From contig CAYLXA010000009.1 in assembly GCA_964387845.1 (NCBI GenBank), positions 42,098-106,097 on the forward strand: a stretch of 64,000 bases of DNA, written 5' to 3'. Below the pieces are notes generated by a model, which was not told the DNA's origin, did no database searches, and saw nothing but the letters and a program-made list of their open reading frames with translations. Source of the stretch: an uncultured bacterium. Its GTDB lineage: Bacteria; Omnitrophota; Omnitrophia; Omnitrophales; Abzuiibacteriaceae. How positions within the stretch are numbered: position 1 is the stretch's first letter; every line of letters starts with the position of its first letter. This document shows positions 1-64,000 of this stretch, one piece after another. A program made the position numbers and the translations under genes.

Positions 1-3000
1 CGTTCAGATAATCGCGTGCAAGCTTAAAATATTCGTTCTTAAAGCCCTGAAACCGCTCAAGCCAATCTGTTTGCTCAGGATCTATTTTTGAAAGCGCAAG
101 TTCGGTGGTTCTTTCCGCGTGATCAACAAGCTGAGTAATCAACGCTCGCATATCTTCAAGACTATAGGCCGTTGCGGTCTTTGAAGCTTTACTGTGTCCG
201 GCATTAGTATCTTGCGTTCCGGATTTGATTCGCCTAATTATCACAGCCGCCGCCAATCCAAGAACTCCGATAACACCGACGGCTACCTGCCCAAAACTAA
301 TCTCCGAAAAATAACCCTCAAAAGTTTCTTTCAAGCCGACGGACCGGACAATTGGCCCAAAAGCAAAAACCAGGACGCCGGCGGCAACAAACGCGCTTAT
401 CGCGAGCCACTTCGTCCGGCCGGTTAAGCTTTCAAGCGAATCCGTCCTTAATTCCGAGCGGCTACCGTAGTCGGGCCGGCTGTAAAATTGGCTCCCTTTT
501 TGATGGACCGTAAATCCAATCGAATGAATGAGTTGAACCGCTTCGCGCCGGTTAATGGCATATCCGAGATTGCTTGCTAATAAAATCACCTTATCAACAG
601 TGACTCGGCGAATATTTTTCAATTCATCTAAAACCTTTATGAAAAGATCATTCGAATTTTTCTGAGCACGTAATTCGGAGCGCGATAATTGCTCAACCGT
701 TTCCCGAACAAATTGCGGAACTTCGCCGGTTGCACGCAACAGTTCTTTTCCAACTAACGTCCGGCGATGAAAATCAGATATCGGACGGTCACTGATGGCA
801 TCAGTAAGAGCTTTAAAAAGGTTCGGATCATTTTGTTTAAGAACCTCTAAAGATTGCGCATCAACTTGCTGACGCAATTCCGAACGGTTCAGAACGGCAT
901 TGAGGACATCACGTAAATCGGAAACGGCTTGGTCGAGATTTTCGAAGTCAATTTCTTGATCAGACCCGGCGATTTTCAATTTGGAGCCGTTCACTTCACC
1001 CTTCAGTCCGATATGCCTCAAGTTGGCTTCGACCGTCCGAGCCGTCACTTCGGGATTAAAACTCGCCACTGGCGCCAAAAATTCTTTGTCACCCGCTCTC
1101 ACCTGAATTTTCCACTCCGAACCGAAGCCGGAAATCAATTCTACTTGCAATTCCGAACGTACGGATTCATTGGCCGCTTTGACAATACCCGTAAATTCAT
1201 CGGCTTTGAGACTGGCGCCGCCGATTAAGCCACCGTCAATGTTCTTCTTTGCGACCAGCGAAGCCGCATTCTTTGGATTCATACTGCCGCCGTATTGAAT
1301 ACGCAATTTGGAAGCAACATCTTCGCCGTAAATGGAGAGAACTAGAGCGCGAATATAACGCTGGACCTCATCAGCCTGTTCGGGTGTTGCGGTTTTCCCA
1401 GTTCCGATGGCCCACACCGGCTCATAGGCAATTACGACATTCGCCATTTGTTCGGCCGTTACATCTTTCAAACCTTCGAGGATTTGTTTTTCAATCACGC
1501 CAAATGTTTTGAACGCTTCACGCTCTTCCAGTAATTCACCAATCGCCAAAATCGGCTTTAAACCATTTTTGAGCGCGATTTTGACTTTGTCGTTGACGAC
1601 CGGATCAGACTCAGTCAGCCGATGATCAGCCGCTTTCTTTAAATTTCCGTGACGCCTTTCTGAGTGGCCGATAATGACATATTGAACACCCAAATCTTTT
1701 AACTGAGCATAGGATATCTGGCTCGTTTGAGCGCCCGGTTCTTCAGCAGACAGATCTTGAGCACCCAACGTAAGCTGCTTGCTACCCGGATAGATTGTGG
1801 TTTCTCTTAATCTTTTTATTTCTCTGACAACTTCATCAATATGAACAAAAGAAGGTGCGATAATAATTTCCGGGTCATTTTCCAATTGAGTATTTCCGAG
1901 GCTTACGACAATTTGCTCTGTCAAAACTTGAGCACTTATTTTATCGTTCACTGCCATCTTCCAATTGCCGCCGATGATTGGGGTGCGCTTCGCATTTTCC
2001 GCCCGCGCAAGCGCTTCGGAATCGATTTTAAGTTTTTCAATTGCTCTCTGCGCCTGAAATGAATTCCAATCATTCATGATTTCATCAAACTTTTGACGAA
2101 GCTTGGGATGCAGCCGCTCATACCGAGTCTTACCGTGAACAACCCCCTTCTCTTCAAACAGCCATTGCCGCCAACGGATTGCTTCTTTGGTAAACCACTC
2201 TAAATCCTGCTCGCTGACATCAAGCAACTTAGCTAGCGCCTCGTCCGTCATGTCAAGGCCTTCTCTACGAAACCCGTCAACTGTCGGCGTAAAACCAATT
2301 AGCATGGGCCATTTCTTAGCGTTTTTGGTTCCTCTCGGATCTTTTACGCGCTCTGATGACCATATATCACGCCGCACATTTTCCCTGAAACCGGGAAATT
2401 CCGGTTTTCCATCCGGGCCTTCTTTGAAAACGTTGTGAGTGATAAAAATAACCTCTTTCGGCTGATTCTCGAAAAATTCAAACATGTTGTTTGTGTGCGC
2501 AATTTCGTCTCCCGCTTCAAAATCACCGTTCGCAAATGGACTGGGGGTCAATGCGCCCACCGTTCCGGCTGCCGCAGCCGTCGCGGCGCTGATCATCATC
2601 AAACCATACAGAATACCAGTGGCAGTATCCGGTGCCTGTCTTAAGAAAAATCCGCCTTTCGGAAGTTTAACGCCCCATTCAACCACTTGGAAAGAAACCG
2701 GCTTGCCCCAATTTTCCGGCAAGAAATCTTTTGCATTATCCGGAATGGATACCGTAAAACGGCTGTTCGGATGTGCCCATTGAAGCGCAGCCGCATAAAT
2801 TTTCATCAGTGATTCAGCAACGTCTTCATTGATATGCGGAGAAAGTTTAATCAACCGCGATTTAGCTTCTTTTTTGTTGATTTTTTCGAGATCAAACTCC
2901 TCCAAAATCGCACGAATCGTATCGGATTTGTCCGAAAGCCAGAATTTTTCCAAATCCTTCACAGGAACAGCCTTGAGCGCAATGTCAATCCGTTTCGGGT

Positions 3001-6000
3001 CGGTCGATGACATTCCGTTCCAAACATACCAGTTTGGCTGGCCGATCGGTTTTGGCTTTCCGTCCTCTTCCAATCCTTCCCACCATTGTTCGACAACCGT
3101 GTCTGTTTCGGGGTCTAATCGGTAAGCACCGTTCGTAAAAATCGTTTTGCTGCCGGGCCCAATCATTTTCATGATGCGCGGATTGCTCTTATTGTTGGTC
3201 CCGACCAAAACGCCAAATGAACCCAGTTCGGGACTTTCTGCTTTTGGCCATCCATCTTCCGAAATCAACTCAGCCATATTAAGATCTCTAATAGGCGTAA
3301 TATAAGTTGGGTCTATGGGCTGCCCGCCTTCATCAAACAATTTGATGCCTGCCTGACCTTGAATCCAAGCAATGTCATCTCCATGAAATTCCACTTCCCA
3401 GTCTTCTTTCAAAGCATCGGGCACTTCAACAAACGCAGAATTGGTTTTTCCGACCGCGCTCGGGTAAGCGCCGAGAATACCGATCCGCTCGCCGGTCTTT
3501 TTGTTTATTAACACTTTGATCAGCATGTGTTCGGCAAGAAAATTCTTTTTCCGGAGCGCATCGTAGTTGGCTTGGCGAAGCGCTTCAAACTTCTTGCCGA
3601 AAAGCGCATTGCCGCCATATTCGGAGCCATAAGACAAAATTAACGCTTCATGCGCAACAAGAGCAAAGTAGCGGTTATCAATGGGATTTTCCTTTCGTTC
3701 GCGCTCAGCAGCTAACTTGTCCAGATCACCCGTCACATGAATGCCGCGCTCAAAAACGTATCCTTCTTTGATGGCATCCAGTGCTAATTTTCCGATTGCG
3801 ATTTTTCCTACTCGAGCCATTTTAATCATGTTGAGAGCAACGTAACGGCTATCGGTCAGCTGAATGCCGACCCGCCTTACTCCAGAATCAGGATCCGACA
3901 TCAAGTATGCAATTTTGTACATCTTCTTGCCCTTGTAGCCATCAGCCTTCATTAAATCTAAAATGGTTTGTTTCTTGCCCTCAGGGCCATCCGCCATCGC
4001 CCAATTATTGGAAGGGCCTTTGTCGTTGGAATCGTTGGTAAGCACCATCGTGCGGTTCGCTGTTCTCGCAACATCCTTCGGATGGGAGTGAGCGACATAT
4101 CTTCCGTCATTTGTTTTAAAATAGCGTCGGGATGTTTTCCCCCACTCAACTTGTTCTTCCTGGAGGCGATCTTCATCGGAAACGTCAACCCATTCCGATT
4201 CTCCCGCCCCGACAAGCTCGTGGGCATAATCAACAAATTCATGAACCGACTGAGGAACTCCTTTGAAATCATCCTCGCTTAAGTTAATCCGCAGTTCGCT
4301 GCGAGAAAGTGAAGGAATTTCACGGTCGCGGTACAAATCCAAAACATCAGACGGTTCCAATCCAAATCTTGTTATAAGAGCTGAGGCAAGCGTTCCGGGA
4401 TTCGCTTGGAGATGTTCTCTCGCTTCATTAAGCGCTCTTTCGCGCATTTCAGCTTCATATGCAGCAGTATCGCTTCCGCGGCCTCTTTGCGCATGACGAA
4501 CGGCTCTGAGTTCGCTGCGAGTCGTTAGAAGCTGATCGATAACTTCAATGGCGCTTGCAACCGTTTGAATTTTTTCAGCTTCTTCATCTGGAATTCTAAT
4601 ATCAAAGTCACCCTCTAGTGACACAACGAATTCGACAGTTTTCAACGAATCCCAATTCTCTATTAAATCTTCAAATCGAACATCATCATCAATGGGAATA
4701 TCTGATTCCAAACCGCTGATCTCTCTAAGTCGCCAAATAACTTGCCGCTGAATGTCACCGATGCTGAATATGCTTGCGCCGGCTGTGTCACCAGTGCGAA
4801 GTTCGCTCTGTTTAGCAGCGAGAGCATTGCTCGGCTCTGTGCTTTTTGCCCGCCGAAGAGAGAGACCATGCCTGTCAAGCGCGGCTGTGATTTCTTGAAT
4901 ATTCTCGACTGAAAAACGGGCTTGCCTGAGATCAGTCGCACTCATTTGGGTTAAGACGTTGACAGTCGTAACACCCTTAGTTCTTAACAGGCCAGCGAGT
5001 TTGACGGGCAAGTTTAATTGTGAAAAACGGATGCTTTGCGCAGCATTACCCCGAAGCTCCGAACGCGCAGCGGCTTTGATTGCTTCTTCCAAGAGCGCAA
5101 TGTGCTCATTGATAACGATAAACTCTGTGACTTGGAAATCCTGATCCTCCGGACTGAGCGTGGCTAAATTTTCATGCAGATAACTGACCAATTCGGCAAA
5201 CTTTGATCTCATAACTTGAAGCATTTCCTTCAGCTCTTCGGCGGAAAACCGGCTCAAATACTCTTTGTAAACGGCTTTCCGGTCAGAGGATTCAACCTGC
5301 GATTGCAACTGCGCAATCCGCATCTCTACGTTCCGGGCCAGATCTGCTGCAAAAGATTCCGGAGAAATCGGCTTATTTTCAAAAAGCACGGCTTCCATAA
5401 GCCCGCTCGGGCCTTCTTTTGTTTCCACCGTTCTTGCGTCGGCTACGACCTGATTAGAGTCCGCATGCTCAAAACCTCTCAACTGGATACCGTTCCGGAG
5501 ACTGACGCCGATCCATCCTCCACGGCCGCCGAAACGCTCGCCCATTCCATGATCCGTAAAAATAATGCGGGAATCAATTTGAAAACCACCGATCACGCCA
5601 CGTTTCTCGGCGTTTAGTTTGGTCGCAAATTCATGAAACGGCAGATGCCCGGTAAACAAACGGTTAAACCCGTTGACTTCGGCGAGTCTTCGCGCACCAA
5701 ACTTATTAATAGCAGCCGCCACATTCGGCACCTTGATCTCGGTCGTGTTGTCGGCATACCAGCTGTTTACCAAATTGAGCGCTTCATAAATTTCAGAAAG
5801 CGACGGGTTTGAGCGTATGTCGTGCGCAACAATGTCCAAGCCTTGCCAAACCGATGGATGTTCTTTGCTGCCTTTTCCTCGATATTCAATTTTCTTAGAC
5901 GGATCATCCTTGCTTCTGTAGGTGAAATAAAATTCACCTGTGCTCATATCCACCGGCAAAAACGCGTGCATATAAATATTTTGATAAGCATCGCGCTGAT

Positions 6001-8644
6001 ACAAATGAAACTGCGCTTTGAAGAAATCAGCTATCCGGTCAAGCGTGTGATTTTCCAGATAATTGGCCGAAGTCACTTTTGCATCGGCCGGCAAGTTTTC
6101 GTTCAACTCCTTGATAACCGCTGTTCCCCAATCCTTATGAAAGACCCAGTCTTTCGCCCACCACTCAGGTGACGTATAATTCTGCCGGTTAACGGCTTCG
6201 AAAACTTTTGCCCAGTCTTTGCCTTGATCCACAAACGATTGGAGGTCTTTCTTGAGTTCGGGAAGAATATCTTCGGACATCATCCGGATCGCTTCACGCC
6301 ACGCCTGATTGGACGGCAGTTCGGCATCAAAACCCTGTGCGGCTTCAATCGATGCATAAGCCTTTCTAAATCCCTCCAGCAAATCTTCCCACCAAGGAAT
6401 CGAAACGGTGCCGACCGCGCGGACTCCGGTGTAAATATCCACCAAATACCAGCCTCGGAACTGATTCCACAACCGGATCTGCTCGGCATCACCGTTCAAA
6501 CTGGCAGAAACTTGCTTGTAAAGACCGCTGCCTTCAACGCGTTTCTTGCGTTTTTCATCAGTCCATGCGCCGTTTACTTTAATTTCAAGCGTATCCCAAA
6601 ATTCTTTTTGCCGCTTTTCATGGAATGCGGTAAATTCGGCGAGATGTTCCGCCCACCAAGTTTTGGCTTTGGCTTCGGGAATTTCTTTCCGGTAGCGATC
6701 CGCGATTGCTTCTGCTTCCCGGTCACCGTAAAAATTATAGCCTTCGTAAAACGGCAAATGAAAACCCTGCAAATTCATAAACATCCACAAATCATGATTG
6801 CCCGGTATAAAATCAGACAGTCCCGCATCAATTAATTCTGCGGAACGATGAAATACTTTCACGCCGTAAGGCCCGCGATCCATCAAGTCGCCTAAATTAT
6901 GAAGGTAAATCTTGCGCCGCAAATCATCAAACGTAACGCCATGAACGGCCAGCTGGTCTTGAAGTGCTTTACTCGGATTCAATTTAAAATCTGCCGGCAG
7001 TTGACCGGGCAAAACTTGGTTGATTGCATCAACGATCAGTGCGTCAAAACGATCGATCGTTCCGTGCTGGTCCGAAATAACGGCTGCAATGGGAAAATCT
7101 CTAGACTCAGAGGGTTTTTCAAGCTGCGAAAGCAAATCAAATAGCAATTTCAGCTCTTCCTTTGACGGCATATAGGTAGTCGAAATGCTCTTTTCTCTCA
7201 GTTCAGAGCGGTTCTTACGATTGCTATTGTGATTGAGCTCAAAAATACGGTTAATCTGACCTGCAACAGTTGCAAGGTCACCCCGCACAGGCCATTCAAC
7301 TGTGACTAAGGTATCCCGCTCAACAATCGGTATCACGGAACTTCTGTGATCGCCTTTGGCTAATTGCACGCCACGAGTTTGAAGAAGAGTTGCTAAAGCG
7401 TGAGCGCTGCCTGCAAACTGAGGTTCCGCATGACCTGGAAAATAAACATCCAATCCTTTCTTCTTTAAATTTGGGATCACATGAACAGGCGCTTGATTAG
7501 AATTGACAAGGCCTGAAACTGGTAATTGGGCCGGTTGGCCAAGAGGATCGCTTGAATCGGCAACAGGAAAAGGACTATTCTTTGTCTTGGTTCTCTTTCT
7601 AAGAGCTTTTTTGCGGGTACTTGCTTCAGTTACCGAACCGCTGGCATGAGCAATCACTTCTCCGTCTTTATTATCGCGCTTCACTTCATAAAAAAGTACA
7701 TTTGTGCCGCCTTTCCGCTCAACTTTAAAAATTTGTAAGCGTATTTTCTTTCCGCGAGGGCCCACAAAGAAAACTGAATTGCGGGCGCGATTTAAGGCAT
7801 AATCTGAAATTGCTGCTTTAATTTCATCTATATACTGCTTCATATCGGCGGTTTCGGTGATGAAACTCGAAAATTCAAATTTCTGGATCTGCTGAGCCCG
7901 GAGTTCAGAGCGCAGCAGTTCGAGTGCGGTTTCGCGGGCTTCGGAATCTTGAGGGAACGCAAAGATGGTGTCCACCAAAACCAATTTTCCGTTTCGGATA
8001 TATTCCATAAAAGAATCGATTTCAGGCCCCGGGAAAACTCCTTTGTGTTCACCCAGCATGTGAGAAATGTGATGATTTTGCGAAACGCTCTTTAAACCAT
8101 TGCCGACATGGAAATGCAGGTGAGGCACTGTGATTTCCGTTCCACCGTTTACTCTCACTTTCAATTCTTTGCCCTGCCTAAAAAAGACCGTTAATTTTTT
8201 ACTGTCATCTGAACTTTCTATCGATGACACGCCGCCATACAAGAGAGCATCTTTTAATTGGGCAGACAAATTATCCGGCCATGCAATGGTTTGGAAATCA
8301 AGGGATCCCTCGCCCAAAAGGCCTCTGTGTTCTGTGGTTTGCGCTACAATTAATAGAAGCTTGTCCGCCAATTGATCCGCAAGCTGTTGGCTGAGCGGTT
8401 TATTCGGATCCAAAAACAACACTTGCCTGAGTTCGGAACGGAAAGAAGGATATTGCGCTGCAAATTGACGGAGTTCGGAAGCGGCTTTGCTCCAGACAGC
8501 GGCTAAATTGCGGACCGTAGTGGTGCCGGGCTTCGGCGCGAAAATAGTTTGCGGAATGTCCGAATATGCCATCGAACTCGAGAATGTAAACGCAAACAAT
8601 GTTGCGCTTGCCGTCATTTTGATCAGTTTATGTTTTAGATTCAT
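1..8644 (-). CDS. Giant mosaic polyprotein A. N-terminus at 8644; the gene continues past the left window edge, so it is C-terminally truncated by the window. At least 2880 codons in the window.
   Basis: ATG at 8642..8644 (revcomp of cat). Hand translation gives MNLKHKLIKMTASATLFAFTFSSSMAYSDIPQ... and stays stop-free down to position 2 in frame 2 mod 3. It contains, in order: a HIT-like HLHFHVGNG motif (~8100..8150), FBPase class 3, an RpoA alpha-CTD-like segment, an ACP-like segment, GTP-PEPCK, TIM and two C-terminal TM helices. It is absent from the ORF track only because no stop lies within the window. No obvious SD upstream. Confidence 0.75.
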   Translation of the reverse strand, partial: MNLKHKLIKMTASATLFAFTFSSSMAYSDIPQTIFAPKPGTTTVRNLAAVWSKAASELRQFAAQYPSFRSELRQVLFLDPNKPLSQQLADQLADKLLLIVAQTTEHRGLLGEGSLDFQTIAWPDNLSAQLKDALLYGGVSSIESSDDSKKLTVFFRQGKELKVRVNGGTEITVPHLHFHVGNGLKSVSQNHHISHMLGEHKGVFPGPEIDSFMEYIRNGKLVLVDTIFAFPQDSEARETALELLRSELRAQQIQKFEFSSFITETADMKQYIDEIKAAISDYALNRARNSVFFVGPRGKKIRLQIFKVERKGGTNVLFYEVKRDNKDGEVIAHASGSVTEASTRKKALRKRTKTKNSPFPVADSSDPLGQPAQLPVSGLVNSNQAPVHVIPNLKKKGLDVYFPGHAEPQFAGSAHALATLLQTRGVQLAKGDHRSSVIPIVERDTLVTVEWPVRGDLATVAGQINRIFELNHNSNRKNRSELREKSISTTYMPSKEELKLLFDLLSQLEKPSESRDFPIAAVISDQHGTIDRFDALIVDAINQVLPGQLPADFKLNPSKALQDQLAVHGVTFDDLRRKIYLHNLGDLMDRGPYGVKVFHRSAELIDAGLSDFIPGNHDLWMFMNLQGFHLPFYEGYNFYGDREAEAIADRYRKEIPEAKAKTWWAEHLAEFTAFHEKRQKEFWDTLEIKVNGAWTDEKRKKRVEGSGLYKQVSASLNGDAEQIRLWNQFRGWYLVDIYTGVRAVGTVSIPWWEDLLEGFRKAYASIEAAQGFDAELPSNQAWREAIRMMSEDILPELKKDLQSFVDQGKDWAKVFEAVNRQNYTSPEWWAKDWVFHKDWGTAVIKELNENLPADAKVTSANYLENHTLDRIADFFKAQFHLYQRDAYQNIYMHAFLPVDMSTGEFYFTYRSKDDPSKKIEYRGKGSKEHPSVWQGLDIVAHDIRSNPSLSEIYEALNLVNSWYADNTTEIKVPNVAAAINKFGARRLAEVNGFNRLFTGHLPFHEFATKLNAEKRGVIGGFQIDSRIIFTDHGMGERFGGRGGWIGVSLRNGIQLRGFEHADSNQVVADARTVETKEGPSGLMEAVLFENKPISPESFAADLARNVEMRIAQLQSQVESSDRKAVYKEYLSRFSAEELKEMLQVMRSKFAELVSYLHENLATLSPEDQDFQVTEFIVINEHIALLEEAIKAAARSELRGNAAQSIRFSQLNLPVKLAGLLRTKGVTTVNVLTQMSATDLRQARFSVENIQEITAALDRHGLSLRRAKSTEPSNALAAKQSELRTGDTAGASIFSIGDIQRQVIWRLREISGLESDIPIDDDVRFEDLIENWDSLKTVEFVVSLEGDFDIRIPDEEAEKIQTVASAIEVIDQLLTTRSELRAVRHAQRGRGSDTAAYEAEMRERALNEAREHLQANPGTLASALITRFGLEPSDVLDLYRDREIPSLSRSELRINLSEDDFKGVPQSVHEFVDYAHELVGAGESEWVDVSDEDRLQEEQVEWGKTSRRYFKTNDGRYVAHSHPKDVARTANRTMVLTNDSNDKGPSNNWAMADGPEGKKQTILDLMKADGYKGKKMYKIAYLMSDPDSGVRRVGIQLTDSRYVALNMIKMARVGKIAIGKLALDAIKEGYVFERGIHVTGDLDKLAAERERKENPIDNRYFALVAHEALILSYGSEYGGNALFGKKFEALRQANYDALRKKNFLAEHMLIKVLINKKTGERIGILGAYPSAVGKTNSAFVEVPDALKEDWEVEFHGDDIAWIQGQAGIKLFDEGGQPIDPTYITPIRDLNMAELISEDGWPKAESPELGSFGVLVGTNNKSNPRIMKMIGPGSKTIFTNGAYRLDPETDTVVEQWWEGLEEDGKPKPIGQPNWYVWNGMSSTDPKRIDIALKAVPVKDLEKFWLSDKSDTIRAILEEFDLEKINKKEAKSRLIKLSPHINEDVAESLMKIYAAALQWAHPNSRFTVSIPDNAKDFLPENWGKPVSFQVVEWGVKLPKGGFFLRQAPDTATGILYGLMMISAATAAAAGTVGALTPSPFANGDFEAGDEIAHTNNMFEFFENQPKEVIFITHNVFKEGPDGKPEFPGFRENVRRDIWSSERVKDPRGTKNAKKWPMLIGFTPTVDGFRREGLDMTDEALAKLLDVSEQDLEWFTKEAIRWRQWLFEEKGVVHGKTRYERLHPKLRQKFDEIMNDWNSFQAQRAIEKLKIDSEALARAENAKRTPIIGGNWKMAVNDKISAQVLTEQIVVSLGNTQLENDPEIIIAPSFVHIDEVVREIKRLRETTIYPGSKQLTLGAQDLSAEEPGAQTSQISYAQLKDLGVQYVIIGHSERRHGNLKKAADHRLTESDPVVNDKVKIALKNGLKPILAIGELLEEREAFKTFGVIEKQILEGLKDVTAEQMANVVIAYEPVWAIGTGKTATPEQADEVQRYIRALVLSIYGEDVASKLRIQYGGSMNPKNAASLVAKKNIDGGLIGGASLKADEFTGIVKAANESVRSELQVELISGFGSEWKIQVRAGDKEFLAPVASFNPEVTARTVEANLRHIGLKGEVNGSKLKIAGSDQEIDFENLDQAVSDLRDVLNAVLNRSELRQQVDAQSLEVLKQNDPNLFKALTDAISDRPISDFHRRTLVGKELLRATGEVPQFVRETVEQLSRSELRAQKNSNDLFIKVLDELKNIRRVTVDKVILLASNLGYAINRREAVQLIHSIGFTVHQKGSQFYSRPDYGSRSELRTDSLESLTGRTKWLAISAFVAAGVLVFAFGPIVRSVGLKETFEGYFSEISFGQVAVGVIGVLGLAAAVIIRRIKSGTQDTNAGHSKASKTATAYSLEDMRALITQLVDHAERTTELALSKIDPEQTDWLERFQGFKNEYFKLARDYLN
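190..430 (-). other. Two predicted TM helices near the window-edge end of A.
   Basis: WLAISAFVAAGVLVFAFGPIV and VAVGVIGVLGLAAAVIIRRI, preceded by SRSELRTDSLESL. Confidence 0.5.
1200..1995 (-). other. Module in A: triosephosphate isomerase.
   Basis: PIIGGNWKM (~1951..1981), IIGHSERRH, AYEPVWAIGTGKTATPEQA, YGGSMNPKNA (~1262..1295). Catalytic Asn, Lys, His and Glu are all present. It directly follows PEPCK with no RSELR between them. Confidence 0.9.
2030..4288 (-). other. Module in A: GTP-dependent phosphoenolpyruvate carboxykinase (PckG type).
   Basis: VARTANRTMV, then LAEHMLIKVLINKKTGERIGILGAYPSAVGKTNSAF (kinase-1a, compare FPSACGKTN), then EFHGDDIAWIQ. Preceded by RSELR at 4289..4303. Confidence 0.8.
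4289..4303 (-). other. Example RSELR site in A (codons CGC AGC GAA CTG CGG).
   Basis: Plus strand ccgcagttcgctgcg. Reads ...LSRSELRINLSEDDF at the N-terminal boundary of the PEPCK module. In frame with A. Confidence 0.9.
4540..4700 (-). other. Module in A: acyl-carrier-protein-like domain retaining the DSL phosphopantetheine-attachment serine.
   Basis: ENWDSLKTVEFVVSLEGDFDIRIPDEEAEKIQTVASAIEVIDQL. The ACP signature DSL-x-x-VE-L-x-x-x-L-E-x-x-F-x-x-x-I-P-D-E-E-A is present. Flanked by KQSELR and TTRSELRA. Confidence 0.6.
4870..5045 (-). other. Module in A: RNA polymerase alpha C-terminal-domain-like helix-hairpin-helix segment.
   Basis: FSQLNLPVKLAGLLRTKGVTTVNVLTQMSATDLRQARFSVENIQEI resembles the RpoA alpha-CTD (LELSVRSANCLK...GKKSLTEI). 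Confidence 0.35.
5070..7190 (-). other. Module in A: fructose-1,6-bisphosphatase class 3 (Bacillus Fbp type, metallophosphoesterase fold).
   Basis: Motif LGDLMDRGPYGVKVFHRS encoded at ~6868..6895. FIPGNHDLWM follows downstream. The block is about 700 aa. It is bounded by RSELR at ~7196..7210 and ~5052..5066. Confidence 0.55.
8534..8644 (-). other. Leader of A: Sec-like signal or leader peptide of the conserved family.
   Basis: MNLKHKLIKMTASATLFAFTFSSSMAYSDIPQTIFAPKPG. First RSELR at about residue 67. Confidence 0.6.
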
Positions 8645-8651
8645 GTTTTTA

Positions 8652-8679
8652 GTGATAAGTGATAAGTGGTAAGTGGTAA
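8652..8679. repeat. Four tandem heptamers in the 75-nt B-A spacer: GTGATAA x2 then GTGGTAA x2.
   Basis: Read directly: agtgataagtgataagtggtaagtggtaag. On the coding (minus) strand this is CTTACCA CTTACCA CTTATCA CTTATCA, ending about 10 nt before the A start codon. Confidence 0.7.
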
Positions 8680-8702
8680 GCAACTTAAAACTTACCACTT
8701 AC
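8669..8702. promoter_or_regulatory. Perfect 12-bp inverted repeat with a 10-nt loop between the stop of B and the start of A.
   Basis: gtaagtggtaag (8669..8680), loop caacttaaaa, cttaccacttac (8691..8702). The left arm overlaps the heptamer repeats. No U-tract follows on the transcribed strand, so it is not a canonical intrinsic terminator. Candidate RNA processing or regulatory stem, or a protein-binding site. Confidence 0.5.
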
Positions 8703-8719
8703 AACTTACGACTGAAAAA

Positions 8720-11700
8720 TTATGCGGCGCGTCCCAATTCGATAACGTTACGCAGTTCCGATCTTAAAGATTCCGCAATTTGAGTAATACCAAACGCATT
8801 AAACAGCGCCTTGACTTCGCTCCGGCCGACAAACACAACCTGGCTTGCATAACGCTTCAGCATTTCGGCTGACGTTGCGTCACTTTCTTTTGAAGCAATA
8901 ATCCTGAAATTCTTGGCACCCAATTTCCGAAGTTCTGAGCGCGCCTGGACAAAATCGCGCACAATCACAAAACGGTCTGAGTTTACATCCGCAACCGCGG
9001 CCCGGATGGCAGTTTCGCTGGCCGGATCAAGCGCAATGAGCGCCGTCGGATCGGCCGAATTTTCTAAAATAATCGGAAGTGCCCATAAGACATCCTCGTT
9101 AATCAAAAGGCCTTCTGTCAGAATATTACCGACTGCCGTTTCTACCCCGGCGCCATCCTGCGCTTGCATAAATTGACGAATAGCCGCTTGAGGTTCTTCG
9201 CTTCTGGCACGGGTAAACTGCCTCCGGCCTGCTTCGACTTTCGACCTGATTCGTGTAGTAACGGCCGCAGGAATCATGGAAGACGTATCCAACGAGCCAA
9301 ACGCAGAGCTCGGAACCGCAGTCAATCGCAATTCGGAACGGGTTTCTAGTTTCTGGTTTTTAGTTTCTGGTTTAAACTTGAAACTAGAGACTAGAGACTC
9401 GAAACTTTCCTTACGAAGTTCGGAACGCTCCCACTTACCCGTCTTTTCAAGCGTGTGCTGCGCAATTGCGTGTTTAGTTTTAATCAAAGACCCCAGATCA
9501 AGTTCAAATTCCGAGGATGTTAAAGTATATGTACCCGAAAATCTGGATTCCAATTGCTGGATGCGTTCCACACCTTCCAGAACCAAAACTTTTGTCATGT
9601 TCAACTCATGATCAGACTCAAGCCCGAGATCGATACGATGTTGGGTCCTGTTCACAACCGAAACGAGCGCAAAAAGTTCCGAGACCATTTTCCCGAATGC
9701 CATAAAATAGCTTTGAACTTCTTTCTTATCTTTGATGGCTTTTGCCCCGCCAAACCGTTCTATAAGTTCTTCGCCGGCTTTTTCAACCAAAGCTGATACG
9801 TTCCAAACAATTTCCCAATCACGCTGAAGCGGGCTTTGGTCTGGAATATCCCAGCCTTGCAGCAATTGACGGTCATTCTTCCACACTTCGGATTCCAAAT
9901 ATTTGAGTACTGCCGATGCAATAACTTGCGAATAAAGGATTTCGTTGGCGCCTTCAAAAATCGTCATGACACGGGCATCCGCGTTAGTACGGGCGACTTG
10001 TTCTTCAACCATAAACCCCGCACCGCCGCGTTTTTGAACCGCTTCACTTGTCAAACGGTTCAGAACTTCAGAGCCCCACGCCTTCGCGGCCGCAGCTTCA
10101 AGCCCTGGTTCCGAAACACCGCCGTCAAAAAGCCCGGCAAGTGAATAGCTAATAGACTCAAGCGCATAGGTGTAAGCTTCCATGTCTGCAAGCGTTTCCT
10201 GAACAGCGCCCCAATTGGCGAGCTGCGTACCGAACTGTATGCGATCGAGCGACCAATTTAAAGTTCTTTCAAATGAACGGAGCGCACCGCCCCAGCTTCC
10301 GGCTGCGACCGCCGTACGGCCGTGATTGAGAATCGACATGCCGATTTTATTGCCGTCGCCCAATTGGCCGAGCAGATTTTCCTTCGGAACCCGCGCATTC
10401 TCAAAATACACATCGACAGTCGAAGAACCATGAAGGCCTGTTTTGTGGTAGTCGTTGCTGATGGAAATGCCTGCCGCTTTGCGTGCTTCCGCATCCTTCG
10501 GGAATTCAACGATAAAAACACTCTTCTCGTTTTCACCCGTCATCGCAAATACGGTCATAACATCCATGAAACGGCCGTTTGTGATAAACGCTTTTTCGCC
10601 GGTAATTTCATAATATTCTTCACCGGTCGTTTCATCTTTTTTGAGCACCGCTTTGGTTTTTAAAACCGATTCGCGGTTTAAGCTGTCTGAACCATGCGCG
10701 GTTTCAGTCAACGCGTAAGCGCCGATCCATTCGCCGGTCGCGAGTTTCGGCAGGTATTTCCGCTTTTGCTCTTCCGTTCCGAATTTCACAATCGGAAGCG
10801 TTCCGACACCGCCATGAACACGAACGAGAGAACCCACCGACGGATTGGCATACCACGCCCACATATCTGCCAGTGTTTTCATAATCTTTTTAAAGTTACC
10901 CAACCCGTATTCTTCGGGAACTGACATCCCCAGCAAGCCCATCTCTCCTGCCTGCTGCAAAATGCCGCCCTCATCCTCAACTTTGACAGCGCCGCTATCA
11001 ATCTTTTCGCTTTCCGGAACTACCGCGCTCTTGAAGAAATTGGCGATGGCTTCATTCATTGCATTGATTTCTTCATGACCGGCTAAATCTTCCGGAAATT
11101 GGAGCGTGCCTTCGGCCACATTGGCGCGGCCATATAATAGGAAGTCGCCGGATTTGGGCGTACTTTCGGCGAACGGTACCAGTGCTTTGTCATTCTGAGG
11201 CGCAGCCGAAGAATCTACGGTCGCAGATCCTTCGCTTCGCTCAGGATGACCGGCTTTTGCCTTATCCAGCACTTCTTTTTCCATCGCGTCCATCATTTTC
11301 AGAGTATTGGCGCGAATCAAAAGAGCGTTCTTTCCATTTCTTGCTTCATAGGTAACGGGAACGATCGGCAGTTTTTCACGCGTGACTTTGATTTTGTCAG
11401 CCGCGGGAGCAATAGCGCGGATGTCAATCACATCGCCCGGACGGATGTCATGATTAAAAGTAGCCAGATCGGTCACATTCAGTAATAAATGACCGGGAAC
11501 GGCTTCCGCAGACATCCTGGCCGCTACTTTAATGGCTGCAAGAATATTGACAAGTCTCGGATCATTTGATTCGGCAATCACGCGTACACCGTTTAAATAA
11601 TCTTCCGTAACCGTTACGGGCAGAAGGCCGCTTGGATTTTCATTTGGCGATGACGTATCTTGAATGCGCGGGCTTGCAGAATCCGTAAAATCAAATATCT

Positions 11701-14700
11701 GCTTCGGAACCGAGTGCGTAACACCTTCGGACCATGCTTTCGCCTGATCGATTTGCGATTGGGTGGGTTTTGAAGTATCAAACGGCTCATCGGCCGGCCT
11801 TGGTTTCATATTGGCAACGATTTCTGCCACCACTTTCCCGGCTTGATTAACAACCTGAATCTTAAGCTTCGCGACACCATTTTCAGAAATACTCATGACT
11901 TCAATGACCGGTGTCACCACGTCGTCAAACTTCACGGGCGCTGAAAATTTCGCGCTTTCTACCGCACTACCCTCATCTCCGATGCCGATAAATTCATACC
12001 CGGGAAGCTCTTCCTGGGTACGGGCCAGCATTTTAGAAACCGTCAGAAGGCCATGTGCAACCAGAGCGCCAAATTTGGACGCTTCCGCGTATTCTTTGAG
12101 TAAGTGGAAACGGTTGCGGTCGCCTTCCATCGCGAAGAGCTTGACCATCCACTCGCGCATGATGAGCGCGTTTCCGAGAATCTTTTGGCCGGCGAATACG
12201 GAAAGTGCGTTGTCTTCCGTGCGCCCGCCCGGACGAAGCGCTAAGAGAAGTCTTGCGCGCGCCTTTGTATAACGTTCTTTTTCGGCATCGCTCAAAATAC
12301 CAGGGATTTTCATGGCGCGTTCCATTTGGATAAACGGAATGCGCGCGGATGCAGCATCTACGATTTCAAGCGCGCCGGTCACAGGATCTTTGAATCCGAC
12401 AGCGCCAAGGCCGCGGTCTTGATCGGCAACGGCGTAATCTTCGATAATCGCAAGGTCGCGCTCAGTTGAATTTTTCCATGCTTTTGCGTACGCTTTGCCT
12501 GCATCACTCTTGAGCCATTCTTTCTTGGCCGCTTTGCCTTCATCCGTTTTCAAATCAAATACGGGCATCGCACCGACCGTGTCAGCGCGTTGCGGACTTA
12601 ACAAGCGGTTAATTTCATCAACTTGATTGGCTTTTGCAAGTTTTCCCGCGAAACCCCAATTGGCGACACGTTCCGCTTCATGCGTTACATTTTCATCACT
12701 GGAATAACCATCGATCGCGTCAATTTTTGAATATGCCGTGAGAGCAATAAAAAGTGAGTGATAATAATTGTAACCTTTCGTTGTCGGATCATCTTCGGCC
12801 TCATGAACCATATTGCCGTCAACATCGAAAATCGCGGCCGTTACGCGGCGGCTTGCACGCATGATCGACTGCGTTTCCGATTCCTCAAACGCTTTTGCTT
12901 CTTGTTCGATTGCTTTAGGGTCAGAAATGCTGGGTACAATTTCAAACCCTCCCGTGAGATATCTATAATCATGTTCAAACTCGGATAGAAAACCGTCTAG
13001 CTCTCTGATTTCTTTTGCGCTTTGTGTGTTTTGATACACAATACCCGTAACAGAGGATGCGAGTAATGGGAAAATATCCTTAAGTCTTTCGATTGGATTT
13101 GACTTTGCAGTTTCAATCCAAATAATCTTTTCATGCTCGCCCGGGAGCATCAATCCTTTAAGTTTTTGTATAGAATCCTTGAAAGAACCGTCTTGCCACC
13201 ACGAAGCCGGTGCGGAATCTAAATTGATTTTAATGATATCCACCTCTGAATTCATTGCTATATTCAGAGCTTCATAGTCATTTACGTCAACACTTACGAT
13301 TGATCGTGCCAATGACACATCGCGCGGAACGAAAACTTCGGGCGGAAGAATAGGTTTGCTGTCGGCTGCCATTTTGTCGAGATCGGCCAGTTTTATTTCG
13401 GGTAATTTTTTGTAATCGTAATCCGGATGTTTGCGGATGACAGGCGGAAATTGGCCGAGGAATGGCTCCATTCCCTTCAAGTGGTTCGGATGAACGCTCC
13501 ACTTGCGGTTCATGCCGATCTTGATAAATTTTTCTGTGTCGGCTGTGGTCGGCTCAACTTCAAGTTTCACGGTAATGCCGGTACCCGCCACTTTTCCGGT
13601 TTTCTTTCCGGCTTCAACGATATCGAGAAGCGCTGAGCGCATATACGGAAATTGCTCATGCTGCACTTCATTTTTCCCGCCGGTTGCGGCTGTGTAATCG
13701 ACAACGCCAAGCTGTGCTTCTTCTACTTCCGGAGCAATTGATAAAATCCGTTCAGCGTTCAAAGTTCCACCGGGAAGTTCTGTGAGCACAAATACTTTAT
13801 GAGAACCGACGGGGCGATTGACCCATTTTTGTTCGGCTTGAATCGCACGCAGATTGGCAACACCGATGCGGACATCCTGCGGGCCGAATACTTTCGGCAT
13901 ATAAATACCGTCTATCAAATGGCCGATGGCGCGAAAGACGATGGAATAATCGCCCGCGGACCACTTGGTGCGCAGATTGTTCGGACGGAACAGAATCATC
14001 TGGTCTTTATGGAAACGCGCTTCTTCTTTTAATTGGAAGCGTCTATTGCGCGAATGAATCTCATCCCACTCGTCTTCTGACAACATCCGGTAATCCGAAT
14101 AATCGGTGTCATCCGGCAATTCAATAAGATATTTGTCGATCGGATCTTTTTCGTCGTTGGCCTGCAAAGCATTCTTTTTCAAGAAATCAACTTGCTCTTG
14201 TGTGAGGATTTCGCCCTTGAACAACCGGATCAATTGAATAATGACTTCGCGCGCAAGTTCCTTGCGGATGGTCGCTACGGCATCTTCCAAATCTAATAGA
14301 AGAATCGGAGCCTTCATGCCCGCGCGTGCGGCAAGCAGCATGAATTTCCAGTTATCACCGGGAAACACATTTTGGACTTCGCGCGGCATGTACTCCCACG
14401 CAAGCCGTGCGGCAACTTCATCAGCCGTCACATCGGGCTTCACGACTTTCCAATTTTCGTAGCGGTAATTGAGGTCTTTCACGGCATGAGCTTCATCATT
14501 GCCAAACGCGGTCAGCAATGCCTGCTTCACTTCCGCATTCGTCACTTGATCGAGCGAAATTTCCCGTAATTCGGAACGGACAAACTCGGGGCTCTTCAAT
14601 CTGTTGCGGTCAATTTTTTGAAGGTCGCCGGTGCGCGGAAGTGAGGAAACAATCACAACCCGCTTGGGTGCTTTGTAATGGGCAAGTGACTCTTTTGCGG

Positions 14701-17700
14701 ATTCAATAATCTCTTCTTCCCTGCCTTTTAATGCTCCGAACCAGGCTTCGGTGACAAAAGCAACCACCACTTCATCAAAATGGCCGACCAATTCGGCAAA
14801 GTCATCATCGGAAATAACGCCGGCCTCGCCGTGAACAACCTGATCAAAATAAGCAGGATCGTTGATTCCGACGACTGCAACTTCATTGACACCCTGAAAA
14901 TTAGAAATTACCTTTTCCACTTCGCCCGGATTTACATTTTGGCTGCCGGTGATAATGACGTTTTTCGTACGGCCGGTGATGGTCACGTAACCTTCGGAAT
15001 CTATTGTCGCCAAATCACCCGTACGGACCCACGTCAGGCCGATTTTTTGAGTTAAAGCCTCTTTAGTCGCTTTCGGATCATTCCAATATTCCCTCATCAC
15101 TTGCGGAGCCGAAACAATAAGCTCGCCTTCCTGACTGCCTGCAATGATGTCCCAAGTTCCCGGCTTCACAACACGCGCCACAACATCACGGTTTGGCTTT
15201 CCAACCGTTCCGGGTTTTTCGGCGTTAATCGGGTTCGTGATGGTGCTGGTGGCTTCGGTTAATCCGTAACCTTCGATCAAGCGCGCGCCGGTTGCTTCTT
15301 CAAACGCACCTTTTACTTTTCCGAGAGCGGAACCGCGGCTTAGACCGATCAAGCCCGGAAATTTCCGGCCTGATTGCGCCAGCGAATGGAAAATTGCGGG
15401 AACCGCAAACAACAACTTCGCGTTTGATTCGGCCAGCGTTTGCGCCAAGCCGTCTACAAATGATGCGGAAGTTTGATTATAAGGAAGGCGGGGCGCGAGA
15501 ATAATCGGCCGGCCTTGAAGCATGCTCGCAAACACCACATGCGTTCCGTAAGTTTTCGGCTGTAAAGGAATCACGGCCGGTCCCGGCTCAACATCCTTCA
15601 GCCAATCCTGATATTGTCCGAGCGTCGCTGCAATATTCGCATGCGTCTGTGCCACAATTTTCGGAGTCCCCGAAGTTCCGGTCGATGGTGAAAGCTGCGC
15701 AATATTTTTTTCATAAACCGGCCTTCTGGAAGGAGCGCCGTTCGTGGGCGTATTAAAAATGTCATCGAGCACTTTCGCGGTTCCGTGGCGTAGTCTATGT
15801 TCGCCCAAATCAGAAACATAAATCCTTAAATTCGGGAATTCCTGAACAATATTTCTCAAATCATCTTTGCGGTAATAGTCAGTCAAAATCACCAACGCTT
15901 TTGCGCCGGTTTCTTTGAGATGGCGGACGATATCACTGCGGTTCCACAAAGTTTCAAACGGAACACGGACGGCGCCTGCCCGCCAAATCCCGAGGTCGAC
16001 GGCAAGATCATAGGCCGAATTCGGCATCATGACGGCCACGCGGTCGCCTTTTTCAATTCCCGACCGAATGAGCTCTGCGCTGAACCGGCCGGCCCATTGG
16101 CCGAGCTGTTCGTATGTTATAGATTGATTTTCCATCGGAACCACGGCAGAAGCGCTTCTGGCCAGCCGGATGGTTTGCTTCGGATATTTTTCTATCGCAT
16201 CGTCAATCATTCGCACAATGTGGTAATTGCGTGCTTCAATTTCCGATGTCACCTGCGCTCGCATTGATATAGTTGCGTGATCAGGTACCATTGGCGATGG
16301 ATTTAAATCGAGGTCTTCCATATTAACCGGCTGCGGCGCATCCGAGACCCACTCTAAGAGCGAGCGCGGAATTGTGACGGAGTAGCGATCCGCAACTTCT
16401 TGAACCAGCGACAGGACACCTGCGGCGCCGATCTCGGTCATTTGCTTAAAAATGCCTTTTTCCCATTTGAACGCGAGCCGGACGGCAACGTCGATGCCCT
16501 CTTTGGCTTCTTCGGGGCTTTCAACATCCAGAATGGCATTTTCATCGATCAACTGCCATGCCACCAAAAATACGCCGCCCAAAATAAAATCACGGACCGC
16601 GCCCACAACATTATTCGGAAGCGTTTCGCCCGCGGAAAACTCAACTCTTCGGGCTTCATTAAATTGAGATTCAAAATCAAGCAAAGACGGAGAGGGCGCA
16701 TAAAATTGATCCGGATACGCGCTGTGCAGAATTCTTTGAGAGTTTGCCACAATGTCAGGCGCAATGTACTTCGCGACAAGCTCTGCCGCTCCTTGTGCGG
16801 CGCCGAGCGCCATTTTGAATGCTTCGTCAATGGTCGCGAAATTCACGTTTTCCATATTAACGCCGATGCCGCCCAAAATGGTTGCCGGAGCGCCTTCATC
16901 CGCGATCCGAAGCGCGTGATTGAGCACGGGAATAATCAAACGGCTTGTCACAAACCCCGGCTGGCTTTTTACGACAATGGCGGTTTTTCCGACCGTACGC
17001 ACGAACATTTTTGCGCGCTCGACGGTTTCCGGCGAAGTTTCTCTTCCAACCACAATTTCGACCAATTCATTCACGTGCGCAGGAAGCTGAAAATGAATGC
17101 CGATCACATATTGTTTCCGCTCGGCACTGACCGCTTCGGCAAGCTCTTCAATCGGAATCGTCGTGGTGTTGGTGGCTAAAATCGCACCTTCTTTCGCCAG
17201 CTTATCCAATTGCCTAAAGAGCGCCTGTTTCACGGCTTTGTCTTCAACCGCAGCTTCTATAATGATACCTTTTGAAGCCACTGCTTCCGGCAAGCTGGTG
17301 CCATAATCCAACAAGTTATCGAGCTGGCCGAGCTGGGCTTCCGATAATTTTCCATTTTCATGGGCTTTTCTAAAGCTATCTTGCAAGGTTTTCTGTGCCT
17401 TTTGAATCATTTCCGGTGAAATATCATAAAGCGACGTCCATAATTCGCCGTTCTGTGCGGCGACTTGCGCAATCCGCGATCCCATCTTCCCCGCGCCCAA
17501 TACTGCCACATAATTATCTTCATGACGCGAGCGCAACTCGGAGCGCGGCATTTGGACGAGCTCGGTGAGGACTTTCTTGCCGCCCTGAATGGAAACAAGC
17601 GTGAAGAAAACGGTCGTGCCGTTTGCTCCGGGGCGCGGCGCTTGGTCGACTAATATGATTCCGGAAGTTTTGCTTTTGGCGGCTTCAACGATGTCTGCCG

Positions 17701-20700
17701 CGGCAGCTTCGATATTGGGCGTCCAGATTTCAACCTGCTGGATACCTTCGCCGAATTTGGCAATATGTTTTGTAATCGTATTCCGCGGGCTATCAGGCGT
17801 ATCCGTTAAAATATCAAGGATTCTGGGCGATCCATCAGCCCCGCCGACGGTGATTTCGAACTCATTAACGCCGACACCTGTCGGAACATCGGAAAGCGGA
17901 TGATCTTGCTCGCCCCACAACACACGGATTTTGGCAAAATTTTCGGCCGATACGGCAAGCCCCGCCGAAGCAGCGCTGGAGTGGCCGATTGCGGGCAAGA
18001 GGTCTCTTTCCACGGGAACGGAATGATTGTAAATAACCGGATTTTGGCGGACAACATCAATCAATTGGTCGCCCGCAATCGCAAAAATCCGCGCTGCATA
18101 CTCTCTGATCTTGGGATCATCTGACACCAAGTCTGCGGTTGTGACGACTCGTGTTTTTGAAAACGGTTCGCGGGCATCGCGAACGAGCGGCTCGGGCTGC
18201 GGATTTGGTCCCTCACGAAACGCTGTGACCCCCACAAGCGGCGTAAGGCCGGCAACAATTTTTGCGGTTTTCATGTCTGCTGCGCGTGTAATATCAGAAG
18301 CTGAAACGGGCACATCCTGCAGCAAGAACTTCCTGGTTGCATCAATCAATTGGCTGGTTAACTCTTCAATCACGAAGGAACCGCCCAAGGGGTCACGAAC
18401 GCCCTCAAGGCCGGCTTCATATTCCAGTACGGCGACCGTGTCTTTGGCAAGCTGTTCCGCCCACGCACTCCAGCGGGTACGAATACCGAACGGAAGGTCA
18501 AACGGACGAACTTCGATTTTCTGGGCCCCGCCCAATTTCGCGGCGAATGCCTGAAGGGCACCGCGGGCGATGTTATTCCATGATTTTTCGGTTACAAGAG
18601 ATGAAGCATCCGTGCGGGCAATGATGCGAAGCTGTTGGGCTTCGGTGTCTTCGATGCCCTTCTCTTTCAGTAACGTTGCCCACAATTCCCGAGCTACACG
18701 GAATTTTGCCACATTTTCAAGAAATTGGTTTCCTGCATTTAATCGAAAAACAACTGACCGTGCGCGCTCGGTTTGTATTTTTGAGTCATCGGCTGCGAAA
18801 ACAAATTCAAGCGCTTTGTGCAGTGACCACGCCAATTCTTGCGCTGCCGTTACTCCGGTCTCACCGAGTTCAAAACCATTGACCACATAACTATTAGCCG
18901 CATCCTCGATTTCACGATTAATTCCGCCGGTGTAAGGAAATTGTGCCGACTCCGGCTGATTAAATGACGGTTCCGGAACAGAAGCCAATTGCGCTGATTG
19001 TTCGGTCAAGTAATTCCGAAGTTTTTCATTGAAAAGCGGTACAAACTCGCCTTCCCACGGCGTTTCACGGTCCGCAACGCCGAAAACATTTTTCAAACGT
19101 TCCGTAATTTCACCGATAGTCGCATAAGCTTCGACCGCTTCGATGATGGACGGCATCAGGTTGGTTGATTCGGACTTAGCGGCGGCTTCAACCGCGTCTA
19201 ACTTTTCCGCAACCAGCGTGTTATCTCTTTCTGATTTTAATTCTTCAAGCGCTTCGATTTGCTTGGTACGGAATGTATCGCCTTTCGAATCAACGCTGAA
19301 AATTTTAACCGGCGGCGCCAACTTGTCGCCTTCGGTTTCTATATTCACACCGACTACCTTTTTTGTTCCGCTGTCAATGGCCTTGGTTTCCTCATAGGCA
19401 TGTTGAAGCACGCGCTCATTTAAGTCGCTTAATACTTTGGTTAAATCGCTTTGCTTTACATATTCACCGAGCATGGACCAAACCTGGCGCTCGATACGGT
19501 CCGTCAATGTTTCCACATAACTGTTCTTGGCGCCGCCCAAAGGATCAATAAATTCGGTGATTCCGGTTTCATTCAAAACAATATTGCCGGTATCAAGAGA
19601 AATGGCCTGGCTTTCCGCCGTCGGGATAGCAATCGCCTCATCAAACGAAGTGGTATTAAATCCCTGAGCGCCGGTAAATACCGCTGTGACGGTCCGAATC
19701 GCATCACGGACAATATTGACATGCGGCTTATGAGCGCGTAAGTCGGTTCCGCCCGTGTAAGCCTGGACGCGCCAATGCATCGCGCGCGGATCTTGAACGC
19801 CGAAACCCTCCTTCATGATCTGCGCCCAAATGCGGCGCCCGGCACGGTATTTCGCGACTTCCTCAAGCGAATTCATTTTCACGTTCATGAAGAAGGAGAC
19901 CTGCTTGGCAACCTCTTCAACATTTTGGCCGGCTTCCTGCGCCACGGTTAAATATTCGATTCCGGAAACGAACGCGGAAACCAGTTCTTCAACAGCCGTC
20001 GCGCCGGCTTCACGCGCGTGATAACCGGTCACGCTAATAGTATTGAAATAAGGGACAGCGTCTTTAGCAAAAGCAAAAATATCGCGAATCAGCCGCAAAG
20101 AAGGCTTAAGCGGGAAAATAAATGTGTCGCGGCGGCCCACAGCCATTTCTTTAATAATATCGTTCTGAACTGTTCCGCGGAGTTCTTTTACATCCACGCC
20201 GGCTTTTTTCGCGGCCGCGATGAACATGGCAAGCAAAATAGAGGCAGGTGCGTTGATTGTTTTAGAAACACCGATTCGTTTCGCGGTCAAGAGCTTCATC
20301 ACTTCAGGCGTAAACAACGCTTCATAATCTTTTAATGAAGCAACCGAAATTCCGGCTTTGCCCACTTCCCCGAGTGTTAATTCGTTTGTCGGATCCAATC
20401 CTAGCTGTGTCGGGAGGTCAAACGCGGTGCTCAAGCCTGTAGCCCCTGCTTCAATTTGCTTCAAGAAAAGTTCTCGAGTTTCATCAGCAGTGCCAAAACC
20501 GGAATACTTTCGATTAACCGGAAGCCTGCCGCCAAAACGTCCGACATACATCGACGGATGAATGCCGCGCGTAAACGGATATTGTCCGGCTTGGCCAAGC
20601 ACGCCCAGCGCGATATGCAGCTCGCTCCTGTTCGCCGGCCGTCCGCTCATTTCAATGACTTGCGCAACCCACTCCGCAGGCGCGCCTACCGGTCCGCTAA

Positions 20701-23700
20701 CCGCCGCTTTGGCAGCAACCGCACCGACTCGTTCTTCAGGGGTCGGCTCTTGTGTCCCGGCGTCAAAATCGTATCCCTCTAACCACGCATCCGCATCAAA
20801 TCCCGAAGAAGCAGCGCGAAGCTCGCTGCGGATTCCGCGTACTTCTCTAAATTTCTGTTCGCTTTCTGCCGTAATCTCATCAACCGACCGAAGCAAACGT
20901 TTATTAAATTCTTCCGCTGTCATTTCTTGAATCTCTTTCAGTGCGATCGCAATATCTTGATCCTGCTGCTTCTTTTGCAAACGTTCGGTTAGCCGTTTGA
21001 TCAGAAACGCGCGAAATTCACGATGCTTCATGTTTGTCACATCTTCATCACCGATCGTGAGTAAAATTTGTCTGTATCGGATTCCCATGGACGGATCCAA
21101 CGCGAGCGCGGTGAAATGATTAAGCATTTCCTGGGATACATCGCCCATTTCACGGAGGACGGCTTCTTTGTTAGCATCGCCAACCGTAATCGGACCCGTT
21201 GTGCCGATCAGCCCGGCCGCGTCGCTGCCAGATGTGCCTTCAAGTAATTCTTCTGCCGTATAAGGCGCCTTGGCTTCTTCAACCGGGAAAACCCATTCGC
21301 CTGCGGCGCGCTCTGCTTGAAGGCGCTGCATTTCCGCGGTAAGGTGCGATTCAAAACTTGCAACCGAAACATCTAGAAGCTTCTCATAAGCGGCATTAAT
21401 TTTCTCGCCTTCTGCTTCGTTTTCTTTCGCGACTCTCTGGTAACGCTCCTGCATTTGTGTTTTGATTTCATCCAAAATTTCAGCCGGAGATTTATTTTCG
21501 ATATTAATTTCGGGAACAGTTTTTAGAATTTCGATGTAAACATCGCCGCGTGCCGGATCAGCCGCACGCGCAATCGCATAAGCTTCCGCCACCGCAAAAA
21601 TATCCGGAAGCCTATTTTCTATTCGCTCAAATAATTCATCTGTGTCCGGCTCAAGGCCCAAAGCTTCCTGCACGGCGGCAGAATCTGAATGAGCAATGGC
21701 CTGCCACGCTTCAAAAACAGCGGACGACAATTTATCTTCCGCCGGGGTTCTGGGCTCGTAGGCCGCGTAAGGATCGTAAACGATCCCCTGCTCTTTGGCG
21801 GTTTCAATCACTCGAAGCGCAAGTTTTATATTCCGGACCTGGTCACGGTGAACCTGTTTTTCATAAGCTTCGGCGATGGTTTTAATACCGCCTTCTTGAA
21901 CACCGGCCAAAATATTATTCTTGCCCGTTCCTTGTGATTCAACGGCCTTGGGCAAATCTGGCCACGAGAAAAGTTTTGCCGGAGGCGGAATAATTTCGCC
22001 GCGCATGATCCAGTCAACCACGGCAGATGCCTCAGAGCCTGACGCGTAATGCGAGCCCAGCATGACTTTGCGGCTTAGTAAAATGGAAACTTGCGTCATC
22101 CAGGTATTCGCCGCGTGATAACGAAGCGATAGCTTGGAAGTATCGTTCGGATAAATAATTTGAGAGAAGAAACCAACAAATGTGAGCGGGTTTAGAATTT
22201 GTTCACCGTCTTCACCATCCCACAGTACCACCGACACATCCGGGCCGAATGGGGTTCCGTCTTTTCGCTTTCCAAAAACTTCGCCCAGAGCCTCGCCAAA
22301 AGGCAGAACAACGGAAGTCTGATAAGCACTGAACGCTTTCTGCCGTTTTTCGAATTCACTATTTTCATCAGCGGTTGACGTGTCAGAAAGCACCTGCGGA
22401 GGGTCGGGCATCCGCTGAAAATACCGCCCGGCGCTTTCGGCAGACGCGTTTAGCTGCGCCTGAACTTTACTTAGAATTTCACGCACAACTTCTTCGGATT
22501 GGCCGAGTTCTGAAATGAATTTTTTATTTTCTAGAATGTTGCCAAAATTTCCTGATTTCACCTCATCAAAAATTGATTTACCGAATGAAAGCGGAATAAT
22601 GCTCTTCATTTTTTTGTCTTTGATTCCGCGTTCTTTTAAAACAACTTCGAATGCTTGGCGCAAACCGACCACATTTTGAACATGATCAAGGCGTAAAATT
22701 CCGTCCGGCACTTTACGGCCAAATTTTGTACGTTCGTCTAATAAACCCCAGTTCCGAATGACGGCTTCTTCAGCTTGATCGCGGGCAACTACAACAACTG
22801 TCGCGCGGTTTTTCTTTGCCTCAATCACAGATTCTTTTGCACGTTCATCGGACCCTGCGACCATGACTCGGCGCATTCTGGGAACGCGGTAACGATTACT
22901 GCGTAAATTTTTAGCACGGGCAAACATCACCGAAATTGGCGCATCATCACGCGTTCCGAAATGCTCGTGAGCAAAACCTGTGGCTCCGGCTCCGAAAAAT
23001 GCGGCTTGGCCGCCCATGTCATTCGGATCTTTTGGATCGCCTTCGCGAAGTGCTGCAAAATGTAATCCCGCCATCTTTTGGCCGGAAGAAAACAGCGCCT
23101 TATTCGGGCGTGCTCCGGGACGCCCAAGACGTTCCATTGCCTTGTCTACTGCAGCCACATAACTAGCTTCATCGGAAATGGATGTACGATAAATAACTTC
23201 GTCCGCGCCATAAACTTTTCTTGCCACTTCTTCATTTTGTGCACTTGAAACGGTTGTAATGACTTGAGCGCCTCGAAATTTTGCAAGCTGAGTTGCCGGT
23301 CCACCCGTACCGCCCGCGCCGCCCTCATTGAGAAGGACTTGATCCTTTTTAACACCAAGCACGTTTAGCGCGTGTTCAACCGTTGGATAAACAAGACCAA
23401 CAGGCCCTAACTGTTCAAAATCGTAGGCGCCGTCTTCTACCCGGACAACTTCGATGGCGCTCAAAACGGTTTCCTGTCCAAAACTGCCTTCAAAAGCATT
23501 TTTAGCTTCATACGCCAAAATGCGGAAACTTCGGTGCGCTTGCGCGCTTCCGCCGAATGCGTCCAGAACCAAAAGATCATGGGTTCCGCTGAGCATAATC
23601 ACCATATCGCCGACTTTGAGCGCATTCTGCTGGGACGCCAACGACCCGACTTCGGTAACGATCATGAGGCCGGCACTGCCGAGCACGGTTCCTAATTCTT

Positions 23701-25876
23701 TATGAAAACGCGCGATATCAATCGGAAAATCGCGAGTTGCCCATACGCCATTGGCGTTGATGTCGGCAAGGATGGTCCGCAAACGGACTTGATGCGGCTC
23801 AACTGGTTGAACGGAAATAATACCTTCTTCAAATACTTGGGTCGCAGGGCCCTTCCGGCCGCGCGGTTTTACCCACACCCTTTGATAAGCTTGTTTTTCA
23901 AAAGAACCGTCAGGAAGTTTTTCGGGCAATCTGCCGATGCGAAGCTGTTTCAGTAAATTAGACGGCGCATACTCGTCGCCTTCTAATCTTGATAATAGGT
24001 CAAGCTGATCAACGATATCCTCAATACCATGCCGAAGCGCCCAGCCAAACGGCCCGGAGGTGACAACGCCCATTTTTTCGCCGATTTTCCGGTAATTGGC
24101 ATCTTCGCGGGTAATCGCAAAAATACCGTCGTCAAACCGGATACCTTCTCCGATTTTTGTCGGAAAGTAAGTGCCCCACCGCATCGCTGTTTCAACATCG
24201 GCAAGCGTCGCGGTTCCGTCATCCACGGCCCTGGCGGCTTCGTTGACCATGACATAAAGCAGCCGGTTGGGATCAAAACTGCTGACATCTTCGTCGTATT
24301 TAATTTTCCAGCCTTTTTCTTGATTCCAAGTGTTGAAAAGCGAAATGGCTTCCGCATCATCCTCGGGCTTTCCTTTCGGATATTGATAAAAACCCTTGGC
24401 TGATTTGCGTCCGAGGCGTCCCTCCTCCGAAAGCGCTTGCACGATCGGATCCGGGCTGAAATATGAATTCAAGCCGTGATGCAGACTTTCCATGATGGAA
24501 TCGTTGGTATCGTGGCCGATCGTGTCCATCAAATCAAACGGATCCATCGGCATACCGAATTCTTTCGCAGCAGCTACAATTTGCTTAAAAGATGCCTGGC
24601 CCGTGCGCAGCAAACGAAGCGCTTCATTAAAATAGGCATAAAGGACGCGATTGACGATGTAGCCGTTGTTGTCTTTGACAACAACCGCGACTTTGTTCAT
24701 TTGCTTGGCGTAGGTTTTGGCAAGCTTGACAACATTTGAATCTGTGTGAGCAGTCGGCGCAATTTCAACCAACTTCATGAGCGGTACAGGATTAAACGGA
24801 TGAAAGCCGATAACCCGCTTCTTCCATGCGTCCGGCAAATCGGTAATCAAATCGCTCACCCGCAAAGATGAAGTAGTGGTGCCGATCATGCGGAGCGAAA
24901 CCGGCTTGCCCGCTGCCGCGCGCCTTTCAGCCTCCTCAACAACGGCCTTGAAAAGTGCTTTTTTGAAACTGGGGTCTTCGCTGATGGATTCAATCAAGAT
25001 TTCGGGGTCATCTGCGAGGAGCTCTGCTACGTGCTCTTGAATGGTTTCGCCCGTAAAAGTATGCAGGTTTGCTTTCCACGCATCGACTTGGGCGGTCTTT
25101 TCATGTGTTTTTTCGCTGATTTGTGCGTCAATTGCGGCCGCATCGGCTCCCTGCTCGGTTTTTTTCTTCTTCAGCGCTTTAATACCGGTCGATATTTCGG
25201 CGGCAGAATCCAGGGCGGCAACAATACTGTCTTTCCGGTTGGGATCAATCGCTTCATGCATTCGGTCGCGGTGGCGCGTGGCAATACCGACTTGAATACC
25301 GGATGTTAACGAATTAACCGCAACTCCCTTTCCTATAATACCGGCGCCGAAGACCGCTACACGCGATACCGAATGCGGAACATCATTGCGGAGTTCAGAC
25401 CGTACGATCGCGGTGTATGCGAATGCAACTTGCATCGGTGCGGGAATCACAAGCAATGAGTTGTTAATTGACTGGCGAATCGCCGATACGGCTCGCGCCG
25501 CAAAATTAGAAATGGAAGAGACAAGATCAAAAGAAGCGCCTGATGAGCGTACGCTTTCAGTCGCTGCAGAAACTTGATTGCCTGATGCCGGCGTTGTGTC
25601 GAGACCAGTTACAATGCTCGCATTAGGATTCAATTCCTCGTCAACGCGGGCTCTGCTGGTTTTTGCCGCCAGGCCAAGCAAGTCGCGGACTTCAGCTGAA
25701 ACACTTCCTGCGTTTTCGGCTGCTCTAGGCGGAATCGTGTCGTTTTGCTGGCTGACAGACGGAAAAATGTAAGAAACTTCGGAATAAGCGATCGTATTGG
25801 TAAATGAAAATGTGAGGACAAGGACTGCTGAAATAATTTTTTGAACTGATTTTGCCGGCGAATTTTTCATTTTCAT
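8720..25876 (-). CDS. Giant mosaic polyprotein B, 5718 aa, built from acyl-CoA metabolism modules.
   Basis: ORF-track ORF. ATG at 25874..25876, TAA at 8720..8722. A 17.2-kb stop-free frame, which is impossible by chance. N-terminus MKMKNSPAKSVQKIISAVLVLTFSFTNTIAYSE is a Sec-like leader. A-rich upstream region without a classical SD. Confidence 0.85.
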   Translation of the reverse strand: MKMKNSPAKSVQKIISAVLVLTFSFTNTIAYSEVSYIFPSVSQQNDTIPPRAAENAGSVSAEVRDLLGLAAKTSRARVDEELNPNASIVTGLDTTPASGNQVSAATESVRSSGASFDLVSSISNFAARAVSAIRQSINNSLLVIPAPMQVAFAYTAIVRSELRNDVPHSVSRVAVFGAGIIGKGVAVNSLTSGIQVGIATRHRDRMHEAIDPNRKDSIVAALDSAAEISTGIKALKKKKTEQGADAAAIDAQISEKTHEKTAQVDAWKANLHTFTGETIQEHVAELLADDPEILIESISEDPSFKKALFKAVVEEAERRAAAGKPVSLRMIGTTTSSLRVSDLITDLPDAWKKRVIGFHPFNPVPLMKLVEIAPTAHTDSNVVKLAKTYAKQMNKVAVVVKDNNGYIVNRVLYAYFNEALRLLRTGQASFKQIVAAAKEFGMPMDPFDLMDTIGHDTNDSIMESLHHGLNSYFSPDPIVQALSEEGRLGRKSAKGFYQYPKGKPEDDAEAISLFNTWNQEKGWKIKYDEDVSSFDPNRLLYVMVNEAARAVDDGTATLADVETAMRWGTYFPTKIGEGIRFDDGIFAITREDANYRKIGEKMGVVTSGPFGWALRHGIEDIVDQLDLLSRLEGDEYAPSNLLKQLRIGRLPEKLPDGSFEKQAYQRVWVKPRGRKGPATQVFEEGIISVQPVEPHQVRLRTILADINANGVWATRDFPIDIARFHKELGTVLGSAGLMIVTEVGSLASQQNALKVGDMVIMLSGTHDLLVLDAFGGSAQAHRSFRILAYEAKNAFEGSFGQETVLSAIEVVRVEDGAYDFEQLGPVGLVYPTVEHALNVLGVKKDQVLLNEGGAGGTGGPATQLAKFRGAQVITTVSSAQNEEVARKVYGADEVIYRTSISDEASYVAAVDKAMERLGRPGARPNKALFSSGQKMAGLHFAALREGDPKDPNDMGGQAAFFGAGATGFAHEHFGTRDDAPISVMFARAKNLRSNRYRVPRMRRVMVAGSDERAKESVIEAKKNRATVVVVARDQAEEAVIRNWGLLDERTKFGRKVPDGILRLDHVQNVVGLRQAFEVVLKERGIKDKKMKSIIPLSFGKSIFDEVKSGNFGNILENKKFISELGQSEEVVREILSKVQAQLNASAESAGRYFQRMPDPPQVLSDTSTADENSEFEKRQKAFSAYQTSVVLPFGEALGEVFGKRKDGTPFGPDVSVVLWDGEDGEQILNPLTFVGFFSQIIYPNDTSKLSLRYHAANTWMTQVSILLSRKVMLGSHYASGSEASAVVDWIMRGEIIPPPAKLFSWPDLPKAVESQGTGKNNILAGVQEGGIKTIAEAYEKQVHRDQVRNIKLALRVIETAKEQGIVYDPYAAYEPRTPAEDKLSSAVFEAWQAIAHSDSAAVQEALGLEPDTDELFERIENRLPDIFAVAEAYAIARAADPARGDVYIEILKTVPEINIENKSPAEILDEIKTQMQERYQRVAKENEAEGEKINAAYEKLLDVSVASFESHLTAEMQRLQAERAAGEWVFPVEEAKAPYTAEELLEGTSGSDAAGLIGTTGPITVGDANKEAVLREMGDVSQEMLNHFTALALDPSMGIRYRQILLTIGDEDVTNMKHREFRAFLIKRLTERLQKKQQDQDIAIALKEIQEMTAEEFNKRLLRSVDEITAESEQKFREVRGIRSELRAASSGFDADAWLEGYDFDAGTQEPTPEERVGAVAAKAAVSGPVGAPAEWVAQVIEMSGRPANRSELHIALGVLGQAGQYPFTRGIHPSMYVGRFGGRLPVNRKYSGFGTADETRELFLKQIEAGATGLSTAFDLPTQLGLDPTNELTLGEVGKAGISVASLKDYEALFTPEVMKLLTAKRIGVSKTINAPASILLAMFIAAAKKAGVDVKELRGTVQNDIIKEMAVGRRDTFIFPLKPSLRLIRDIFAFAKDAVPYFNTISVTGYHAREAGATAVEELVSAFVSGIEYLTVAQEAGQNVEEVAKQVSFFMNVKMNSLEEVAKYRAGRRIWAQIMKEGFGVQDPRAMHWRVQAYTGGTDLRAHKPHVNIVRDAIRTVTAVFTGAQGFNTTSFDEAIAIPTAESQAISLDTGNIVLNETGITEFIDPLGGAKNSYVETLTDRIERQVWSMLGEYVKQSDLTKVLSDLNERVLQHAYEETKAIDSGTKKVVGVNIETEGDKLAPPVKIFSVDSKGDTFRTKQIEALEELKSERDNTLVAEKLDAVEAAAKSESTNLMPSIIEAVEAYATIGEITERLKNVFGVADRETPWEGEFVPLFNEKLRNYLTEQSAQLASVPEPSFNQPESAQFPYTGGINREIEDAANSYVVNGFELGETGVTAAQELAWSLHKALEFVFAADDSKIQTERARSVVFRLNAGNQFLENVAKFRVARELWATLLKEKGIEDTEAQQLRIIARTDASSLVTEKSWNNIARGALQAFAAKLGGAQKIEVRPFDLPFGIRTRWSAWAEQLAKDTVAVLEYEAGLEGVRDPLGGSFVIEELTSQLIDATRKFLLQDVPVSASDITRAADMKTAKIVAGLTPLVGVTAFREGPNPQPEPLVRDAREPFSKTRVVTTADLVSDDPKIREYAARIFAIAGDQLIDVVRQNPVIYNHSVPVERDLLPAIGHSSAASAGLAVSAENFAKIRVLWGEQDHPLSDVPTGVGVNEFEITVGGADGSPRILDILTDTPDSPRNTITKHIAKFGEGIQQVEIWTPNIEAAAADIVEAAKSKTSGIILVDQAPRPGANGTTVFFTLVSIQGGKKVLTELVQMPRSELRSRHEDNYVAVLGAGKMGSRIAQVAAQNGELWTSLYDISPEMIQKAQKTLQDSFRKAHENGKLSEAQLGQLDNLLDYGTSLPEAVASKGIIIEAAVEDKAVKQALFRQLDKLAKEGAILATNTTTIPIEELAEAVSAERKQYVIGIHFQLPAHVNELVEIVVGRETSPETVERAKMFVRTVGKTAIVVKSQPGFVTSRLIIPVLNHALRIADEGAPATILGGIGVNMENVNFATIDEAFKMALGAAQGAAELVAKYIAPDIVANSQRILHSAYPDQFYAPSPSLLDFESQFNEARRVEFSAGETLPNNVVGAVRDFILGGVFLVAWQLIDENAILDVESPEEAKEGIDVAVRLAFKWEKGIFKQMTEIGAAGVLSLVQEVADRYSVTIPRSLLEWVSDAPQPVNMEDLDLNPSPMVPDHATISMRAQVTSEIEARNYHIVRMIDDAIEKYPKQTIRLARSASAVVPMENQSITYEQLGQWAGRFSAELIRSGIEKGDRVAVMMPNSAYDLAVDLGIWRAGAVRVPFETLWNRSDIVRHLKETGAKALVILTDYYRKDDLRNIVQEFPNLRIYVSDLGEHRLRHGTAKVLDDIFNTPTNGAPSRRPVYEKNIAQLSPSTGTSGTPKIVAQTHANIAATLGQYQDWLKDVEPGPAVIPLQPKTYGTHVVFASMLQGRPIILAPRLPYNQTSASFVDGLAQTLAESNAKLLFAVPAIFHSLAQSGRKFPGLIGLSRGSALGKVKGAFEEATGARLIEGYGLTEATSTITNPINAEKPGTVGKPNRDVVARVVKPGTWDIIAGSQEGELIVSAPQVMREYWNDPKATKEALTQKIGLTWVRTGDLATIDSEGYVTITGRTKNVIITGSQNVNPGEVEKVISNFQGVNEVAVVGINDPAYFDQVVHGEAGVISDDDFAELVGHFDEVVVAFVTEAWFGALKGREEEIIESAKESLAHYKAPKRVVIVSSLPRTGDLQKIDRNRLKSPEFVRSELREISLDQVTNAEVKQALLTAFGNDEAHAVKDLNYRYENWKVVKPDVTADEVAARLAWEYMPREVQNVFPGDNWKFMLLAARAGMKAPILLLDLEDAVATIRKELAREVIIQLIRLFKGEILTQEQVDFLKKNALQANDEKDPIDKYLIELPDDTDYSDYRMLSEDEWDEIHSRNRRFQLKEEARFHKDQMILFRPNNLRTKWSAGDYSIVFRAIGHLIDGIYMPKVFGPQDVRIGVANLRAIQAEQKWVNRPVGSHKVFVLTELPGGTLNAERILSIAPEVEEAQLGVVDYTAATGGKNEVQHEQFPYMRSALLDIVEAGKKTGKVAGTGITVKLEVEPTTADTEKFIKIGMNRKWSVHPNHLKGMEPFLGQFPPVIRKHPDYDYKKLPEIKLADLDKMAADSKPILPPEVFVPRDVSLARSIVSVDVNDYEALNIAMNSEVDIIKINLDSAPASWWQDGSFKDSIQKLKGLMLPGEHEKIIWIETAKSNPIERLKDIFPLLASSVTGIVYQNTQSAKEIRELDGFLSEFEHDYRYLTGGFEIVPSISDPKAIEQEAKAFEESETQSIMRASRRVTAAIFDVDGNMVHEAEDDPTTKGYNYYHSLFIALTAYSKIDAIDGYSSDENVTHEAERVANWGFAGKLAKANQVDEINRLLSPQRADTVGAMPVFDLKTDEGKAAKKEWLKSDAGKAYAKAWKNSTERDLAIIEDYAVADQDRGLGAVGFKDPVTGALEIVDAASARIPFIQMERAMKIPGILSDAEKERYTKARARLLLALRPGGRTEDNALSVFAGQKILGNALIMREWMVKLFAMEGDRNRFHLLKEYAEASKFGALVAHGLLTVSKMLARTQEELPGYEFIGIGDEGSAVESAKFSAPVKFDDVVTPVIEVMSISENGVAKLKIQVVNQAGKVVAEIVANMKPRPADEPFDTSKPTQSQIDQAKAWSEGVTHSVPKQIFDFTDSASPRIQDTSSPNENPSGLLPVTVTEDYLNGVRVIAESNDPRLVNILAAIKVAARMSAEAVPGHLLLNVTDLATFNHDIRPGDVIDIRAIAPAADKIKVTREKLPIVPVTYEARNGKNALLIRANTLKMMDAMEKEVLDKAKAGHPERSEGSATVDSSAAPQNDKALVPFAESTPKSGDFLLYGRANVAEGTLQFPEDLAGHEEINAMNEAIANFFKSAVVPESEKIDSGAVKVEDEGGILQQAGEMGLLGMSVPEEYGLGNFKKIMKTLADMWAWYANPSVGSLVRVHGGVGTLPIVKFGTEEQKRKYLPKLATGEWIGAYALTETAHGSDSLNRESVLKTKAVLKKDETTGEEYYEITGEKAFITNGRFMDVMTVFAMTGENEKSVFIVEFPKDAEARKAAGISISNDYHKTGLHGSSTVDVYFENARVPKENLLGQLGDGNKIGMSILNHGRTAVAAGSWGGALRSFERTLNWSLDRIQFGTQLANWGAVQETLADMEAYTYALESISYSLAGLFDGGVSEPGLEAAAAKAWGSEVLNRLTSEAVQKRGGAGFMVEEQVARTNADARVMTIFEGANEILYSQVIASAVLKYLESEVWKNDRQLLQGWDIPDQSPLQRDWEIVWNVSALVEKAGEELIERFGGAKAIKDKKEVQSYFMAFGKMVSELFALVSVVNRTQHRIDLGLESDHELNMTKVLVLEGVERIQQLESRFSGTYTLTSSEFELDLGSLIKTKHAIAQHTLEKTGKWERSELRKESFESLVSSFKFKPETKNQKLETRSELRLTAVPSSAFGSLDTSSMIPAAVTTRIRSKVEAGRRQFTRARSEEPQAAIRQFMQAQDGAGVETAVGNILTEGLLINEDVLWALPIILENSADPTALIALDPASETAIRAAVADVNSDRFVIVRDFVQARSELRKLGAKNFRIIASKESDATSAEMLKRYASQVVFVGRSEVKALFNAFGITQIAESLRSELRNVIELGRAA
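8750..8764 (-). other. Example RSELR site in B (codons AGA TCG GAA CTG CGT).
   Basis: Plus strand acgcagttccgatct. Reads ...ESLRSELRNVIELGRAA*. In frame (2 mod 3). Confidence 0.9.
8927..8941 (-). other. Example RSELR site in B (codons CGC TCA GAA CTT CGG).
   Basis: Plus strand ccgaagttctgagcg. Reads QARSELRKLGAK. The codons differ from the 8750 site while the peptide is identical. Confidence 0.9.
9341..9410. repeat. Low-complexity direct and inverted repeat patch inside B.
   Basis: ggtttctagtttctggtttttagtttctggtttaaacttgaaactagagactagagactcgaaac. gtttctggttt x2 and its partial complement aaactagagac x2. Encodes SFKFKPETKNQKLETRSELR. Confidence 0.5.
9900..11100 (-). other. Module in B: acyl-CoA dehydrogenase.
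   Basis: EMGLLGMSVPEEYGLG (~10922..10970), WIGAYALTETAHGSDSLN, KAFITNG, QLANWGAVQETLADME, GGAGFMVEEQVARTNADARVMTIFEGANEI. Confidence 0.85.
11800..12200 (-). other. Module in B: MaoC-like (R)-specific enoyl-CoA hydratase hot-dog domain. A second hot-dog-like segment lies at ~11200..11700.
   Basis: KFGALVAHGLLTVSKMLARTQEELPGYEFIGIGDEGSAVESAKFSAPVKFDDVVTPVIEVMS, encoded at ~11885..12085. Confidence 0.65.
13300..14420 (-). other. Module in B: HpcH/HpaI-CitE-like CoA-ester lyase (citrate lyase beta/malyl-CoA lyase family).
   Basis: GMKAPILLLDLEDAVA (~14285..14320), which matches the DLEDAV signature. C-terminal part ERILSIAPEVEEAQLGVVDYTAATGGKNEVQ. Contains an unusually long insertion. Confidence 0.55.
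14590..16260 (-). other. Module in B: AMP-dependent synthetase/ligase (acyl-CoA synthetase).
   Basis: SPSTGTSGTPKIVAQTHANI (~15640..15700), GYGLTEATSTITNP, WVRTGDLATIDSEGYVTITGRTKNVI, PRTGDLQKIDRNRLK. Followed by VRSELREISL. Confidence 0.85.
16400..17515 (-). other. Module in B: 3-hydroxyacyl-CoA dehydrogenase, copy 2.
   Basis: YVAVLGAGKMGSRIAQVAAQNG (~17468..17510), IGIHFQLPAHVNELVEIV, FVTSRLIIPVLNHALRI. Preceded by PRSELRSRHED. Confidence 0.85.
18300..20590 (-). other. Module in B: B12-dependent acyl-CoA mutase family (methylmalonyl-CoA mutase-like). Catalytic barrel plus a second inactive-type barrel.
   Basis: AGQYPFTRGIHPSMYVGR (~20532..20585), GFGTADETRELFLKQIEAGATGLSTAFDLPTQLG, ISVTGYHAREAGATAVEEL. 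A second barrel reads NSYVVNGFELGETGVTAAQELAWSLHKALEF. No DxHxxG B12-binding domain is seen in B. Confidence 0.8.
22900..23900 (-). other. Module in B: MDR-superfamily NAD(P)H oxidoreductase (enoyl or crotonyl-CoA reductase/quinone reductase-like).
   Basis: VWVKPRGRKGPATQVFEEGIISVQPVEPHQVRLRTILADINANGVW (~23837..23880) and cofactor loop EGGAGGTGGPATQLAKFRGAQVITTV (~23296..23330). Confidence 0.65.
23960..25370 (-). other. Module in B: 3-hydroxyacyl-CoA dehydrogenase, copy 1 (NAD-binding domain plus tandem C-terminal domains, FadB/Hbd-like).
   Basis: AVFGAGIIGKG (~25325..25358), FHPFNPVPLMKLVEIAPTAHT, NGYIVNRVLYAYFNEALRLL. A second C-terminal-domain repeat follows (LYVMVNEAARAVDDG). Confidence 0.85.
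25768..25876 (-). other. Leader of B: conserved Sec-like leader.
   Basis: MKMKNSPAKSVQKIISAVLVLTFSFTNTIAYSEVSYIF. Basic n-region, hydrophobic h-region, then A-Y-S before the acidic residue. Confidence 0.6.
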
Positions 25877-26049
25877 AGTTTTTCTTTTCCGTTATCTGAC
25901 TTTTTTAAAGTTTTGACTTAAAGAGCCAAAGCTCCCCCGAGTAATAAGACTGGGATTTATTGTCGGGTGGATTTATTTGTAGAACCGCAACTGAAAGTCA
26001 TGGGTATTACGGAAGTTCTTCCTTTCAATCAGATTTTTACGACAAGCAC

Positions 26050-26078
26050 AAGGTAACATACAGCTTAAACCAAGTCAA
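26050..26078 (-). promoter_or_regulatory. Candidate promoter for B in the 271-nt C-B spacer.
   Basis: On the minus strand: TTGACT (plus strand 26073..26078), 17 nt, then TGt-TACCTT (extended -10-like, plus strand 26050..26058). Weak -10. Confidence 0.2.
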
Positions 26079-26147
26079 ATTTTTTTTAAGATATTAGGTA
26101 GTTTTTTACATCTATAAGGGCTTATTTACCGAATATATAGTATAAAA

Positions 26148-29100
26148 CTACGCTGCCCGAGTCATGCTATTGTACAACTGCTTAGTCCTACTCATCTTAT
26201 CTGCAAGCGCAACAGTGCTAAATTTCACCTTCAAATCTTCTAATGCCTGCTGTGTCAAAATGACAATCCGAATCTGCTTAAGAAACGGGCTTACATCCTC
26301 CCGCACAACTTCGATTTCCCGGGACGAACCTTCCAAAGTTAGGTAGCCGACATCAAAGATTTTTCTTAATGTAAAGCGGCGGGCGGCATCCTTTGCGGAG
26401 CCGACGATCATGATTTTTCCGGAAGCCGGCAGCAGTTGGTTTAAACGATAAAGTAAATCTTTATCCTTCTCATCCCGAGTAATAACCGAAAAAGTCACCT
26501 GGTCACCAAACGCTTTTAAAAATGGGACCGCAAACGCCGAAAGCCCTTCATCAAAGAAGAGGCTGGGCGGAATAATAATACCTTGTGCGGCAGTGCTCTT
26601 TGGCGCCGAGCTCACCGCAGAGTCATTTCCCGTAAAGACTTTCCAAGACGCGGAAACTGCCTCTTCGTTTTTGGTCAACTCATCCGGCGAAACTTGATCG
26701 GCAATGGTTACAAATTCATCCGAATCATTTTCCAAAGCTTCCGGGCGAGTCTCTAAACTCTCAAAGAAATCTGAGCGAAGCTCCGATCTTTCTGCCGGTT
26801 TGGACGGCTTTGGCTTAAAAGCTTCAACCTCCTGATTGTTTTGGATAATCAAATCACGGCCCGCATCCGGATTGAGGCCTGCCACAAATTCGTTAAAGAG
26901 CATCTGGCTTGTTTGATGCGTCAAATCGCTTGATTCACGGCGGATGATCCGGTCGCGGCGAACTTTGTCATCGGTTTCAACTAAAACTTGAATATCCGGA
27001 ACGACGGACAACTCGGGCTTCGCCCTTGATAGAAGTAAATCCCCGAAAACACCAGCTACTAACACGATCTTCTTTCCGGATAATGCCTGCTTTAAATCCT
27101 TCTTAAAACGATTCACGTAAACATAATCGATCCATGTTTTATCCGCATCAGGCACAAACAGAAATCCGTCTTCATCCACGATACGCTGATCTTCCGGCAC
27201 GGTCGGAGGAAGATAGTCATCACTTTCGATATACTGAATATCCTCTGGAAGAACGCCGGCAGTCCCTTGCTTTGTGATGATTTGTGAAAAAGTACTTTGG
27301 CCGCTGCCTGACAGGCCCGCAATCCGGACCACAACCGGATCTCCTGGTTTTTCCGAAAGTTTGGCCCGTATGAGACCTTGTAGTTGAATAAGCCCTTTTT
27401 GAAGGCCGCTTGTGAGCAACTGTTCGGTAAGGGTATCTTCAAACTTCCTAAGTTCCGAACGCTTAGCCCGAGATGGCTCGATGGTTGATTCGAAAATTTC
27501 CCCATTTTCTCTATAGTAGCCAAGATTTCGAAAGCGCCAGTAACGCTGGTTGCGGATTTCGTCCGGGGATAATTTGGACAGAGCTTCTAAATTAACGCGG
27601 ATTCTTTCAACCATCTTTTGAACCGCGGCATTGTGGTCTAGGTGAGCGCCGCCTGCCGGCTCTTCAACAATTTCATCCACGATTTTAAGCTCTTTCAAAC
27701 GTTCCGGTGTCAACGCCAATGAATCGGCAAGTAAAGCCACGTGTTCTGGATCATAATCCCGGAAAATAATTTTGGAAGCCGATTCGGGAGCAATCACGGA
27801 ATAATAGGCGTTCTCTTGAATCAAGACCCGGTTGCCGAGCGCAAGCGCCATCGCGCCGCCTGAGCCGCCTTCGCCCGTAATCACAATAATCACGGGCACC
27901 GTCAGATTGGCAAATGTAAGCAGGTTGAGCGCCACTTCTTTGGCAATTCCGTTATTTTCACCTTCCGGCCCCGAAAAACCGCCCGGTAAATCTAAAAAGG
28001 TAATCACGGGGAGGCCGTTTGCTTCCGCGTGCTTCAGCAGCTGGCGTGAAAATTGGTAACCGCCATGGAGCGGCATTGCAGAATGCAGCCGTCCCTGTTC
28101 CCACTGGTAAAGGTACGAACCTGTCTCGTTCTCCGGGTATTTTTTCCTTTCGACTTTACCAGCTTGGCCTTTTTGTGTACCGATCACTACCACTTCTTTT
28201 CCATGATCCATGCGAACCACGCCGCCCACCACTGCCGGGTCTTTTTGATTGGGCCATACCGTAAACCGGCCTAACGCATTCATATATTCCATGACACGCG
28301 GCCTAAATTGGTCTTTTCCATTAATACGGGCTAACTTGACTACTTCAATCGCTGCGCGGCCGTTTTGTTTGGGTGTAAAATCATTGGGAATTTTTGGCAA
28401 TGCTACTGCCGGAACGGCTCGATACTTTCCGCGCAATTCTTGATCGCGGCCCGTTTGATAAAACCTTTCGATCAGGACAGATAAACGGGCTTTTTGGTCT
28501 TTCCGATGCAGAATTCCGTCAATTAAAAGCCCCTCGAACCAAATTTTTGAGTTCTGAAAATCGGCTCCCAGTAAATGAGCGGTTTTTTCGGTAATTCTTA
28601 AAAATTCCCGGGTCACCCGCTCGCCGGCAAATCCGATCCGGGCTTCGGGTTCTGCAAACAGCAAATCGCCCTGGTTAGAGAAACTGACGGCAGGGCCGGC
28701 AAGCGTGGGATCTGCCATCAATGAAATATAAAGGCCGCCTTCCCGTTTGTATTTGGCAATCGCAACGCTGACTTTGCCCAGCTGCATCATTGAAGTATTG
28801 CCTTCTAAAATGCGTGCGCCGCCTGACTGCGACACAATCACGAGCGGCAGACCTTCTTCATTGGCGCGTTCAACTAATCTCGCGATTTTCTCGCCCATGA
28901 CGGAACCAAAAGTTCCGGCAATAAAATAATATTCTAAAACGGCAATCGCTACTTTGCGGCCATTGATATAGCCAACGCCGGTCACGATGGCGTCCTTTTC
29001 TTTCATGCGCTCCTGATTTTCGGCGATGTCTTCCGCATAAGTTTTCTTGCCTTTAAAATTCAGAAAATCCACGGGTTCGAGGCCAGCATTCATTTCTTCA

Positions 29101-32100
29101 AACGGCTGATCTTTGTCTAAAAGCATGGCGAGCCTTTTTCGGGCCGGCAAATAATGATGCTTGTGGCAAAGCGGGCAAACGCCGTGGTTGGCGTGAAGCG
29201 CTTCCTCGTAAATCGAATCAGGATCATCAAAGGCATCTCTGCTTTTTGGAAACTTTGGATCATGTTTGGATTTCAAAATAGCGGATTCGAGTTTTGCTAA
29301 ATAATTGGTATCAAATTCACCGTTGATAAAACTCGGCATGACAGCCAGCTGCTTATATAGAAGGAGGGTTGTTTTGATGGGCGTTCCGTTTAACTGACCC
29401 TTGATCTCAAATTGATCCAGCGCTTCCTTTAACCGCTCAATAGCTTCGGTTCGGGTTTTTGCCCGGATGGTGAGCGTGGCAAGGCTCGAACTTCTGCTGA
29501 TATGAATCTTATCTCCCTCCTTGATATGAAGTTGGATGTCCACGCCATTCCCGGCAGGAGGCAAGGCTATCTTTTCAATAACCGCTTCCGGATATTTTGA
29601 AAAATCATGGGCGAAATCCTCGGCAAAAACCGACAGTTTGATCGTGTGATCCTGTGATTTGATATCCGGCTGCAATTTTATATCCGGAAGAGATTGTCCG
29701 CCCGCAATTGCGATCTGAAGCTGAATCAAATCAACGGGTTTTCCATCCTGATTGACAAATTCTCGGTTATCGATATTTCGGTTGATATCCAGAAAATAAA
29801 TTTCGCCGGATTGGGTCATCAGAAATTCCATTGTGCCAACGGTCTGATACATCAAGCCGTCTTTGCGCAAACCGGCCAGGATTGTCCGGACAGCGGACCT
29901 GATTTCCTCATCTTTATCCTGCGACATCAAGGCAGGCGGGGTTTCCTCGATTAATTTTTGATAACGGCGCTGAATAGTACCGTCCTGAAACGGCCAAATC
30001 GAGACATTGCCGAACTGGTCGGCTGCAAACTGAACTTCAATGTGCCGCACCTCCGGAACCAGCTTTTCTATGAAAAGGCCGTCATGCCTGAAATGATAAA
30101 CAGCGTTGCGTGCCAATTCGTTAAATATGCGCCGCATTTCATCTTGGTTTTGTACAAGGCCCAAAAGCCGGTCAACACCGCCAACCGCGGATTTCACCAA
30201 AACCGGATACCCCAGCTCGCCTGCCGCCCGGATTGCCTCCAAAGGCCCATCGACGGTAAATTCCGAGGACGGCGGCACTTTGATTCCATATCGCTGAATA
30301 CGCTCTTTAATGGTTTCCGGATTCTTGCCTTCGGACTTAAGAGGATGAATCCGTACCGCGCTGACGGTTTGATGATCGGGGCCGATAACTCTGATATTTG
30401 CTTCTTTTGCGGCACTGATCAATTCCGGTGTTTCCGACAAAACACCAAATCCCGGATGAATGACATCCGCCTTGGCCTGCTTGGCGGCATCTAAAATTCC
30501 GCGGATATTGAATGCCTTGTTCTGGATCCTGGTAATTTGTATTTTTTCATCCGCCAGGCTTAAAACTTTCTTCTGTGCGTCCAAATCGGTATACAAAATA
30601 ACGGTTTTAATGCCCATGGCTTTTGCTGCTTTAATCACGCGTTCTGCTAAGCGATCCACGAATGCGATGACCATTGTCCGAATTTCTAAAGATTTAACGC
30701 TTTTTGCGGCTCTTAACTCGCTCCGGGATCCTGTTTTTCCGGGTTTTGCTTTCAAAAACAGCCAATCCATTAAGAAATGATCTTTTTCATGTCCCTTGAG
30801 CACGCCTTTAAAAGCGCGTGTAATGATTTCTTTTCGGATTGTTTGAATTTCAGCTTCTGATCCGATCACTTCCGGCAAAATCGCCTCCGCCAAGGGAGCT
30901 GCTGTGAAAAACTGGATAAGATCTTGGCGGGTTGTTTGAACGGGGTCAAATTTTAGGGTTTCGACCGAAAGTCCGGCTGATTCTAAAGCCTTCGTATAAA
31001 ATTCAAGCGGGCGGTGAGCGGGAAAAACCTTTTGAAATTGGCCCGCATGGCCGTTCGTGGTCAAGTTCCGGTGATTGCTGTATTGGCCATCTGAACTCAG
31101 AATCTCAAGCGCCCTCGCGCGGACCTGGATCAATAGGTTTTCAAAACCTTCTACGCCAATTTCGCGGTCATTTCTTAAAATGCCGGGTGTTGATAACACA
31201 AGTTTACCATCCGGATGAAGTGTTTTGGCAATTCCCTCAAAGACATGCGCAATCTGGTTGACAGCAACCGTATGAATCAGATTAGGCGCATACACGAGAT
31301 CTATCAAACCTCTGGAAGCAGGGCCGAGTGCCTCGAAAATATTTTGATGCCCATTTCCCTCGGTTAATTTCTCAAGGAGATAGACGCGTAAATTGGGATA
31401 TAAGTCCTTCGGAAGAAGTTTGATTAGGTGACGCAAAAATGATTTTGATATATCCGCTGCAATCACTTGCGCATTGATACCGGCAAGTTTCAATAGACGC
31501 GCGGTCCCATTCCCGGTTCCTGCGCCGAGATGAACAATTTTTTGAATCCCGGGCATGCCCTCTTGGCGTTTAAGGCCCGCGATCCTTTCTGTTTTATCCA
31601 GCGACAATTGATACATGTCGGTTTCGGTCGATCGGAAAAATTCCCTCGCTGCTTGTGATGGTTCCTTTCCATCTCCTTGCCACGGCGGATTGAATAAATT
31701 GCGCAGTTCAGATTTAACGCTCTGAATCAAGCCCTGCCGGCCGTCTTTTGAATCAGCTAGTATTTGAATATATTCCAGTGCTTGATGCAGTTCTCCGGTG
31801 TGATGACTAGGATCGAAAATCTGATCAACGCCCAAATATTTTAGATAAGGGCCTTCATCTTCAGTGATGCCGCCTACAATTACTTTGATCCGATCTTTGG
31901 CGCCGTATTGATCCAATTCATTCATTAAATCGCGTACAAAATGAAGCCGCGCACCCGAAAGGCTTGAAATTCCAATGATGTCGGCGTTTTCATCAACTGC
32001 GGCACGTGCAATCATGGCAGGTGTTTGACGAAGCCCCGCATAAATGACTTCGAGCCCGGCATTTTTAAACGCGGCGGAAACCAAATTGATGCCGCGGTCA

Positions 32101-35100
32101 TGGCCGTCTAAGCCCGGTTTTGCCATTAAAATGCGGACGGGCACTTTGCTTTCGATTTTCCGGATCGGCGCTTGCCGGCTCGTTTTAGACGGAAATACGC
32201 TCTTTTTAAAATCACCAAATACGCCGCGCACGGCATCCATCATTTCACCGACGGTTGCTTCCGCGAGCGCGGCTTTAATAAAGTAAGGCATCACATTTTC
32301 ATTCTCTTCAGCTGCTTTTGTAATCTCGGCCAAGGCTTTCCGTACTTTTTCATTGTCGCGTGTTTGTTTCAGTTTTTCTAAATTACCCAAAACTTCGGCG
32401 CGGCGTTCCTCGTAAGATCCCATCCGCTCACGCAGCATTTCTTCGGTAATGTCAACTTTTTCCGCTTTTTCTTCCCTTACCCCTTGCCCCTTGCCCTTTA
32501 ATCCTTGTTTGGTGAGTCTTTCTTCCCGCAGCATTCCTTTTTTGGTCACTTCATCCTGAATGGCGTCGCGCATGTACTGCTCGACCGCTTCCTGGCCTTC
32601 GGTTTCATTTAATTGAATCAAAAATTGAATCAGCGCCGCGGCTTGATTGATAATTTCATCCGTGTATTTTTCAAGCAAATAACTGCCGCCGTTCGGATCC
32701 ACTTGCTTGTCTGCGATTTGCTTTAAAATTTCATGGCTTCTCAGCGCGACTTTTGCGGCATGTTCGGATGGCAGGCGCCTGTTCTCATCGTAACTATCCA
32801 AATGAAGCGTTTGCGTGCCGCCGTCAACCGCAACCAGGCCTTCCGCCAAAATGCGGGCGATATTGGCCGGCTCATCCACCCCTTCCGGATCTCCTTTTAA
32901 AGGAACGCCTGAAGTCTGTGTGTGTACCCGGAACATCAGCGCTTTATTTTTATTTTCATCGCGTGCTTTCAAAATATGGCGGGCAATAATAGCCCACAGT
33001 TCGCGCGCAGCGCGGAACTTGGCGGTTTCGTAGGTTTTGGTTTCGCCGGTTTCGTCCATCAAAAGCGAATCAAAGAAAAATGAAAATTGCTCGAGCACCT
33101 GATTCACGGTCACTTGGCTTCCCGGGCGCTGATTTTTGAAGAAATTCTGCGCATACAAAATCGCGTTCATCAGCGTAAACGCAACTTCCTGAACGGCCGA
33201 TGAGCCGGCTTCGCGCATGTGATAACCGCTGATTGAAATCGTGTTGAACCTCGAACCTGCGAAATACTCGAACATATCGTTTGCGAGACGCATGGAGCCC
33301 TTCGCTGAAATACCGTAATTGTTGCGCGTGGTTCTTTCTTTGTTGTTGTCGTTTTGGACAGTGCCGCGGAGTGTTTTCTTGGCGAGTTCGATTGCTTCGG
33401 CTTCTGACAAACTGCTGTCTTTCTGCATGAGCCGTTTCGTGCCGAGTGCGATATACATCGCCAAAATCGGCCCTGCGGATGCGTTGATCGTCATCGAAGT
33501 GGAAACTTCGCCGTCTGTGATGTCGATTCCGTCAAAAATGGTTTCCATGTCGCGGATCGAATCGACCGGTGCGCCCTCGGTTCCGATGTTGTAAATCGCG
33601 CGCGGGTCATCGGAATCAATGCCGACTTGCGTCGCGTTCTGAAACGCCAGACTGAATGCTTTGAATCCTCTTTCTAAAAACAGGCGGAATCTTTCGTTGG
33701 TTTCACGTGCCGTGCTGTAACCCGCATACTGCCGCGGCGTGACAGATTTGTAAGTCGCAAATGCGCCCCGGCGGAACGGATATTGGCCCGGCACCTGAAC
33801 GGCCGGTACATCGCCGAAATCAAAAATGCGCGGCACCGGCTGCGCTTCGTTGGGGTCTAAAAGCCCGATGCTGTAGATCGATTCGCCGCGCTCACGGAGG
33901 AACTTGGACATTTCATGATCGGGATCCTCGGGTTCAATGAATTCAATAACACCTAGGTTTTCCGGCAGTTCCAAGACCGCTATTTTTAGTTTTGCATCTT
34001 TATCTTCATATATAGGAAGGCCGAATGACGCCGCGCTGGAAACAGGAATCATGATGCTGACGCGTTCTTTGGCAATACTTTTTAACCTGTCGTCCTGAAG
34101 CCAGCTCTCCCTGGCTTTCTGAATCATGGGCTCCGCAATTTTTGAAATTTCTCCGGCAATCACCTTTTGATGGTGTGTCTCCCGGAGGATTTGCACCAAA
34201 TACGGAACCGATTGCTGAACGGTGATAAGCTCTTTCTCGGCAAGTTTTCTTTTAGTGGTCGGTTTTGTTTTTTGATTCAAATGAGCCAAATGCGCCGATA
34301 TCCGGAGTAAAAGTTCTGAAAATCCTTTTTGTTTTTCGCCGGTTGAAACGGTTTGAACCGCAAGCGGCTGCCATCCGTCTTCACGCGCAGGCTGTGTTGA
34401 AAGACCGGCTTCGAGGTCGTGAATGGCGACAAACGCGCGTTCCGTGTCCGCCTGGTTTAATACCGCAATATCGGGCGTTTCCATGGAACCTGCTTTCATG
34501 GTCTGAATTTCACCCAGATAAGCGGGACTTAAAGTCAAAAGAAGCGTGTCGGAAACTTTCCTGATTTCATCCTGAGTTTGGCCGGCGCCTTCGGTTTCGA
34601 TCAAAACAACATCCACGCCCATGTGGTCCATTAATTTGGCAACTTCATCCGTCGTTTTGGCAATGCCGCCTTGGCCGTCGCGCAAACTGACGCTTCGGAT
34701 CATGACGCCCGTGTCATCCGCCAAATTACCCATGCGGTACCGGTCTACGAGAAATGCCCCGCCCGAAGAGTCTGATGACGGGTCTACGCTGACGATTCCA
34801 ACCCGAAGACCCGTTCGCCTGATTTCGCCGGCAAGGTTTGCGATAAATGAACTTTTACCGACTCCGGGCGGCCCCGTGATTCCGATCCGGTAAGAATTGC
34901 GCGGCAGTTTTTGAATTTCAGAAACAACAACCGGCCGGATTTCTTCACCGGTACTTTCCATAAAAGTCATGAGCCGCGCAGCGGCGCGATGATCGCCTTG
35001 CTTGACCAAATTTAACAACTGACGGGTTTCCCACCAGATCAGCGGCATTGTGATACCGGATTTTCCGGAAGCGGCAATAACCCTTCTTTTAGCCGAAAAC

Positions 35101-38100
35101 TTTTCGAGATAATCCGCTAAATTTTTCTCATCCAAAATCCTGCCGGCAGGTTTATTTTCAAAAACCTGATAAATTACATCACCGTCAGATTGGCCGCCAT
35201 AAACAACAACTGCGCGGTCTTTCAAACTCGAAACTTCATGCGCAAGGAGGCCCTTCAGCTGCATGTCTTCTTCTGATTGGGGATCCAAATACACGATATC
35301 CGCATCTTCATCAATCGCGGCGCGCGCGATATGACGCGCTGCTTCCGGATTTTCCGATGTTTCCCGGACATAAATCACTTCGAAACCCTTTGAGCGGAAA
35401 AACTCCGCGGCAGCTAATGAACGATTTTTATCTCCAAGTTCCACGACCAGCGCGCGCCCTTTCGCCAATTTAAATTCCGAAGCAGGGCCCGCTGCCGGCT
35501 TGGAATGTACTTTTAAAAATTCTCCGTGCCGGCTGACGGCATCAATGAGTTCCGAAATTCCTTTGCCTTCGCCCTCAATCGCGACCGTTTCAATCACAGG
35601 CGGCATCCATTCGTCTTTCGCTTGAGGTTTTTGGAAAACGCGCTTTGCAATTTCCGCCGTTTCGCGGGCACCTTTTCGGTCGGCTTTATTGACAACCAGC
35701 ACATCCGCAACGGTCAAGTAGCTGTCCTTGCTGAGCGTTAAAATATCGCCTGACTCGGGCGGAATCGCAGCCACCATGGTATCCGTAATTTTCCGGATTT
35801 CTTTTTGGGATTGGCCGACACCTTCGGTTTCGATGAAAACAAAATCCTTTGGAGTTCCGGAATCAACTCCGTAAATATCAAACACTTTTGCGACTTGTTC
35901 GGTTGTTTTTGCAATGCCGCCAACGCCGCCGCGCGTCGCCATGCTCCTGTAAAATACATTTTCATCCGTCAGCAGTTCGCGGGAAAGCCGCATTCTGTCC
36001 GCCAAAATTGCGCCGCCCGTAACGGGGCTTGTGGGATCAATCGCGATCGCCGCAATGCGTTTTCCCTGCCGCCTGTATTGTACGATCATGTCTTCGACCA
36101 GCGTGCTTTTGCCCACACCGACCGCGCCTGTGACGCCGATTCGGCGCGGTTTTTGCTCGATATGAATGGCGTCCAATTTTTGATGAATCAATTCCGCAAC
36201 TTCACCGCCGTTTTCAATGAATGAAATCAACTCACCGGCTGCATGGTCATCGCCCGCGCGGACTTTTGAAATGAGCGTATCCACTTCGGCGTTTCGAAGT
36301 TCGGAACGCGAAGTCAAGGTTTGTGCCGCCAACCGGGCAAGCTTTTGGCTGTCCTCGCGGCGGCCACGTGACCCGACCCAAACCGCGATTCCGACCGGAA
36401 TCATAACAAAAAACATTGAAGTTCCAAGCGCATAAAACAGGCCGATTACTTTTTTCTGGAACAAAAAGTCTTCGTATGCATCCCCTAAGATTAGCTGCTG
36501 AAGATTTTCACCGTTTGCAAATAGAAATTCGGGCCTTTCGCTCAACACGGTATCGCGAAGGCGCATGACGTCCATGCTCGCATCATTGCGGACGATTAAA
36601 TAAGCGAAGTCGCGCCCGTCTGTTCCTGCTTGGATATCAATGCGGATAATTTTGTCGTTGATGTCCGGTAAAGATTTAATGCTCGAAAAGGAAAGGGCTT
36701 CTTTTATCCTGTCCTGCAAATACGCATTGTTGCCGAATTTTCCGCCCAATTGATCGTTGATCACAATCGGCAAGTCGGTACCTTTCGCTTCTTTAAGCGC
36801 ACGCTCGGCGGCGCGGACCGGATCCATATACCAAAAATAGGCCGCACTTGAGATCGGAAGCACAACAACCATCGCGATGAGGAACGACAGCAGTTTGTGC
36901 TTCGAAATCCAGCGCGGATATTGGCGGTACCAAACTCTCTGCTTTTTATCGATTCTATGAACCTTGCGCAGATAATCGAGAACCTTCGCCTCAAATAAAG
37001 AATATTTCTTCGGTAAATTTAGGTCAGTTGGCTGAGTTTGATCAGTCACCTTGCTTGTAACGTAACCGCTTGGTTTCAGAAAACCTTTTTCCCTAAGGTG
37101 GTTATAAATTTTCTCGGATTCCGTTTCGTTAAGCCAGGTTAAAGTGGGGCCATCGGACAAATAGGTAATTGCCGATCGGCTGGCGGCATCATCGTTATCC
37201 GGCGTTAGGTTGGCAAAATCACCGGCATGAACTCTTGCCCGCAGCTCTGAGCGCGAAGAATCTGCTTCTTTGTTCCTCGGTTTTGGTTTTAAAGAACTGA
37301 CGATACTTAGAGTTTCCAGTTCCTTCATGACATTGACGGTAAAAATAACGGAAACAGCGACTGTGATCATGGCGCCCGCAGTTAAAAGAGTAGGCACAGC
37401 AATCCACCAAGGCAATATTTGACCATCTAAAAGCGGATTCTTGGACTTGTCTCCCGTTCTCAACTCCGACCTGGCTTCCCTTTGAAGGAAAGTCGTTAAG
37501 CTCATCATAGCGGGCAGGCCCGATTCAGGCTTCGGAAATGGTTTAGCATCCCTCGTACGCACACCGGAAAGAGCCGCAATTAAGCGATACTCGGTATAAG
37601 GCATGATGGTTTGTGAAATCCAATGGGTGCCCCAATAAGCGGAGGCCGGCACTTGAGCGGCTTTGTTAACTGCCGTCACCGGATCATCTGAAGACAAGAA
37701 AACATCAGGGTCGGCGGTATGAAGTTCAAGCAAAATTAAGCCGTGATTAATATATTTTTCCCAGCGCTGGAAAAATTTGATAAGGTCGGCCGCCGCTACA
37801 ACCGCGGGCACTAATTTTCCTTTATCAGAATAGGAAGTCCTGAATCGTGTAGCGATTAACTCGCTCAAGTCATCAAGATTTTCAGGCAAGGGCTGTATGT
37901 TAAGAATGCTCTGAAGAAGCGCTCTGTCTGTTTTCAAGACAGCTTCTTTAAGAATCTCTCTTGCTTCGTCTATACTTTTAATTTTCAGCTTTCTTTCGTG
38001 AGGCAAAACCATCTGCATATGCAGAAGATCCCGGGCGCCGACCGGGCGGTTCATCCGCAATTCGCGGTCATAAATAACCATACGCCTGTCCGCCATGCTC

Positions 38101-39689
38101 TTCTTAATTGCTTCGTCATACTCTTCCGGGTTTGTAACATCGCCGAACAACACATCCGTGACGATACCTTCGGTATTTTCAAATGCTTTTAACGTGTTTG
38201 CTTCTCTTAGGCGGGATTTTTCGTTGTAGTCAGCAGCAATTACAACCAACGGATGTTCCTTGAGATGTTTGCCGCGCAAAGTGTTCTGAATAATGTGATC
38301 GACTGTTAATTTTAAAAGATGCCCGTCGCCTGCGCCCATATCCGCAATTCCGGCAGGCTGGGCTTCAATAGGCGCGTTAAAAATCCGGTCAACCCGCGCA
38401 ATAATATCTTGGATATAAGCTTTATGCGCAAAGCTGCTGCCCCAGATATCCATCACGCGGTCAATGTGGCCGTCCCGGTCAATACCAAGCGGATCCGGAT
38501 TTCCAAAAAGCATTTGGTCTAAAACTTTGTAGGATTTTAAATAGGATGTCGTAACGCCATAGCTGCCCACTTTCTTCATAAACGACAGCCCTTTGGGTGT
38601 GAGGCGGACTAGATGACGCTGATGCGGCTGCCGCTCGGCCAGACTATGTATTGCCAACAGGTCGAATGCTGCGTCTATAAAACCGCGCTGAAAGCTTTCG
38701 GAAATGAGCCCAATATCAAAACTATTGTTTTGAGCTTCTAATTGATTAAAGATTGATTCTCCGACTTGGACAATTTCGCCGTCAACATCGCGATAAACAG
38801 GCATACCGAGCGCCACCATCGTTGCGCTCATGATGATACCGTCGATTTGAGTCCGTACTTCCTCAATTACCCTGCCCACTACCCTTGAATCATGGTGCCT
38901 GAATATAGGACTGGATGAGCTTGGCAAACTCCATCCACGCGCACTTTGTTCAACCAATGCCTTATACTGCTTAAGTTCCACGTAGCGCCCGTCTTGGCTT
39001 GGTTGATGAAAATATTCATGAAGCCTTACAACGTCCGCGATTCCTTTAACCGGTGTTTCTAAATAGCCGGCATTTGCAAGCAATGCCGCAATCTGCCCTT
39101 TTTCCGTTAGTGAAAAAACGGTCTGCTGGTCAATGCCCCACATCCTAACCCACCCCTGCAGGGCAAGCGTCCGCATCGCTCCGTAAATGTTGCCTGCATT
39201 AAATTTTTCTCCATACGATGCAAACCTTGACTCTAAACTGGCTAAACTTAAGGATTCAGGCTGTGTCCAAGACCCGAATTGATAGAAAACACCCGCTTTA
39301 GATAAATAATGAAGTATGGGAATTGTCATAAGGCCGTTAATGTGCTGGAAGATCAGCGACCGAACTTCGCTTTCGGATACAGGGCCGATATTGGATCTTA
39401 ATTCCGACCTGGGATTAAAAAGCGTTTTGACAAACTGGACGGTGATATCCGCGAGCGAATGCTGCTCTAAGATTTTTTCTTCCGGAAGATCAAGTTCTTT
39501 TCTGAGTTCGGAACGGAATGCGGGCACCATATCCGCCGATTCCGGACGCAGCGTAGAATTATATTTCAGCGCCGAGGTCAGGTAAGGAATGTCGGAATAA
39601 GCGATAGAACTTGTAAATGAAAACGAAACTACAAGCAGTGCAGAAATTAACTTAAGAAAATAATTTTGTTTCATCTTATCCCTTACCAC
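26148..39689 (-). CDS. Giant mosaic polyprotein C, 4513 aa, built from methylmalonyl/propionyl-CoA modules. The likely true start is the ATG at 39672..39674.
   Basis: ORF-track start is GTG at 39687..39689. The in-frame ATG 5 codons downstream (39672..39674) is preceded by AAGGGA (plus strand 39679..39684) at SD distance, and lies 2 nt after the TAA of ORF X (GGT AAG GGA TAA g ATG). This indicates translational coupling. The leader from the ATG reads [28 protein letters not shown]. Confidence 0.85.
   Translation of the reverse strand: [4513 protein letters not shown]
26151..26700 (-). other. C-terminal conserved region of C.
   Basis: ...[34 protein letters not shown]...[30 protein letters not shown]...[11 protein letters not shown]. 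The FDEGL block is also found in E. Confidence 0.4.
26775..26789 (-). other. Example RSELR site in C (codons AGA TCG GAG CTT CGC).
   Basis: Plus strand gcgaagctccgatct. Reads [15 protein letters not shown]. Confidence 0.9.
26800..27380 (-). other. Module in C: P-loop nucleoside/sugar kinase-like (uridine kinase/PRK family).
   Basis: [22 protein letters not shown] (~27300..27345), [17 protein letters not shown]. Preceded by [12 protein letters not shown] and followed by [11 protein letters not shown] (26775..26789). Confidence 0.45.
27560..28330 (-). other. Module in C: carboxyltransferase alpha (AccA-like).
   Basis: [72 protein letters not shown] (~27855..27890), [14 protein letters not shown]. 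No biotinyl-carrier (AMKM) domain was seen in C. Confidence 0.85.
28340..29230 (-). other. Module in C: acetyl/propionyl-CoA carboxyltransferase beta (AccD-like) with a partially degenerate zinc ribbon.
   Basis: [22 protein letters not shown] (~29155..29200, only one CxxC pair), [60 protein letters not shown]. Confidence 0.85.
29260..30700 (-). other. Module in C: biotin carboxylase (ATP-grasp) with BC C-terminal domain. The glycine-rich ATP loop is partly degenerate.
   Basis: [11 protein letters not shown]..., [27 protein letters not shown] (~30185..30260; canonical KASAGGGGKGM), [33 protein letters not shown]. C-terminal domain [14 protein letters not shown]...FDTNYL. Confidence 0.65.
30950..31650 (-). 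other. Module in C: SAM-dependent methyltransferase-like, copy 2.
   Basis: [21 protein letters not shown] (~31495..31540). Confidence 0.5.
31790..33830 (-). other. Module in C: B12-dependent acyl-CoA mutase (methylmalonyl-CoA mutase family), catalytic barrel plus canonical B12-binding domain.
   Basis: [27 protein letters not shown] (~33740..33810), [20 protein letters not shown], and the B12 domain [34 protein letters not shown] (~32090..32190, DxHxxG present). Confidence 0.85.
33850..34060 (-). other. Module in C: glyoxalase/VOC-fold segment, methylmalonyl-CoA epimerase-like.
   Basis: [64 protein letters not shown]. Confidence 0.35.
34000..35050 (-). other. Module in C: MeaB/ArgK-family GTPase, copy 2.
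   Basis: [76 protein letters not shown] (~34860..34905). Confidence 0.8.
35250..36230 (-). other. Module in C: MeaB/ArgK-family G3E GTPase (mutase chaperone), copy 1. Followed by a Rossmann B12-binding-like domain that lacks DxHxxG.
   Basis: [77 protein letters not shown] (P-loop at ~36110..36160). Preceded by [12 protein letters not shown]. Confidence 0.8.
37800..38500 (-). other. Module in C: SAM-dependent methyltransferase-like, copy 1.
   Basis: [24 protein letters not shown] (motif I, ~38300..38370). Confidence 0.5.
39590..39689 (-). other. Leader of C: conserved Sec-like leader.
   Basis: (MVRDK)[35 protein letters not shown]. First RSELR at about residue 58. Confidence 0.6.
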
Positions 39690-41250
39690 TGCTTTCGTCA
39701 GATTCCCCTTTAATGTACCAGCGGCCGTTTTCCCATTTTTCCGTGAGCATGCGGCGGTAAAGTTCGGGGCCTTGGCTGAGGCCGACAGTCGGCGCGATTA
39801 CGACAACGTTAAAGCCAATCCGGTTCAGTTTTCGGATAAGGCGTTCTTTATGGAAACCGCCCGCGATTAAAACGGATTCGGGTTCCCGGTCAGCTTTGAT
39901 TTTCTCCGTGAGATTTTCCACGAGCGCCTGGTCGCGCATGTTGGCGATGCGGTAAAAAGATTGAAATTCATCGAGTGTTTCATCCAGTTTCGCCAAATTA
40001 GACGGTAACGAAATATTTTTTCCCTGCCCGCCGGCCTGCGCATTGAGAAAATTTTTCCATCCTGCGATTTTGAAGCGGTCGCGCTCGTCCATGAAAACCT
40101 GATACTGCTCAGGGACGAGCTCCAATTTGACAAGCGATTCCAGAATCACGAGATCGTTTGACATCCGGTAAACCCGCTTCCCTTCCGGTGTTTCCAAAAA
40201 TGCGTCTGCAATACGGTCTGTGAGCTTTGCTTTTTCATCGAAAAACGCGAGCGAATCAATCTGATCCTGCTTCCTCAAATACGGAATAGCGCCTTTGACG
40301 GACGGATACTTATTGGTATCGATCGAATTTTTTTCGGCAAGTTCGATTAATTTTTCGTAAAAATCGGCGCGCTTATTGGCGTCTTTCTCAACGCCGTGTT
40401 CCGTATCCAAAACCGCGCGCAGTTCTTTGGCATCGACGCGGCGCTGCATCTCACGGACCAATTGTGTGCGCTCGTAATCGACTTTTTCGAAATCGGCGGT
40501 AGATTCCAATTTAATCAAACTGGAAAGCACTTCGACGTTCGGATAATCCGAAATCGAGATATTTTTCTTAGCGGCGAACTGAAAAAGAAGTTTGGCTTCC
40601 TGGTGCAGGTTGTGTTTGGCTGTAAAATCCTCAAGCTGGGTTTCAAATTCTAAAAATTCCTTCGGATAGAGACCGGGCTTGACGGCATTCACCGCAATCC
40701 TGACCTGTTTGAGCTGGTCTAGCATGTTCTGCATGAGCGGCTCAACTTTGGTAAATGCAATCAGGTTTTCGTCATACAAAACCTGGCTTTCGATTCCCCA
40801 CAAGAGCAACGGATAGTCTTCCGTGAAGTTTAAATATTCTTCTCCCGAAATTTTGCCTTCGCGCATCAGTTTGGTGCCGATTTCAACGCGTTTCTCCTTA
40901 GGGCCCACGCGGTATTCCGACAAACTCACATCGCCGATTCCGCCTTCGACCAAAACAAGCCGGATGTCGCGCGCTTTGTGGAGCGACTCGATGATTTTTG
41001 CCATCGCTTTTTGAGCTTCAAAATTAACGTGTGCGTCTAGGATATAAAAGATATTGAAAGGCTTTGAGCCCGGATGGTATTCCGAAATGCGGCCGGTTTC
41101 TTCGGGAATCTTAATCTGCGCGATATCGGCAGGAAGCGACACTTTGGAGCTTGCTGAGTAAAGTTCAGGGGCGCCTAAAAAACTCAGGGAAGCTATCAGA
41201 GCTAGGCAAATTGCGGTTGTGCGAAAACGTGGAGTGAAAACCATATGCAA
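39676..41250 (-). CDS. ORF X, 524 aa. Signal-peptide protein with a tentative Tiki/TraB/GumN-superfamily hydrolase-like pattern. Candidate processing enzyme.
   Basis: Start is TTG at 41248..41250, 9 nt from the GGGAGG SD at 41260..41265. An alternative ATG lies at 41242..41244. Signal peptide MVFTPRFRTTAICLALIASLSFLGAPELYSAS. The N-terminal motif IFYILDAHV and C-terminal motif VLIAGGFHKERLIRKLNRIGFNVVVI resemble the two conserved blocks of TraB/GumN (hh-Y-L-G-T-H ... V-G-A-G-H-L ... G-Y-x-V). The match is weak. It has no RSELR motif. The stop is TAA at 39676..39678. Confidence 0.8.
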   Translation of the reverse strand: MHMVFTPRFRTTAICLALIASLSFLGAPELYSASSKVSLPADIAQIKIPEETGRISEYHPGSKPFNIFYILDAHVNFEAQKAMAKIIESLHKARDIRLVLVEGGIGDVSLSEYRVGPKEKRVEIGTKLMREGKISGEEYLNFTEDYPLLLWGIESQVLYDENLIAFTKVEPLMQNMLDQLKQVRIAVNAVKPGLYPKEFLEFETQLEDFTAKHNLHQEAKLLFQFAAKKNISISDYPNVEVLSSLIKLESTADFEKVDYERTQLVREMQRRVDAKELRAVLDTEHGVEKDANKRADFYEKLIELAEKNSIDTNKYPSVKGAIPYLRKQDQIDSLAFFDEKAKLTDRIADAFLETPEGKRVYRMSNDLVILESLVKLELVPEQYQVFMDERDRFKIAGWKNFLNAQAGGQGKNISLPSNLAKLDETLDEFQSFYRIANMRDQALVENLTEKIKADREPESVLIAGGFHKERLIRKLNRIGFNVVVIAPTVGLSQGPELYRRMLTEKWENGRWYIKGESDESSGKG

Positions 41251-41288
41251 TCAGCCCTACCTCCCTATTTAATTCTGATTCGTACGAT

Positions 41289-44200
41289 TTACGCCGAACG
41301 GAGCGTCCGCAATTCGCTGCGAAGCTGAATACTCAATTGCTCAACAATATCCCGGATGCCGAGCGCCCGATAAAGCGCGCTGACATCTTCGCGCGACACA
41401 TACTCGACAAGACTTTTGTAACGTTCGCCGAGACGCTCAAAAAATGCTTTTTCGCGCTTAGAAGCAAGAATGCGTGTTTTATTAGCACCTTTTTCGATTA
41501 ATTGCCGGCGCGCATCCGGATAACTTCTTGAAAATACCACATGATCGATTGAAATACCCTGAAGCACGTCCCGGATAGCGGCTTCACCGGTGCTGTCAAC
41601 CACAAATGCAATCCGGTCGACCTTCGGAACGATAAAACGAAGCGCCCACAAAAGCTCCTGGCCCTTTTCCGTTCTTTCGCTTTCGGCCAGCACAAGATCT
41701 TGAGTCAAAATCGTGCCAAGAACTTGATCGGATTGAGAAGGCGCAAAATAATCAAAGAAACGGATGGTGCTCGTGGGGTCATCATAATTGGGAAACCGCA
41801 GGTTTTCAACCGCTGCGTAGACAAACCCGCCAAGCTCTGTGCGCGCATTCCGATCAACCATATCGCCGAGCGTCGCAAAATCATCAACAACAGCACTTGA
41901 TGCCCTCAATTCAGATCGAATGCCGGATTTTTCACTGGTTGCGGCCAATTGAGATTCCGCGGATGGCCCTACGTTCCTCCGAACCACAATCTTTGAAATT
42001 AAATCCCTAATTCCGGAATCTGTTCTTTGATACGTACTCAAATTCGGTAATTTCAAACCTAAAGCCCCGGACAAACTTTTGAGCGTCGGGTGCTTAATTT
42101 TACCTTGAACCATTGATTGGAGCGCGACGCGAAGTCTGTCCCTTGTGGGGGCTGGTTTAGTTTCCATTTGGTCTTTCGAATTTCTGAGCGAACCTTCAGT
42201 GACAGCCCATTGTATGACTGCTTCAATAGCGGGATCGGACTTCCGATAGTTAACTAAAGTATCATAGGCGACATCCGCCTCAGCCGCTAACTCAGTTAAA
42301 GTTGTTTGCAGCCTACCTTCTTGGCCTAAGCGTTTCACCGTATCCAATATTCTGTCGCGGACAGACATCTTCGGAGTTTCTGTTTCTTCGCGCAACTCGG
42401 AACGGCCGGATTGTCGCGATCGGAAAGCCCGGATTCCTTCCATGAGCTGAGTGCCGGTGACAGCTATCGCTTCACTTGCACCGGAGCCACCCTGAATTTC
42501 TCGCTCAACATCTTTTATCTCCAGTGTATCAATGAACGCTGGGACCGTCTGATTATCAATATTCGATCCCGATGATTTCACATAATCGGCAAACAAACGG
42601 TCGATAGCAGAATTCACTTGGTCAGGAGTTGCCTCTGTCGCCCTTAATTCACTGCGCGGCTCCTGAATCCCGTCTGTATCAGAATCAGCCTGGCCGCTTT
42701 GCTCGGCTGTTTGAGCAACCGTAACGAAGTAGAAGGTCCCGCGTTTTGAAACACGGGCGCTTGGCACTGCGCCGGCTTCGGCTTGTTTCGGCATTGTTAG
42801 ATTGATTCGGTTTATCAGCCACTCCAAAGTAAGAAGATTGGAAACACGCTGATCTCCGTCACGATAGAGTTCGGCAATCAAGTAAGTTTGCCCCTCCACT
42901 TTCTCGGAAATTGCAATTTTGTAAGAATAAGGCTCGATCAGAAAAACACGCTGCTTTCTGCCCACATACTTGATTGCAATATGAAATGGGCCGCTTAATT
43001 CAACTGCTTTCCGGCCAAGTTTAAAATCAGATCTTTGCTTCGACAATTTAATAGGAACAACCCACAGCGCCGCCCAAAGGCCGGCTCCCAGCGCTGCGAA
43101 GCCGTACTGAGAAACAATATAAAAAAAGTCACTCGCGATGCTGACCGAACCTCCCAAATTATTTCTGAGCTCTGAACGCGAGGCAACTACCTCTGCATCT
43201 TCGGGGCCTAGATAAATTGTGTTTAAAATATCCTCGGGAATCAAAGCAACAATTTGTTTTGCAATAACGGCCGGAGCCCGAATGGCTGCCGATAAAGTAA
43301 AATTCGATATTTCAATGATCAGCGTTTCGTTGGCAATATCAAATTTAAAATTGACTATATCTTCATCTGGATCGGGATGTAATTTGATCTCAATGCGCGG
43401 AAGTATATCGAGATTACGGTGTGCACGGCCAAAAGCTGATATTAAATGTGAACGCAAATACTCTTGCGGAGTCACTTTCGCCTCTTTTGAAGCTGCTGAA
43501 GAGAAAGGTGTATTTGTCCGGTTTGCGAATGCCGAAAATCCTCGCTTGATTACTAAAGTGACTAACGAAATGACACCAGCGAATAAACCGCCGGCAATAT
43601 ATTGAGAACCGGCATACACCAAATCAGAATATTCGGATGCACGAAGTTCGGATTTCTCGGCGCTGCCGGCTTGCGTTTCCAATTCGGCAAGTAACTTTTC
43701 GGCTTCCCTATCAGCTTCGGCGCTCTTTTTAAAAAGCGACAGGAAGAGATATATGAGAAAAGTAGAAATAAAACTGACACCGATTGCTACCTGCATCGGC
43801 TTTGAAGGGTCATGCGAAAGCCATTTGGTTAGCTGGTAAACAACAAACCCCGAAATAGCAGACGCGCCGGCAGAAATCGCCAACCTTACCAGTGAATTAC
43901 GTAGTTCGGAACGGTGAGCATCATCCGAACTGGATTTTGGAGTTGAATTTTGATCTTTAATTTCACGAACAAAAAGTCGGAAGAAAATGCTCAACAGTAC
44001 ATTACCAATCCACAATCTGAATTTACGGGTTGAACTTTGGTCTGTGACTGAACTGCCTGCTACCGCGGCACTCATAAGGTCAAATTCATCGTCATTGTCA
44101 TTGGCAACCTGAGATCCGCTCGTTTGATTTGTCGCTTGTGGTTTTAAACGCCAATACGCAAGAAGCGTCAAGCCAATAATCGTTCCCACCACAATTAACC

Positions 44201-47200
44201 CAACCCAACCTGCAGCGGCTCCTGTCAGAATTTTTAACGGCAGGTTCAATTCCGACCACGCGCTGCGTAGTTCGGAACGATGAGTAGTAACGGGGACGGT
44301 AGACCCCACAACGCCAAGAAGATCGAAACGTGCGCTGCTGTCCACGCGCTGGTCTGCTTTTGTGATTAAATCAAAAAGAGACTGCAAAGCTTGTTTCTGA
44401 TTTTCGTCGCGGACTTGCGCAAAAGCAAGCTGCAAAGCAGCTTCGGCATGGCTAAGCTGGCCTTTATTGAAAATCACGGCGGCCTGACGGACTAAAGATT
44501 CTAAATCGACAATTTCCGTAGGAAGCGGGGCAAATGGAAGCGATTCAAAAAATTTCCGGCTCTCACGGTCAGCAAAAGCTTGAGGCGTAATGCCTTCCGC
44601 TTTGGCGCTTTGCAAAATAACTCTCGTGCGGTGTTGGATTAAAGCCGCGATAGAACTATCGGAAGAATCATGCCCCAAATGGCCGTCAACTCCGGTGACG
44701 CCACCGGCATTGGAAATATAATCCGGAACCGGTGTAATGCCCGCTGCTTTCAGCTCTTCCGCATCTTTCACCTTATCATAAAGCACATTATTCGTAGACC
44801 CGACAACGCCCTTTACTCCGGCAAACATTAACTCTTTTGCAGCATCCGCATTAATCACAGGCCCTCGGGCTGCCGGCACAAAAATATCGACATGATCAAC
44901 GCCCAGCCGGTTAAAATCATCTTTGAAATGCTTTGCCGGATTAAAAATCTTGGTTGTATAACCGCCGCCGGTTTTCGGTTCTTCCAAAAAGTGAAAGAAA
45001 CGGTTTTGGTCAGCGTAAGTTTTAAGCGCCGGATGATCTTCGAAAAGTTTATCGATCCTTCCCTGGCTTACATCCGAAGCGATGACAACGCCGCCTTCAT
45101 CCAAAATGGGCTGAATGACTTCGCTGCCGACACCACCCACGCCTTGAACTGTGAAAACTTTTCCCGCGATTTCGGGATTATCGGGAAAAATTTCTGATAA
45201 TAAACCTTTTAATGAAGCAATGATCCCAACGCCGGTCGGATGAGTCGGGACTTTGCTGTTTCCGGTTTCATCCGAATAAGGCACGATTGAAGTCGGCGCA
45301 AATTTAAACAGCAGTTCGGCGTCCCGGACCGAAATATTCATGTCTTGTCCCGTTAAAACACCGCCGCCGATTAAATTTCCTATTTTCTCAACTGCTTTAG
45401 CGTAACTTTCAAGAATCGCATCGCGTTCGGGAGACTGAACCGCCGGATTAACCTTGTGGCTTCGGATAGCCGATTTGGAGCCGCCGATTTTTAAACCATT
45501 AATACCGGCACCTGCATTTTTAAAACTCATTTCCTGAGAAAGTTCAAGAGCATCAATCAACGCATCGACATCGCTTTGATAGCTCAAAATTCGCGTGCCG
45601 CCGGTAGCGCGCCACTGCCCGTTTAGGACACGGCCTTTGCTCTGAATTTGGGTAAGCCGGTGAATGGCAACATAAGCGGTATAACCCAAGATCGGGTTGT
45701 CAATTTGAAATACGGCGTAATGCCGGTCCCAATGCTCACGGATCTGATCGACTGCTTCCGGAAAAGCCGCCATGAAATCACTCAAATTGCGCAATGCGTG
45801 GATTTCGGTGCCATCCGGCATCACCATTCCGTCAAGGCGCTTTGGGTCCAACCGGTTGGCTTCGATATCGTATAAACGCAAATCGGCCACAACAGCTTTG
45901 GCCTGCCCCACAACCGATTCGCCCTGCGAATGATAAAGCCCGATTTCAATCCGCTCAAAAATGCCGATTAACTGTTCAAAGGATTCCGCGAGAGATAAAA
46001 GTGTTTGCGCAGTGGGCGTACCGACAATATTAAATTTTTTTCTGGTTGAAAAATCTCTTAATACGGCAGCGAAACTCTGAAACTGGAAATTTAAGATTTG
46101 GACAGTCTTAAGATTGATTAATCCTGCATCAAGTACAACTTGAATATCGGTTTTGATTTTATTAAAAATCGGAGCGCGCACAACATCGCCCGCTACATCT
46201 CTTTCACTTTGTGTTGCCGCCGTTTCTTCCAGTTTCTGCGAACTGCTCTGAATTAACTGGACGCTTTCCAAAATAAGCCCCAGAACTTCACGAACATCCT
46301 TCTGCCGCAGCTCGGACTTTGCCAAATGGCTTGGCAAAGCCGAAGCAGTCCCGCGCAGTTCAGCGCGGGGCAGCTCGGCCGTTGATTTCGCCTCGGAGCG
46401 GGAAAGTTCTTCGAGAATAGAATCGGGTTGATTTGGATCGAGTATTTCCTTTAATTTTGCCAAAGCGATACTTCTATCTGAAAAATCTTTAACAGCCTGT
46501 ATCAATTCTGACAGCGCCTTGCCTGTAGGACTCGTCGGCGCTTCAGCACGAGTCCGATGTTTGTCATAGCGTAGCGAATCTACTAAAAGAAACGCTTCGT
46601 GGGCTTTGCCGTGAAGCTGCTTCCACCGATGGTATGTATTGGGCATATTTCGTTGGAAGCCTGCTAAATCTGACTCCAGTTGCTCAAATATTGATTGGGC
46701 TTGAATAAGGCTGCTGTGAATAAATCTTATATCCTTTTCGGTTTGATGAAATTCCGGAGCGCTTGGGTTGATCATGACCAAGACAGGAGGAAATTTTTGT
46801 TTCACTTTCTGAACCATAGGAATAAGTTGAGTTAAAATTTCTTCAAGAGTCGCGCGCAGCTCGGAGCGCGAATTCTTGAAAGCGTTGTTTCGGACGCCGG
46901 ATTGATACTTGAAAGAGGTGTAAACATAAGTAATCGCAGCACCAATAAGCCCTGCGCCTACGCCGATCAGAATATACAGCGGCGTTGATTCAATGCCGTA
47001 TCCAATACCGAGGATCGGAACGCTTACCGCGCCGGCGATGCCACCTGTAAAAAGACCGATAACCACGGAGTGAAGCACGCGCTCCCCTCGTGACATGTCT
47101 TTCAAAATACTGAATGACCTCGCCCGCAGCTCGGACTTTGCCAAATGGCTTGGCAAAACCGAAGCAGCCCCGCGCAGTTCAGCGCGGGGCAGCTCGGCCC

Positions 47201-49076
47201 TGTGAAGACGCTCCGTATCCACAGGTCTCTCGAGTTGTGGTTCCGAAGGAACTTTACGAACCTCGGAACGGCTATGCAATAATGGTAGTTTCGACAAAGG
47301 CGTACCTGCATTGCTATCGAGAAACTCTTGAACGAGCTTAGAAACTGTTTCCGCTTTTGCGTTTTCTGCTTTAACAGTAATAAGCCATGTTGGATAACTA
47401 TCCGCCCAAATAAACTGAAGGTCTTGATATTTCAAAAACCGTCGTGTTCCATAATAAGAATCGATAATTTCAACACCATTTTCATTTTGAGAAACAACCA
47501 CGCCTTGAATGTCGTCACTCTCCTTAATTTTTGCGTGCAGAAAATACCAATAACCCTTTACTCCAGGCTTATTATTCCCAAGATGAAAATGCATCCGATC
47601 CCAAAGATTCATCCAATCCTGGATACCTTCCACAACTTCAATAATTTCAATTTTCTTAGCTTTCTGTTTGGACTGCCGCAGCTCGGAGCGGGGCTTTTCG
47701 CCGTCACGCAGACGTGAATGCCGGGCTTGAGTAATGTGCGGCGTATCGTCTTCCACGGGCTCTTGAATATCCTTAGGATCTGCGCCGTGGCGAAGCTTTT
47801 GAAGATACGTCAAGTCAGCGTCTGCCTGCGGCGGCGTTTGGTCATCTTCCGATGCGTGGCGTAATTCTGAACGTTGGTCAGTTTTAGGTTGCGGTGTTAA
47901 TGTGGGCCACTCCTCCCAAACCCATTTCTTTCTCATACGTTCTTCCGCCGGATAATCAGTTGTACCAATCATGAAATGTGAGCCATGAGGAGAGAGCCAA
48001 TATTCATCCTCTGCACGGCCTTTACCAGAACTTACGGTCAGGACGAAATCTTGGTGTTCGCTAAGAATGGCGGTTACTTTTTCAACAAAAGCTTGTGTCG
48101 TGGCTTCATTCATTAAACGGTATCTCAAATTTGCTACTTCATCGTCAATGAAATCTTCAGAAGGCAATAAACCGCTTAAATTTAAATTTCTCACCTTCTC
48201 TTCAATGCTGTGAATAATTTGATTTTTTCTGATTTCACGCGCACTTAACACAGGAGCAGATTGATACGCCTTGCGCACCATGCGGTAATAAGTAATCGCA
48301 GCGCTAATAAGCCCTGTACCAACGCCGATCAAAACAGATGAGGCGGTCGATTTAATGTTGTATCCAGTGCCGAGAATCGGGACACTCAAAGAACCGACAA
48401 TACCTCCGACAAAAACACCGATGAGCAAGGTATTGGCAATAAGTTCTCCCCGCGACATACCCTTAAAAGCTCTTGCTCGCAATTCAGAACGGGATTCTGA
48501 TCGAGTTTCGATTGAAATTTGAACTTGATCGGTAGAGGCAACTATCACGTTCTCAAGCGCAGGCTTTAAGTCAAAACGGATAACTAACCAATCCGTACTG
48601 ACCGGAATGTTGCTTCCGTTGATTGAGATACCGGAAATACGGACATGGGACCAGGGGTCAAATTTGAGATGCAAACCGGTTTTTTGGCTGACGATATTTA
48701 AAATATCCAAAACGATTGAAGAGAGTTTCTTAGTTCCAATGCGCTGATTGTAAGAATACGGTTCTCCGTTGATGGTAAAATTGATATTCGACAGAGCCCG
48801 TTCGGTTGATTGCTCCGGAAGTCGTAATTCTGATTTTTTACCAAAATCATCCTCCGGAATTTCCAGTTTTGCGGGGATTTCAATGCCTGCTTTACGAAGC
48901 TCAGAACGCACGTTTGAGAACCCAGTGTGCGCTTCCGGATTTGCCCGTATGTGATAAACTTCGGAATTTTTAAGCGCAACAGAAGACGCAAAATCCGTGT
49001 AACCGACGGTACTAGTAAATGTAAAAGTGATGAGGAGTGTGAGCGAAATAATCTTCAAAAATGGCTTGCCGGACAT
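41289..49076 (-). CDS. Giant mosaic polyprotein D, 2595 aa. Contains TM modules, a Glu/Leu/Phe/Val-type dehydrogenase and a TetR-like HTH.
   Basis: ORF-track ORF. ATG at 49074..49076 with AAAGGGA 13 nt upstream. TAA at 41289..41291. Leader MSGKPFLKIISLTLLITFTFTSTVGYTD. It carries the largest number of RSELR-type motifs, about 18. Confidence 0.85.
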   Translation of the reverse strand: MSGKPFLKIISLTLLITFTFTSTVGYTDFASSVALKNSEVYHIRANPEAHTGFSNVRSELRKAGIEIPAKLEIPEDDFGKKSELRLPEQSTERALSNINFTINGEPYSYNQRIGTKKLSSIVLDILNIVSQKTGLHLKFDPWSHVRISGISINGSNIPVSTDWLVIRFDLKPALENVIVASTDQVQISIETRSESRSELRARAFKGMSRGELIANTLLIGVFVGGIVGSLSVPILGTGYNIKSTASSVLIGVGTGLISAAITYYRMVRKAYQSAPVLSAREIRKNQIIHSIEEKVRNLNLSGLLPSEDFIDDEVANLRYRLMNEATTQAFVEKVTAILSEHQDFVLTVSSGKGRAEDEYWLSPHGSHFMIGTTDYPAEERMRKKWVWEEWPTLTPQPKTDQRSELRHASEDDQTPPQADADLTYLQKLRHGADPKDIQEPVEDDTPHITQARHSRLRDGEKPRSELRQSKQKAKKIEIIEVVEGIQDWMNLWDRMHFHLGNNKPGVKGYWYFLHAKIKESDDIQGVVVSQNENGVEIIDSYYGTRRFLKYQDLQFIWADSYPTWLITVKAENAKAETVSKLVQEFLDSNAGTPLSKLPLLHSRSEVRKVPSEPQLERPVDTERLHRAELPRAELRGAASVLPSHLAKSELRARSFSILKDMSRGERVLHSVVIGLFTGGIAGAVSVPILGIGYGIESTPLYILIGVGAGLIGAAITYVYTSFKYQSGVRNNAFKNSRSELRATLEEILTQLIPMVQKVKQKFPPVLVMINPSAPEFHQTEKDIRFIHSSLIQAQSIFEQLESDLAGFQRNMPNTYHRWKQLHGKAHEAFLLVDSLRYDKHRTRAEAPTSPTGKALSELIQAVKDFSDRSIALAKLKEILDPNQPDSILEELSRSEAKSTAELPRAELRGTASALPSHLAKSELRQKDVREVLGLILESVQLIQSSSQKLEETAATQSERDVAGDVVRAPIFNKIKTDIQVVLDAGLINLKTVQILNFQFQSFAAVLRDFSTRKKFNIVGTPTAQTLLSLAESFEQLIGIFERIEIGLYHSQGESVVGQAKAVVADLRLYDIEANRLDPKRLDGMVMPDGTEIHALRNLSDFMAAFPEAVDQIREHWDRHYAVFQIDNPILGYTAYVAIHRLTQIQSKGRVLNGQWRATGGTRILSYQSDVDALIDALELSQEMSFKNAGAGINGLKIGGSKSAIRSHKVNPAVQSPERDAILESYAKAVEKIGNLIGGGVLTGQDMNISVRDAELLFKFAPTSIVPYSDETGNSKVPTHPTGVGIIASLKGLLSEIFPDNPEIAGKVFTVQGVGGVGSEVIQPILDEGGVVIASDVSQGRIDKLFEDHPALKTYADQNRFFHFLEEPKTGGGYTTKIFNPAKHFKDDFNRLGVDHVDIFVPAARGPVINADAAKELMFAGVKGVVGSTNNVLYDKVKDAEELKAAGITPVPDYISNAGGVTGVDGHLGHDSSDSSIAALIQHRTRVILQSAKAEGITPQAFADRESRKFFESLPFAPLPTEIVDLESLVRQAAVIFNKGQLSHAEAALQLAFAQVRDENQKQALQSLFDLITKADQRVDSSARFDLLGVVGSTVPVTTHRSELRSAWSELNLPLKILTGAAAGWVGLIVVGTIIGLTLLAYWRLKPQATNQTSGSQVANDNDDEFDLMSAAVAGSSVTDQSSTRKFRLWIGNVLLSIFFRLFVREIKDQNSTPKSSSDDAHRSELRNSLVRLAISAGASAISGFVVYQLTKWLSHDPSKPMQVAIGVSFISTFLIYLFLSLFKKSAEADREAEKLLAELETQAGSAEKSELRASEYSDLVYAGSQYIAGGLFAGVISLVTLVIKRGFSAFANRTNTPFSSAASKEAKVTPQEYLRSHLISAFGRAHRNLDILPRIEIKLHPDPDEDIVNFKFDIANETLIIEISNFTLSAAIRAPAVIAKQIVALIPEDILNTIYLGPEDAEVVASRSELRNNLGGSVSIASDFFYIVSQYGFAALGAGLWAALWVVPIKLSKQRSDFKLGRKAVELSGPFHIAIKYVGRKQRVFLIEPYSYKIAISEKVEGQTYLIAELYRDGDQRVSNLLTLEWLINRINLTMPKQAEAGAVPSARVSKRGTFYFVTVAQTAEQSGQADSDTDGIQEPRSELRATEATPDQVNSAIDRLFADYVKSSGSNIDNQTVPAFIDTLEIKDVEREIQGGSGASEAIAVTGTQLMEGIRAFRSRQSGRSELREETETPKMSVRDRILDTVKRLGQEGRLQTTLTELAAEADVAYDTLVNYRKSDPAIEAVIQWAVTEGSLRNSKDQMETKPAPTRDRLRVALQSMVQGKIKHPTLKSLSGALGLKLPNLSTYQRTDSGIRDLISKIVVRRNVGPSAESQLAATSEKSGIRSELRASSAVVDDFATLGDMVDRNARTELGGFVYAAVENLRFPNYDDPTSTIRFFDYFAPSQSDQVLGTILTQDLVLAESERTEKGQELLWALRFIVPKVDRIAFVVDSTGEAAIRDVLQGISIDHVVFSRSYPDARRQLIEKGANKTRILASKREKAFFERLGERYKSLVEYVSREDVSALYRALGIRDIVEQLSIQLRSELRTLRSA
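41292..41800 (-). other. C-terminal conserved region of D.
   Basis: ...LVLAESERTEKGQELLWALRFIVPKVDRIAFVVDSTGEAAIRDVLQGISIDHVVFSRS...QLRSELRTLRSA*. Confidence 0.4.
41904..41918 (-). other. Example RSELR site in D (codons CGA TCT GAA TTG AGG).
   Basis: Plus strand cctcaattcagatcg. Reads GIRSELRASSAVVDDF. Confidence 0.9.
42200..42375 (-). other. Module in D: TetR-family-like N-terminal HTH DNA-binding segment.
   Basis: MSVRDRILDTVKRLGQEGRLQTTLTELAAEADVAYDTLVNYRKSDPAIEAVIQ fits the TetR helix-turn-helix pattern (G..TT..IA..AGV..G.LY.HF.SKE). Confidence 0.45.
44650..45700 (-). other. Module in D: Glu/Leu/Phe/Val-type amino-acid dehydrogenase family.
   Basis: MSFKNAGAGINGLKIGGSKSAIRSHKV (~45425..45540, GGxK catalytic-Lys loop), VQGVGGVGSEVIQ (NAD loop), DIFVPAARG, AAGITPVPDYISNAGGV (~44700..44750). 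Confidence 0.7.
46324..46400. repeat. Copy 2 of a 77-nt near-identical direct repeat inside D.
   Basis: ccgcagctcggactttgccaaatggcttggcaaagccgaagcagtcccgcgcagttcagcgcggggcagctcggcc. Differs from copy 1 at 2 positions. Encodes ELPRAELRGTASALPSHLAKSELRQ. Confidence 0.8.
46930..47080 (-). other. Duplicated TM module in D, copy 2.
   Basis: VVIGLFTGGIAGAVSVPILGIGYGIESTPLYILIGVGAGLIGAAITYVY, preceded by KSELRARSFSILKDMSRGE. About 55% identical to copy 1. Confidence 0.55.
47123..47198. repeat. Copy 1 of the 77-nt direct repeat inside D. Contains a GC palindrome, 8-bp arms with a 6-nt spacer, at 47167..47188.
   Basis: cccgcagctcggactttgccaaatggcttggcaaaaccgaagcagccccgcgcagttcagcgcggggcagctcggcc. 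The palindrome is ccccgcgc-agttca-gcgcgggg. Encodes ELPRAELRGAASVLPSHLAKSELRA. Confidence 0.8.
48300..48450 (-). other. Duplicated TM module in D, copy 1 (two glycine-zipper-like helices).
   Basis: LLIGVFVGGIVGSLSVPILGTGYNIKSTASSVLIGVGTGLISAAITYY, preceded by SRSELRARAFKGMSRGE. Confidence 0.55.
48975..49076 (-). other. Leader of D: conserved Sec-like leader.
   Basis: MSGKPFLKIISLTLLITFTFTSTVGYTDFASS. First RSELR at about residue 56. Confidence 0.55.
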
Positions 49077-49251
49077 TATTTGTTGGACATCCCTTTCAAA
49101 ACTGAGATTCTCTTGCCAGACTTTTCCAAAGTTTTAAGCTTCAGAGCCAGAAAAATACAATGGCTGCTTTTGATAATGGATTGATCTTTTCTGCGCCTGA
49201 CTGTGAGTTGGATCATTTTTTCTGCCGAATTTCCTGCCGAAAATTAAGAAA

Positions 49252-49280
49252 ATATTATCATTAGAATACCTTTATTTCAA
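49252..49280 (-). promoter_or_regulatory. Candidate sigma70-like promoter for D in the E-D spacer.
   Basis: On the minus strand: TTGAAA (plus strand 49275..49280), a 17-nt spacer, then TAATAT (plus strand 49252..49257). About 170 nt upstream of the D start codon. The region is AT-rich, so a chance match is possible. Confidence 0.3.
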
Positions 49281-49330
49281 GTATATAAGGTATTTTTTTT
49301 AATATGATAAGATAACTTTGATACCTTTTA

Positions 49331-49345
49331 GTTCTATTATAGAAC
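49331..49345. promoter_or_regulatory. Perfect 7-1-7 palindrome gttctat-t-atagaac, about 20 nt downstream of the E stop.
   Basis: Read directly. Adjacent small hairpin agctt-atca-aagct at 49346..49359. With only a 1-nt centre it cannot form an RNA hairpin loop, so it is a candidate dimeric-regulator operator. Confidence 0.4.
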
Positions 49346-49364
49346 AGCTTATCAAAGCTCTTAA

Positions 49365-52300
49365 TTAGGCGCGCGATAGGACTATTTGGTATGAACGGAT
49401 GAATTGATCGATAGCTTCGACGGCTTTCCCAAGGCGGCCTCGGATACTGCTAATCATATCAGCCGTGAATAAAACAACGCTTGTGAAATAATCACTCAGT
49501 TCACTTCTCACGATTTCTGCCTCATGGCTTGAATCCGTAAAGTAAATGTTAGTCCGGATTCCCTTCGAACGCATGAGTTTGGCTAATTTTTCAGGCGTTG
49601 CGGCATATAAAATTTGTCTATCAATGGGAAGTGATGCATTGAGTTCATCGACAAAGCGAAGTTCGGAACGCGTGGGTGTTACAAATCCGATTCTCACATT
49701 CGACTGAGCTGCAATTTGAACATAATACGGCGCGAGCCCTTCATCGAACACAATGCTCCGCGCAAATACCCAGCCTTGGCTGGTACTATCGTGAATAAGT
49801 TTATCAGCAGCCATGGAGCGGTGAAGCTCGGAACGTAATCCGGGGTTTTGTTGAAGCTGGGTTCCAATGGCCTGATGCGCTTTTGTTAGAGATGAAAGCC
49901 TTGTATCAGTAATATTGAGGGCATCTTCTGCATTTAGCCTTTGGAAATCCGCGCTTGCTGTCCTTGAATTCCGAAGCTCGCTGCGGACTTTCCATGGATT
50001 GGACCTTTCCGGAGGATTTGTATACTTGTTACGTTCTGTTATTACTCGCTCAAGCCCTTCCTTTGCGCTATTGACAGCGGCCGACGCAGAAGCCCATTTG
50101 CTCGGATTAAGTAATTGCGTGCCATCCGGCTCTTCTGCAATTGGTGTTAAATGTTGAAGCTCGGCCCGCCGAAGATCGAGCTCTTTCTCTGCTAATGCGA
50201 CACGCGCATTTAAGATTGCTCCTTTTTGCTTGCTTGCTTCGGCTTCGGTCAATGCCGCCTGCGCTGCATTGAATGCTGCTTCAGCCGCGGCCACTTTGGG
50301 ATGAACTGTTTCAGTGCTTGCTCTTAATTCAGAACGCGATTCAAGAAATTGACGGTATGCTGCCAAGCTGGCAGATTCTGTGCGCGTATTGCCGTCTTTA
50401 ACAGTATCACCGGAAATATGCGCAAGCTGCTCACGCTCAAGCCAATCAAACACGATGCCGCCGGTTGAGATGTACCGATTCTTTACGCTTTCCGATTCTA
50501 ACGTTTCGCCGCCTTCGGTCCTGACGCGGACTTCATAGGAAGCAACAAAGGTCGGGTCGTTGGATGAAGCGCGAATCACGAAGCGCCCCGCCTCTTTCCC
50601 GGCTTCGTCTTTGAAGCGGATATCCGCAAACCGGTAAAGGCCGTCTTCGCCCTTGAAAGTTATGACTTCCCGGACTTTAAAAATACCGGCCGGCGATAAA
50701 AATTCTTTTTCTTTTGAGAATTCTTGAATTGCTTTTTCAACCGTCAGGTCACGGCCGAGCGCAATAATTTTCGGATTGGGTGTTGCTGTATCGCTATATT
50801 GATACCCCGTATCGTTGCGCGGATCTCCTGCCAATTTTTGCAAAAGCGACGCCTGAAACGGCGGTTGAAACCGCGTTGATTGTTTATAGGGTTTTGCATA
50901 ATGCTCGAATGCCGCTTCAAACGGAAATGGATTTTGTGTTTTGTGTTCTTGGGCGTATTGAGCAACTTGAATAACCGAAAGCACTGCCACTGCAATCGGA
51001 TTTTCGTATTCGCCGGTCACATCGAGCCACGCATGACCGGAGCGCTCGCTCAACATGGGGATACTGTAACCTTTCCCTTTTAATTCTTTGGCTTTTGCCT
51101 TCAAAAACGGGTAGCCGGAATCGGTTATAAATGTTTCAATTCCGTTTTCCCCGGCTGCATCTGCAACACCCAAAGTCGAAAGCACATCACTAATCACCGC
51201 CACATGCTCGGAGGAACGTGAATGATAACCGCCTCGATTAACCAAAAATGGGATGAGGATGGCCATTAAATTATCCGGCGGGAGCACAAGGAAACTGCCG
51301 TCCTTTCTCTTAATCACAATTGCTCCGCGATCGCCGTCCAAATCAAACGCGAGGCCGATATCAATATTTTCATCAGACATTTTGGTTCTTAATTCTTCAA
51401 GATTGGCCATAATAGACGGATCCGCTTTGTGCATTCCCGTAATCGACTGAACATCGCCGTTAATTAAAACGGCTTCGGCGCCCAAATTTTTGAATACAGC
51501 TTCCGCCAAATATCCGCTTGGTGTGTGGGCACCGTCAATCGCAATCCTAAGCCCTTCAAAGGGCTTTTGAAACATAACATACCCTGCGATCCGCTGCTCC
51601 CAATCTGATAATACTTTTTCCGGGAAATCACTCTTTCTCAATTGATCAGCCAAATTAAAAAGATTCGCCGCGCTACCTCCGATACCGGCAACTCGGCCAA
51701 CCAGCGTCGTTATGCGGACAGTATTAACATCTACGTTCAGCGCCCGGATATAACCTGACCTTTCGCCGGCATCGTGCACCATCCATCCGTAATCAGCCAT
51801 GTACTTTTGGACCATCGGAAGCGACACTGCTTTGATTTCTTGTGTCGTCAGACTCGCCAAGCGGCCTTCTTCGTCCTGTATGCTGACTTTTGCGCCGCGA
51901 ATTTCATCCGTGCTGGCCACATGGCTCGACGTCAGCAAAACACTGACGAGCGGCTGTATCTCGCGCACCGCCCAAGAATAAGAAGTTGCAGCATTCGGGC
52001 CGTCTTCTGCCGTATATACCACATCCAAACCTGCATATAAAAATCCTGCGGTCAAAGCTTCGACAAGTTCGGGTTCGATTTTGCGTGCATCGCGCGCAAT
52101 GACAACCGTTTCATTTTTAGAACCCGATTTCTTTGCCTTTTCAAACGCCATCCGTGCCCACGTAAGACCCCACAAAAACCAAAGCTTCGGCGACGGCGCA
52201 TGTTCTTTGTCTCGTGAACGGTAATCATAATCGCGCGCCATGAGTTTCACGAGCGTTTCATCTGCTTCGGTTGCCTTCATACGAATATATTTGGAGATCA

Positions 52301-55300
52301 GCTTCGTCGCATCCATCTCGGAAAGCCGTCTTAATTCGCTCCGTGCGGCAATTTCATTGCGCAAAGCTGAAAATGCACTGGATATTTTCTCGTTCAATTC
52401 CGAGACTTGCGCTGCGGTTCCGGCCGAAATCATTTCGGCCAGCTTTCCTTCCGCCTGAGAAGCGGCGGAACCTTGAAACTGCGACTGCAGCGACTGCCAT
52501 TTTTCCTGAATTTCCCTGGAACGTGCGTGGAGCTGCGTGGAAAGTTCTGAAAGCTCTTTCAAATTTTTTGATTCGATTTTTGTTTTCGCGGCAAGCTTGA
52601 CAATTTCCTGGAGTTTTTCCTCCCAATACCGGAAACCAAACAGCCATAATTTCCCGCTTTGAACTTTCAACGCCGCATCCAAATCACTCATTGCTTCGAT
52701 CGCCGCGCTAAACTCCGCATAAAACCGTTCGGCCGGATAAGGCGTAGCAGCAACTTCATGAAATGCGGCAGCGAACGGCTTTGCAACATTGTCCACCAAA
52801 GTTTTCAAGGCGGCTTCTTTTGCTTTTATGTCGGATTTGTCGCTATTGAGAGTTTTGCGTGCCGAAGGAAGCTCTGAAGACCTGACTGTATCGGTAACAA
52901 ATATCTGGACAGCGTCATTTTCAACCAAATCTCCCAAAACCTGCAGTTGCGGCATTGAGTGAGACTGGGCCGTATAAATACCCGTCAAAATATTTAACAA
53001 TTCTTTATCTTGGGCATCTTTCCAATCGACTGATAAGTTTGAAACAGAAATAGGCGTTTTGCCAATATGCCTAAATTTGCTGGTGATAAAAATTTTAATT
53101 TGGCTTTCGCTGATTTCAGGAGCTATTTTGTCAAATTCACCCGCACCAAAAGCTTGTTTAACAACAGCGGCCAAAACCTGCTTCAATGTATTCCGGCCAC
53201 CAACCTCCAATTTAAATTGCCGGACATTTCCGCGTATGTTGAGATTGATCACGAAATAAACCTTAGCACTTCCCTCGCCAAGCTTGGGTTGATTGGGCTG
53301 GATTACCGTTGTGCCGGCGGCAGGCTCTGAAGCATCCGGTTTAAAAGGTGATTCAAGCGTTACCGAATCTGCGCTTGGCGCTTTTACGGAAACTGAAATA
53401 ACGAACTTGGTCAAGCTGGCTTTAACAGGTTTGAGAGCCGGGCTGGCAGCAAATTCAACATCAGTCAAGACCGGTTTTGGCGCAGGTTTCTTGACTTCTT
53501 CTTTCTTATTTCCTTTAGCATCGTGATCGGCCTTGCGGGCTTCTTCAACTTCAACTTGCGGGACACTTCTTACCGCCTGAATGAATACAACACCGTGCAA
53601 AGACTGAAATTCTTCCAATGCCTCAATCATCGCCTCATCCCATTTCTCGGGGCGCACACCTTTCGCTAATTGATTCAGGAAATAAAGCCGGCCTTGATTG
53701 ACAGCATGAAGCTCTGAAATCGCATCCCAAATTTCGCCGATTTCTTTGACAACCTCCGGTGTAATCCTGATTTTACTGTCGGTCAACTTCTTTGCGATAT
53801 CATCCCTGAGCGCTTTTTCTTCGCGCAATTCCGAACGTCTTTCTTTTTTTGGCATCAAACTTAATTGGGGCAGCGAATCCCAAACCCAAACGGGAGCGTA
53901 AACATCTTCCTTCCACTCGTAAGTTCCTTGCAATCCCTCAATTGTATCCACCACATGGCTTTCTTCATGACCAGCACCAGGCTCCACGATTAGATCAAAA
54001 TCTTCGTGTGTTTCTAGAATTTTTACAGCCATGTCGATGAAATGCGGTTCATTGGCAAGATTTATATAGGTATCCCGAACTGCTTGCTGGGTGGCTGTTA
54101 TCAAATGCTGTTCTTTTAATTTCTGTTGAATCAGCTTGATTGTAATATTCCGCTTCAATTTATTGATCGCCCCTTTAACAACCGGCCTGTTGTCAAATAA
54201 AGTAACAAACTCGGGTCTCTGCTCTGTAATAGGACGTGATTCCATGTGACTGCCACCATACGGAGCCAAACCATGCTTTGCCTCGTAGCCATCTTGCTCA
54301 GGCCAAACTTCAACGTTTTCAAATTCGCCTGTTTCTACTGTTATCAAAGTTTCTACACGCCTGAAATCATCTTTTAGCTTCTCCAAATGCGGCAAAGCAC
54401 GGTCATCTTCAAGATGCCCCAAAGCAATAACCGCAAGCCGGCGAGTTTCTGGATCATGTGAAGACAGGTTTTGGATTAAAACGTCATAAATAGAATCAAT
54501 TTTTCTAATTACTATTTCAATCTCTTTTGAATTCCTACTATTCGCTAACCTATTAATCAATTGCAGTATGCTCCTCAATTGATCCAGCGAATACTGATTA
54601 ATCGCCTTCGGCAACCCCCACTTTAATAAGTTTGACACGTCTACTTTCTTATAAACCAATGTGTTGACTAACATATCGATCGCTTGCTTGATTGATTTTC
54701 GCTCCAAATCTTCAAACCTCCGAAGCGCGGTACGCACAGATGACCATGAGCCTATAGTTTGCCAAAAAGCGGTCCAAGTTAATTTACTCGCCCTTAATTC
54801 AGACCTCGCAAGAATTTCGAGAACCGCAGCACCGCTATCAAGATCAGCTGCTTGCAGAATTTGGTCGCCCGTAAATGGTGCTTTGCCTGCGTCTTTGGCA
54901 TAATGCACCAAATATTCGAAACCCGCTTGGCGCGCACCTTCGAATGCATCCGGGTCGTTATCAATCAAAACCGTGTTCCGGGCGTCTTCGCCTATCACAG
55001 ACCTGAATCGTTCCAGAACCTTATCGAAAAATTCGGGGGCTTTGCCTTTCTTCATGCCCAATTCGGATGAGAGGATCACCAGCCGGGGATCAAACAAATT
55101 TCCGTAGTGCTTCTTCAAAAACCGAAGTAAATGTTCTTTGCCTGCCAATTCGAAATTCACCACCACGCCGATATGGACGCCGTTATCTTTGATGGCCAAA
55201 AGTTTCTCGATCACTTGCTTGATGGCGGGATTTTCCGGACGCTCTCCGAAAAAAATGTCTTTAAATTCATCCTCGCTGAGCCCTTTAAATCCGTCCTTTT

Positions 55301-58300
55301 GCGATAAAAATTCACGAATTGACTCAAACCAGGGGTAAAAAGCGTCAGGATCCGTGTAAAGCGCTTCGCGAATAGGGTCATCTTTATGCGGAACGAGCAA
55401 ATTTTTTAACTTATTAAAGTCATCTCCGCTCAGATCTTCCTTCCGTAAGCCGGATTTGACAATCAATCCTTTGGCGACTAACTCGGCAAATGCGGGACTG
55501 CGTTCGTCCGCCAAAACACCGCCAAAATCGATAAACATGGCGTTTGAATCAAGTGCATTCCTGAGTTCAGAGCGGGCTTGGGCGGCTTTTCTAAATGCAG
55601 AACGTAAAACTTGAGCATGGTAGATATCATCGGTCAATCGAAGAAAAACACCTTCACCGCCCTGATCTTTTCGATTATTAACCAATGCTCCAAATGAAGC
55701 TTCGGCGAACATGTCCCGGACCATGTGAGGGCTCACGTTATGAAGATAGCCTTTCGCAAATCCGATAGCCGGAAGGCCTTTGGATTCTTTTCCTTGCTCG
55801 GGTACAAAGGAAACAAAAAATGGTAAAAATTTATCGGGGTTCGCCAAAACCTGCTGATAGCTGATATGCTGATCTCCCGTCCCCTGAATGACCCATTCGA
55901 TCCCGAAATCGACTAAATATTTTTTCAAATTAACAAACTTATCCCCGTCTAAATAAATAAATGGGACAAACTTCCGGCCGCTTTGGTCCGCATAATCCAT
56001 CGCCTTTTTAATAAGATTCGAAAGACGGTCGGTATTCTGCCAAGAAATTCCTTCTTCTAAAGAAATGCTTGCTCGAAACGCCTGTCCGCCAAATACCGGG
56101 TTTACACTGAGCTCTTTGGCCTTTTGCTGCGTCAGCGCGAATTCATGTTCAACTGCATCCGCCATCTGCAAATCTTGAAGCCAAGATTCCAAAAGTTTTT
56201 TGCCTAATTCCACATAAGGCTGCCGGGTATATAAATTTTCCTGTACAATTTTTGTTGCAGGATTATCCAAATCATTTAAATTAACATCGTTAACGGAAAA
56301 ACCTTTCTCCTTCAAAGCGCGGGCAATCAAGCGGTTTCCAACGACGGTTGTAGCAGTATAAAAAATGGAAAATAATTTTCCGATTTGATCGGCGATAAAT
56401 TGTTTATCAGCTTTTTTAATTTTGGATGATTGCCCAAGATTCAATTCATCGATATCAAAGACGTTAAAACCCACGGGAGGCATTTGAATATCGGCCAAAT
56501 TAATTACCAAGCGGTTTGGCTGCTTAAAAAAGCGTCTCCATTGCGGCTGTTTTTGCCAATCTCTTTCGCGGATGGCAACCAAATTTGCGAAACCTTTTTG
56601 CCAAATGCTTTCGTTGAAGTTTTGCTCCACTGATTTTGCAAACCAGAAAAGATGATTCGGAACTATCAGTGCCACATCAGAAATTTCATCGTTCAAAATC
56701 CGGTTTCCAATTTCTTCTCCGCTGTTTCCACCACGCTTAATGGCTGAATTTCTACCGATCCAATATTCCAAAGGATTTAATCGATGGTAAGCCAGAAATG
56801 TCATCATGTGCAGATCGCCCGTCCAGCGTCCGCCGACATTGTCGAACATGGCGCCGAATCCGGGCGCATCGTCGCCCAAAACTTTATCAAGGCCGGAATT
56901 TCGGATAAATGCGGAAAGCCGGCTTTCAGCCGGGCGATCGGTGGTTTCAAAAAACATATTGCCTAGGACGGTCGCGAAAATTTCTTTTACTTTTGCTTCA
57001 CCCATCACGCCATTCATCTTTTTAGCGATAATTTGAATAAGGCTTGATTTGCGAAATCTAACTTCATCAATCTTGAAGAGATCGCGAGCAGAACGTTCTT
57101 TGCCATCAACAAAATTAATGTCGTGAAGCGTGTTAAAAACCGTATCGGCAAACTTTTGGATGTCCGGGTGCGCTTTTGCATCACTCATGAAATCCGGTTC
57201 TAAATTTGTTTTTTCTTGGGCAACTTTTTTCAAAAGAACATAAAAAATTTCTGAGAAAATCATCATCGTTTCATCGGTAGATCCCGACTTTGAACTCGGT
57301 ATTACGGCAATCTGATCCCAGCTGATTTGTTTTTCATCCACAATATTTTCCAAGGCTTTCTCGTAATCTTTTCCAAGCTCATATTCACCAAGAATATCTC
57401 CGCTTGCGGGATCCACAACTTGAAACACGTCCGCGATACCTTGAAACGGCGTATGCTGGCCGCCGATTCCGGTTTTAATGATAAGTTTGATTGGTTTTCC
57501 AAGACGCTCTTCACGTTTGATGAAAAATTTTTTCAATCGGTTGACACCATCTACAAATTCTTGCTGGCCCGTGCGGCCGGTCTCGGGATTTACGTCTTCG
57601 CTATAATAACCTTGGGTTCCTTTTACAGCAAATGAGCCGTGAATGGCAGCGCCTTCCGGAACTCCATAACCATCTTGATCATAGCCACCCTTCAAAAATC
57701 GAGCGGCCATTTCCGCATTGCCCTTGGCATCGAGCGGCGTGGTCAACTTCTCCGCTAGAATTTTCGCTTCTGCCGTTTCAGCCGCAATTGCTTCCGTATC
57801 CATTTTTCTTAATTCAGAGCGGGAATCTGGCAGATGGGAATTATCTTTTGTCGAATGATTTCGCCTCAACCAGCTAACAATATCAGGCCACAAAAGAATA
57901 CCAAAAATGCCGCCGACGGAAAAAACAAGAAGCCCTGCGATTGCAAGCCAATTGGGCTCATGCAGTTCCGAACGGGATACAAAATAAACTTCATTGCCGG
58001 TTTGTGCTGAGCTAAAAACATTCCCAACCCGCTTTTCGTTTTCAAAAACAGGCGTTCCGTGCGCATCCGGAACCACTTCGAACTGCTTGCCGGCTGAGTT
58101 TTTGAAAACGACGATGTAATTTTTATAAATCGCCTTCCAGTCGCCAAAAACCGGTGTCCATTCGGACGTGATCCGGATTTTTCCGGTATCAATAGATTTC
58201 CGGCTCGTCGTTGGATGCCTAAAACTCGGGCTCATTTCCGGTGCAATAGCTTCCGGTGCTGGGCGTCTCGGGCGCCGCTTCTCGATTTCCTGCGGCGTCA

Positions 58301-61300
58301 AAAGGCGCGGCTGCGTGCCTTCCAGAGCCGTAACATCATGCTGATAAGGTTTATAGACAATATAAAAAGGGATGCTTCCTAACAGAACGACGCCGAGCGC
58401 AATTCTGAGAACGCTCATTTTCCGCGCGCGTGTCCAGAACGGCTTGCGCCCAGTTTCTGCTCTTAATTCCGAGCGGCTGAAAATGCCCGGCGTTACAAGC
58501 TCCGCTTCGCGGTTGTAGCGAAGCAGATCGGCCGCCAGGATTTTGTTGCCTTCGTAAGTTTCCAGCGTCACCCACAATTCATTGTCTGTTACGGGCCTTC
58601 CCAAAGCCTTTTCCATGGCCGCACGCGCTTCGTCAACCTCAGCTGGCGATTTCGTCCAATTTTTGGTAGATAGGAAGCGCATGCCTGCAAGATGAGGAAT
58701 TCTTTCTTCCCATGAAAGTTTTAAATACTCTTCGATCGGAAGATTCCGGACCCCTTTAACACCAACAGCCGCAATTTTCATATCAGGGCCTGCAACACCC
58801 GTTGACTGCCACATGTTGGTTTCGGCTTTCACCACAACCGCATTGCCTGACTTAGCCGGCTTGGCATCTAAAATGCGCGGGAACTTCCGGCGGCCGCGCT
58901 CGGCAATGGCTTCACGCTCGGCCGGTGTTGCCCCGCGCAGTTCTTCGATGAATTCCCTGTCCGCTTGACCATCCTGTTTATAAAGGCCTATCACATAGCG
59001 CGGCGTAAAAAATGCGACGGCATCGTTAAACCAATAAGAATCAGTGGGCTTTACAACATCACGGTTTGCAACCTGCTTTTTAACTTCTTCATCGGCGCTG
59101 GAAACAATGTCGTTGGTGATATTGATATTCGGGTCTTCGGCAAGCTGATGAGCGCCGTTGTCTTCCATAATGATTAAGCTGCCGCCTTTTTGTCCGGGCG
59201 CGCGCGGCGAAACTTCCGGCTGGAAATCGAGCTCGCGATCGAGGAAAAGCCCCAGGGTTCTCAGCCAAACTTTGTCAAATTTGGATGCGTAATTGTCCAC
59301 ATTCTTGACGAAGGCCCACTTTACACCGGCGTCAACCATACGCAAAAGCTCGCCGCTTACAATCATTTGATGAAAATACTCGCCGTGCCCCAAAGGATCC
59401 CGCTCGCCTTCAAAAACAACAGCGTTTGTGTCACCGCTCGCTAATTTTTCCTTTACTTCATTAGATCTTGCGAGCGCCGCTTGAAAAGTTTCATCAGATG
59501 TGAATTTGCTGCGCATTTTTTCCACTTTTTCCGGTTTTTCAACAAACTTGGCGCCGAGCGGCTGATGGAAAAATCCGACTTGTTCGTTGTGCAGGCCGTA
59601 ATGACGATTTTTTCCGAGCATTTCGTCGTGTTCCGGCCGGTATTCATCATTCGAAAGAAATCCGATTAGATTTTCCCACACCTTTGTGACCGGCATTCCG
59701 GCATTCCTTACCTCTTCAGCAACCGCACGGAAAAGCCGGGAAAGATTTTCGCCGAACTCACCGAAATAGGTTGTCACCTTTCCATCGCTTGTGCGCCCGA
59801 TAGGCACAGCCGCTTTTGATAAAATTTCGCCGTCTACGTCCATAGCCAGCACTTCTTCGGGCGCTTCTTTGGTGTTCATGCGTGAGCTTGCGCCCGCAAC
59901 CAGCATCGAAATATAGCCTTCGCCTCTATCCAGTGACTTGACGGCGATAGCTTCAAGCCGCAGGGCTTCCTGCGGGTCAATTTCTGTAATATCAAACACA
60001 TCTTCTTTGCGGCTCGCGCGGAACGGACGCGAAATCGGTGTAGTTGCCAATTCCCCCCGCCAATAAGCCAATCCGGTCTCAACTTCGCTTCTTAACTCCG
60101 AGCGTGAAGCTTCAAAACGGCTCAAATCAAGCGAGCCGGTGGCGAGAGCCGCCGCCGCTCCTCCCGCATCTTTGGATTTCTTGAATGTGCCCTCAACGAT
60201 GAAAGAAAGCGCCCCGAGATTTCCGGTATTTTGAACCGTCAGCTTGGGATGGCCATTCGTCAGTCTAATGTCACGAATATCGCTCAGCGTTACTTCCAGC
60301 TTACTATCTATTCGATCCGGCTTGAGCAGAGTGTCCTGAGTCGCGGTAGAACGCAAAGCATTCCGCACCGCACTTTTAATGGCTTGAGACAAACTCTTTT
60401 TTGTAAACTCCCGCTTTCGGCCTTCATCAGCTAAGGTCAATTCCGTGATTTTAACTGCAGATTCGTCCTCTGCTTTTTCTGATTGCCTGAGCTCTGCACG
60501 AGATTTAGCAGCAATTACTTTTACATTAATGAGAACGTTACGCGGCAGTGTGTTGATGGAAACGGTTGTCCGTGCCGGTTGGTCGCTTTCGGGTGGAAAG
60601 GTTGTTTTCCATATGGAGTTATACTCCGGAAAATCTCTTGCCATATCCGAAAGAGATACTCGCACCGCTAAGATGTTTTCCCACGAGGACCCCTCTTTTT
60701 CTAGCTGGGTCCGGATATTTTGAATGGCCGCTTGAACCTGCGCCCCGATTCCTTCCGCTCTGATCTCGCCATTGTCATTCTCAGGACCTACGGCCTCTAA
60801 AACAACAAGCTCGGCGGGTAATGACTCCGGCACTTTGGCAATTGCATTAACTTCAAATGCGATCGGCGTCGGCAGCGCAACGACTTCGATAATCGTGTGC
60901 TTGGGTTCATGGCCGACTTGTTTGAAATGCTCTGCCCAAACACGTTCAAATATCGCGCGCTCATCATCGTTATAATCTGTGAGAAACACTTCCATTTCCG
61001 TAATTGCCTTCCATGTAACACCCGCTGCTTCCAGAATAAATTCAACATTGGCAAAGGTTGAACGCATTTGGGTTGCAATATCACGTGAAAGAACTTTGCC
61101 TTTGTCATCTTGATGAACGCCTGGAATTCGGTCTGAACCAAGCTTGCGAGGGCCAACACCTGAAAGAAAAAGATGATCTTGAAACCGTCTGGCATGAGGG
61201 TATGCCCCAACTGCTTTCGGGGCGCGATCGCTATTGATTGCTTCGCCAATCCGCGGTTCAGCGCGACGAGGTTTTTCTCGATCTCTTATTCGCAATCTTT

Positions 61301-63677
61301 CATTCAAATCTTCATGGATTGACTTGTATCTTCTTTCCAATTTTCTCACTTCACTACCTGCCATATCCACTGCATGGGCTTGATGAGGATCGCGAAAAGG
61401 TCCATCACTTGCTTGCACCGTCATCAACCAATTCGCTCTTGCATTATTAAGTTGTCGTTCAACTTGAAACAGTTCTGCTTGAAGCTCAGCTATGCGATCG
61501 CTGCGCAGCTCGGCTCTGGCTTTGGTTGAAGGAGAAAACGAGAGAATGGGAGAATAATATATATTATTTAAACTTAATAAATAATTGATAAATAATAAAT
61601 ATTGTGGTAAGCTAGCGGCCGTAATGAAATCGAATGGCTTATTAACCGAATCGAAGCGTGACTTTATCCAGCGGTTTATGCTTAACCTGCTTTGCATTAT
61701 TGCTGCATCCGCCCTGGCTAGCAATTTCTTTACAGCAATGCCATTGGGTGTTAGGATTTGTCTTGGCAGTGGCGCTTTAGTTGCTCTTGTGATCGGATTT
61801 TTTATCAAATAAGGAGGAAATAACAATGTTTGGAGCACTGCTTGTACTATCCATGACTTTGATATGCGCTGCCATAATGATCGTTGATTACTATCAACGA
61901 AAGCACCGCCGTCATCACTCCTGATTTTTCCCGTTTCAGCGTTTTCCCGAAGTTCGGAACGGTCAATAGGCACAACTTTTGCCAGGTAATTTCTAGGAGG
62001 AATACGGAATGTGAGCGAATCTTCTATCGTTGGATGTTCAAAAACAAATTGATAATCTTGCCTCATGTTTTTGATTAACCATGCTTCTCTTACAAGCTCT
62101 CTTAGATTTGTGTGGCCCCAATCCAGAAAATGATACACGCCGGGGTCCTGCTTATGGGCATCAGTATATAACTTTATAACTGCTTCAATGGTAAATTGAA
62201 TCCATTCTTCCAGTTCTTGTGGATCTTTCAAACTCGCCGTCAAAGGACGTACAACCTGCCGTAAACTACGTCGTGGGATTCGAATGCCTGCCATATTAAT
62301 CTCGTTCTTCATGCGCCAGACGATAGGTTCAACGTCACGGTTTAGCATCACAAAATAAGTAACAAAACTTCCCACTGCACCGATACCCAATAGGCCTATG
62401 TGCCAGTTTTTCAGTAGAGAATCTGCTACTTCTGAGATTTGACGCAACTCGGAGCGGGATTCTCCAGCGCTAGGCGATTCCGCCAAAATGCGCGGCGGAT
62501 CCGTCTTTCTTTGTGGCGGAAAGTGATAGGCGTTAGGTTGTTTTGATTCACTTAACGTTTGACGCTTATCACTTAACGCTAGATTCGGAAGCCCGAGAAG
62601 CTCCCGAAATTCGGAGCGTTGAGCAGCTTTTACGAGTTCATAGCTACCGGCAAAAACAAAGCCAAGCGCGATAAACACAGAGGCTTTTGAAGTCGAGCTC
62701 ACATCCGGAATGAAGCTGTTCAGTATTTTGTTTACCAGATAGAGCAACATTGCAAATGGTATTGCAAGAACCATCGTCTCAAGGTCACTTCTTCTAAAAG
62801 CGCCGCCAGCGCTCCTAATTTTCCTCGTTTTAGTGCCTTCCCGAAGCCCAGACCTATCCTCAGACAAAATAGTTTGACTACCAGCTTCTTGCCCTGCCGG
62901 AACAACCAACACCTTTTGATATACCGTCGAAACGCTCCAGCCGCCTGTGCTCTCTTCCTGCAGTTCCAGTTTGTAACCTTGGTTCTTAAGCGCCCAGGCT
63001 TGCTCTAAAATCTCGCTGAGATAATGCTCTAACCCGTAAAAATTTCTAGAAAAGAAAGGCCCTCTTTTCTCTGCATGTAAAAGTACGTCGAGCTCAACTA
63101 GAAATTCGGTTACAAATTCATCAAACGCAAATTCGTTTGCTGACGGTTCGCTCTGCATTTTATTTTTGATAAACTCGGCCCCTTTTTGAACAACGAATCT
63201 GGGCAGGCGGCGGGATCTTCCATAATCATACAAACTTTTGTCTAGCCTATTTTCAATATTTCTGAGACGGCTAGCTTTACTCTTCGCCATCGCCAAGGCA
63301 ACGAGCACTGTAAATGCGCCTGACGCAAAAGCAGCCATCAGCATGAAGACCGAAACATCCGAAACGCGTAACTCGGAGCGGGATTTATCAATTGCGGAGT
63401 GCGAAGTGTCAAATGCGGATTGATCGCTTCCATTCCGCATTCCCTGCCTAGCCGGCAGGCGGGCGAAATCCGCATTCCGCACTGGAAGCCCGAGAAGCTC
63501 GCGGAGTTCAGAACGGCCTACAATGGAGGCGGCTAATTTCTTGGGAGTAACGGTGTTTAAACTTTTAAATGCGGAAATAACGGACGGTGCATCCGAGTAA
63601 GCAACGGAATTGGTAAAAGAAAAAGCAAGGACGAGCGTTAATGCGAGAGATTTTGTGAGAAATCGATTGAATTTCAC
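49365..63677 (-). CDS. Giant mosaic polyprotein E, 4770 aa, built from hexose-phosphate and UDP-sugar metabolism modules.
   Basis: ORF-track ORF. GTG start at 63675..63677 with AAAGAGG about 10 nt upstream. TAA at 49365..49367. Leader (M)KFNRFLTKSLALTLVLAFSFTNSVAYSD. Confidence 0.85.
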   Translation of the reverse strand: MKFNRFLTKSLALTLVLAFSFTNSVAYSDAPSVISAFKSLNTVTPKKLAASIVGRSELRELLGLPVRNADFARLPARQGMRNGSDQSAFDTSHSAIDKSRSELRVSDVSVFMLMAAFASGAFTVLVALAMAKSKASRLRNIENRLDKSLYDYGRSRRLPRFVVQKGAEFIKNKMQSEPSANEFAFDEFVTEFLVELDVLLHAEKRGPFFSRNFYGLEHYLSEILEQAWALKNQGYKLELQEESTGGWSVSTVYQKVLVVPAGQEAGSQTILSEDRSGLREGTKTRKIRSAGGAFRRSDLETMVLAIPFAMLLYLVNKILNSFIPDVSSTSKASVFIALGFVFAGSYELVKAAQRSEFRELLGLPNLALSDKRQTLSESKQPNAYHFPPQRKTDPPRILAESPSAGESRSELRQISEVADSLLKNWHIGLLGIGAVGSFVTYFVMLNRDVEPIVWRMKNEINMAGIRIPRRSLRQVVRPLTASLKDPQELEEWIQFTIEAVIKLYTDAHKQDPGVYHFLDWGHTNLRELVREAWLIKNMRQDYQFVFEHPTIEDSLTFRIPPRNYLAKVVPIDRSELRENAETGKIRSDDGGAFVDSNQRSLWQRISKSWIVQAVLQTLLFPPYLIKNPITRATKAPLPRQILTPNGIAVKKLLARADAAIMQSRLSINRWIKSRFDSVNKPFDFITAASLPQYLLFINYLLSLNNIYYSPILSFSPSTKARAELRSDRIAELQAELFQVERQLNNARANWLMTVQASDGPFRDPHQAHAVDMAGSEVRKLERRYKSIHEDLNERLRIRDREKPRRAEPRIGEAINSDRAPKAVGAYPHARRFQDHLFLSGVGPRKLGSDRIPGVHQDDKGKVLSRDIATQMRSTFANVEFILEAAGVTWKAITEMEVFLTDYNDDERAIFERVWAEHFKQVGHEPKHTIIEVVALPTPIAFEVNAIAKVPESLPAELVVLEAVGPENDNGEIRAEGIGAQVQAAIQNIRTQLEKEGSSWENILAVRVSLSDMARDFPEYNSIWKTTFPPESDQPARTTVSINTLPRNVLINVKVIAAKSRAELRQSEKAEDESAVKITELTLADEGRKREFTKKSLSQAIKSAVRNALRSTATQDTLLKPDRIDSKLEVTLSDIRDIRLTNGHPKLTVQNTGNLGALSFIVEGTFKKSKDAGGAAAALATGSLDLSRFEASRSELRSEVETGLAYWRGELATTPISRPFRASRKEDVFDITEIDPQEALRLEAIAVKSLDRGEGYISMLVAGASSRMNTKEAPEEVLAMDVDGEILSKAAVPIGRTSDGKVTTYFGEFGENLSRLFRAVAEEVRNAGMPVTKVWENLIGFLSNDEYRPEHDEMLGKNRHYGLHNEQVGFFHQPLGAKFVEKPEKVEKMRSKFTSDETFQAALARSNEVKEKLASGDTNAVVFEGERDPLGHGEYFHQMIVSGELLRMVDAGVKWAFVKNVDNYASKFDKVWLRTLGLFLDRELDFQPEVSPRAPGQKGGSLIIMEDNGAHQLAEDPNINITNDIVSSADEEVKKQVANRDVVKPTDSYWFNDAVAFFTPRYVIGLYKQDGQADREFIEELRGATPAEREAIAERGRRKFPRILDAKPAKSGNAVVVKAETNMWQSTGVAGPDMKIAAVGVKGVRNLPIEEYLKLSWEERIPHLAGMRFLSTKNWTKSPAEVDEARAAMEKALGRPVTDNELWVTLETYEGNKILAADLLRYNREAELVTPGIFSRSELRAETGRKPFWTRARKMSVLRIALGVVLLGSIPFYIVYKPYQHDVTALEGTQPRLLTPQEIEKRRPRRPAPEAIAPEMSPSFRHPTTSRKSIDTGKIRITSEWTPVFGDWKAIYKNYIVVFKNSAGKQFEVVPDAHGTPVFENEKRVGNVFSSAQTGNEVYFVSRSELHEPNWLAIAGLLVFSVGGIFGILLWPDIVSWLRRNHSTKDNSHLPDSRSELRKMDTEAIAAETAEAKILAEKLTTPLDAKGNAEMAARFLKGGYDQDGYGVPEGAAIHGSFAVKGTQGYYSEDVNPETGRTGQQEFVDGVNRLKKFFIKREERLGKPIKLIIKTGIGGQHTPFQGIADVFQVVDPASGDILGEYELGKDYEKALENIVDEKQISWDQIAVIPSSKSGSTDETMMIFSEIFYVLLKKVAQEKTNLEPDFMSDAKAHPDIQKFADTVFNTLHDINFVDGKERSARDLFKIDEVRFRKSSLIQIIAKKMNGVMGEAKVKEIFATVLGNMFFETTDRPAESRLSAFIRNSGLDKVLGDDAPGFGAMFDNVGGRWTGDLHMMTFLAYHRLNPLEYWIGRNSAIKRGGNSGEEIGNRILNDEISDVALIVPNHLFWFAKSVEQNFNESIWQKGFANLVAIRERDWQKQPQWRRFFKQPNRLVINLADIQMPPVGFNVFDIDELNLGQSSKIKKADKQFIADQIGKLFSIFYTATTVVGNRLIARALKEKGFSVNDVNLNDLDNPATKIVQENLYTRQPYVELGKKLLESWLQDLQMADAVEHEFALTQQKAKELSVNPVFGGQAFRASISLEEGISWQNTDRLSNLIKKAMDYADQSGRKFVPFIYLDGDKFVNLKKYLVDFGIEWVIQGTGDQHISYQQVLANPDKFLPFFVSFVPEQGKESKGLPAIGFAKGYLHNVSPHMVRDMFAEASFGALVNNRKDQGGEGVFLRLTDDIYHAQVLRSAFRKAAQARSELRNALDSNAMFIDFGGVLADERSPAFAELVAKGLIVKSGLRKEDLSGDDFNKLKNLLVPHKDDPIREALYTDPDAFYPWFESIREFLSQKDGFKGLSEDEFKDIFFGERPENPAIKQVIEKLLAIKDNGVHIGVVVNFELAGKEHLLRFLKKHYGNLFDPRLVILSSELGMKKGKAPEFFDKVLERFRSVIGEDARNTVLIDNDPDAFEGARQAGFEYLVHYAKDAGKAPFTGDQILQAADLDSGAAVLEILARSELRASKLTWTAFWQTIGSWSSVRTALRRFEDLERKSIKQAIDMLVNTLVYKKVDVSNLLKWGLPKAINQYSLDQLRSILQLINRLANSRNSKEIEIVIRKIDSIYDVLIQNLSSHDPETRRLAVIALGHLEDDRALPHLEKLKDDFRRVETLITVETGEFENVEVWPEQDGYEAKHGLAPYGGSHMESRPITEQRPEFVTLFDNRPVVKGAINKLKRNITIKLIQQKLKEQHLITATQQAVRDTYINLANEPHFIDMAVKILETHEDFDLIVEPGAGHEESHVVDTIEGLQGTYEWKEDVYAPVWVWDSLPQLSLMPKKERRSELREEKALRDDIAKKLTDSKIRITPEVVKEIGEIWDAISELHAVNQGRLYFLNQLAKGVRPEKWDEAMIEALEEFQSLHGVVFIQAVRSVPQVEVEEARKADHDAKGNKKEEVKKPAPKPVLTDVEFAASPALKPVKASLTKFVISVSVKAPSADSVTLESPFKPDASEPAAGTTVIQPNQPKLGEGSAKVYFVINLNIRGNVRQFKLEVGGRNTLKQVLAAVVKQAFGAGEFDKIAPEISESQIKIFITSKFRHIGKTPISVSNLSVDWKDAQDKELLNILTGIYTAQSHSMPQLQVLGDLVENDAVQIFVTDTVRSSELPSARKTLNSDKSDIKAKEAALKTLVDNVAKPFAAAFHEVAATPYPAERFYAEFSAAIEAMSDLDAALKVQSGKLWLFGFRYWEEKLQEIVKLAAKTKIESKNLKELSELSTQLHARSREIQEKWQSLQSQFQGSAASQAEGKLAEMISAGTAAQVSELNEKISSAFSALRNEIAARSELRRLSEMDATKLISKYIRMKATEADETLVKLMARDYDYRSRDKEHAPSPKLWFLWGLTWARMAFEKAKKSGSKNETVVIARDARKIEPELVEALTAGFLYAGLDVVYTAEDGPNAATSYSWAVREIQPLVSVLLTSSHVASTDEIRGAKVSIQDEEGRLASLTTQEIKAVSLPMVQKYMADYGWMVHDAGERSGYIRALNVDVNTVRITTLVGRVAGIGGSAANLFNLADQLRKSDFPEKVLSDWEQRIAGYVMFQKPFEGLRIAIDGAHTPSGYLAEAVFKNLGAEAVLINGDVQSITGMHKADPSIMANLEELRTKMSDENIDIGLAFDLDGDRGAIVIKRKDGSFLVLPPDNLMAILIPFLVNRGGYHSRSSEHVAVISDVLSTLGVADAAGENGIETFITDSGYPFLKAKAKELKGKGYSIPMLSERSGHAWLDVTGEYENPIAVAVLSVIQVAQYAQEHKTQNPFPFEAAFEHYAKPYKQSTRFQPPFQASLLQKLAGDPRNDTGYQYSDTATPNPKIIALGRDLTVEKAIQEFSKEKEFLSPAGIFKVREVITFKGEDGLYRFADIRFKDEAGKEAGRFVIRASSNDPTFVASYEVRVRTEGGETLESESVKNRYISTGGIVFDWLEREQLAHISGDTVKDGNTRTESASLAAYRQFLESRSELRASTETVHPKVAAAEAAFNAAQAALTEAEASKQKGAILNARVALAEKELDLRRAELQHLTPIAEEPDGTQLLNPSKWASASAAVNSAKEGLERVITERNKYTNPPERSNPWKVRSELRNSRTASADFQRLNAEDALNITDTRLSSLTKAHQAIGTQLQQNPGLRSELHRSMAADKLIHDSTSQGWVFARSIVFDEGLAPYYVQIAAQSNVRIGFVTPTRSELRFVDELNASLPIDRQILYAATPEKLAKLMRSKGIRTNIYFTDSSHEAEIVRSELSDYFTSVVLFTADMISSIRGRLGKAVEAIDQFIRSYQIVLSRA
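49368..50430 (-). other. C-terminal coiled-coil plus conserved C-terminal region of E, with at least five RSELR-type sites.
   Basis: ...KVRSELRNSRTASADF...GLRSELHRS...SIVFDEGLAPYYVQIAAQSNVRIGFVTPTRSELRFVDELNASLPIDRQILYAATPEKLAKLMRSKGIRTNIYFTDSSHEAEIVRSELSDYF...QIVLSRA*. Confidence 0.4.
50430..52120 (-). other. Module in E: alpha-D-phosphohexomutase (phosphoglucomutase/phosphomannomutase).
   Basis: ETVVIARDARKIEPELVEALTAGFLYAGLDVVYTAEDGPNA (~52085..52110), LLTSSHVAST (the phosphoserine-loop position), IAIDGAHTPSGY, GLAFDLDGDRGAIV (~51325..51350), PMLSERSGHAWL. Confidence 0.85.
54380..54480 (-). other. HEAT/PBS-lyase-like repeat in E.
   Basis: SHDPETRRLAVIALGHLEDDRALPHLEKLKDD. Confidence 0.35.
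54870..55560 (-). other. Module in E: HAD-superfamily phosphatase/hydrolase.
   Basis: MFIDFGGVLADERS (the DxG/D motif I-like FDxxGVL, ~55510..55550), HIGVVVNFELAGKEH, VLIDNDPDAFEGARQAGFEYL. Confidence 0.55.
55900..57750 (-). other. Module in E: glucose-6-phosphate isomerase family (SIS domains), divergent.
   Basis: KLIIKTGIGGQHTPFQGIADVFQ (~57420..57480), AVIPSSKSGSTDETMMIF (~57270..57310, the SKSGTT-ET signature), FDNVGGRWTGDLHMMTF (~56820..56860, GGR[YF]S-like). Confidence 0.7.
58700..59990 (-). other. Module in E: UDPGP-family nucleotide-sugar pyrophosphorylase-like (UTP-glucose-1-phosphate uridylyltransferase type).
   Basis: ISMLVAGASSRMNT (~59880..59930, compare L-N-G-G-L-G-T-x-M-G) and YFHQMIVSGELLRMVDAGVKWAFVKNVDNYASKFD (~59285..59330, compare NIDNLGA). 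Confidence 0.5.
60470..61240 (-). other. Modules in E: two tandem RidA/YjgF (endoribonuclease L-PSP) family domains.
   Basis: Copy 1: RAPKAVGAYPHARRFQDHLFLSGVGPRKLGSDRIPG...EMEVFLTD...HTIIEVVALPTPIAFEVNAIAKV (~60840..61240). Copy 2: ELVVLEAVGPENDNGEIRAEGIGAQVQAAIQNIRTQLEKEGSSWENILAVRVSLSD...TTVSINTLPRNVLINVKVIAA (~60470..60830). Confidence 0.75.
61561..61625. other. A 65-nt island of more than 85% AT inside the E coding frame that stays open in frame.
   Basis: gaataatatatattatttaaacttaataaataattgataaataataaatattgtggtaagc encodes SLPQYLLFINYLLSLNNIYYS. Contains -10-like TATAAT/TAATAT strings on both strands. Confidence 0.5.
61900..63150 (-). other. Internally duplicated module of unknown function in E (two copies, each ending ...TGKIRS-x-GGAF), plus TM helices.
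   Basis: Copy a: EFVTEFLVELDVLLHAEKRGPFFSRNFYGLEHYLSEILEQAWALKNQGYKLEL...TKTRKIRSAGGAFRRSD. Copy b: LEEWIQFTIEAVIKLYTDAHKQDPGVYHFLDWGHTNLRELVREAWLIKNMRQDYQFVFE...ETGKIRSDDGGAFVDSN. A third degenerate echo sits near 58300. Confidence 0.45.
63366..63380 (-). other. Example RSELR site in E (codons CGC TCC GAG TTA CGC).
   Basis: Plus strand gcgtaactcggagcg. Reads KSRSELRVSDVSV. Confidence 0.9.
63570..63677 (-). other. Leader of E: conserved Sec-like leader.
   Basis: (M)KFNRFLTKSLALTLVLAFSFTNSVAYSDAPSVISAF. First RSELR at about residue 56 (GRSELRELLGLP). Confidence 0.6.
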
Positions 63678-64000
63678 AGCCTTAGCGCCTCTTTCAGCAA
63701 ATTTTTGCCATTCATAAAAGCGCTGAGGCAGTCATGATTACCACATAGGAACGTTTTGAAACTCTTTATCAAAATCATGAACCCGGCTTCGCTCCCTTTG
63801 ATCGCGCAATTGCGGTTAAACCGCTGAGCGAAAGAGTAACATGCGGCTTTAGCTGAGTCAATAGATAAAGAAGTATATTAGGTTGTAATGTTTTTATATT
63901 GGGTACTAGTTGGTACTAATTGGTAAGATTAATAGATGGGGCGACAGCAAAAGTTCAATAAGCAAGTGCACCACTTGGAGTTAAAATAGTCGGGTATTAA

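Follow-up and report, generated by a model that had tools for sequence, protein, structure and literature searches.

Giant proteins of the phylum Omnitrophota are a recognized puzzle, being either single working chains or precursors that are cut up; cleavage has been proposed, and the cleavage points are stated to be unknown (West-Roberts et al. 2023, 10.1101/2023.11.21.568195). The window analyzed here, a 64,000-nucleotide stretch of DNA from an uncultured bacterium, encodes five tandem, co-oriented giant ORFs (A–E) and belongs to the same phylum as judged by relatives of its proteins. In that description and in "A complete-genome view of phylum Omnitrophota" (10.64898/2026.06.07.730766), the published giants resemble the window ORFs in being very long, with a signal-like N terminus, interspersed transmembrane (TM) helices, and many unrelated metabolic Pfam domains. 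The window ORFs (2.6–5.7 kaa) are smaller than the giants covered by those texts, and their cargo comprises acyl-CoA, methylmalonyl-CoA, and glycolytic enzymes, in contrast to the HEAT repeats, glycosyltransferases, and dockerin content given there. Term searches of both papers turned up neither a recurrent boundary motif nor a conserved leader sequence or a C-terminal domain shared among the proteins.

The arrangement is also reminiscent of viral polyproteins (e.g., those with picornavirus 3C or potyvirus NIa sites), in which one long ORF likewise contains unrelated units, a short boundary motif with unconserved flanks, and rearranged cassettes. Unlike these, the window ORFs are bacterial and carry housekeeping cargo, and both cleavage and protease are putative. 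In addition, a constant leader and a C-terminal domain are present that viral polyproteins lack, and the boundary motif, RSELR, also occurs inside a folded domain.

Architecture of the giant ORFs

The giant ORFs follow a common grammar, namely a hydrophobic leader, a repeated unit of RSELR plus an enzyme or TM cassette, and a last RSELR followed by a tail of ∼205 aa (Table 1). Motifs of the cargo enzymes are intact, including GHSERR and EPVWAIGTG of triosephosphate isomerase (TIM), DxHxxG of the B12 domain, and the P-loops of MeaB, and these enzymes of central metabolism look active. Stop-codon reassignment was rejected as a source of the giant ORFs; under table 11 it would create additional apparent stops instead of removing any, and the domains of the enzymes are uninterrupted and in frame. 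Neither a promoter-like nor a terminator-like site was seen in the 271 nt separating C from B, and no Rfam family was detected in the window.

Table 1. Features of the giant ORF cluster (nucleotide positions in the window; residue numbers refer to the respective ORF).
Feature	Position	Strand	Length (aa)	Description
ORF A	2..8644	minus	>2880	C terminus past window edge; 9 RSELR; leader, metallophosphoesterase, carrier-protein-like domain, PEPCK, triosephosphate isomerase
Leader of A	8558..8644	minus		Like leader of B
ORF B	8720..25876	minus	5718	8 RSELR + 1 RSELH; Pfam: leader, 3-hydroxyacyl-CoA dehydrogenase x3, methylmalonyl-CoA mutase, acyl-CoA synthetase, HpcH-type lyase, MaoC hydratase, acyl-CoA dehydrogenase, tail
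Leader of B	25778..25876	minus		MKMKNSPAKSVQKIISAVLVLTFSFTNTIAYSE
C-terminal region of B	8723..9300	minus	192	Last 192 aa of ORF B
Terminal cassette of B	8723..9340	minus	206	RSELR (aa 5513), ∼60-aa linker, tail domain
Tail α/β domain of B	8723..9160	minus		aa 5573–5718; ends GRAA; divergent; RSELR-like motifs in two helices
ORF C	26148..39689	minus	4513	8 RSELR; Pfam: leader, AprA-type methyltransferase, TM region, MeaB x2 with methylmalonyl-CoA mutase and B12 domain, methyltransferase, biotin carboxylase with carboxyltransferase, P-loop domain, tail
Leader of C	39591..39689	minus		Like leader of B
Terminal cassette of C	26151..26789	minus	213	Opening RSELR aa 4301
Tail α/β domain of C	26151..26606	minus		aa 4362–4513; ends TRAA
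C2	39676..41250	minus	524	Own signal-like N terminus; between D tail and C start
ORF D	41289..49076	minus	2595	12 RSELR; leader, several TM hairpins, Glu/Leu/Phe/Val dehydrogenase, tail
Leader of D	48993..49076	minus		Like leader of B
Terminal cassette of D	41292..41918	minus	209	Opening RSELR aa 2387
Tail α/β domain of D	41292..41729	minus		About aa 2450–2595; ends LRSA; divergent, B-like
ORF E	49365..63677	minus	4770	14 RSELR + 2 RSELH; leader, RidA x2, UDP-glucose pyrophosphorylase-like domain, HEAT repeats, phosphoglucomutase, tail
Leader of E	63591..63677	minus		Like leader of B
Terminal cassette of E	49368..49985	minus	206	Opening RSELR aa 4565; extra RSELH aa 4615
Tail α/β domain of E	49368..49829	minus		aa 4617–4770; ends LSRA

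RSELR is found in 51 exact copies across the five ORFs, all in coding frames, and lies between Pfam domains, typically 10–15 aa ahead of the next domain, with no conservation of its flanks. Each of the 54 RSELR/RSELH sites is encoded by a different 15-mer, and both Ser and both Arg codon families are used; selection therefore acts on the peptide, and a DNA-level repeat was rejected. An RSELR-like motif is located 179–213 aa from the C terminus in 13 of 13 tail-bearing ORFs with upstream sequence (200–213 aa in 10 of them), and RSELR is the cassette boundary throughout the giant proteins as well as the opener of the tail cassette, a role missed in the sequence-only reading, where the motif served as a landmark. 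A further RSELR 10–20 aa before the stop, described in the sequence-only reading as usual, is seen in two of the four tails (B and D). No RSELR was found in ∼20 kb of ordinary genes beside P0006, a related protein described below, and in the literature, "RSELR" matched nothing except the R package varSelRF.

Four homology blocks between window ORFs and their relatives could be delineated (C 92–754 with R2454 460–1116, C 1112–2646 with R1918 82–1692, C 2988–4068 with R2454 1100–2202, and E 1192–1743 with S1889 100–645). None of the eight block ends lies more than 16 aa from an RSELR-like motif, which shows that cassettes have been exchanged between ORFs exactly at RSELR. Depending on the genome, homologous enzyme cassettes are found in one ORF or another, but leader and tail keep their end positions, and the tail caps every complete leader-bearing ORF of the window and of three related organisms (L001/L008, L009, and P0006). 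The sequence-only reading, which had described a conserved head and tail with variable cargo between them, was correct in this respect.

Homology and predicted fold of the C-terminal domain

Pairwise Smith–Waterman comparison and a leave-out HMM established that B, C, D, and E share a homologous region in their last ∼150 aa, and the relationship claimed for these C termini is thus borne out. When the last 150 aa were compared against 500 shuffles, z-scores of 28 for B and D (33% identity across 167 aa) and 14 for C and E (25% identity across 141 aa) were obtained. For C and D, z was 4.5, a score reached by 2 of 500 shuffles and exceeding those of all 291 internal 150-aa windows from other giant ORFs; z was 2.8 for D and E, and the B–C and B–E pairs scored at shuffle background. 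Alignment of the B/D profile to the C/E profile yielded an hhalign E-value of 0.029. By sequence comparison within the window, the tails fall into two clear pairs (B/D and C/E) that are weakly bridged.

For the leave-out test, an HMM was constructed using nine tails from further organisms, all window sequences being left out, and was searched against ∼20,500 aa of window ORFs. The best match per protein was C terminal and in register for all four tails (E-values of 8e-29 for E, 1.4e-24 for C, 1.2e-5 for B at aa 5573–5701, and 3e-3 for D at aa 2489–2580), and no internal copy of the tail domain was detected in these ORFs. Resemblance of the tails through composition, or by chance from similar secondary-structure periodicity with no shared domain, might be read from the background scores of B–C and B–E and from the hhalign E-value of only 0.029 for the two profiles. 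It is ruled out by the leave-out HMM, which matches all four C termini and nothing else in the window ORFs, and it is at odds with the z-scores of the B–D and C–E pairs and with the nine further proteins from other samples that end with the same domain; its probability is negligible.

An AF2 model with the ORF C tail as query and an alignment of 8 sequences (pLDDT 80.4, falling to about 60 over the last ∼25 residues) predicts a (βα)×5 Rossmann-like domain of about 145 residues followed by a long terminal helix of ∼30 residues. Modeling from the four window tails alone gave a pLDDT of 55.7, the B/D-type tail being poorly modeled; at this low confidence, the topology was the same as in the C model. 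Two fold classes, STAS and Rossmann-like, had been suggested from sequence. The predicted model, with three α/β/α layers and a parallel sheet, places the tail in the Rossmann-like class, and the tail displays neither a SpoIIAA-like fold nor a Pfam STAS match. The alternating strand pattern that had been noted corresponds to strand/helix alternation in the AF2 topology; the strands quoted for it are, however, not equivalent positions, as RFVIV and KIMIV form strand 3 while RIAFVV and RIGFV form strand 2. FDEGL is present in C and E as claimed and recurs in relatives as FDEG, and the tails end in RAA, RAA, RSA, and SRA, also as claimed.

Tail sequences had no significant match in Pfam, NCBIfam, or the PDB, and a BFVD viral fold search with the tail model returned nothing at E ≤ 1e-3. 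All things considered, the four tails very probably represent one previously undescribed domain, which forms the constant end cassette of the giant proteins. The best structural neighbors of the C tail model are amino-acid kinases, HAD phosphatases, universal stress proteins (USPs), and SAM methyltransferases. Identity to generic Rossmann-like domains (amino-acid-kinase N-lobe, HAD core, and USP) is 6–15%, and the tail differs from these in its lack of conserved signature motifs, its extra terminal helix, and the absence of an enzymatic context.

Among the 13 tails collected, every one ends in Ala preceded by a small residue, and this terminal Ala is the sole invariant column of the alignment; no polar residue is invariant. 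A P-loop and the HAD DxD (motif I, DxDx(T/V)) were found by regular expression in 0 of 13 tails, and GxGxxG and the USP ATP motif (G-x2-G-x9-G(S/T)) each in just 1 of 13. Because no conserved polar or nucleotide-binding residue is present, the tail is read as a probably non-catalytic, structural module rather than an enzyme. Alternatively, the tail could be a small Rossmann-like domain that binds a ligand or has a regulatory function, or else a cryptic enzyme, sensing a nucleotide or metabolite and tuning the attached enzymes. In Rossmann-like folds, the ligand is usually bound just after strand 1, and the semi-conserved FDEG lies directly behind strand 1 of the tail, as part of a segment (S-L-x-F-D-E-G) at the position of HAD motif I; moreover, the nearest folds are nucleotide- or phosphate-handling α/β domains. 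However, the segment is not conserved in B or D, FDEG being missing from B, D, S1889, and R1675, and the lack of the four signature motifs and of any invariant polar residue makes such a function quite unlikely. A role in ligand binding, or a cryptic enzymatic one, would suit a Rossmann-like fold and could escape an alignment of 13 sequences.

Distribution of the family and the neighboring gene C2

The tail family is very rare. An exhaustive HMM search of 1.84 billion representatives returned 8 matches, comprising 3 window proteins, 4 relatives, and 1 repeat artefact (P0004, a Calx-beta repeat protein matched in 12 short stretches, which was rejected as a family member), i.e., 7 true matches. 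The relatives were recovered by this exhaustive search only; word-indexed protein searches with the D tail alone or with an 11-tail alignment produced no match. Those relatives that carry a name are Omnitrophota, one of them, P0006, belonging to Candidatus Omnitrophica bacterium CG11_big_fil_rev_8_21_14_0_20_45_26. This protein has both leader and tail but stands by itself in an ordinary neighborhood, with no partner ORF within 10 kb. One apparently tail-less ORF was encountered, which is interrupted by an in-frame TGA. At L015, an Omnitrophota locus of greater evolutionary distance, PFK and PPDK+PGK fusions with a leader adjoin a C2 homologue and are devoid of RSELR; a tail in these fusion proteins was rejected, as the tail HMM (A4 alignment) gave E > 1.

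In the window, C2 starts 38 nt downstream of D and overlaps the start of C by 14 nt. The C2 family is Omnitrophota-wide, its named homologues being almost all labeled Omnitrophica or Omnitrophota, and distant homologues also occur in ordinary contexts away from giant ORFs (L013). GGFH, QDAH, E100, R119, E152, and R437 are invariant in 40 C2 homologues. With the Tiki/TraB/ChaN superfamily, C2 shares the C-terminal GGFH (GxxH type) and the invariant His, Glu, and Arg, but its first motif is QDAH instead of GxxH, and a helical insert of ∼250 aa separates the two halves. C2 scored 18.9 bits against PF04187, below the Pfam cut-off of 27.7 bits, and weak matches to this family were obtained for 8 of 40 members (best 9.5e-6); a search of the C2 sequence against the PDB gave no match, and a scan of the genome contigs with the C2 alignment gave nothing. 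By exact sequence, neither D nor C2 as a TTG-start product of 524 aa had a database record; a 522-aa version of C2 did, which assigns the window to Logan run SRR15237813. C2 is a weakly supported candidate for an RSELR-processing protease. That C2 always follows a tail was rejected as a specific tail–C2 link, as the same would hold for every gene located within a cluster of this kind.

Possible roles of the leader, the RSELR motif, and the tail

The leader is conserved and hydrophobic, ends in (A/G)Y(S/T)(D/E), and is also found in the relatives. It has a K/R-rich start, a hydrophobic core of ∼19 residues (Kyte–Doolittle 1.7–1.8 in C and D), and A-Y-S before D/E. Leader sequences had no significant match in Pfam, NCBIfam, or the PDB. 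The leaders look Sec-signal-like, yet the cargo (B12 mutase, ATP-dependent carboxylase, acyl-CoA dehydrogenase, PEPCK, and TIM) requires cytoplasmic cofactors and would fit poorly with simple export. The tail could nevertheless be a C-terminal export or sorting domain recognized by a secretion or surface-attachment system, by which the giants would be delivered outside the cell or into prey, as in the secreted cargo suggested by the sequence-only reading. Type IX CTDs, type I signals, and PEP-CTERM-type tags are likewise conserved at the extreme C terminus of unrelated large proteins with an N-terminal signal-like segment, and the Sec-like N termini (basic n-region, hydrophobic core, A-Y-S|D site), the position of the tail at the extreme C terminus of all family members, and its invariant small-residue/Ala end would be in keeping with such a role. 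Omnitrophota are considered host dependent or predatory (10.1101/2023.11.21.568195), and multi-enzyme giants of the phylum are predicted to be signal-peptide and TM proteins with outward-facing enzymes (10.64898/2026.06.07.730766). The tail is, however, a Rossmann-like domain, neither the β-sandwich of type IX CTDs nor a TM-plus-basic tag, and bears no resemblance to known secretion, sorting, or encapsulation signals, a type IX CTD or catalogued sorting signal not being recognized in it by Pfam or NCBIfam. Neither secretion genes nor cognate sorting genes were seen within the window cluster, the cargo enzymes depend on ATP, GTP, CoA, NAD, FAD, B12, and biotin, the leader is the sole TM segment of B, and cutting at RSELR would part the tail from nearly all cargo. 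Taken together, an export function of the tail is unlikely.

Head and tail could alternatively be docking elements that join the polypeptides end to end, such that the five ORFs yield one ordered membrane-bound metabolon, in a manner similar to PKS/NRPS systems, in which conserved N- and C-terminal elements cap multi-enzyme polypeptides with variable modules. Every ORF has a head and a tail whatever the partition of its cassettes, the ORFs are tandem and co-oriented, the B/D-like and C/E-like tail subtypes could encode pairing specificity, and the terminal helix gave weak coiled-coil-type sequence matches in the PDB. PKS/NRPS docking domains are short helical peptides, in contrast to the full globular domain of the tail and to the head, whose hydrophobic, signal-like character sets it apart from a soluble docking helix. 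P0006, moreover, stands alone, and docking is very unlikely.

The short recurrent motif at unit boundaries that is expected of a polyprotein is present in the giant ORFs, and RSELR is a possible cleavage site, although the balance is somewhat against it. RSELR-like motifs lie within folded helices of tails (B aa 5646 and 5705, D 2586, E 4670, and three in R1675), which is awkward for a model in which every RSELR is cut and fits equally a helix-start or docking motif; no peptidase Pfam domain was detected in A–E at E ≤ 0.01.

We favor the reading, with a probability of roughly 0.6, that the tail is non-catalytic and serves as the terminal module for assembly or processing in a polyprotein punctuated by RSELR. 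In this capacity, the tail would label the finished C terminus of a very long translation product and retain it, either for assembly or for a machinery that reads RSELR; such a machinery would most plausibly be a protease that frees the cassettes, tail included, as separate proteins. The specific role in completion, docking, or assembly is doubtful. A more elaborate scheme is somewhat less credible and rather improbable, in which core catabolic and glycolytic enzymes would be made as membrane-targeted polyproteins and cut at RSELR by a dedicated protease (possibly C2), with the tail as the obligatory last product or as a docking site licensing the processing of fully translated chains only.

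The locus offers a concrete, testable grammar consisting of a leader, a five-residue mark under selection as peptide, mobile cassettes, and an end domain of ∼205 aa. The tail domain family is new and confined to a narrow clade, and its HMM provides a practical marker for protein ends. If RSELR is a processing site, giant proteins could be split in silico into functional units, and a cell would have a new way to co-express pathway enzymes at fixed ratios. Export of the enzymes, if it occurs, would constitute an unexpected way of manipulating host or prey. With cutting at RSELR, if true, the cleavage points of Omnitrophota giant proteins would be mapped for the first time, and the polyproteins so processed would represent the first case of a cellular organism relying on a polyprotein strategy for its central metabolism.

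Layout of the giant ORFs and gene C2

The minus strand of the window is almost wholly occupied by five tandem giant ORFs (A–E), and the stretch flagged in an earlier sequence-only reading is the final 192 codons of B. The sequence of the window occurs in Logan run SRR15237813. Pfam scans detected ordinary cytoplasmic enzymes strung together in these ORFs: PEPCK and triosephosphate isomerase (TIM) in A; three 3-hydroxyacyl-CoA dehydrogenases, methylmalonyl-CoA mutase, acyl-CoA synthetase, an HpcH-type lyase, a MaoC hydratase and an acyl-CoA dehydrogenase in B; an AprA-type methyltransferase, two MeaB GTPases with methylmalonyl-CoA mutase and B12 domain, and biotin carboxylase with carboxyltransferase in C; a glutamate-type dehydrogenase in D; and RidA, a UDP-glucose pyrophosphorylase-like domain and phosphoglucomutase in E. 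Catalytic signatures are preserved (GHSERR and EPVWAIGTG of TIM, DxHxxG of the B12 domain, and the MeaB P-loops). All five ORFs open with one type of hydrophobic leader, of the form ...LLVLTFSFTNSIAYSD, which in B is the only hydrophobic segment. The arrangement presents a topological paradox, intact cytoplasmic central-metabolism enzymes (including acyl-CoA carboxylase and beta-oxidation) lying behind a signal-peptide-like leader.

The neighbouring gene C2 has its own signal-like N-terminus. Among 86 homologues found, those with a source name were labelled Omnitrophica or Omnitrophota, with one exception; distant homologues also occur in ordinary gene neighbourhoods. H72, E100, R119, E152, R437 and GGFH465 are invariant in the family. 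Together with a Pfam hit below threshold, these His, Glu, Arg and GGFH residues point weakly to the ChaN/Tiki superfamily, and C2 could therefore be a hydrolase. At L001, a locus of a related organism, a four-helix-bundle gene resembling bAvd and 23S-rRNA-IVP separates the C2 homologue from the next polyprotein; no such gene is present at the corresponding place in the window. Genes of the bAvd type are accessory genes of diversity-generating retroelements.

Coordinates of features in the window and in related loci (nt unless marked aa)
Feature	Coordinates	Strand	Comment
ORF A	2..8644	-	C-terminus past window edge
ORF B	8720..25876	-	5718 aa
ORF C	26148..39689	-	4513 aa
ORF D	41289..49076	-	2595 aa
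ORF E	49365..63677	-	4770 aa
C2	39676..41250	-	524 aa; between D tail and C start; overlaps C start by 14 nt
RSELR examples	9326..9340, 26775..26789, 41904..41918, 49971..49985	-	from window 2..63677
Extended RSELR, B	aa 5484-5499 (~9379..9426)
Extended RSELR, C	aa 4301-4316 (~26742..26789)
Extended RSELR, P0008	aa 193-205		locus L006
RSELR then TM, D	aa 196-260, 647-718, 1600-1630
RSELR then TM, E	aa 100-128, 408-445, 1902-1929
RSELR then TM, A	aa 2747-2821
Homology block	C aa 92-754		R2454 aa 460-1116
Homology block	C aa 1112-2646		R1918 aa 82-1692
Homology block	C aa 2988-4068		R2454 aa 1100-2202
Homology block	E aa 1192-1743		S1889 aa 100-645
bAvd-like gene	L001 2005..2361		118 aa
P0007	L011 138..605		155 aa
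In-frame TGA	L008 4791..4793		between 868-aa and 1675-aa ORFs
Adjacent ORFs	L009 254..5920, 6161..9841		1889 and 1227 aa
C2 homologue locus	L015 1..20768		11,572-aa ORF and two fusion ORFs

A homologous C-terminal domain

The sequence-only reading had proposed that B, C, D and E end in related C-terminal regions (tails). In Smith-Waterman comparisons of the last 150–200 aa against 500 shuffles, z-scores were 28 for B-D (33% identity over 167 aa), 14 for C-E (25% over 141 aa), 4.5 for C-D, which exceeded all 291 internal windows from other giant ORFs, and 2.8 for D-E; B-C and B-E scored no better than the shuffle background. Profile-profile comparison of BD with CE was marginal (E = 0.029), so the window alone did not secure a single family. 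A four-tail profile HMM, searched exhaustively against 1.84 billion representative proteins, matched only eight. Three were the window's own E, D and C, four were true relatives (P0005–P0008) with the match at the extreme C-terminus of each, and the last, a Calx-beta repeat artefact, was rejected. A second HMM was built without window sequence from nine independent tails from other samples, obtained via the relatives' contigs and loci anchored on C2, and searched against ~20,500 aa of window ORFs. Its best match in each protein was the C-terminus, in register (E, 8e-29; C, 1.4e-24; B, 1.2e-5; D, 3e-3), and HMM searches found no internal tail copies in the window ORFs. The four tails therefore form one domain family with a strictly terminal position, confirming the proposed relationship and refuting chance similarity; B and D are a divergent subtype.

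Details of the proposal fared unevenly. An RSELR 10–20 aa before the stop is present in B and D but not in C and E, and the four quoted "strands" are not at equivalent positions; FDEGL was correctly read in C and E (FDEG also recurs among relatives), as were the RAA, RSA and SRA endings.

A confident AlphaFold2 model of the C tail from an eight-sequence alignment (pLDDT 80.4, pTM 0.73; all five models at least 75) comprises five beta-alpha units and ends in a helix of 33 residues. Foldseek returned no match at E <= 1e-3 in PDB or BFVD, and the modelled resemblance is one of fold class (a Rossmann-like three-layer sandwich), not of family membership. The tail sequence had no match in Pfam, NCBIfam or PDB sequences, its alignment contains no conserved P-loop, GxGxxG, HAD or USP motif, and the terminal Ala, present in 13/13 tails, is the sole invariant column. 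It is therefore concluded to be a new domain, restricted to one clade and probably without catalytic activity; a ligand-binding domain is a rival interpretation. Taken alone, the tail is a modest new domain family. P0007 consists of a hydrophobic N-terminal segment and a tail domain; as its contig spans 891 bp, it could be either an independent tail gene or a fragment produced by assembly.

RSELR motifs and cassette exchange

RSELR occurs 51 times in A–E, with three additional RSELH, and is confined to coding frames. No two of the 54 sites have the same 15-mer, and both codon families of Ser and of Arg are in use, so the motif is under selection as a peptide and not as DNA. Flanking residues lack conservation. 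Between Pfam domains the motif usually lies 10–15 residues ahead of the next domain, and many copies (in D, E and A, for example) lie 10–25 residues ahead of a TM helix or hairpin, so that some cassettes start with a membrane anchor. In B, C and P0008 the RSELR at or just ahead of the start of the tail cassette belongs to a longer stretch, RSELR-x-(D/E)-x-(F/Y)-E-S-(L/W), which hints at an extended conserved element before the tail. In the MAG of Candidatus Omnitrophica bacterium CG11_big_fil_rev_8_21_14_0_20_45_26, P0006 has six copies of the motif class, against none in ~20 kb of ordinary flanking genes.

BLASTP of window proteins against those of two related organisms delineated four homology blocks that begin and end at RSELR (an RSELR-like motif within 16 residues of 8/8 ends), and cassettes are thus exchanged at this motif. 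The MeaB-mutase-B12 unit sits between two cassettes of C, whereas in the relative (L001/L008) it is a separate ORF with its own leader and tail. Cassettes therefore move while each translation unit keeps leader and tail, and the suggested architecture of conserved head and tail with variable cargo holds. The earlier interpretation is thus supported in part; that the cargo is secreted or packaged is a conjecture. The tail is itself a cassette of fixed length: in each of the 13 ORFs that have a tail and sequence upstream of it, an RSELR-like motif precedes the C-terminus by 179–213 residues, and in ten of them by 200–213. In E (206) and R1675 (194), where an RSELH or RAELR lies closer to the end, the distance is measured to the RSELR. 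L008 has the sole apparent departure from leader plus tail in every ORF: there, a single in-frame TGA separates an ORF with leader and without tail from one with tail and without leader; read-through, recoding, sequencing error or a fresh pseudogene could each explain it. At L009, two adjacent leader-plus-tail ORFs are identical over their last 150 residues and near-identical in their leader-proximal regions, a sequence pattern suggesting that the end cassettes were recently duplicated or underwent gene conversion.

Possible roles and distribution

RSELR may mark a site that is recognized, in the simplest case by a protease, and the ORFs would then be polyproteins; a docking or helix-capping motif is an alternative. 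RSELR-like motifs also occur at helix starts within some tails, so the copies cannot all be free cleavage sites. Possible cleavage of Omnitrophota giant proteins has been proposed, with the cleavage points stated as unknown (West-Roberts et al. 2023, 10.1101/2023.11.21.568195); term searches of that paper and of 10.64898/2026.06.07.730766 turned up no boundary motif, conserved leader or common C-terminal domain. The tail would be a constant non-catalytic end module, with handling the favored role (assembly, or docking of RSELR-reading machinery), and could also serve as proof of completed translation for chains of several thousand residues. Rival possibilities are that the tail is an export signal or that leader and tail are head-to-tail docking elements. 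The leaders are Sec-signal-like, yet the cargo requires cytoplasmic cofactors, a possible difficulty for the proposed mechanism.

At L015, a more distant Omnitrophota locus, a C2 homologue (34% identity) with PilZ genes beside it lies between an 11,572-aa ORF and a pair of fusion ORFs (PFK; PPDK+PGK) that carry leaders. RSELR is not enriched at this locus, and no tail was detectable. Enzyme fusions with a leader next to C2-like genes therefore extend further across Omnitrophota than the grammar of RSELR and tail does, and the latter looks like a clade-specific elaboration of a wider habit. Together, tail, leader and RSELR punctuation constitute an undescribed, experimentally tractable grammar of Omnitrophota multi-enzyme giant proteins.

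Follow-up and report, generated by a model that had tools for sequence, protein, structure and literature searches.

A putative Tiki-type hydrolase is the best candidate for cutting the giant multi-enzyme proteins of an Omnitrophota bacterium into working pieces

The TIKI superfamily includes PMT (2ebf), HopBA1 (5t09), ChaN (2g5g) and RRSP, along with Bcr135 (3b55), and two of its proteins, RRSP and Tiki, share the Tiki fold and act as site-specific endopeptidases (PMC6254334). The pairs H85/E113 of Bcr135 and H3902/E3930 of RRSP are spaced by 28 residues (PMC6254334), the same spacing that separates H72 from E100 in protein X, encoded in the genome of an uncultured bacterium of the Omnitrophota and described here. 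E. coli YbaP, a member of the TraB family, has in VGALH a GxxH motif like G462-G-F-H465 of X. Ere-family esterases are the best structural matches to X, and their core, like that of X, is interrupted by a helical domain; the Ere lid presumably sits at the same topological position as the insertion of X.

The window, the whole 64-kb stretch of DNA that was analysed, carries gene X at 39676..41250 as its sole ordinary-size gene amid six giant ORFs, as the initial annotation had proposed; every other ORF of 150 aa or more is a giant or a short ORF nested within one. All features given here lie on the minus strand. Gene X has 524 codons if started at TTG 41250, or encodes 522 aa from ATG 41244, from which residues are numbered below, and it stops at TAA 39678..39676. 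A 522-aa protein in a public collection, P0001, is 100% identical to it. The Shine-Dalgarno-like GGGAGG that had been noticed 5′ of the gene is present at 41260..41265, with a spacer of 9 nt to the TTG and 15 nt to the ATG. At the other end, the junction with giant C reads GGT AAG GGA TAA g ATG (39672..39684). One base lies between the X stop and the giant C ATG (39674..39672), and AAGGGA, a possible SD, stands just 5′, bearing out the claim that the X stop lies close to the start signals of giant C. In the scanned region, terminator-like sites were found neither in the gap between giant D and X nor at the X-C junction, and promoter-like sites were found nowhere. X had also been credited with a Sec signal of its own. 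It does have a hydrophobic N-terminal helix (residues 6-22, 41179..41229; KD 1.7; helical in the AF2 model), which is a signal peptide or signal anchor, and the choice of a Sec signal rather than a membrane anchor is plausible. The sole cysteine of X, C13 (residue 15 when counted from the TTG), falls within this helix.

The AF2 model of X (pLDDT 87.3, pTM 0.73) has an alpha/beta core of Tiki type in two halves. The N-terminal half, residues 45-153 (40786..41112), also contains a conserved GKISGEEYL helix hairpin, and the C-terminal half, residues 453-507 (39724..39888), contains the motif VLIAGGFH and a conserved P485. Between the halves, some 300 residues (154-452, 39889..40785) form a family-specific insertion that is entirely helical. 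Codons read from the DNA place D70 at 41037..41035, H72 at 41031..41029 and E100 at 40947..40945; R437 (39936..39934) is in the last helix of the insertion, alongside F430-Y431, and H465 (39852..39850) is within VLIAGGFH. Two blocks of X had originally been taken for motifs of the TraB/GumN/Tiki/ChaN proteins. Both blocks, IFYILDAHV (with D70 and H72) and VLIAGGFHK (with G462-G-F-H465), are real and are the best-conserved parts of the X family, and the structure backs the fold, but Pfam offers only ChaN at a sub-threshold score: residues 421-467 match the C-terminal motif of the ChaN family, PF04187, which belongs to the Tiki superfamily, with E=0.0016 and 18.9 bits against a gathering score of 27.7. 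PF04187 is likewise the top Pfam family in 17 of 35 full-length members (best E 2.7e-4) and in 15 of 29 core-only members (best E 1.9e-5).

The expected catalytic cluster, the His/Glu/Arg/His set of the superfamily, is kept across the family. H72, E100 and R437 occur in 86 of 86 sequences and H465 in 85 of 85, over fused and free forms that share 25-30% identity; at position 70, 82 sequences have D and 4 have E. This conservation resembles that of an active site. Direct comparisons with the proposed fold, in contrast, were not significant: Foldseek with X returned no significant match, hhalign of X against YbaP found nothing, and hmmsearch of the PDB with a full or core-only X profile found no Tiki-family chain. 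We regard X as a divergent member of the Tiki/TraB/ChaN/erythromycin-esterase superfamily, an assignment supported by structure and weakly by sequence.

Giant E (49365..63677; 4770 aa) has 14 copies of the pentapeptide RSELR and contains RidA, UDPGP and PGM domains. Giant D (41289..49076; 2595 aa) carries 12 RSELR and 4 KSELR; besides a Glu/Leu dehydrogenase domain it contains many TM modules, and its C-terminus reads ...RSELRTLRSA. Giant C (26148..39674; an ORF of 4513 aa, about 4508 aa from ATG 39674) has 8 RSELR and 1 KSELR, all of them interdomain, and runs in the order leader, AprA-like methyltransferase, TM module, MeaB with methylmalonyl-CoA mutase and a B12 domain, methyltransferase, biotin carboxylase with carboxyltransferase, and kinase-like module. 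Giant A (8720..25876; 5718 aa; 8 RSELR) combines two 3HCDH domains with ADH_zinc_N, MCM, acyl-CoA synthetase, HpcH lyase, MaoC and acyl-CoA dehydrogenase, and ends in ...RSELRNVIELGRAA. The N-terminal part of giant F (2..8698; 9 RSELR) encodes PEP carboxykinase and triosephosphate isomerase in a frame that stays open from 8698 to the window's left end, 2899 codons. The cargo thus listed consists of ATP-, CoA-, NAD- and B12-dependent enzymes, yet the leaders of the giants are export-signal-like. X itself has no RSELR, as first observed, against 8-14 copies in each giant.

Together the five giants hold 51 RSELR and 5 KSELR; the 42 RSELR in A, C, D and E compare with about 0.03 expected from composition, and the motif is encoded with all synonymous codons. 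None of the 56 motifs falls inside a Pfam envelope (29% of residues covered; P about 5e-9). RSELR is found 8-10 residues ahead of Rossmann beta-1 strands, 17-23 residues past C-terminal domains, about 30 residues past the leader and, in A and D, 5-9 residues short of the C-terminus. Blocks of homology shared with relatives begin and end at RSELR and are differently ordered, the modules having been shuffled. On sequence grounds, RSELR is a mark of module boundaries. Other lineages use other punctuation motifs (G[AS]R[LMA][AS], ARFxE, TD[AP]SGAAP, RxSAA and ARTxT), and shared ancestry may be all that lies behind the agreement of motif dialects with X clades.

The X family spans the phylum while RSELR is limited to one or two clades, which weighs against X being simply an RSELR protease. 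The family forms 9,966 clusters at 50% identity and is almost confined to Omnitrophota; among the best 146 of the 9,966 representatives, 91 reach 1000 aa or more. About 60% of the top representatives carry X as the N-terminal head of a protein of 1,000-5,500 aa, and in the rest X usually precedes such a protein; the domain starts within the first ~140 residues in all matches listed. Fused X accounted for 25 of 85 ORFs at the loci. In 27 of 41 cases a free X gene preceded an ORF of 800 aa or more on the same strand, often overlapping it or within 30 nt, and 24 of 29 had such an ORF on one side or the other. The suggestion that X travels with genes for giant proteins was strongly supported, X being N-terminally fused to the giants or encoded adjacent to them. 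The usual position of the family is at the head of giant multi-enzyme proteins; here the head is split off into a separate gene. It is this association across the phylum that makes X a candidate for cutting the giants.

The reading we favor, with a probability of roughly 0.4, is that X is a highly divergent hydrolase of the superfamily, competent for catalysis, and that it cuts the giants in trans at or next to RSELR. X would be at or beyond the membrane, held by its N-terminal hydrophobic helix, and in this lineage the X head would have its own gene among at least six headless giants arranged like an operon. By analogy with Ere, Tiki and RRSP, the H72 and E100 pair, with D70, R437 and H465 near, would activate water, and X would cleave giant chains at or beside the boundary mark RSELR. 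Cleavage would remove the ~55-residue leader and the short C-terminal tails, and would release single enzymes and TM-anchored modules.

Tiki trims the N-terminus of Wnt, and X might by that model act on the giants elsewhere than at RSELR: trimming or removing the leader, or performing quality control or tail trimming, with RSELR cut by another protease (such as a chymotrypsin-fold module) or kept as an uncleaved linker or docking motif. We think this rather unlikely. A leader of the form K-x-[IV]-S-L-x-L-V-x-x-F-[ST]-F is common to the window's headless giants and the X-fused giants, X following it directly in the latter. Of some 80 X-fused giants about 70, like most loci, show no enriched pentapeptide, so the general role of the X family cannot be linked to a fixed short motif. 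Cleavage after Arg suits many serine proteases, and a relative with an 85% identical X has a Trypsin_2 domain (E 2.6e-12) in an RSELR-bounded module of a giant. The 64-kb window, however, was found to contain neither Trypsin_2 nor any other peptidase domain, while each RSELR locus seen has an X, a co-occurrence that is circular in that direction since these loci were all found via X. Punctuation also begins just past the X domain in five fused giants, the first copy lying 40-110 residues beyond it. Finally, RSELR also lies ~30 residues behind the leader, so leader removal and cutting at RSELR may be one event.

It is less likely still that X is an esterase or other Ere-type non-peptide hydrolase, acting on a small molecule, a lipid, the envelope or a prey polymer and found with giants only through shared export or a predatory or epibiotic function. 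X resembles the Ere enzymes in the helical insertion of its core, the structures closest to X are esterases and a haem-binding protein, with no proteases among them, and the shared His-Glu mechanism works on esters as well as on peptides (PMC6254334). N-terminal fusion to thousands of otherwise unrelated giants, in contrast, suggests that X serves the giant chain itself and not one small-molecule substrate, and cargo domains differ entirely from giant to giant. A further reading, in which X has no catalytic role and binds a ligand or anchors the giants, much as ChaN binds haem and the PMT C1/C2 domains are inactive, and so provides them with a scaffold near the membrane, would fit ChaN as the sole recurring Pfam match of the family and the existence of inactive superfamily members such as PMT, which lacks the 2His/2Glu motif (PMC6254334), but is highly improbable given the absolute conservation of H72, E100, R437 and H465 and the near-absolute conservation of D70.

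Our favored reading, cleavage of the giants by X at RSELR, would extend to the fused forms, where the N-terminal position of X would allow it to act in cis on the emerging chain. Of the proteins encoded here, X is the strongest candidate for an enzyme cutting the giants into working pieces.

X, the candidate hydrolase gene, lies on the minus strand at 39676..41250 (524 codons from TTG 41250, or 522 aa from ATG 41244, the start from which residues are numbered here) in a head-to-tail minus-strand row of giant multi-domain ORFs. Our ORF scan of the window places giant E (49365..63677, 4770 aa) first, followed by giant D (41289..49076, 2595 aa), X, giant C (26148..39689, an ORF of 4513 aa), giant A (8720..25876, 5718 aa) and a sixth giant, F, which starts near 8698 and is open at the left end of the window. 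All remaining ORFs of at least 150 aa are nested within the giants. X starts 38 nt after the stop of D, with GGGAGG upstream at 41260..41265 on the minus strand, and the ATG of C (39672..39674), one base past the X stop at 39676..39678, opens the leader of C. Neither the D-X gap nor the X-C junction showed a terminator-like site, and the scanned region as a whole showed no promoter-like sites. The initial annotation had described X as the lone gene of ordinary size, preceded by GGGAGG, joined at its stop to the ATG of C, and free of RSELR, the pentapeptide repeated in the giants. The ORFs and a direct reading of the sequence bear this description out in every checkable detail, with 0 copies of RSELR in X against 8 to 14 in each giant.

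The initial annotation also made a weak call of X as a TraB/GumN/Tiki/ChaN protein. This call holds at the level of structure and motifs, while X finds no significant sequence match to a curated model or solved member in Pfam, NCBIfam, the PDB or a comparison with the E. coli TraB-family protein YbaP. The Pfam match of X residues 421-467 to PF04187 (ChaN, 'Tiki superfamily') is sub-threshold (E 0.0016, 18.9 bits, cutoff 27.7), and the NCBIfam scan of X gave no match. Phmmer and hmmsearch of the PDB with X, the full family profile (A1) and the core-only profile (A2) returned nothing relevant. Neither hhalign of A1 and A2 against YbaP nor Foldseek of X against the PDB gave anything significant, and in the latter the helical insertion of X drew coiled-coil and toxin noise. 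PF04187 was the sole Pfam family to recur when homologues were scanned singly, with matches in 17 of the 35 full-length members (the best at 2.7e-4) and in 15 of the 29 core-only constructs (the best, at 1.9e-5, still below gathering). An AF2 model of X on 35 homologues (pLDDT 87.3) predicts an alpha/beta core of residues about 50-153 and 455-507, divided by an all-helical insertion of ~300 residues, and this core has the central parallel beta-sheet with helices on both sides found in the superfamily. Its best structural matches are the erythromycin esterases EreA/B/C and BcR135/136.

A conserved Arg, in RD or RN before the C-terminal strand, is a defining feature of the Tiki/TraB/PrgY/GumN/ChaN/Ere superfamily (PF04187, PF01963). 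X has R437 in an RD motif at this place, and its sequence supplies the other superfamily residues as well: an acidic-x-His, which the superfamily has near its first strand (D70-A-H72), a Glu within the usual ~26-28 residues (E100) and the His of a C-terminal GxxH (G462-G-F-H465). In an alignment of the window X with 85 X-domain ORFs from genome loci, sharing 25-30% identity and including both free (stand-alone) genes and fused X heads at the N-termini of giants, H72, E100 and R437 are present in 86/86 and H465 in 85/85. At position 70, 82 sequences have D and 4 have E, and the residue after R437 is D, E or N. YbaP (PF01963, E 9e-44) has a like layout, with GSIH41, E67, WRD and VGALH251. RRSP (DUF5 of MARTX), an endopeptidase of the Tiki fold that is sequence-specific and needs no metal, has a 2His/2Glu site (E3900-x-H3902, E3930 and H4030), which in Bcr135 includes H85/E113 (PMC6254334). 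D70, H72, E100 and H465 of X match the RRSP site, and the 28-residue spacing from H72 to E100 equals that of RRSP and Bcr135.

X differs from the known superfamily in its family-specific helical insertion, in having QDAH where the first motif is otherwise GxxH, in falling below the threshold of every Pfam and NCBIfam model, and in belonging to a family that is almost wholly from Omnitrophota and typically forms the N-terminal domain of 1,000-5,500-aa proteins. From the predicted structure and the motifs we conclude that X is a divergent, apparently catalytically intact superfamily member outside every curated sequence model. It is very probably an active Tiki-superfamily hydrolase. The fold and residues alone do not tell a peptidase from an esterase.

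Other features of X were noted along the way. A conserved core hairpin at residues 116-141 (40822..40899; VAExYLKxGKISGEEYLDI) weakly matches SHOCT_2 in 5 of 29 members (best 1.9e-4) and is weakly like the repeated AExLLRNGSISVREF of two Gloeobacter PDB proteins, Glr1262 and Glr2806, which we interpret as phycobilisome linkers. The hairpin is most likely a packing motif of a common helix-turn-helix kind. A lipobox was ruled out, as the lone Cys is mid-helix, in poor context and not conserved. In the A1 alignment, public-collection proteins P0014-P0030 form a free-X subfamily with a conserved tail, E-[IMVF]-R-P-[VI]-x-x-x-E, after the core. We rejected this tail as another dialect of the repeated motif, since the giant downstream of X at genome locus L004 has no matching repeat.

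Within its known superfamily, X represents a new family of very large size, placed in a genetic setting that is also new. Among 1.84 billion cluster representatives searched by profile, 9,966 matched at E<=1e-3 and 6,682 at E<=1e-30. At least 462 relatives come from species-representative genomes, nearly all of them Omnitrophota MAGs, with a few labelled Planctomycetia, Auribacterota, Ratteibacteria or Elusimicrobia. Of the best 146 representatives, 91 reach 1000 aa or more and 64 reach 2000 aa or more, the longest being 5568. All matches listed have the X domain beginning no later than residue ~140, with a typical span of ~10-550. We rejected the presence of several X domains per giant, as additional hmmsearch domains have i-Evalues far above 1.

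The initial annotation had tied X to its polyprotein neighbours, and the tie extends well beyond the window. X is the fused head of a giant in 25 of 85 X ORFs (82 genome loci). Where a free X gene has at least 3 kb of downstream sequence (41 cases), 27 have an ORF of 800 aa or more on the same strand no further than 600 bp downstream, often overlapping or no more than 30 nt away; such a neighbour on either side is found in 24 of 29. These fusion and neighbour counts agree with the obligate genetic linkage expected between a processing protease and its polyprotein substrates. The cargo of the fused giants is unrelated (CofD, PIG-L, nucleotidyl transferase and cNMP-binding domains), and what they have in common is the X head and the leader K-x-[IV]-S-L-x-L-V-x-x-F-[ST]-F-x-N. 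Pairs of X-headed giants are adjacent at loci L018, L026 and L079, and in the window clade a single free X sits alongside a row of headless giants. Such fusion and fission of the domain argues strongly for an action of X on the giant chains or jointly with them, and we consider a role tied to the giant proteins likely.

The window giants are strings of cytoplasmic-type enzymes. C carries an AprA-like methyltransferase, MeaB, methylmalonyl-CoA mutase with a B12 domain, a second methyltransferase, and biotin carboxylase with carboxyltransferase. A carries two 3-hydroxyacyl-CoA dehydrogenases, an MDR-type dehydrogenase, MCM, an acyl-CoA synthetase, an HpcH-type lyase, a MaoC hydratase and an acyl-CoA dehydrogenase. 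D has a Glu/Leu dehydrogenase, E has RidA, UDPGP and PGM domains, and F has PEP carboxykinase and triosephosphate isomerase. Several core enzymes of glycolysis and gluconeogenesis are parts of giants (triosephosphate isomerase, PEP carboxykinase, enolase, PGK and PGM; F at 2..8698, L001:6212-9892 and L088:4878-9863), which suggests that giant ORFs express housekeeping metabolism.

The headless window giants open with the leader K-x-[IV]-S-L-x-L-V-x-x-F-[ST]-F-[TY]-[NS]-x-[SAV]-[YF]-[SA] (for example at 39590..39674, 48990..49076 and 25780..25876), and the X-fused giants of L056, L068, L076, L078, L079 and L083 have the same leader, apparently an export or sorting signal peculiar to the phylum. 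Eight of nine complete giants (those at 8720.., 26148.., 41289.. and 49365.. in the window, with others at L089 and L090) end in Ala, usually as -[RSQE]-[SA]-A; the ends read GRAA, TRAA, LRSA, LSRA, LSAA, LQSA, LRSA and IESA, and this Ala-ended tail looks conserved. Cys avoidance is typical of exported proteins in some bacteria. Window giants A, C, D, E and F have 2 Cys in 20,495 residues, both in one CxxC at C residues 3505 and 3508, and there is none in mature X or in the giants of related RSELR loci. Across all loci the median Cys content is 0.23% in giants against 0.74% in ORFs of 250-700 aa. The export-like leaders and scarce Cys conflict with cargo enzymes that require ATP, CoA, NAD, biotin and B12. 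A 2026 Omnitrophota preprint meets the same conflict, between metabolic domains and predicted export topology (bioRxiv 10.64898/2026.06.07.730766).

RSELR occurs 8 times in A, 8 in C, 12 in D, 14 in E and 9 in F, with 5 further copies of KSELR. In A, C, D and E together, 42 copies are observed where composition predicts ~0.03. The copies draw on all the synonymous codons of R, S, E and L, so the motif is selected at the protein level; a nucleic-acid signal, such as an RNA processing site or a recombination scar, was rejected on this ground. None of 56 motifs falls within the Pfam envelopes, which cover 29% of residues (P about 5e-9). RSELR as a piece of repeated domains was likewise rejected, since its flanks are unrelated and it is never within an envelope. 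The motif is placed where free-standing proteins would have their ends. It stands ahead of Rossmann strands (RSELR-NDVPHSVSRVAVFGAGIIG and RSELR-SRHEDNYVAVLGAGKMG), 17 residues past the end of AMP-binding_C, 11 residues ahead of Biotin_carb_N and 23 residues past the carboxyltransferase. C, D and E have their first copy ~55-60 residues into the chain, and the last copy is followed by just 9 residues in A and 5 in D. A motif beside the C-terminus is senseless as a linker and fits a processing or recognition mark. In about 10 cases a TM helix comes within 10-25 residues after the motif, and a signal anchor would then open the module.

The closest relatives, at L088-L090, have X genes 85-86% identical to the window X and giants that are likewise rich in RSELR. 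Homology blocks shared with the window giants start and finish at the motif, in changed order. Compared with C (26148..39674), modules are reordered or split between genes at L089:11941-19305, L089:19609-21569 and L090:8906-18463: residues 460-1116 of the L089 giant correspond to C 92-754 and the next block, 1100-2202, to C 2988-4068, and the 2,250 C residues skipped between them are partly in the next gene of that relative. Residues 383-798 at L090 correspond to C 813-1218. RSELR-bounded segments thus behave as cassettes. Identity to these relatives is 85% for X against 26-53% for the cargo. When D was compared with its L090 counterpart, motif columns were identical in 32/65 cases and flanks in 91/303, in an alignment that is unreliable at only 26% identity. 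These loci also have a 118-aa gene of the 23S_rRNA_IVP/bAvd-like family between X and the downstream giant (L088/L089:11613-11969; L090:8578-8934). The window lacks this gene and has X directly next to C; bAvd is an accessory protein of diversity-generating retroelements.

Pentapeptide enrichment scans with shuffling controls found other boundary motifs in ~10 giants besides the RSELR clade. In these lineages a motif recurs 5-15 times per giant with unrelated flanks: G[AS]R[LMA][AS] at L060 (8 copies), L081 (7) and L086 (8), ARFxE at L011 (6), TD[AP]SGAAP in P0082 (15) and P0066 (5), RxSAA in P0123 (7) and ARTxT in P0120 (5). R[SA]E[LIMV]R occurs at L067, L046, L007 and L001. Five fused giants have their first copy 40-110 residues past the X domain, at residue 587, 592, 598, 626 or 644, which is what release of the head would require. 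The catalytic His is in GGYHT in the GARxA lineages in common and in GGFHK[DE] in the RSELR clade, and this match of His context to dialect may be no more than shared ancestry. In ~70 of ~80 fused giants, and at most loci, no pentapeptide exceeded the shuffle maximum. This leaves two options: degenerate sites in most cases, or a general function of the family other than motif-directed cleavage.

The proposal of the initial annotation, that X is the processing protease of the RSELR-punctuated polyproteins, is the best available, though drawn by analogy. As in Tiki and RRSP, X would hydrolyse peptide bonds; the giants would be its substrates and RSELR its cleavage site. Chain ends left behind RSELR would be hidden in a tryptic digest. 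An N-terminal X head would cut the emerging chain in cis, and the free X of the window would act in trans. We put the probability that X is an RSELR-directed processing endopeptidase at roughly 40%.

The first rival holds that X matures the leader or tail of the giants and that RSELR is cut by another enzyme. A possible alternative enzyme is the Trypsin_2 domain (PF13365) at residues 1844-1987 of the giant at L090:8906-18463, which lies within an RSELR-bounded module beside AceK kinase/phosphatase domains, but no Trypsin_2 occurs in the window. The second is that X is an Ere-like esterase. Ere enzymes use the same site on esters, share the His-Glu pair with X and, like BcR135/136, have a helical domain inserted in the core, presumably at the same topological position; they differ from X in being soluble, cytoplasmic, stand-alone proteins of ~400 aa that hydrolyse macrolactones, whereas X has a leader and is coupled to giants. 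The last, that X is a non-catalytic ChaN-like module, has the recurring PF04187 matches on one side and the invariant active-site residues on the other, and we consider it very unlikely.

X and its proposed function have partial parallels in known systems. Like X, Tiki, PrgY and ChaN have an N-terminal export or anchor signal. MARTX proteins are giant exported toxins whose effector modules are freed by a built-in protease, which parallels the proposed release of modules here. The processing enzyme of MARTX is, however, a cysteine protease domain, with RRSP as cargo that hits host Ras, and the window cargo consists of central-metabolism and CoA-pathway enzymes, with no toxins. The N-terminal autoproteases of pestiviruses, picornaviruses and alphaviruses offer a functional analogy without homology. 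Viral polyproteins are also long products with short lineage-specific sites and a protease in the same unit, often N-terminal, acting in cis or trans; here the host is cellular, the cargo is housekeeping and the cleavage is only proposed.

Giant Omnitrophota ORFs, including a 'multi-enzyme metabolic' class, are already described in the literature. Post-translational cleavage via C39 or S8 domains has been suggested for them, with cleavage points unknown (West-Roberts et al. 2023, bioRxiv 10.1101/2023.11.21.568195). Our proposal concerns the same phylum and question with another protease fold, and the window giants have no C39 or S8 domains. Neither that study nor the 2026 preprint mentions Tiki, RSELR or 'polyprotein' or describes a TraB-like head domain, and the name TraB and the word 'motif' are absent from the latter. 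A single literature search for a connection of Omnitrophica or giant proteins with Tiki, TraB or 'bacterial polyprotein' found only the known giant-gene papers.

A wider reading is that much of Omnitrophota core metabolism is carried on exported or membrane-tethered, nearly Cys-free polyproteins, with lineage-specific pentapeptides delimiting modules that are freed by a dedicated Tiki-fold endopeptidase, ancestrally the head of each giant. The enzymes concerned, in the window or in relatives, include TIM, PEPCK, enolase, PGK, methylmalonyl-CoA mutase and propionyl-CoA-carboxylase-type enzymes. Cells would here have their own version of the polyprotein strategy of viruses, and modules would act as cassettes open to shuffling. 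We regard this reading as unlikely as it stands.

Whether giant products work as single chains or are cut is a recognised question (bioRxiv 10.1101/2023.11.21.568195). The locus offers a candidate enzyme of ~500 aa with an identifiable active site, a candidate site, RSELR, exactly at module borders, and a phylum-wide genetic link between the X family and the giants. Through X and RSELR, this open question on giant bacterial genes becomes a bench experiment. If X is instead an esterase or a leader trimmer, the family still defines the previously unannotated N-terminal head of thousands of giants. Confirmation of the processing reading would mean that a single ORF represents many proteins, and the annotation of genes and proteomes in the phylum would have to be revised accordingly. 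It would also give the Tiki superfamily a prokaryotic branch of very large size and defined role, and make Omnitrophota a rare case of cellular housekeeping metabolism expressed as polyprotein.

Follow-up and report, generated by a model that had tools for sequence, protein, structure and literature searches.

Whether the giant proteins of Omnitrophota act as single chains or as cut pieces is a standing question, and the 64-kb stretch of DNA analyzed here (the window), from an uncultivated Candidatus Omnitrophota bacterium, addresses it through a short peptide, RSELR, that punctuates its giant open reading frames (ORFs). Giant "multi-enzyme metabolic cluster" proteins of this phylum have been catalogued (Nielsen & Lui, bioRxiv 2026, 10.64898/2026.06.07.730766), and their post-translational cleavage has been raised as a possibility, with the cleavage points called unknown (West-Roberts et al., bioRxiv 2023, 10.1101/2023.11.21.568195). 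Neither study reports a recurring boundary motif, a common leader or tail, or cleavage points, and the strings "cleav," "motif," and "polyprotein" are absent from the text of the former (10.64898/2026.06.07.730766). Our literature search found no description of RSELR punctuation and nothing relevant on Omnitrophota polyproteins or cleavage sites. The window ORFs share with the catalogued giants the same phylum, many unrelated enzyme domains, a signal peptide, and scattered transmembrane helices, and they fall under class 1 of Nielsen & Lui (many enzyme Pfams with signal peptide or transmembrane segments), with D itself holding only ELFV; the catalogue starts at a length of 10,000 aa, whereas D has 2,595. 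Giant multi-enzyme Omnitrophota proteins are known already, and it is the RSELR punctuation that looks like a new element, a virus-style cleavage code.

The window consists nearly throughout of giant ORFs that begin with a common leader, are punctuated by RSELR, and end in a conserved tail. ORF D (41289..49076, minus strand, ATG start, 2,595 aa) was described in the earlier note as a leader-bearing, RSELR-punctuated modular giant protein, a description borne out by its leader and its 17 strict sites. The leader (48894..49076, minus strand, aa 1-61) is signal-peptide-like, K..KIISLTLLITFTFTSTVGYTD, and is closed by the first RSELR, which lies within a conserved leader context, RSELRxLLGLP. Leaders of this type are common to all giant ORFs in the window and occur in related genomes; a profile of 11 of them matched none of 5.8 billion proteins at an E value of ≤0.001, the profile being too short. 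At the other end, a C-terminal domain (41289..41903, minus strand, aa 2392-2590) precedes the last RSELR, after which come just five residues (TLRSA) before the stop codon. The last ~60 aa of D are 46% identical to the C terminus of the 5,718-aa ORF, and the remaining giant ORFs finish with comparable tails, such as RAA, SRA, and SAA. Apart from the leader and about 11 hydrophobic helices, the Pfam content of D is ELFV alone, and in neighboring giant ORFs the number of Pfam families runs from 4 to over 30. One further sequence, P0001, is identical to D. The assignment of the window to Omnitrophota is drawn from homologues of D and of gene C, the gene directly downstream.

D contains 17 strict [RK]SE[LV]R sites (13 RSELR, 3 KSELR, and 1 RSEVR), or 19 when two RAELR variants are added. 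The earlier estimate of about 18 sites, with a mean spacing of 145 aa, is close to the count, which gives one strict site per 153 aa. The same note had D as the ORF with the densest RSELR spacing, and this also stands: the other window ORFs have one site per 322 (1-8698), 341 (49365-63677), 501 (26148-39689), and 715 aa (8720-25876), so that D is 2.1 to 4.7 times denser and its ratio to "B" depends on which ORF is meant. Only 0.02 sites would be expected in D from its composition, and the maximum among 2,000 shuffles was 1. Across the window the motif occurs 56 times in two minus-strand coding frames and is absent from the remaining four. It is encoded by varying synonymous codons (CGN/AGR, TCN/AGY, CTN/TTR), and among 89 sites the five motif residues alone are fixed, with the flanks showing just a preference for S or A at positions -1 and +1. 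RSELR is under selection as a peptide. A DNA-level repeat or recombination site was considered as the origin of the motif and rejected, the codons differing at almost every site.

The placement of the motif is equally regular. No RSELR site falls inside any Pfam domain envelope, and the motif brackets MeaB-mutase-B12, biotin carboxylase plus carboxyltransferase, and phosphoglucomutase units, as it likewise brackets a triosephosphate isomerase unit in the giant protein P0002. It is a recurring short motif at the boundaries of independent functional units. The ordinary genes of related loci (HrcA, GrpE, DnaJ, GpsA, AsmA, bAvd, and gene C) lack both RSELR and the leader, which argues for specificity and counts in favor of processing.

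Units bounded by RSELR have been shuffled as cassettes. Homology blocks between different giant proteins begin and finish at RSELR, and the adjoining units differ. For example, residues 1192-1743 of E are 61% identical to residues 86-631 of L003_344, with sites at both ends in both proteins, and residues 1016-1608 of D pair with 2275-2863 of P0002. Three blocks of B behave in the same way: 2988-4068 and 92-754 pair with 1100-2202 and 460-1116 of L002_11941, respectively, and 1112-1677 pairs with 82-653 of L002_19609, where it is the first unit past the leader. In more distant Omnitrophota the leader, units, and tail are found again but the recurring motif is another one, namely DGG in L006 (12 in 3,247 aa, the first at aa 42-62) and SSSP[AVI] in P0003. 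Such clade-specific replacement of the motif fits protease-substrate coevolution.

One unit of D (44265..46304, minus strand, aa 925-1604) is bounded by KSELR and RSELR. The earlier note had placed an ELFV amino acid dehydrogenase in D, in agreement with PF00208, which matches aa 1275-1461 above its gathering score (E = 6e-16; 59.3 bits, cutoff 23.4); PF02812 reaches 22.7 bits against a cutoff of 25.3. The Pfam ELFV domains together span aa 1157-1461 and are followed by a weak TPR-like tail. The sequence contains the catalytic-lysine motif GGSK as well as the dinucleotide motif GVGGVG; the former stands in KIGGSKSAI, with the lysine kept but two later positions off the PROSITE pattern. On the strength of PF00208 we assign the unit to the ELFV-type (Leu/Phe/Trp-dehydrogenase-like) amino acid dehydrogenases. 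It shares the NAD(P)-binding PF00208 with known ELFV dehydrogenases, among which the tryptophan dehydrogenase ScyB is closest, but differs from them in its 680-aa length, an N-terminal extension of ~230 aa, and the TPR-like tail, and it scores far under every NCBIfam equivalog cutoff (95 versus 600 bits). A 679-aa unit of P0002 that starts after a variant, GASELR, and ends at its own RSELR shares 53.5% identity with it.

Several other units of D contain hydrophobic helices, and their topology, like the nature of the leader, was judged from hydropathy and positive-inside counts. Membrane module 1 (48267..48488, minus strand, aa 197-270) has an RSELR lead-in and a two-helix glycine-zipper hairpin with K/R-rich flanks, and module 2 (46854..47135, minus strand, aa 648-741), bounded by KSELR and RSELR, is its paralogue. 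The two had been reported as ~80-aa glycine-zipper modules about 55% identical to each other; we found 57% identity over 77 aa (aa 201-274 versus 652-727), or 49% over 106 aa. By hydropathy each has two hydrophobic helices with GxxxGxxxG, and the lead-ins, RSELRARAFKGMSRGE and KSELRARSFSILKDMSRGE, follow the consensus KSELRARxFxxxxDMSRGE of the earlier note approximately. By positive-inside counts, the K/R-rich residues that flank the hairpins assign RSELR to the cytoplasmic side. Four short RSELR-bounded units (42642..44264, minus strand, aa 1605-2145), each starting with one or two hydrophobic helices, look like small membrane proteins. Two consecutive units are each predicted to be single helices with the N terminus out and the C terminus in, a succession that would be impossible for an uncut chain.

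We propose that a giant gene is translated as one chain, made up of a signal-like leader, independent units, and a C-terminal domain with its tail, and that the [R/K]-S-E-L-R at every unit boundary would be recognized by a dedicated endopeptidase that cuts the chain into separate units. D would then yield about 18 products. These would include several small membrane proteins of one or two helices, among them the two paralogous glycine-zipper hairpins, as well as an ELFV-type amino acid dehydrogenase of roughly 680 aa, a small protein with two helix-turn-helix (HTH)-like repeats, and several units to which no function is assigned. The cutting enzyme may be the TIKI-superfamily hydrolase encoded directly downstream by gene C, the most plausible protease at this locus. 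We judge this proposal probable by a small margin over even. The motif statistics, the boundary placement, and the shuffling of units count for site-specific processing; cleavage itself, the scissile position within the motif, and gene C as the agent are what we infer from them.

Gene C (39676..41250, minus strand, 524 aa) follows D on the downstream side after a 38-nt gap and directly borders the start of the giant ORF after it; it has a signal-like N terminus of its own and no RSELR. Its AlphaFold model (pLDDT 90) has the alpha/beta TIKI fold with a parallel beta-sheet core, which identifies the product, as modeled, as a TIKI-superfamily hydrolase. The sequence points the same way, in that His74, Glu102, and His467 are invariant in 60 sequences, corresponding to the His-Glu pair and second His of TIKI proteins, and H74 and E102 are separated by 28 positions, as are the catalytic residues of Bcr135 (H85/E113) and RRSP (H3902/E3930). 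A profile of gene C matched nothing among PDB sequences, so the relationship is visible by fold comparison alone. The superfamily includes RRSP, Tiki, TraB/PrgY, erythromycin esterases, and ChaN, of which RRSP and Tiki are sequence-specific endopeptidases (PMC6254334). Besides proteases it holds esterases and a heme-binding protein, a mix that counts against the proposal. Gene C has the TIKI fold and His-Glu pair in common with RRSP and the Ere enzymes and differs from solved TIKI proteins by a 300-aa helical insertion and the lack of detectable sequence similarity.

The case for C as the candidate processing protease of D draws on its fold and invariant pair, on its synteny, and on its fusions to giant ORFs. 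In L002, L003, L005, and L006, gene C has giant genes on both sides, which argues little because these genomes are made mostly of giant genes. In about 20 of 97 loci a giant ORF carries the C domain at its N terminus as a fused module, and in L088 that ORF bears RSELR. The family is found in at least 528 GTDB species genomes, whatever their punctuation motif. The giant ORFs of the window, D included, contain neither a hidden C-like domain nor a detectable peptidase domain. As an observation that counts against the processing model, C and the leaders look exported, but the positive-inside counts and the cofactor needs of the enzymes put RSELR in the cytoplasm.

Other properties of the sites also count against cleavage. 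The motif has a high helix propensity and may lie inside helices, and it delimits some very small units (24 and 44 aa). The last RSELR lies 5 to 9 residues from the C terminus in D, the 5,718-aa ORF, and P0002, where a cut would free just a tiny peptide, a position that suits docking better than cutting. Such observations favor a different account, in which RSELR is an uncleaved short linear motif and the giant proteins are intact, membrane-tethered multienzyme assemblies, each linker carrying a site where, e.g., an insertase, chaperone, or scaffold docks or a kinase modifies the serine of the motif. What the motif marks is linkers, and cleavage is an interpretation of that; the first site belongs to the conserved leader context; and published work regards Omnitrophota giant proteins as membrane-anchored single polypeptides. 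On the other hand, the units occur first, internally, or alone, and such free shuffling runs contrary to a fixed assembly, the two successive single-helix units could not both adopt their predicted topologies in an uncut chain, and a wholesale swap of the motif in sister clades is typical of protease sites. We consider intact assemblies a serious but rather unlikely explanation.

Under the processing model, close parallels are viral polyproteins (picornavirus 3C, flavivirus NS3, and potyvirus NIa), with which D shares a single ORF, many units, and a short, lineage-specific peptide that a protease would recognize. In contrast to these, D is cellular and bacterial, other giant ORFs of its kind carry central-metabolism enzymes alongside small membrane proteins, no protease domain is detected inside D, and its cleavage is our proposal. 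MARTX toxins are likewise giant modular bacterial proteins processed between modules, but there a cysteine protease domain cuts after Leu, inside host cells. More broadly, and tentatively, this clade of Omnitrophota may express much of its central metabolism, together with small membrane and DNA-binding-like modules, as leader-bearing polyproteins with a clade-specific cut code (RSELR, with DGG and SSSP[AVI] elsewhere) and a dedicated TIKI protease found throughout the phylum and in some cases joined to its substrate in one ORF. This would amount to a virus-like gene expression strategy in a free-living or episymbiotic bacterium, and we hold it to be a real possibility, though less likely than not.

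A pentapeptide at every module boundary provides a concrete, testable cleavage map and, if the processing model is true, the missing one for Omnitrophota giant proteins. It allows giant ORFs to be divided computationally before structure and function are predicted, metaproteomes to be screened for RSELR termini, and the candidate protease to be assayed. Routine core-metabolism polyproteins, if confirmed, would alter gene counting and annotation in Omnitrophota and would be a rare cellular counterpart of viral polyprotein strategies.

A regulatory output of the system has also been suggested, in which D carries a TetR-type repressor that is released by processing and binds a palindrome at 49331-49345 or heptamers at 8652-8679. 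An HTH-like stretch is indeed present at 42200..42375 (aa 2234-2292), as the first of two tandem three-helix repeats of ~58 aa (41904..42389, minus strand, aa 2230-2391), the second copy, at about aa 2310-2370 and absent from the earlier note, being more degenerate; RSELR sites bound the unit. A profile built from 12 homologous ~58-aa units (D contributing 2, P0105 7, and P0107 3) matched almost solely DNA-binding HTH proteins in the PDB. TetR-family N termini align in register over helices 1 to 3, at E values of only about 1e-3 to 1e-2, and are outscored by LacI/CcpA over helices 2 and 3; LacI, winged-helix, and sigma-factor models do about equally well. Pfam TetR_N is weakly matched by 4 of the 12 units (best, 0.0021), but PF00440 does not match aa 2230-2391 of D even at E ≤ 10, and the first unit of D scanned alone matches no Pfam HTH family, TetR_N included, at E ≤ 1. 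HMMER searches of the segment against 1.84 billion representative proteins gave four matches, with no TetR-family protein at E ≤ 0.001; two of the four, P0104 and P0106, were rejected as repeat-protein artifacts. With phmmer, PDB sequences gave only chance-level matches. The AlphaFold model of the segment, made from the single sequence, was discarded (pLDDT 47.5).

The similarity to TetR regulators thus extends to a three-helix HTH pattern with weak in-register alignment. Unlike the ~200-aa TetR proteins, the D unit has ~58 aa with a second copy directly after it, sits in tandem within a giant protein, and lacks a thresholded TetR_N match and a C-terminal ligand-binding domain (no TetR_C family was matched in D); moreover, the unit occurs in giant-protein arrays of 2, 3, and 7 copies, unlike a classical dimeric repressor. 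The TetR-type HTH of the earlier note is therefore partly supported, as a generic HTH-like unit whose profile does not favor membership in the TetR family. As for the proposed targets, the palindrome GTTCTATAATAGAAC (49331..49345) is real, 15 nt long, and perfect; it lies just past the stop codon of the upstream giant ORF and overlaps a TATAAT-like, promoter-like hexamer. The heptamer repeats at 8652..8679 form one arm of a strong intergenic RNA hairpin (dG, -27.9 kcal/mol; z, -7.2) between two genes and are not an obvious operator. A released TetR repressor is accordingly improbable, and release of any transcription factor by processing of D is possible but speculative.

That the giant ORFs are mis-assembled or mis-translated ordinary genes, through an unrecognized genetic code or chimeric contigs, as their unusual length, their back-to-back arrangement on one strand, and their source in a metagenome-assembled genome might suggest, is extremely improbable, because an independent Logan assembly from raw reads (SRR15237813) is 100% identical over window positions 29676-46334 (16.7 kb), so that the two-thirds of D from ~aa 915 to its end is not an assembly artifact, and because there are no in-frame stop codons of any kind for up to 17 kb, the units are separated by a conserved in-frame peptide motif instead of intergenic spacers and ribosome-binding sites, and the same architecture occurs in several independent metagenomes and has already been published for the phylum. 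Among noncoding elements, no Rfam family was matched over the whole 64 kb. Upstream of D, a conserved box, ACCTTATATACTT (ACCTWATATMCTT), lies at 49252..49291 on the minus strand, with a promoter-like TTGAAA-17-TAATAT after it; two other giant ORFs have this box upstream as well.

The minus strand of the window is nearly all coding and carries giant ORFs of 5718 aa (8720-25876), 4513 aa (26148-39689), 2595 aa (D), and 4770 aa (49365-63677), plus one of >2899 aa running off the left end (2-8698); its sole ordinary gene is gene C (39676-41250, minus strand, 524 aa). The extent of D proposed earlier, 41289-49076, was matched exactly. The pentapeptide [RK]SE[LV]R, here called RSELR, occurs at 17 sites in D (1 per 153 aa; 19 sites with two RAELR variants), compared with 0.02 expected from composition, and more than one site never arose in 2000 shuffles. 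D is indeed the densest ORF, as the others have 1 site per 322, 341, 501, and 715 aa. The motif occurs 56 times in two coding frames of the window and 0 times in the other four, and its Arg, Ser, and Leu residues each use all synonymous codon families; selection therefore acts on the peptide and not on DNA or RNA. In a logo of 89 sites from the window and related genomes, only the five motif positions are fixed, with a mild Ser or Ala preference at positions -1 and +1 and nothing more.

RSELR sites never fall inside a Pfam domain, and coherent units lie between them. In P0002, a homologous giant protein, sites enclose triosephosphate isomerase, leaving about 12 residues between site and fold on the N-terminal side and none on the C-terminal side. 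More decisive for independent modules, judging from sequence, are homology blocks common to different giant proteins, which start and end at RSELR while the flanking units differ. In the 4770-aa ORF, the UDP-glucose pyrophosphorylase unit occupies an internal position (residues 1192-1743), and in L003, a locus with a gene C homologue, it comes first after the leader (residues 86-631), with 61% identity and sites at both ends in both proteins. The carboxylase unit directly follows the methyltransferase unit in locus L002, whereas in the window four other units lie between them, including the MeaB-mutase unit, which in L002 is first in a separate ORF. The terminal RSELR of the ELFV dehydrogenase unit in D aligns with that of P0002, and the units are almost equally long (680 and 679 aa).

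Split at the motif, D yields 18 segments: a 61-aa leader, then two short peptides and a 115-aa unit; a 206-aa unit starting with a two-helix glycine-zipper hairpin; a 90-aa unit made up almost wholly of a second copy of this hairpin; several units without a database match; a 680-aa unit containing the ELFV dehydrogenase; four short units, each opening with one or two hydrophobic helices; an 84-aa unit; a 162-aa unit with two HTH-like repeats; and a 199-aa C-terminal domain before the last RSELR and a five-residue tail, TLRSA. Two features already described for D, the duplicated membrane modules (57% identity over 77 aa) and the ELFV amino acid dehydrogenase (PF00208, 59.3 bits), were thus recovered. 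The dehydrogenase retains a GGSK lysine motif and a GVGGVG dinucleotide-binding motif, and its nearest NCBIfam model, tryptophan dehydrogenase ScyB, scored far under cutoff. A 24-aa stretch, PRAELRG(A/T)AS(V/A)LPSHLAKSELR, is duplicated in D (46305-46376, aa 901-924; 47124-47195, aa 628-651), one copy directly before membrane module 2 and the other directly before the ELFV unit; each copy has a RAELR variant and a KSELR site 16 residues apart.

The single close relative of D is P0002 (3262 aa), which contains triosephosphate isomerase, malate synthase, isocitrate lyase, and ELFV units, is punctuated by RSELR as in D, and has the same ending, RSELRTxxSA. Remoter ELFV-bearing giant proteins come from Candidatus Omnitrophota MAGs. 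An independent assembly agrees at 100% identity along 16.7 kb, a stretch that takes in all of C and most of both D and the next ORF. CoA-ester and central-carbon enzymes are encoded in the window's remaining giant ORFs: 3-hydroxyacyl-CoA and acyl-CoA dehydrogenases, mutase, acyl-CoA synthetase, HpcH-type lyase, MaoC hydratase, MeaB with B12-dependent mutase, biotin carboxylase with carboxyltransferase, PEP carboxykinase, triosephosphate isomerase, RidA, UDP-glucose pyrophosphorylase, and phosphoglucomutase. In the three ORFs at 8720-25876, 26148-39689, and 2-8698, the set resembles an acyl-CoA pathway of the propionyl- or ethylmalonyl-CoA type (two mutases, MeaB, carboxylase, acyl-CoA dehydrogenase, MaoC hydratase, HpcH lyase, and 3-hydroxyacyl-CoA dehydrogenases), and PEP carboxykinase is fused to triosephosphate isomerase.

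The giant ORFs of the window have a common leader, K..K(I/L)IS..L..F(S/T)FT(N/S)(S/T).AY(S/T)D, and their first RSELR falls at about residue 55-60, within RSELRxLLGLP. Their tails end in RAA, RSA, SRA, or SAA, with QAA and QSA also found across giant ORFs. The ordinary genes of related loci (HrcA, GrpE, DnaJ, GpsA, AsmA, bAvd, and C) have neither leader nor motif. Two different proteins of L003 (344-5971 and 6212-9892) are identical over their final 39 residues, suggesting a C-terminal signal kept uniform via gene conversion or recent duplication.

The simplest account is that RSELR would be a polyprotein cleavage site, its sequence co-evolving with its protease; cutting would release the units as separate proteins, with gene C as the candidate cutter. 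Motif placement at module boundaries and shuffling at RSELR support the earlier framing of D as a polyprotein. The main rival holds that the assemblies stay intact and membrane-tethered, with RSELR as a docking or modification motif that is not cleaved. The cleavage account does not explain the near-terminal RSELR or the conserved ...AA tails, and leaders and the C N terminus resemble export signals, at odds with action in the cytoplasm. Two topology arguments give cleavage modest support. The hairpin modules of D have K/R-rich flanks on both sides, placing the RSELR sites beside them in the cytoplasm, where NAD-, ATP-, CoA-, and B12-dependent enzymes must work. Moreover, two consecutive D units each predict one N-out/C-in helix, which an uncut chain could not adopt but separately released proteins readily would.

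Gene C is the best candidate for an RSELR protease. It starts 38 nt past D, is preceded by a GGGAGG ribosome-binding site, directly adjoins the next giant ORF, and itself has no RSELR. The best structural matches of its model (pLDDT 90) all belong to the TIKI superfamily (Ere-like Bcr proteins, HopBA1, EreC, ChaN, and TraB), with PMT and the Ras-specific endopeptidase RRSP ranked lower. Residues H74, E102, and H467 are invariant, and the His-Glu spacing of 28 residues equals that of the known Bcr135 and RRSP catalytic pairs; however, the superfamily also holds esterases and a haem-binding protein. Homologues number 86 in the protein collection, and GTDB species genomes contain at least 528 loci; almost all in both sets are labelled Omnitrophota, and the closest GTDB relatives are 63-64% identical. 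Giant ORFs carrying the C domain as a fused N-terminal module are present in about 20 of 97 loci; the one in L088 is RSELR-punctuated, with a site directly after the C-like domain. Such fused ORFs (1300 to >3800 aa) occur in L013, L020, L032, L059, L064, L075, L078, L079, L084-L086, L088, and others, and some loci have two copies of the TIKI-like domain. In the closest relative (L001/L002, C 86% identical), a bAvd-like gene of the 23S_rRNA_IVP family, an accessory of diversity-generating retroelements, lies between C and the next giant ORF (11613-11969); it is absent from the window. Two caveats apply: C occurs phylum-wide whatever the motif, and synteny with giant genes is cheap evidence where such genes dominate genomes.

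Loci whose C is only ~30% identical have the same layout of leader, giant multi-enzyme ORFs, and intervening C gene but lack RSELR, which is limited to loci with C at least 62% identical. L006 (1-9744, 11535-20672) has 12 DGG of the xDGG[KNS] type in 3247 aa, compared with ~1 expected as a rough estimate from typical residue frequencies rather than its own composition, and one follows each leader at residue 42-62. KDGG or ADGG recurs in six loci, RFTE or QFTD recurs in two, and SSSP[AVI] serves as punctuation in P0003. The other Omnitrophota clades represented by L006, L005, L013, L014, and P0003 match the window in leader and giant-ORF layout and differ in their recurring boundary-like motifs.

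Giant ORFs are known in Omnitrophota (PMC10066038), which makes D a small example of a kind already described. West-Roberts et al. (10.1101/2023.11.21.568195) considered proteolysis possible and stated the cleavage points as unknown, and Nielsen and Lui 2026 (10.64898/2026.06.07.730766) described "multi-enzyme metabolic cluster" giants that have signal peptides and TM helices, mentioning neither a boundary motif nor cleavage. The punctuation code, common leader and tail, shuffling of cassettes at the motif, and TIKI-family protein link appear to be new.

The earlier note had also placed a TetR-type HTH at ~42200-42375, a transcription factor that processing might release. The TetR assignment did not hold: the segment matched no TetR_N or other Pfam HTH even at E<=10, phmmer against PDB sequences gave chance-level matches only, and HMMER against 1.84 billion representative proteins found no TetR protein. 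The only genuine relatives in the HMMER search were the giant proteins P0105 (4679 aa) and P0107 (5502 aa), in which the ~58-aa HTH-like unit seen in D is arrayed in tandem near the ends (7 copies at aa 4016-4411 and 3 copies at aa 2367-2541, respectively). P0105 also has recurring pentapeptides KLTGT and GELGI. A profile of 12 units matched almost exclusively DNA-binding HTH proteins in the PDB, including CcpA/LacI over helices 2-3 and many TetR-family N termini in register over helices 1-3 (E about 1e-3 to 1e-1). Scanned singly, units weakly matched LacI (6/12), HTH_24 (5/12), TetR_N (4/12), and sigma-70 region 4, and the first copy in D matched none of these families; a single-sequence AlphaFold model of the segment was too poor for use (pLDDT 47.5). 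We conclude that the repeat is a generic three-helix HTH-like unit, TetR_N-like to the eye, and not a TetR-family regulator. DNA binding by this predicted repeat is plausible, and regulatory output via a released factor is speculative.

The box ACCTWATATMCTT lies just upstream of promoter-like hexamers before three giant ORFs (26087-26099, 49279-49291, and 63871-63883, minus strand), with 4 matches compared with 0.65 expected; the fourth, inside D on the plus strand (46724-46736), is probably due to chance. The box regions and the 5' leaders of about 190 nt downstream of box and hexamers match no Rfam family. On the minus strand, a strong RNA hairpin (8652-8712; dG -27.9 kcal/mol, z -7.2) separates two giant genes: the 5718-aa ORF, with its stop at 8720, and the next one, whose ATG is probably at about 8644. 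The heptamer repeats described at 8652-8679 form one arm of this hairpin. Possible roles for the hairpin are termination, attenuation, and processing or stabilisation of the mRNA.

Follow-up and report, generated by a model that had tools for sequence, protein, structure and literature searches.

Introduction

In-frame palindromic elements are a known phenomenon, described as the Rickettsia palindromic elements (RPE), and like the unit reported here they are short hairpin-forming in-frame repeats in coding genes that encode a conserved peptide at tolerated positions, lie in unrelated genes and are common to several species (PMC10969869). The giant genes of Omnitrophota are an open puzzle, and the cleavage points of the giant proteins have been stated as unknown (West-Roberts et al., 10.1101/2023.11.21.568195). 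Here, we analyzed a 64-kb stretch of Omnitrophota DNA (the window; all coordinates are plus-strand coordinates of it), in which the giant ORFs are strings of complete metabolic enzymes with one 5-residue motif between them. A GC-rich, structured unit that carries this motif occurs twice in one of these ORFs and again, with nearly the same bases, in an unrelated giant gene of another species. Its behavior is thus that of a discrete, movable linker and not of something left over from an ordinary duplication.

Results

A 76-nt unit with sharp limits is repeated in ORF D

ORF D (41289–49076, minus strand, 2595 aa) is the host polyprotein gene; it contains 18 [KR][SA]ELR sites and encodes an N-terminal hydrophobic leader, membrane modules, a Glu/Leu/Phe/Val dehydrogenase and a shared C-terminal module. 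It embeds a direct repeat of 76 nt at 46305–46380 (copy 1, W1) and 47124–47199 (copy 2, W2), with a start-to-start spacing of 819 nt or 273 codons, and the two copies are 97% identical, differing at two positions (46339 G versus 47158 A, and 46349 T versus 47168 C). The original prediction of a near-identical repeat with two mismatches was therefore real, but the length is 76 rather than 77 nt, the distance given as about 800 nt is 819 nt, and the predicted start at 46324 falls 19 nt inside copy 1. Throughout the window, this unit is the sole direct repeat of >80% identity, the other repeat families being paralogous protein modules of 61–80% identity, and the chance expectation for a 22-mer of this kind is 0.00.

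Right outside the 76 nt, the in-register identity of the flanks falls to ~25%, which is the random level at both edges, and the peptides flanking W1 and W2 are mutually unrelated. Because identity is random beyond both edges, the repeat is not a decayed segmental duplication. Nor could the very recent segmental duplication that had been proposed be upheld: the edges are razor-sharp, the adjoining modules are unrelated rather than ordinarily diverged, and the unit also lies in a non-homologous gene of another species. A segmental (tandem) duplication was rejected on the ~25% flank identity, the unrelated flanking peptides and the 61–80%, not 97%, identity of the paralogous modules in the window. 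These results indicate that the copied item is the 76–78-nt unit itself and not a gene segment.

An assembly artefact, in which the repeat was made or misplaced by the assembler or the contig is chimeric, is conceivable for a window taken from a metagenome-assembled contig. However, an independent k=31 assembly of run SRR15237813 provides Logan contigs that match the window at 100% identity along 16.7 and 16.8 kb. They stop at 46334 and 47170, in each case exactly 30 nt (k-1) into a copy, which is the expected behavior at a true repeat and requires two different contexts in the reads. The reading frame of ORF D is also open through both W1 and W2, and we consider an artefact very improbable.

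The unit encodes three junction motifs beside degenerate native sites

On the minus strand, each repeat copy encodes [R/T]AELP-RAELR-G.AS.LPSHLA-KSELR, and thus three junction motifs (RAELP, RAELR and KSELR). With its flanking bases, the cassette spans 26 codons at 46305–46382 for W1 (TAELPRAELRGTASALPSHLAKSELR) and at 47124–47201 for W2 (RAELPRAELRGAASVLPSHLAKSELR), and these match the covariance model of the cassette with 107 and 106 bits, respectively. Both ends of the unit consist of the same 9-nt direct repeat, GCAGCTCGG (self-matches 3–11 / 66–74), which lies at 46370–46378 and 46307–46315 in W1 and, in W2, at 47189–47197, where it codes for AEL on the minus strand, and at 47126–47134, where it codes for SEL. 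This terminal repeat had been overlooked before. The two 9-mers are 63 nt apart, and taking out 63 nt would restore a canonical [R/T]AELR in all three known copies.

The block between W1 and W2 (46383–47123, minus strand, 247 codons) encodes a two-helix membrane module, a normal RSELR site (46854–46868) and a helical module, and the membrane module is a paralogue of 48288–48430 with 73% nt identity. Upstream of both copies the neighboring junction sites are degenerate, RSEAK (46386–46400, minus strand) immediately before W1 and RSEVR (47256–47270, minus strand) 21 residues before W2, and they count among only seven degenerate sites in the giant multi-enzyme ORFs of the window, which carry 51 canonical [KR][SA]ELR sites and no RSEAR. 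For all three cassette copies, a native or decayed junction site precedes the cassette by 2–30 residues. As originally predicted, the other motif copies are not conserved at the DNA level, and many synonymous codons are used across the 51 sites (CGN/AGR for Arg; TCN/AGC for Ser). The cassette is the sole place where the junction motif rides on a DNA-conserved, structured unit common to species. A 14-nt partial match in ORF E (58930–58943, peptide EELRGAT) was judged to be chance. For ORF C, a single-sequence AlphaFold model reached a pLDDT of 42, and no match was found in PDB or NCBIfam.

The cassette folds into two GC-rich hairpins

Two GC-rich hairpins, A and B, are formed by the cassette. 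The palindrome of W2, CCCCGCGC-AGTTCA-GCGCGGGG, has its arms at 47168–47175 and 47182–47189, and with the additional pair G47167–C47190 it forms hairpin A (47167–47190), which comprises nine GC pairs and a 6-nt loop, encodes P-RAELR-G, as the coding (minus) strand reads P-R-A-E-L-R-G across the palindrome, and has a core energy of -22.8 kcal/mol. It extends to a 16-pair irregular stem in which GCCGAGC pairs with GCUUCGGU. In W1, hairpin A (46350–46369) has only seven perfect GC pairs (46350–46356 / 46363–46369), since T46349 turns the eighth pair into C.A on the mRNA strand and T.G on the plus strand. The palindrome with 8-bp arms that had been described for both copies is thus perfect in W2, where its position at 47167–47188 was off by one base, but not in W1, and its loop, said to sit on the E-L codons, does so approximately, as UGAACU starts at the third base of the Ala codon, takes in the whole Glu codon and ends at the second base of the Leu codon.

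Hairpin B, which had likewise been overlooked, reads CTTTGCCAA-ATGGC-TTGGCAAAG; it lies at 46317–46339 in W1, with nine pairs and a 5-nt loop, and at 47137–47157 in W2 (TTTGCCAA / ATGGC / TTGGCAAA). Its local fold energies are -14.5, -9.2 and -12.9 kcal/mol, and hairpins A and B are unrelated in sequence (TTTGCCAA versus CCCGCGC). Folding indicated that W1 and W2 are the two most stable 76-nt windows in the 64 kb, at -47.2 and -43.5 kcal/mol versus a mean of -16.0 (sd 5.0), and the other RAELR sites of the window (61503–61517 and 60486–60500) form no hairpin.

Among described signals, Rfam 15 returned no family at the gathering score, with sub-threshold GC-hairpin matches only (25.9 bits versus a gathering score of 46). 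ARAGORN found no tRNA or tmRNA in the 76-nt unit, and a tRNA-like element of 76 nt was rejected. At 45800–47700, there was no intrinsic terminator or U-tract, and no terminator or promoter above the shuffled expectation. No slippery heptamer of the form X XXY YYZ lies upstream of either hairpin, and a frameshift signal was rejected for want of a slippery site.

A third copy lies in another Omnitrophota genome

A third cassette copy was found at 1393–1468 of a locus on contig MHFR01000032.1 (L009) of Omnitrophica RIFCSPLOWO2_12_FULL_44_17, 76 nt long and in the same frame of a giant ORF. Outside hairpin B it is identical to W1 at 53 of 53 nt, including both bases at which W2 differs, whereas within hairpin B 11 of 23 nt and five of eight residues differ between the genomes. 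Hairpin B is nevertheless rebuilt in this genome by three double (compensatory) changes, with one pair broken. In a comparison of three sequences, amounting to a single genome-to-genome comparison, 94% of cells are paired versus 22–55% with the partners slid, and 15 of 500 shuffles reach the observed value. The wobble evidence is divided, one variant pairing on the mRNA strand only and the other on the plus strand only. All shared synonymous sites of the cassette are identical between the species. Given the peptide, identical codons would be chosen with a probability of ~1e-12 at the 18 codons that the genomes share and of 1e-16 at all 25 codons. The DNA of the cassette is far more conserved than the peptide calls for. 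With 53/53 identity on one side and 11/23 changes in hairpin B on the other, long-term constraint accounts for the pattern no worse than recent transfer does. The selection on RNA or DNA structure that had been suggested gains some support from the two strong hairpins with their top-ranking stability, the compensatory pairs, which come from three sequences only, and the invariant shared synonymous sites.

By blastp and blastn, the cassette was the sole match between 8 kb of MHFR01000032.1 and the window. In the ORF of the third copy, the cassette is flanked on either side by RSEAR/RAEAR junction sites and is the only source of [SA]ELR. Since the window has 51 [KR][SA]ELR sites and no RSEAR, the two ORFs belong to different lineages and the cassette motif is foreign in the second; RSEAR sites on both sides also show that this contig is no chimera joined at the repeat. 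The modules downstream of the three copies differ, being membrane, helical and HTH-like, and the contexts are non-homologous, while the unit in the other genome has exactly the same 76-nt limits. Of related genomes, the palindrome is hence present in one other Omnitrophota genome, but it is absent from one contig of the closest RSELR-type relative.

Searches for further copies

Three copies are known. The 20-mer CCCGCGCAGTTCAGCGCGGG is intact at one locus in the whole RIFCSPLOWO2_12_FULL_44_17 assembly, and the covariance model detected no other copy in the window or in single contigs of two relatives, the closest one of RSELR type (20 kb) and one of SSSP type. A back-translated pattern revealed no further copy in JGI metagenomes, 17 of its 18 matches being out-of-frame chance matches in GC-rich DNA; two metagenome matches (L012 and L017) represent the same out-of-frame stretch, which in L012 lies out of frame inside a nuoA gene. 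Nor was a further copy found among 1.84 billion representative proteins, where three matches (P0004–P0006) were unrelated repetitive sequences. A Pfam scan of the window ORFs except the cut-off sixth ORF (1 to ~8665) detected no transposase, recombinase or RT domain.

Discussion

A portable in-frame junction cassette as the favored reading

The reading that we tentatively favor, with a probability of roughly 0.45, is that the repeat is a discrete, portable, in-frame junction cassette that has been copied between linker sites and between genomes. Every copy is read in one and the same frame and orientation within a giant multi-enzyme ORF, and the three occupy non-homologous sites in two Omnitrophota species. 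Because only three copies are known, the mechanism of copying is a matter of inference. For the pair in ORF D, the cassette itself may have been copied into a second inter-module linker or, alternatively, a module with one cassette attached may have entered by recombination at a resident one; in both cases the SEL-coding 9–11-mers at the cassette ends or some enzyme would be used. The copy in the RSEAR-motif species would have arrived by horizontal transfer. At the protein level, the cassette would supply fresh junction sites, presumably proteolytic, beside decayed native ones, and at the nucleic-acid level the hairpins may be selected, either as a feature that copying relies on or as a structure of the mRNA. 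That RSELR is cleaved, and that a protease does so, we infer.

The main rival, possible but appreciably less probable, is a conserved cis-acting RNA, ssDNA or dsDNA structure at a few polyprotein-gene junctions, inherited vertically and held by selection, for example a ribosome pause, a site of mRNA processing, or a site that a conserved protein binds or recombines. Such a site would account for the two strong hairpins, for the compensatory changes in hairpin B, which on the mRNA strand gains two extra pairs including one G.U, and for 53 nt outside hairpin B that stayed invariant between lineages diverged enough to change their junction motif, and one or two copies per genome suit a site better than a spreading element. 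It is harder to reconcile with three copies in non-homologous contexts that precede different modules, with the lack of a slippery heptamer before the hairpins, of a U-tract, of a promoter and of an Rfam match, or with wobble evidence that picks neither strand; the structure is moreover missing at ~50 other junctions of the window and in the contig of the RSELR-type relative, and the L-type motif is kept in the RSEAR lineage though the structure does not demand it.

Two further explanations were considered. Under plain recent gene conversion or local linker copying, the unit would have no special property: its hairpins would follow from encoding a repetitive peptide with GC-rich codons, and the other genome's copy would be an incidental fragment of transferred DNA. 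The 97% identity, which spans enough sequence for RecA-type conversion, the partial self-complementarity that RAELR already has when written as CGC GCN ... CTG CGC G, and a modest covariation statistic, reached by 15 of 500 shuffles, are consistent with this reading. We nonetheless regard it as unlikely: two independent hairpins and an extended stem within 76 nt make up the top-stability windows of the 64 kb, the RAELR sites at 61503–61517 and 60486–60500 lack a hairpin, hairpin B is kept despite 11/23 changes and five of eight different residues, and the supposed fragment has identical 76-nt limits. Homologous recombination at a resident cassette, by which an 819-bp piece (cassette, membrane module and helical module) was inserted and came to be flanked by direct copies, with the cassette as shared homology for in-frame module shuffling, seems to us a little less likely still. 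No donor locus or second gene with the cassette was seen for it, and the hairpins and the cross-species identity would be left unexplained, although direct repeats do flank a self-contained two-module block, the other genome has a single, unoccupied copy, and two differences between W1 and W2 would follow from unequal donor and recipient cassettes. The enclosed membrane module is also much older than the 97% repeat, because its paralogue in ORF D is only 73% identical, which counts in favor of recombination, whereas the spacing of 819 nt (273 codons) is no evidence, as any two in-frame copies sit a multiple of 3 apart.

A bolder extension of the portable-cassette reading, which we hold to be quite improbable, sees in the cassette the most recent, still intact representative of a mobile linker element by which neighboring genes are welded together into polyproteins. 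With every insertion, junction (cleavage) sites would arrive ready for use, synonymous drift would then erase the DNA similarity until the 5-residue RSELR alone remained, and the ~50 motif sites of the window would be old cassette insertions; RSELR, RSEAR and SSSP[AVI] would reflect separate cassette families that co-evolve with proteases of their own.

A cassette that moves would offer a concrete mechanism to add or exchange in-frame junctions, and perhaps whole modules, in polyproteins, and one that is a fixed cis-acting structure would mark a regulated expression step of mRNAs from ~8 kb (ORF D) to >17 kb. Under either reading it gives testable sites for proteomics, RNA and DNA assays, and its covariance model (R1) is a sequence handle for finding more copies.

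Comparison with known systems

Like MITEs and REP/BIME elements, the cassette is small, folds into secondary structure, has sharp limits and is dispersed to non-homologous sites, but it is intragenic, exists in few copies and lacks terminal inverted repeats, a true target-site duplication and a GTAG head. A MITE was rejected because the ends are the 9-nt direct repeat and the ends of the 54-nt interior are unrelated, so that there are no terminal inverted repeats, and because the copy number is two in 64 kb and one 20-mer locus in the whole MHFR01 assembly. Since the terminal 9-mers still code for SEL/AEL (L-type) in the RSEAR-type genome, they are part of the unit rather than of the host target; a target-site duplication model, in which a 63-nt insert with a 9-nt duplication restores [R/T]AELR, is weakened by these L-type 9-mers at both ends. 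RAYT-mobilised REP/BIME was rejected on the intragenic position and the missing GTAG, and a palindrome element derived from IS200/IS605 on the expectation of similar subterminal hairpins for one TnpA, the two hairpins of the cassette being unrelated. A TR/VR pair of a diversity-generating retroelement was likewise rejected, since the coding-strand mismatches are A/G and C/U, and thus not adenine-specific on either strand, and no RT was found in the scanned ORFs.

In the vlsE cassettes of Borrelia, 17-bp direct repeats flank exchangeable gene segments. Repeats of vlsE and of integrons resemble those of the cassette in bracketing an in-frame segment and as possible recombination homology, but silent donor cassettes, an integrase and attC core sites are missing here, and an integron attC was rejected because the cassette has two separate hairpins instead of one and no RYYYAAC / GTTRRRY core sites. 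Translational bypass, as at the phage T4 gene 60 gap and the GC-rich mitochondrial 'byp' elements, also involves a GC-rich hairpin insert in an ORF with matching short flanking repeats. Matched 9-mers are present in the cassette, but the frame runs open through the insert and no stop follows a take-off codon. Bypass is therefore unnecessary, and nothing suggests skipping. The cleavage-site linkers of viral polyproteins share with the window a short conserved motif between complete proteins in one long ORF; they do not ride on a DNA-conserved, structured, repeated unit as the motif of the cassette does, and for RSELR both cleavage and protease are presumed.

RPE are ~100–150 bp long and form ten families with tens of copies per genome, whereas the cassette measures 76–78 nt with one or two copies seen per genome, carries a functional-looking motif (three junction sites) and lies in linkers of polyprotein genes only; a sequence relationship is not expected. 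As for an element of the RPE type, all three copies share the same frame, sit in non-homologous contexts and contain two hairpins. Lacking the hallmarks of a MITE, the cassette resembles the in-frame Rickettsia palindromic elements in its behavior.

Results

The direct repeat spans 76 nt, with copies at 46305-46380 (W1) and 47124-47199 (W2) and a start-to-start spacing of 819 nt, and both copies are read in one common frame of ORF D, the minus-strand giant ORF of 2595 aa at 41289-49076. The two copies differ at two positions (46339 G / 47158 A and 46349 T / 47168 C), both non-synonymous. This confirmed the near-identical repeat with two mismatches of the original prediction, which had placed the start 19 nt inside W1; the GC palindrome that it described was also present, with arms at 47168-47175 and 47182-47189, slightly off the coordinates first assigned. 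For the 22-mer palindrome 0.00 chance occurrences are expected. The unit is the sole repeat exceeding 80% identity in the 64-kb window, and the remaining direct-repeat families are paralogous protein modules of 61-80% identity. When the flanks were compared in register, identity was random within 1-2 bases past either edge. On the coding strand the unit comprises 26 codons, [R/T]AELP-RAELR-G[T/A]AS[A/V]LPSHLA-KSELR, embedding three junction-like sites; its G+C content is 67% vs 48% for the window, within the top 0.4% of 25-codon windows, and the same 9-mer (GCAGCTCGG on the + strand) is found at both ends, 63 nt apart.

Either strand of the unit forms two hairpins. Hairpin A corresponds to the GC palindrome and lengthens to a 16-pair irregular stem when the first SEL-coding 9-mer pairs with GCUUCGG; hairpin B (CUUUGCCAA/GCCAU/UUGGCAAAG) had been overlooked before. 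Fold z-scores against shuffles were -3 to -6, and in a scan of all 76-nt coding-strand windows (mean -16.0, sd 5.0 kcal/mol) the two copies took the first two ranks in stability (-47.2 and -43.5 kcal/mol). Fold energies were alike on both strands, with G.U pairing of one variant base only on the mRNA strand and of the other only on the + strand. Just upstream of W2, an extra coding-strand hairpin at 47200-47229 (CCUGUGGA...UCACAGG), not shared by W1, raises the W2 region above every other window in stability. Elsewhere, a long imperfect palindrome of heptamer repeats (GTGATAA/GTGGTAA; 35-nt arms, 80% complementary) lies between two giant ORFs at 8646-8718 and is the second most stable 76-nt window after G+C correction; similar TTGGTA-type repeats occur upstream of ORF E at 63905-63930.

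A scan for the 20-mer core of the palindrome in one genome per species (185,579 species) gave a single match in Omnitrophota, on contig MHFR01000032.1 of Omnitrophica bacterium RIFCSPLOWO2_12_FULL_44_17. Outside Omnitrophota eight loci matched; seven belong to G+C-rich taxa, no locus of the eight lies in a giant ORF, and all were taken as chance matches. The MHFR01000032.1 locus (L009) holds a third copy of exactly 76 nt at 1393-1468, in frame within a giant ORF that is open through the entire 8-kb locus, and it encodes the peptide RAELPRAELRGTASASRPAVAKSELR. Outside hairpin B it is identical to W1 at 53/53 positions, including both bases that differ in W2, and, given the peptide, the shared codons would coincide by chance with a probability of ~1e-12; the DNA of the cassette is conserved beyond the needs of its peptide. 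Within hairpin B, 11 of 23 positions and 5 of 8 residues differ, yet the hairpin is rebuilt in register, with three pairs altered on both sides and one broken, at a local fold energy of -12.9 kcal/mol compared with -14.5 kcal/mol in W1. Of the hairpin B cells 94% are paired, vs 22-55% when the partners are slid, and the observed value was reached in 15 of 500 shuffles. By protein and DNA comparison, the 8 kb share nothing with the window besides the cassette. The junction motif of the L009 ORF is RSEAR/RAEAR, found on both sides of the cassette, so this contig is no chimera with its join in the repeat. Since that ORF has no further [SA]ELR beyond the cassette and the window has no RSEAR, the two organisms represent distinct lineages, and the motif version within the L009 cassette is a 'foreign' one there.

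An unfiltered search with a covariance model built from the three copies detected no more of them in the window, nor in a 20-kb contig from the closest RSELR-type relative, nor in one contig from an SSSP-type relative. With a back-translated AELPRAELRG pattern, JGI metagenomes yielded just the MHFR contig already described and viral contigs yielded no match, and a profile search of 1.84 billion representative proteins matched ORF D itself alone. Assembly at k=31 splits contigs within the unit wherever a genome carries two copies, so that full-length copies will be under-represented in data of this kind. A 14-nt exact match to the cassette in ORF E (GAACTGCGCGGGGC, 58930-58943; peptide EELRGAT), within a module and off any junction, is probably due to chance (blastn-short E = 0.013).

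The window comprises six consecutive minus-strand giant ORFs, one running off its start, within positions 1-63677 (<1 to about 8665; 8720-25876; 26148-39689; 41289-49076; 49365-63677), and one ordinary gene, ORF C. Pfam resolves the giant ORFs into complete enzymes of central metabolism, strung together in frame: methylmalonyl-CoA mutase and MeaB, biotin carboxylase and carboxyltransferase, 3-hydroxyacyl-CoA and acyl-CoA dehydrogenases, AMP-binding enzyme, citrate-lyase-like aldolase and MaoC, RidA, phosphoglucomutase and UDPGP, and, in ORF D, Glu/Leu/Phe/Val (ELFV) dehydrogenase. Between the enzymes the pentapeptide [KR][SA]ELR occurs at 51 sites in four ORFs, and exact RSELR was observed 42 times vs 0.03 expected from composition. 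In the logo the five positions stand out sharply, and the two positions next to them show no more than a preference for small residues. The motif codons vary freely (including CGN/AGR for Arg and TCN/AGC for Ser), so the motif is selected as a peptide; its natural reading is a polyprotein junction site, probably one for cleavage.

All giant ORFs begin with a homologous hydrophobic leader of ~70 aa (25680-25876, 39480-39689, 48870-49076, 63480-63677), and the complete ones share a C-terminal module of ~215 aa (8723-9379, 26151-26822, 41292-41954, 49368-50045) with 14-31% identity to the copy of ORF D. In ORFs A and D, RSELR and a few further residues close this module, and the giant protein P0002 has the same kind of ending (RSELRTSMSA); in ORFs B and E the motif is missing from the very end. 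ORF C (39676-41244, minus strand, 522 aa) is the one member of the cluster that lacks the motif. Its N-terminus resembles a signal peptide, it has a separate Shine-Dalgarno sequence, and it shares 14 nt with the start of ORF B. The Pfam match of ORF C to the Tiki/ChaN superfamily is weak and below cut-off (E = 0.0016), neither PDB nor NCBIfam returned a match, and the AlphaFold model from the single sequence was too poor to use (pLDDT 42); we regard ORF C as a candidate for a processing enzyme.

The junction motif seems to be lineage-specific, since it varies among further giant ORFs of Omnitrophota: RSEAR in L009, SSSP[AVI] in a 3384-aa protein (P0003, JAHJFM010000053.1), and RSELR in the 3262-aa P0002 (Logan SRR6489006_122), which strings TIM, malate synthase, isocitrate lyase and ELFV dehydrogenase. 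Motif codons varied synonymously in both loci checked, those of P0003 (SSSP) and P0002 (RSELR). Each of the three cassette copies follows a native junction site at a distance of 2-30 residues, and the native sites neighbouring W1 and W2 are both degenerate, reading RSEAK and RSEVR respectively, as expected if the cassette sites replaced them or made them redundant. The window has seven degenerate sites vs 51 canonical ones; four of the seven (RSEVR, 47256-47270; RSEAK, 46386-46400; RSESR, 48489-48503; RSEVK, 8810-8824) have a canonical site ≤40 residues downstream, suggesting that, where neighbouring sites are redundant, one of the two can decay. Before the ELFV dehydrogenase module, P0002 carries ASELR (residues 2307-2330) vs ADLR in ORF D (~45950-46010, residues about 1023-1043; matched by eye), which appears to be a decayed junction site with two modules fused.

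Discussion

We tentatively favour, at a probability of about 0.45, the reading of the unit as a discrete, portable, in-frame junction cassette. It has fixed limits and frame, occurs at three non-homologous positions in two species, and forms two hairpins, one of them kept by compensation. Its position suggests a peptide-level role in the organism of the window. The second ORF D copy may have arisen when the cassette was copied non-reciprocally into another linker, or when a module plus cassette recombined into a resident cassette, and the RSEAR-type species would have received it horizontally. Selection on an RNA or DNA structure, as in the original prediction, gains partial support from the two hairpins and the compensated hairpin B; a fixed cis-acting RNA or DNA structure, the main rival reading, is rather unlikely. 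Plain conversion with coincidental hairpins is improbable. The module-insertion variant, as a separate reading, is marginally more so.

An assembly artefact is very improbable. Two Logan contigs of run SRR15237813, which encode ORF C and ORF E with 100% identity, end at window positions 46334 and 47170, each exactly 30 nt (k-1) into a copy from its unique side, the de Bruijn branch signature of a true repeat. The other end of the 37,644-nt contig that ends at 46334 is projected by its size to ~8691, inside the 8646-8718 palindrome. The feature is real and unusual, and is known from only three copies.

Among known classes, a decayed segmental duplication was rejected given the sharp edges and unrelated neighbours, and the recent one first proposed is not supported. 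A MITE was rejected for want of inverted repeats at the ends; moreover, the unit took its terminal 9-mers along into a genome with native sites that could not supply them. An obligatory bypass insert was rejected because the unit is open in frame, and the unit has no frameshift signal. Nor is it a REP, an IS200/605-type end, an attC site, a DGR repeat pair, a known RNA family, a tRNA, a terminator or a promoter.

The polyprotein architecture around the repeat is more remarkable than the repeat itself: the giant ORFs resemble bacterial polyproteins of metabolism in which one dedicated motif marks the junctions or cleavage sites. According to the Omnitrophota giant-gene paper (10.1101/2023.11.21.568195), cleavage points are unknown, and our literature search found neither RSELR in a junction sense nor Omnitrophota polyproteins described. 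In its behaviour the cassette comes closest to the Rickettsia palindromic elements (PMC10969869) and works like them, but is known so far from three copies and not as a multi-copy family.
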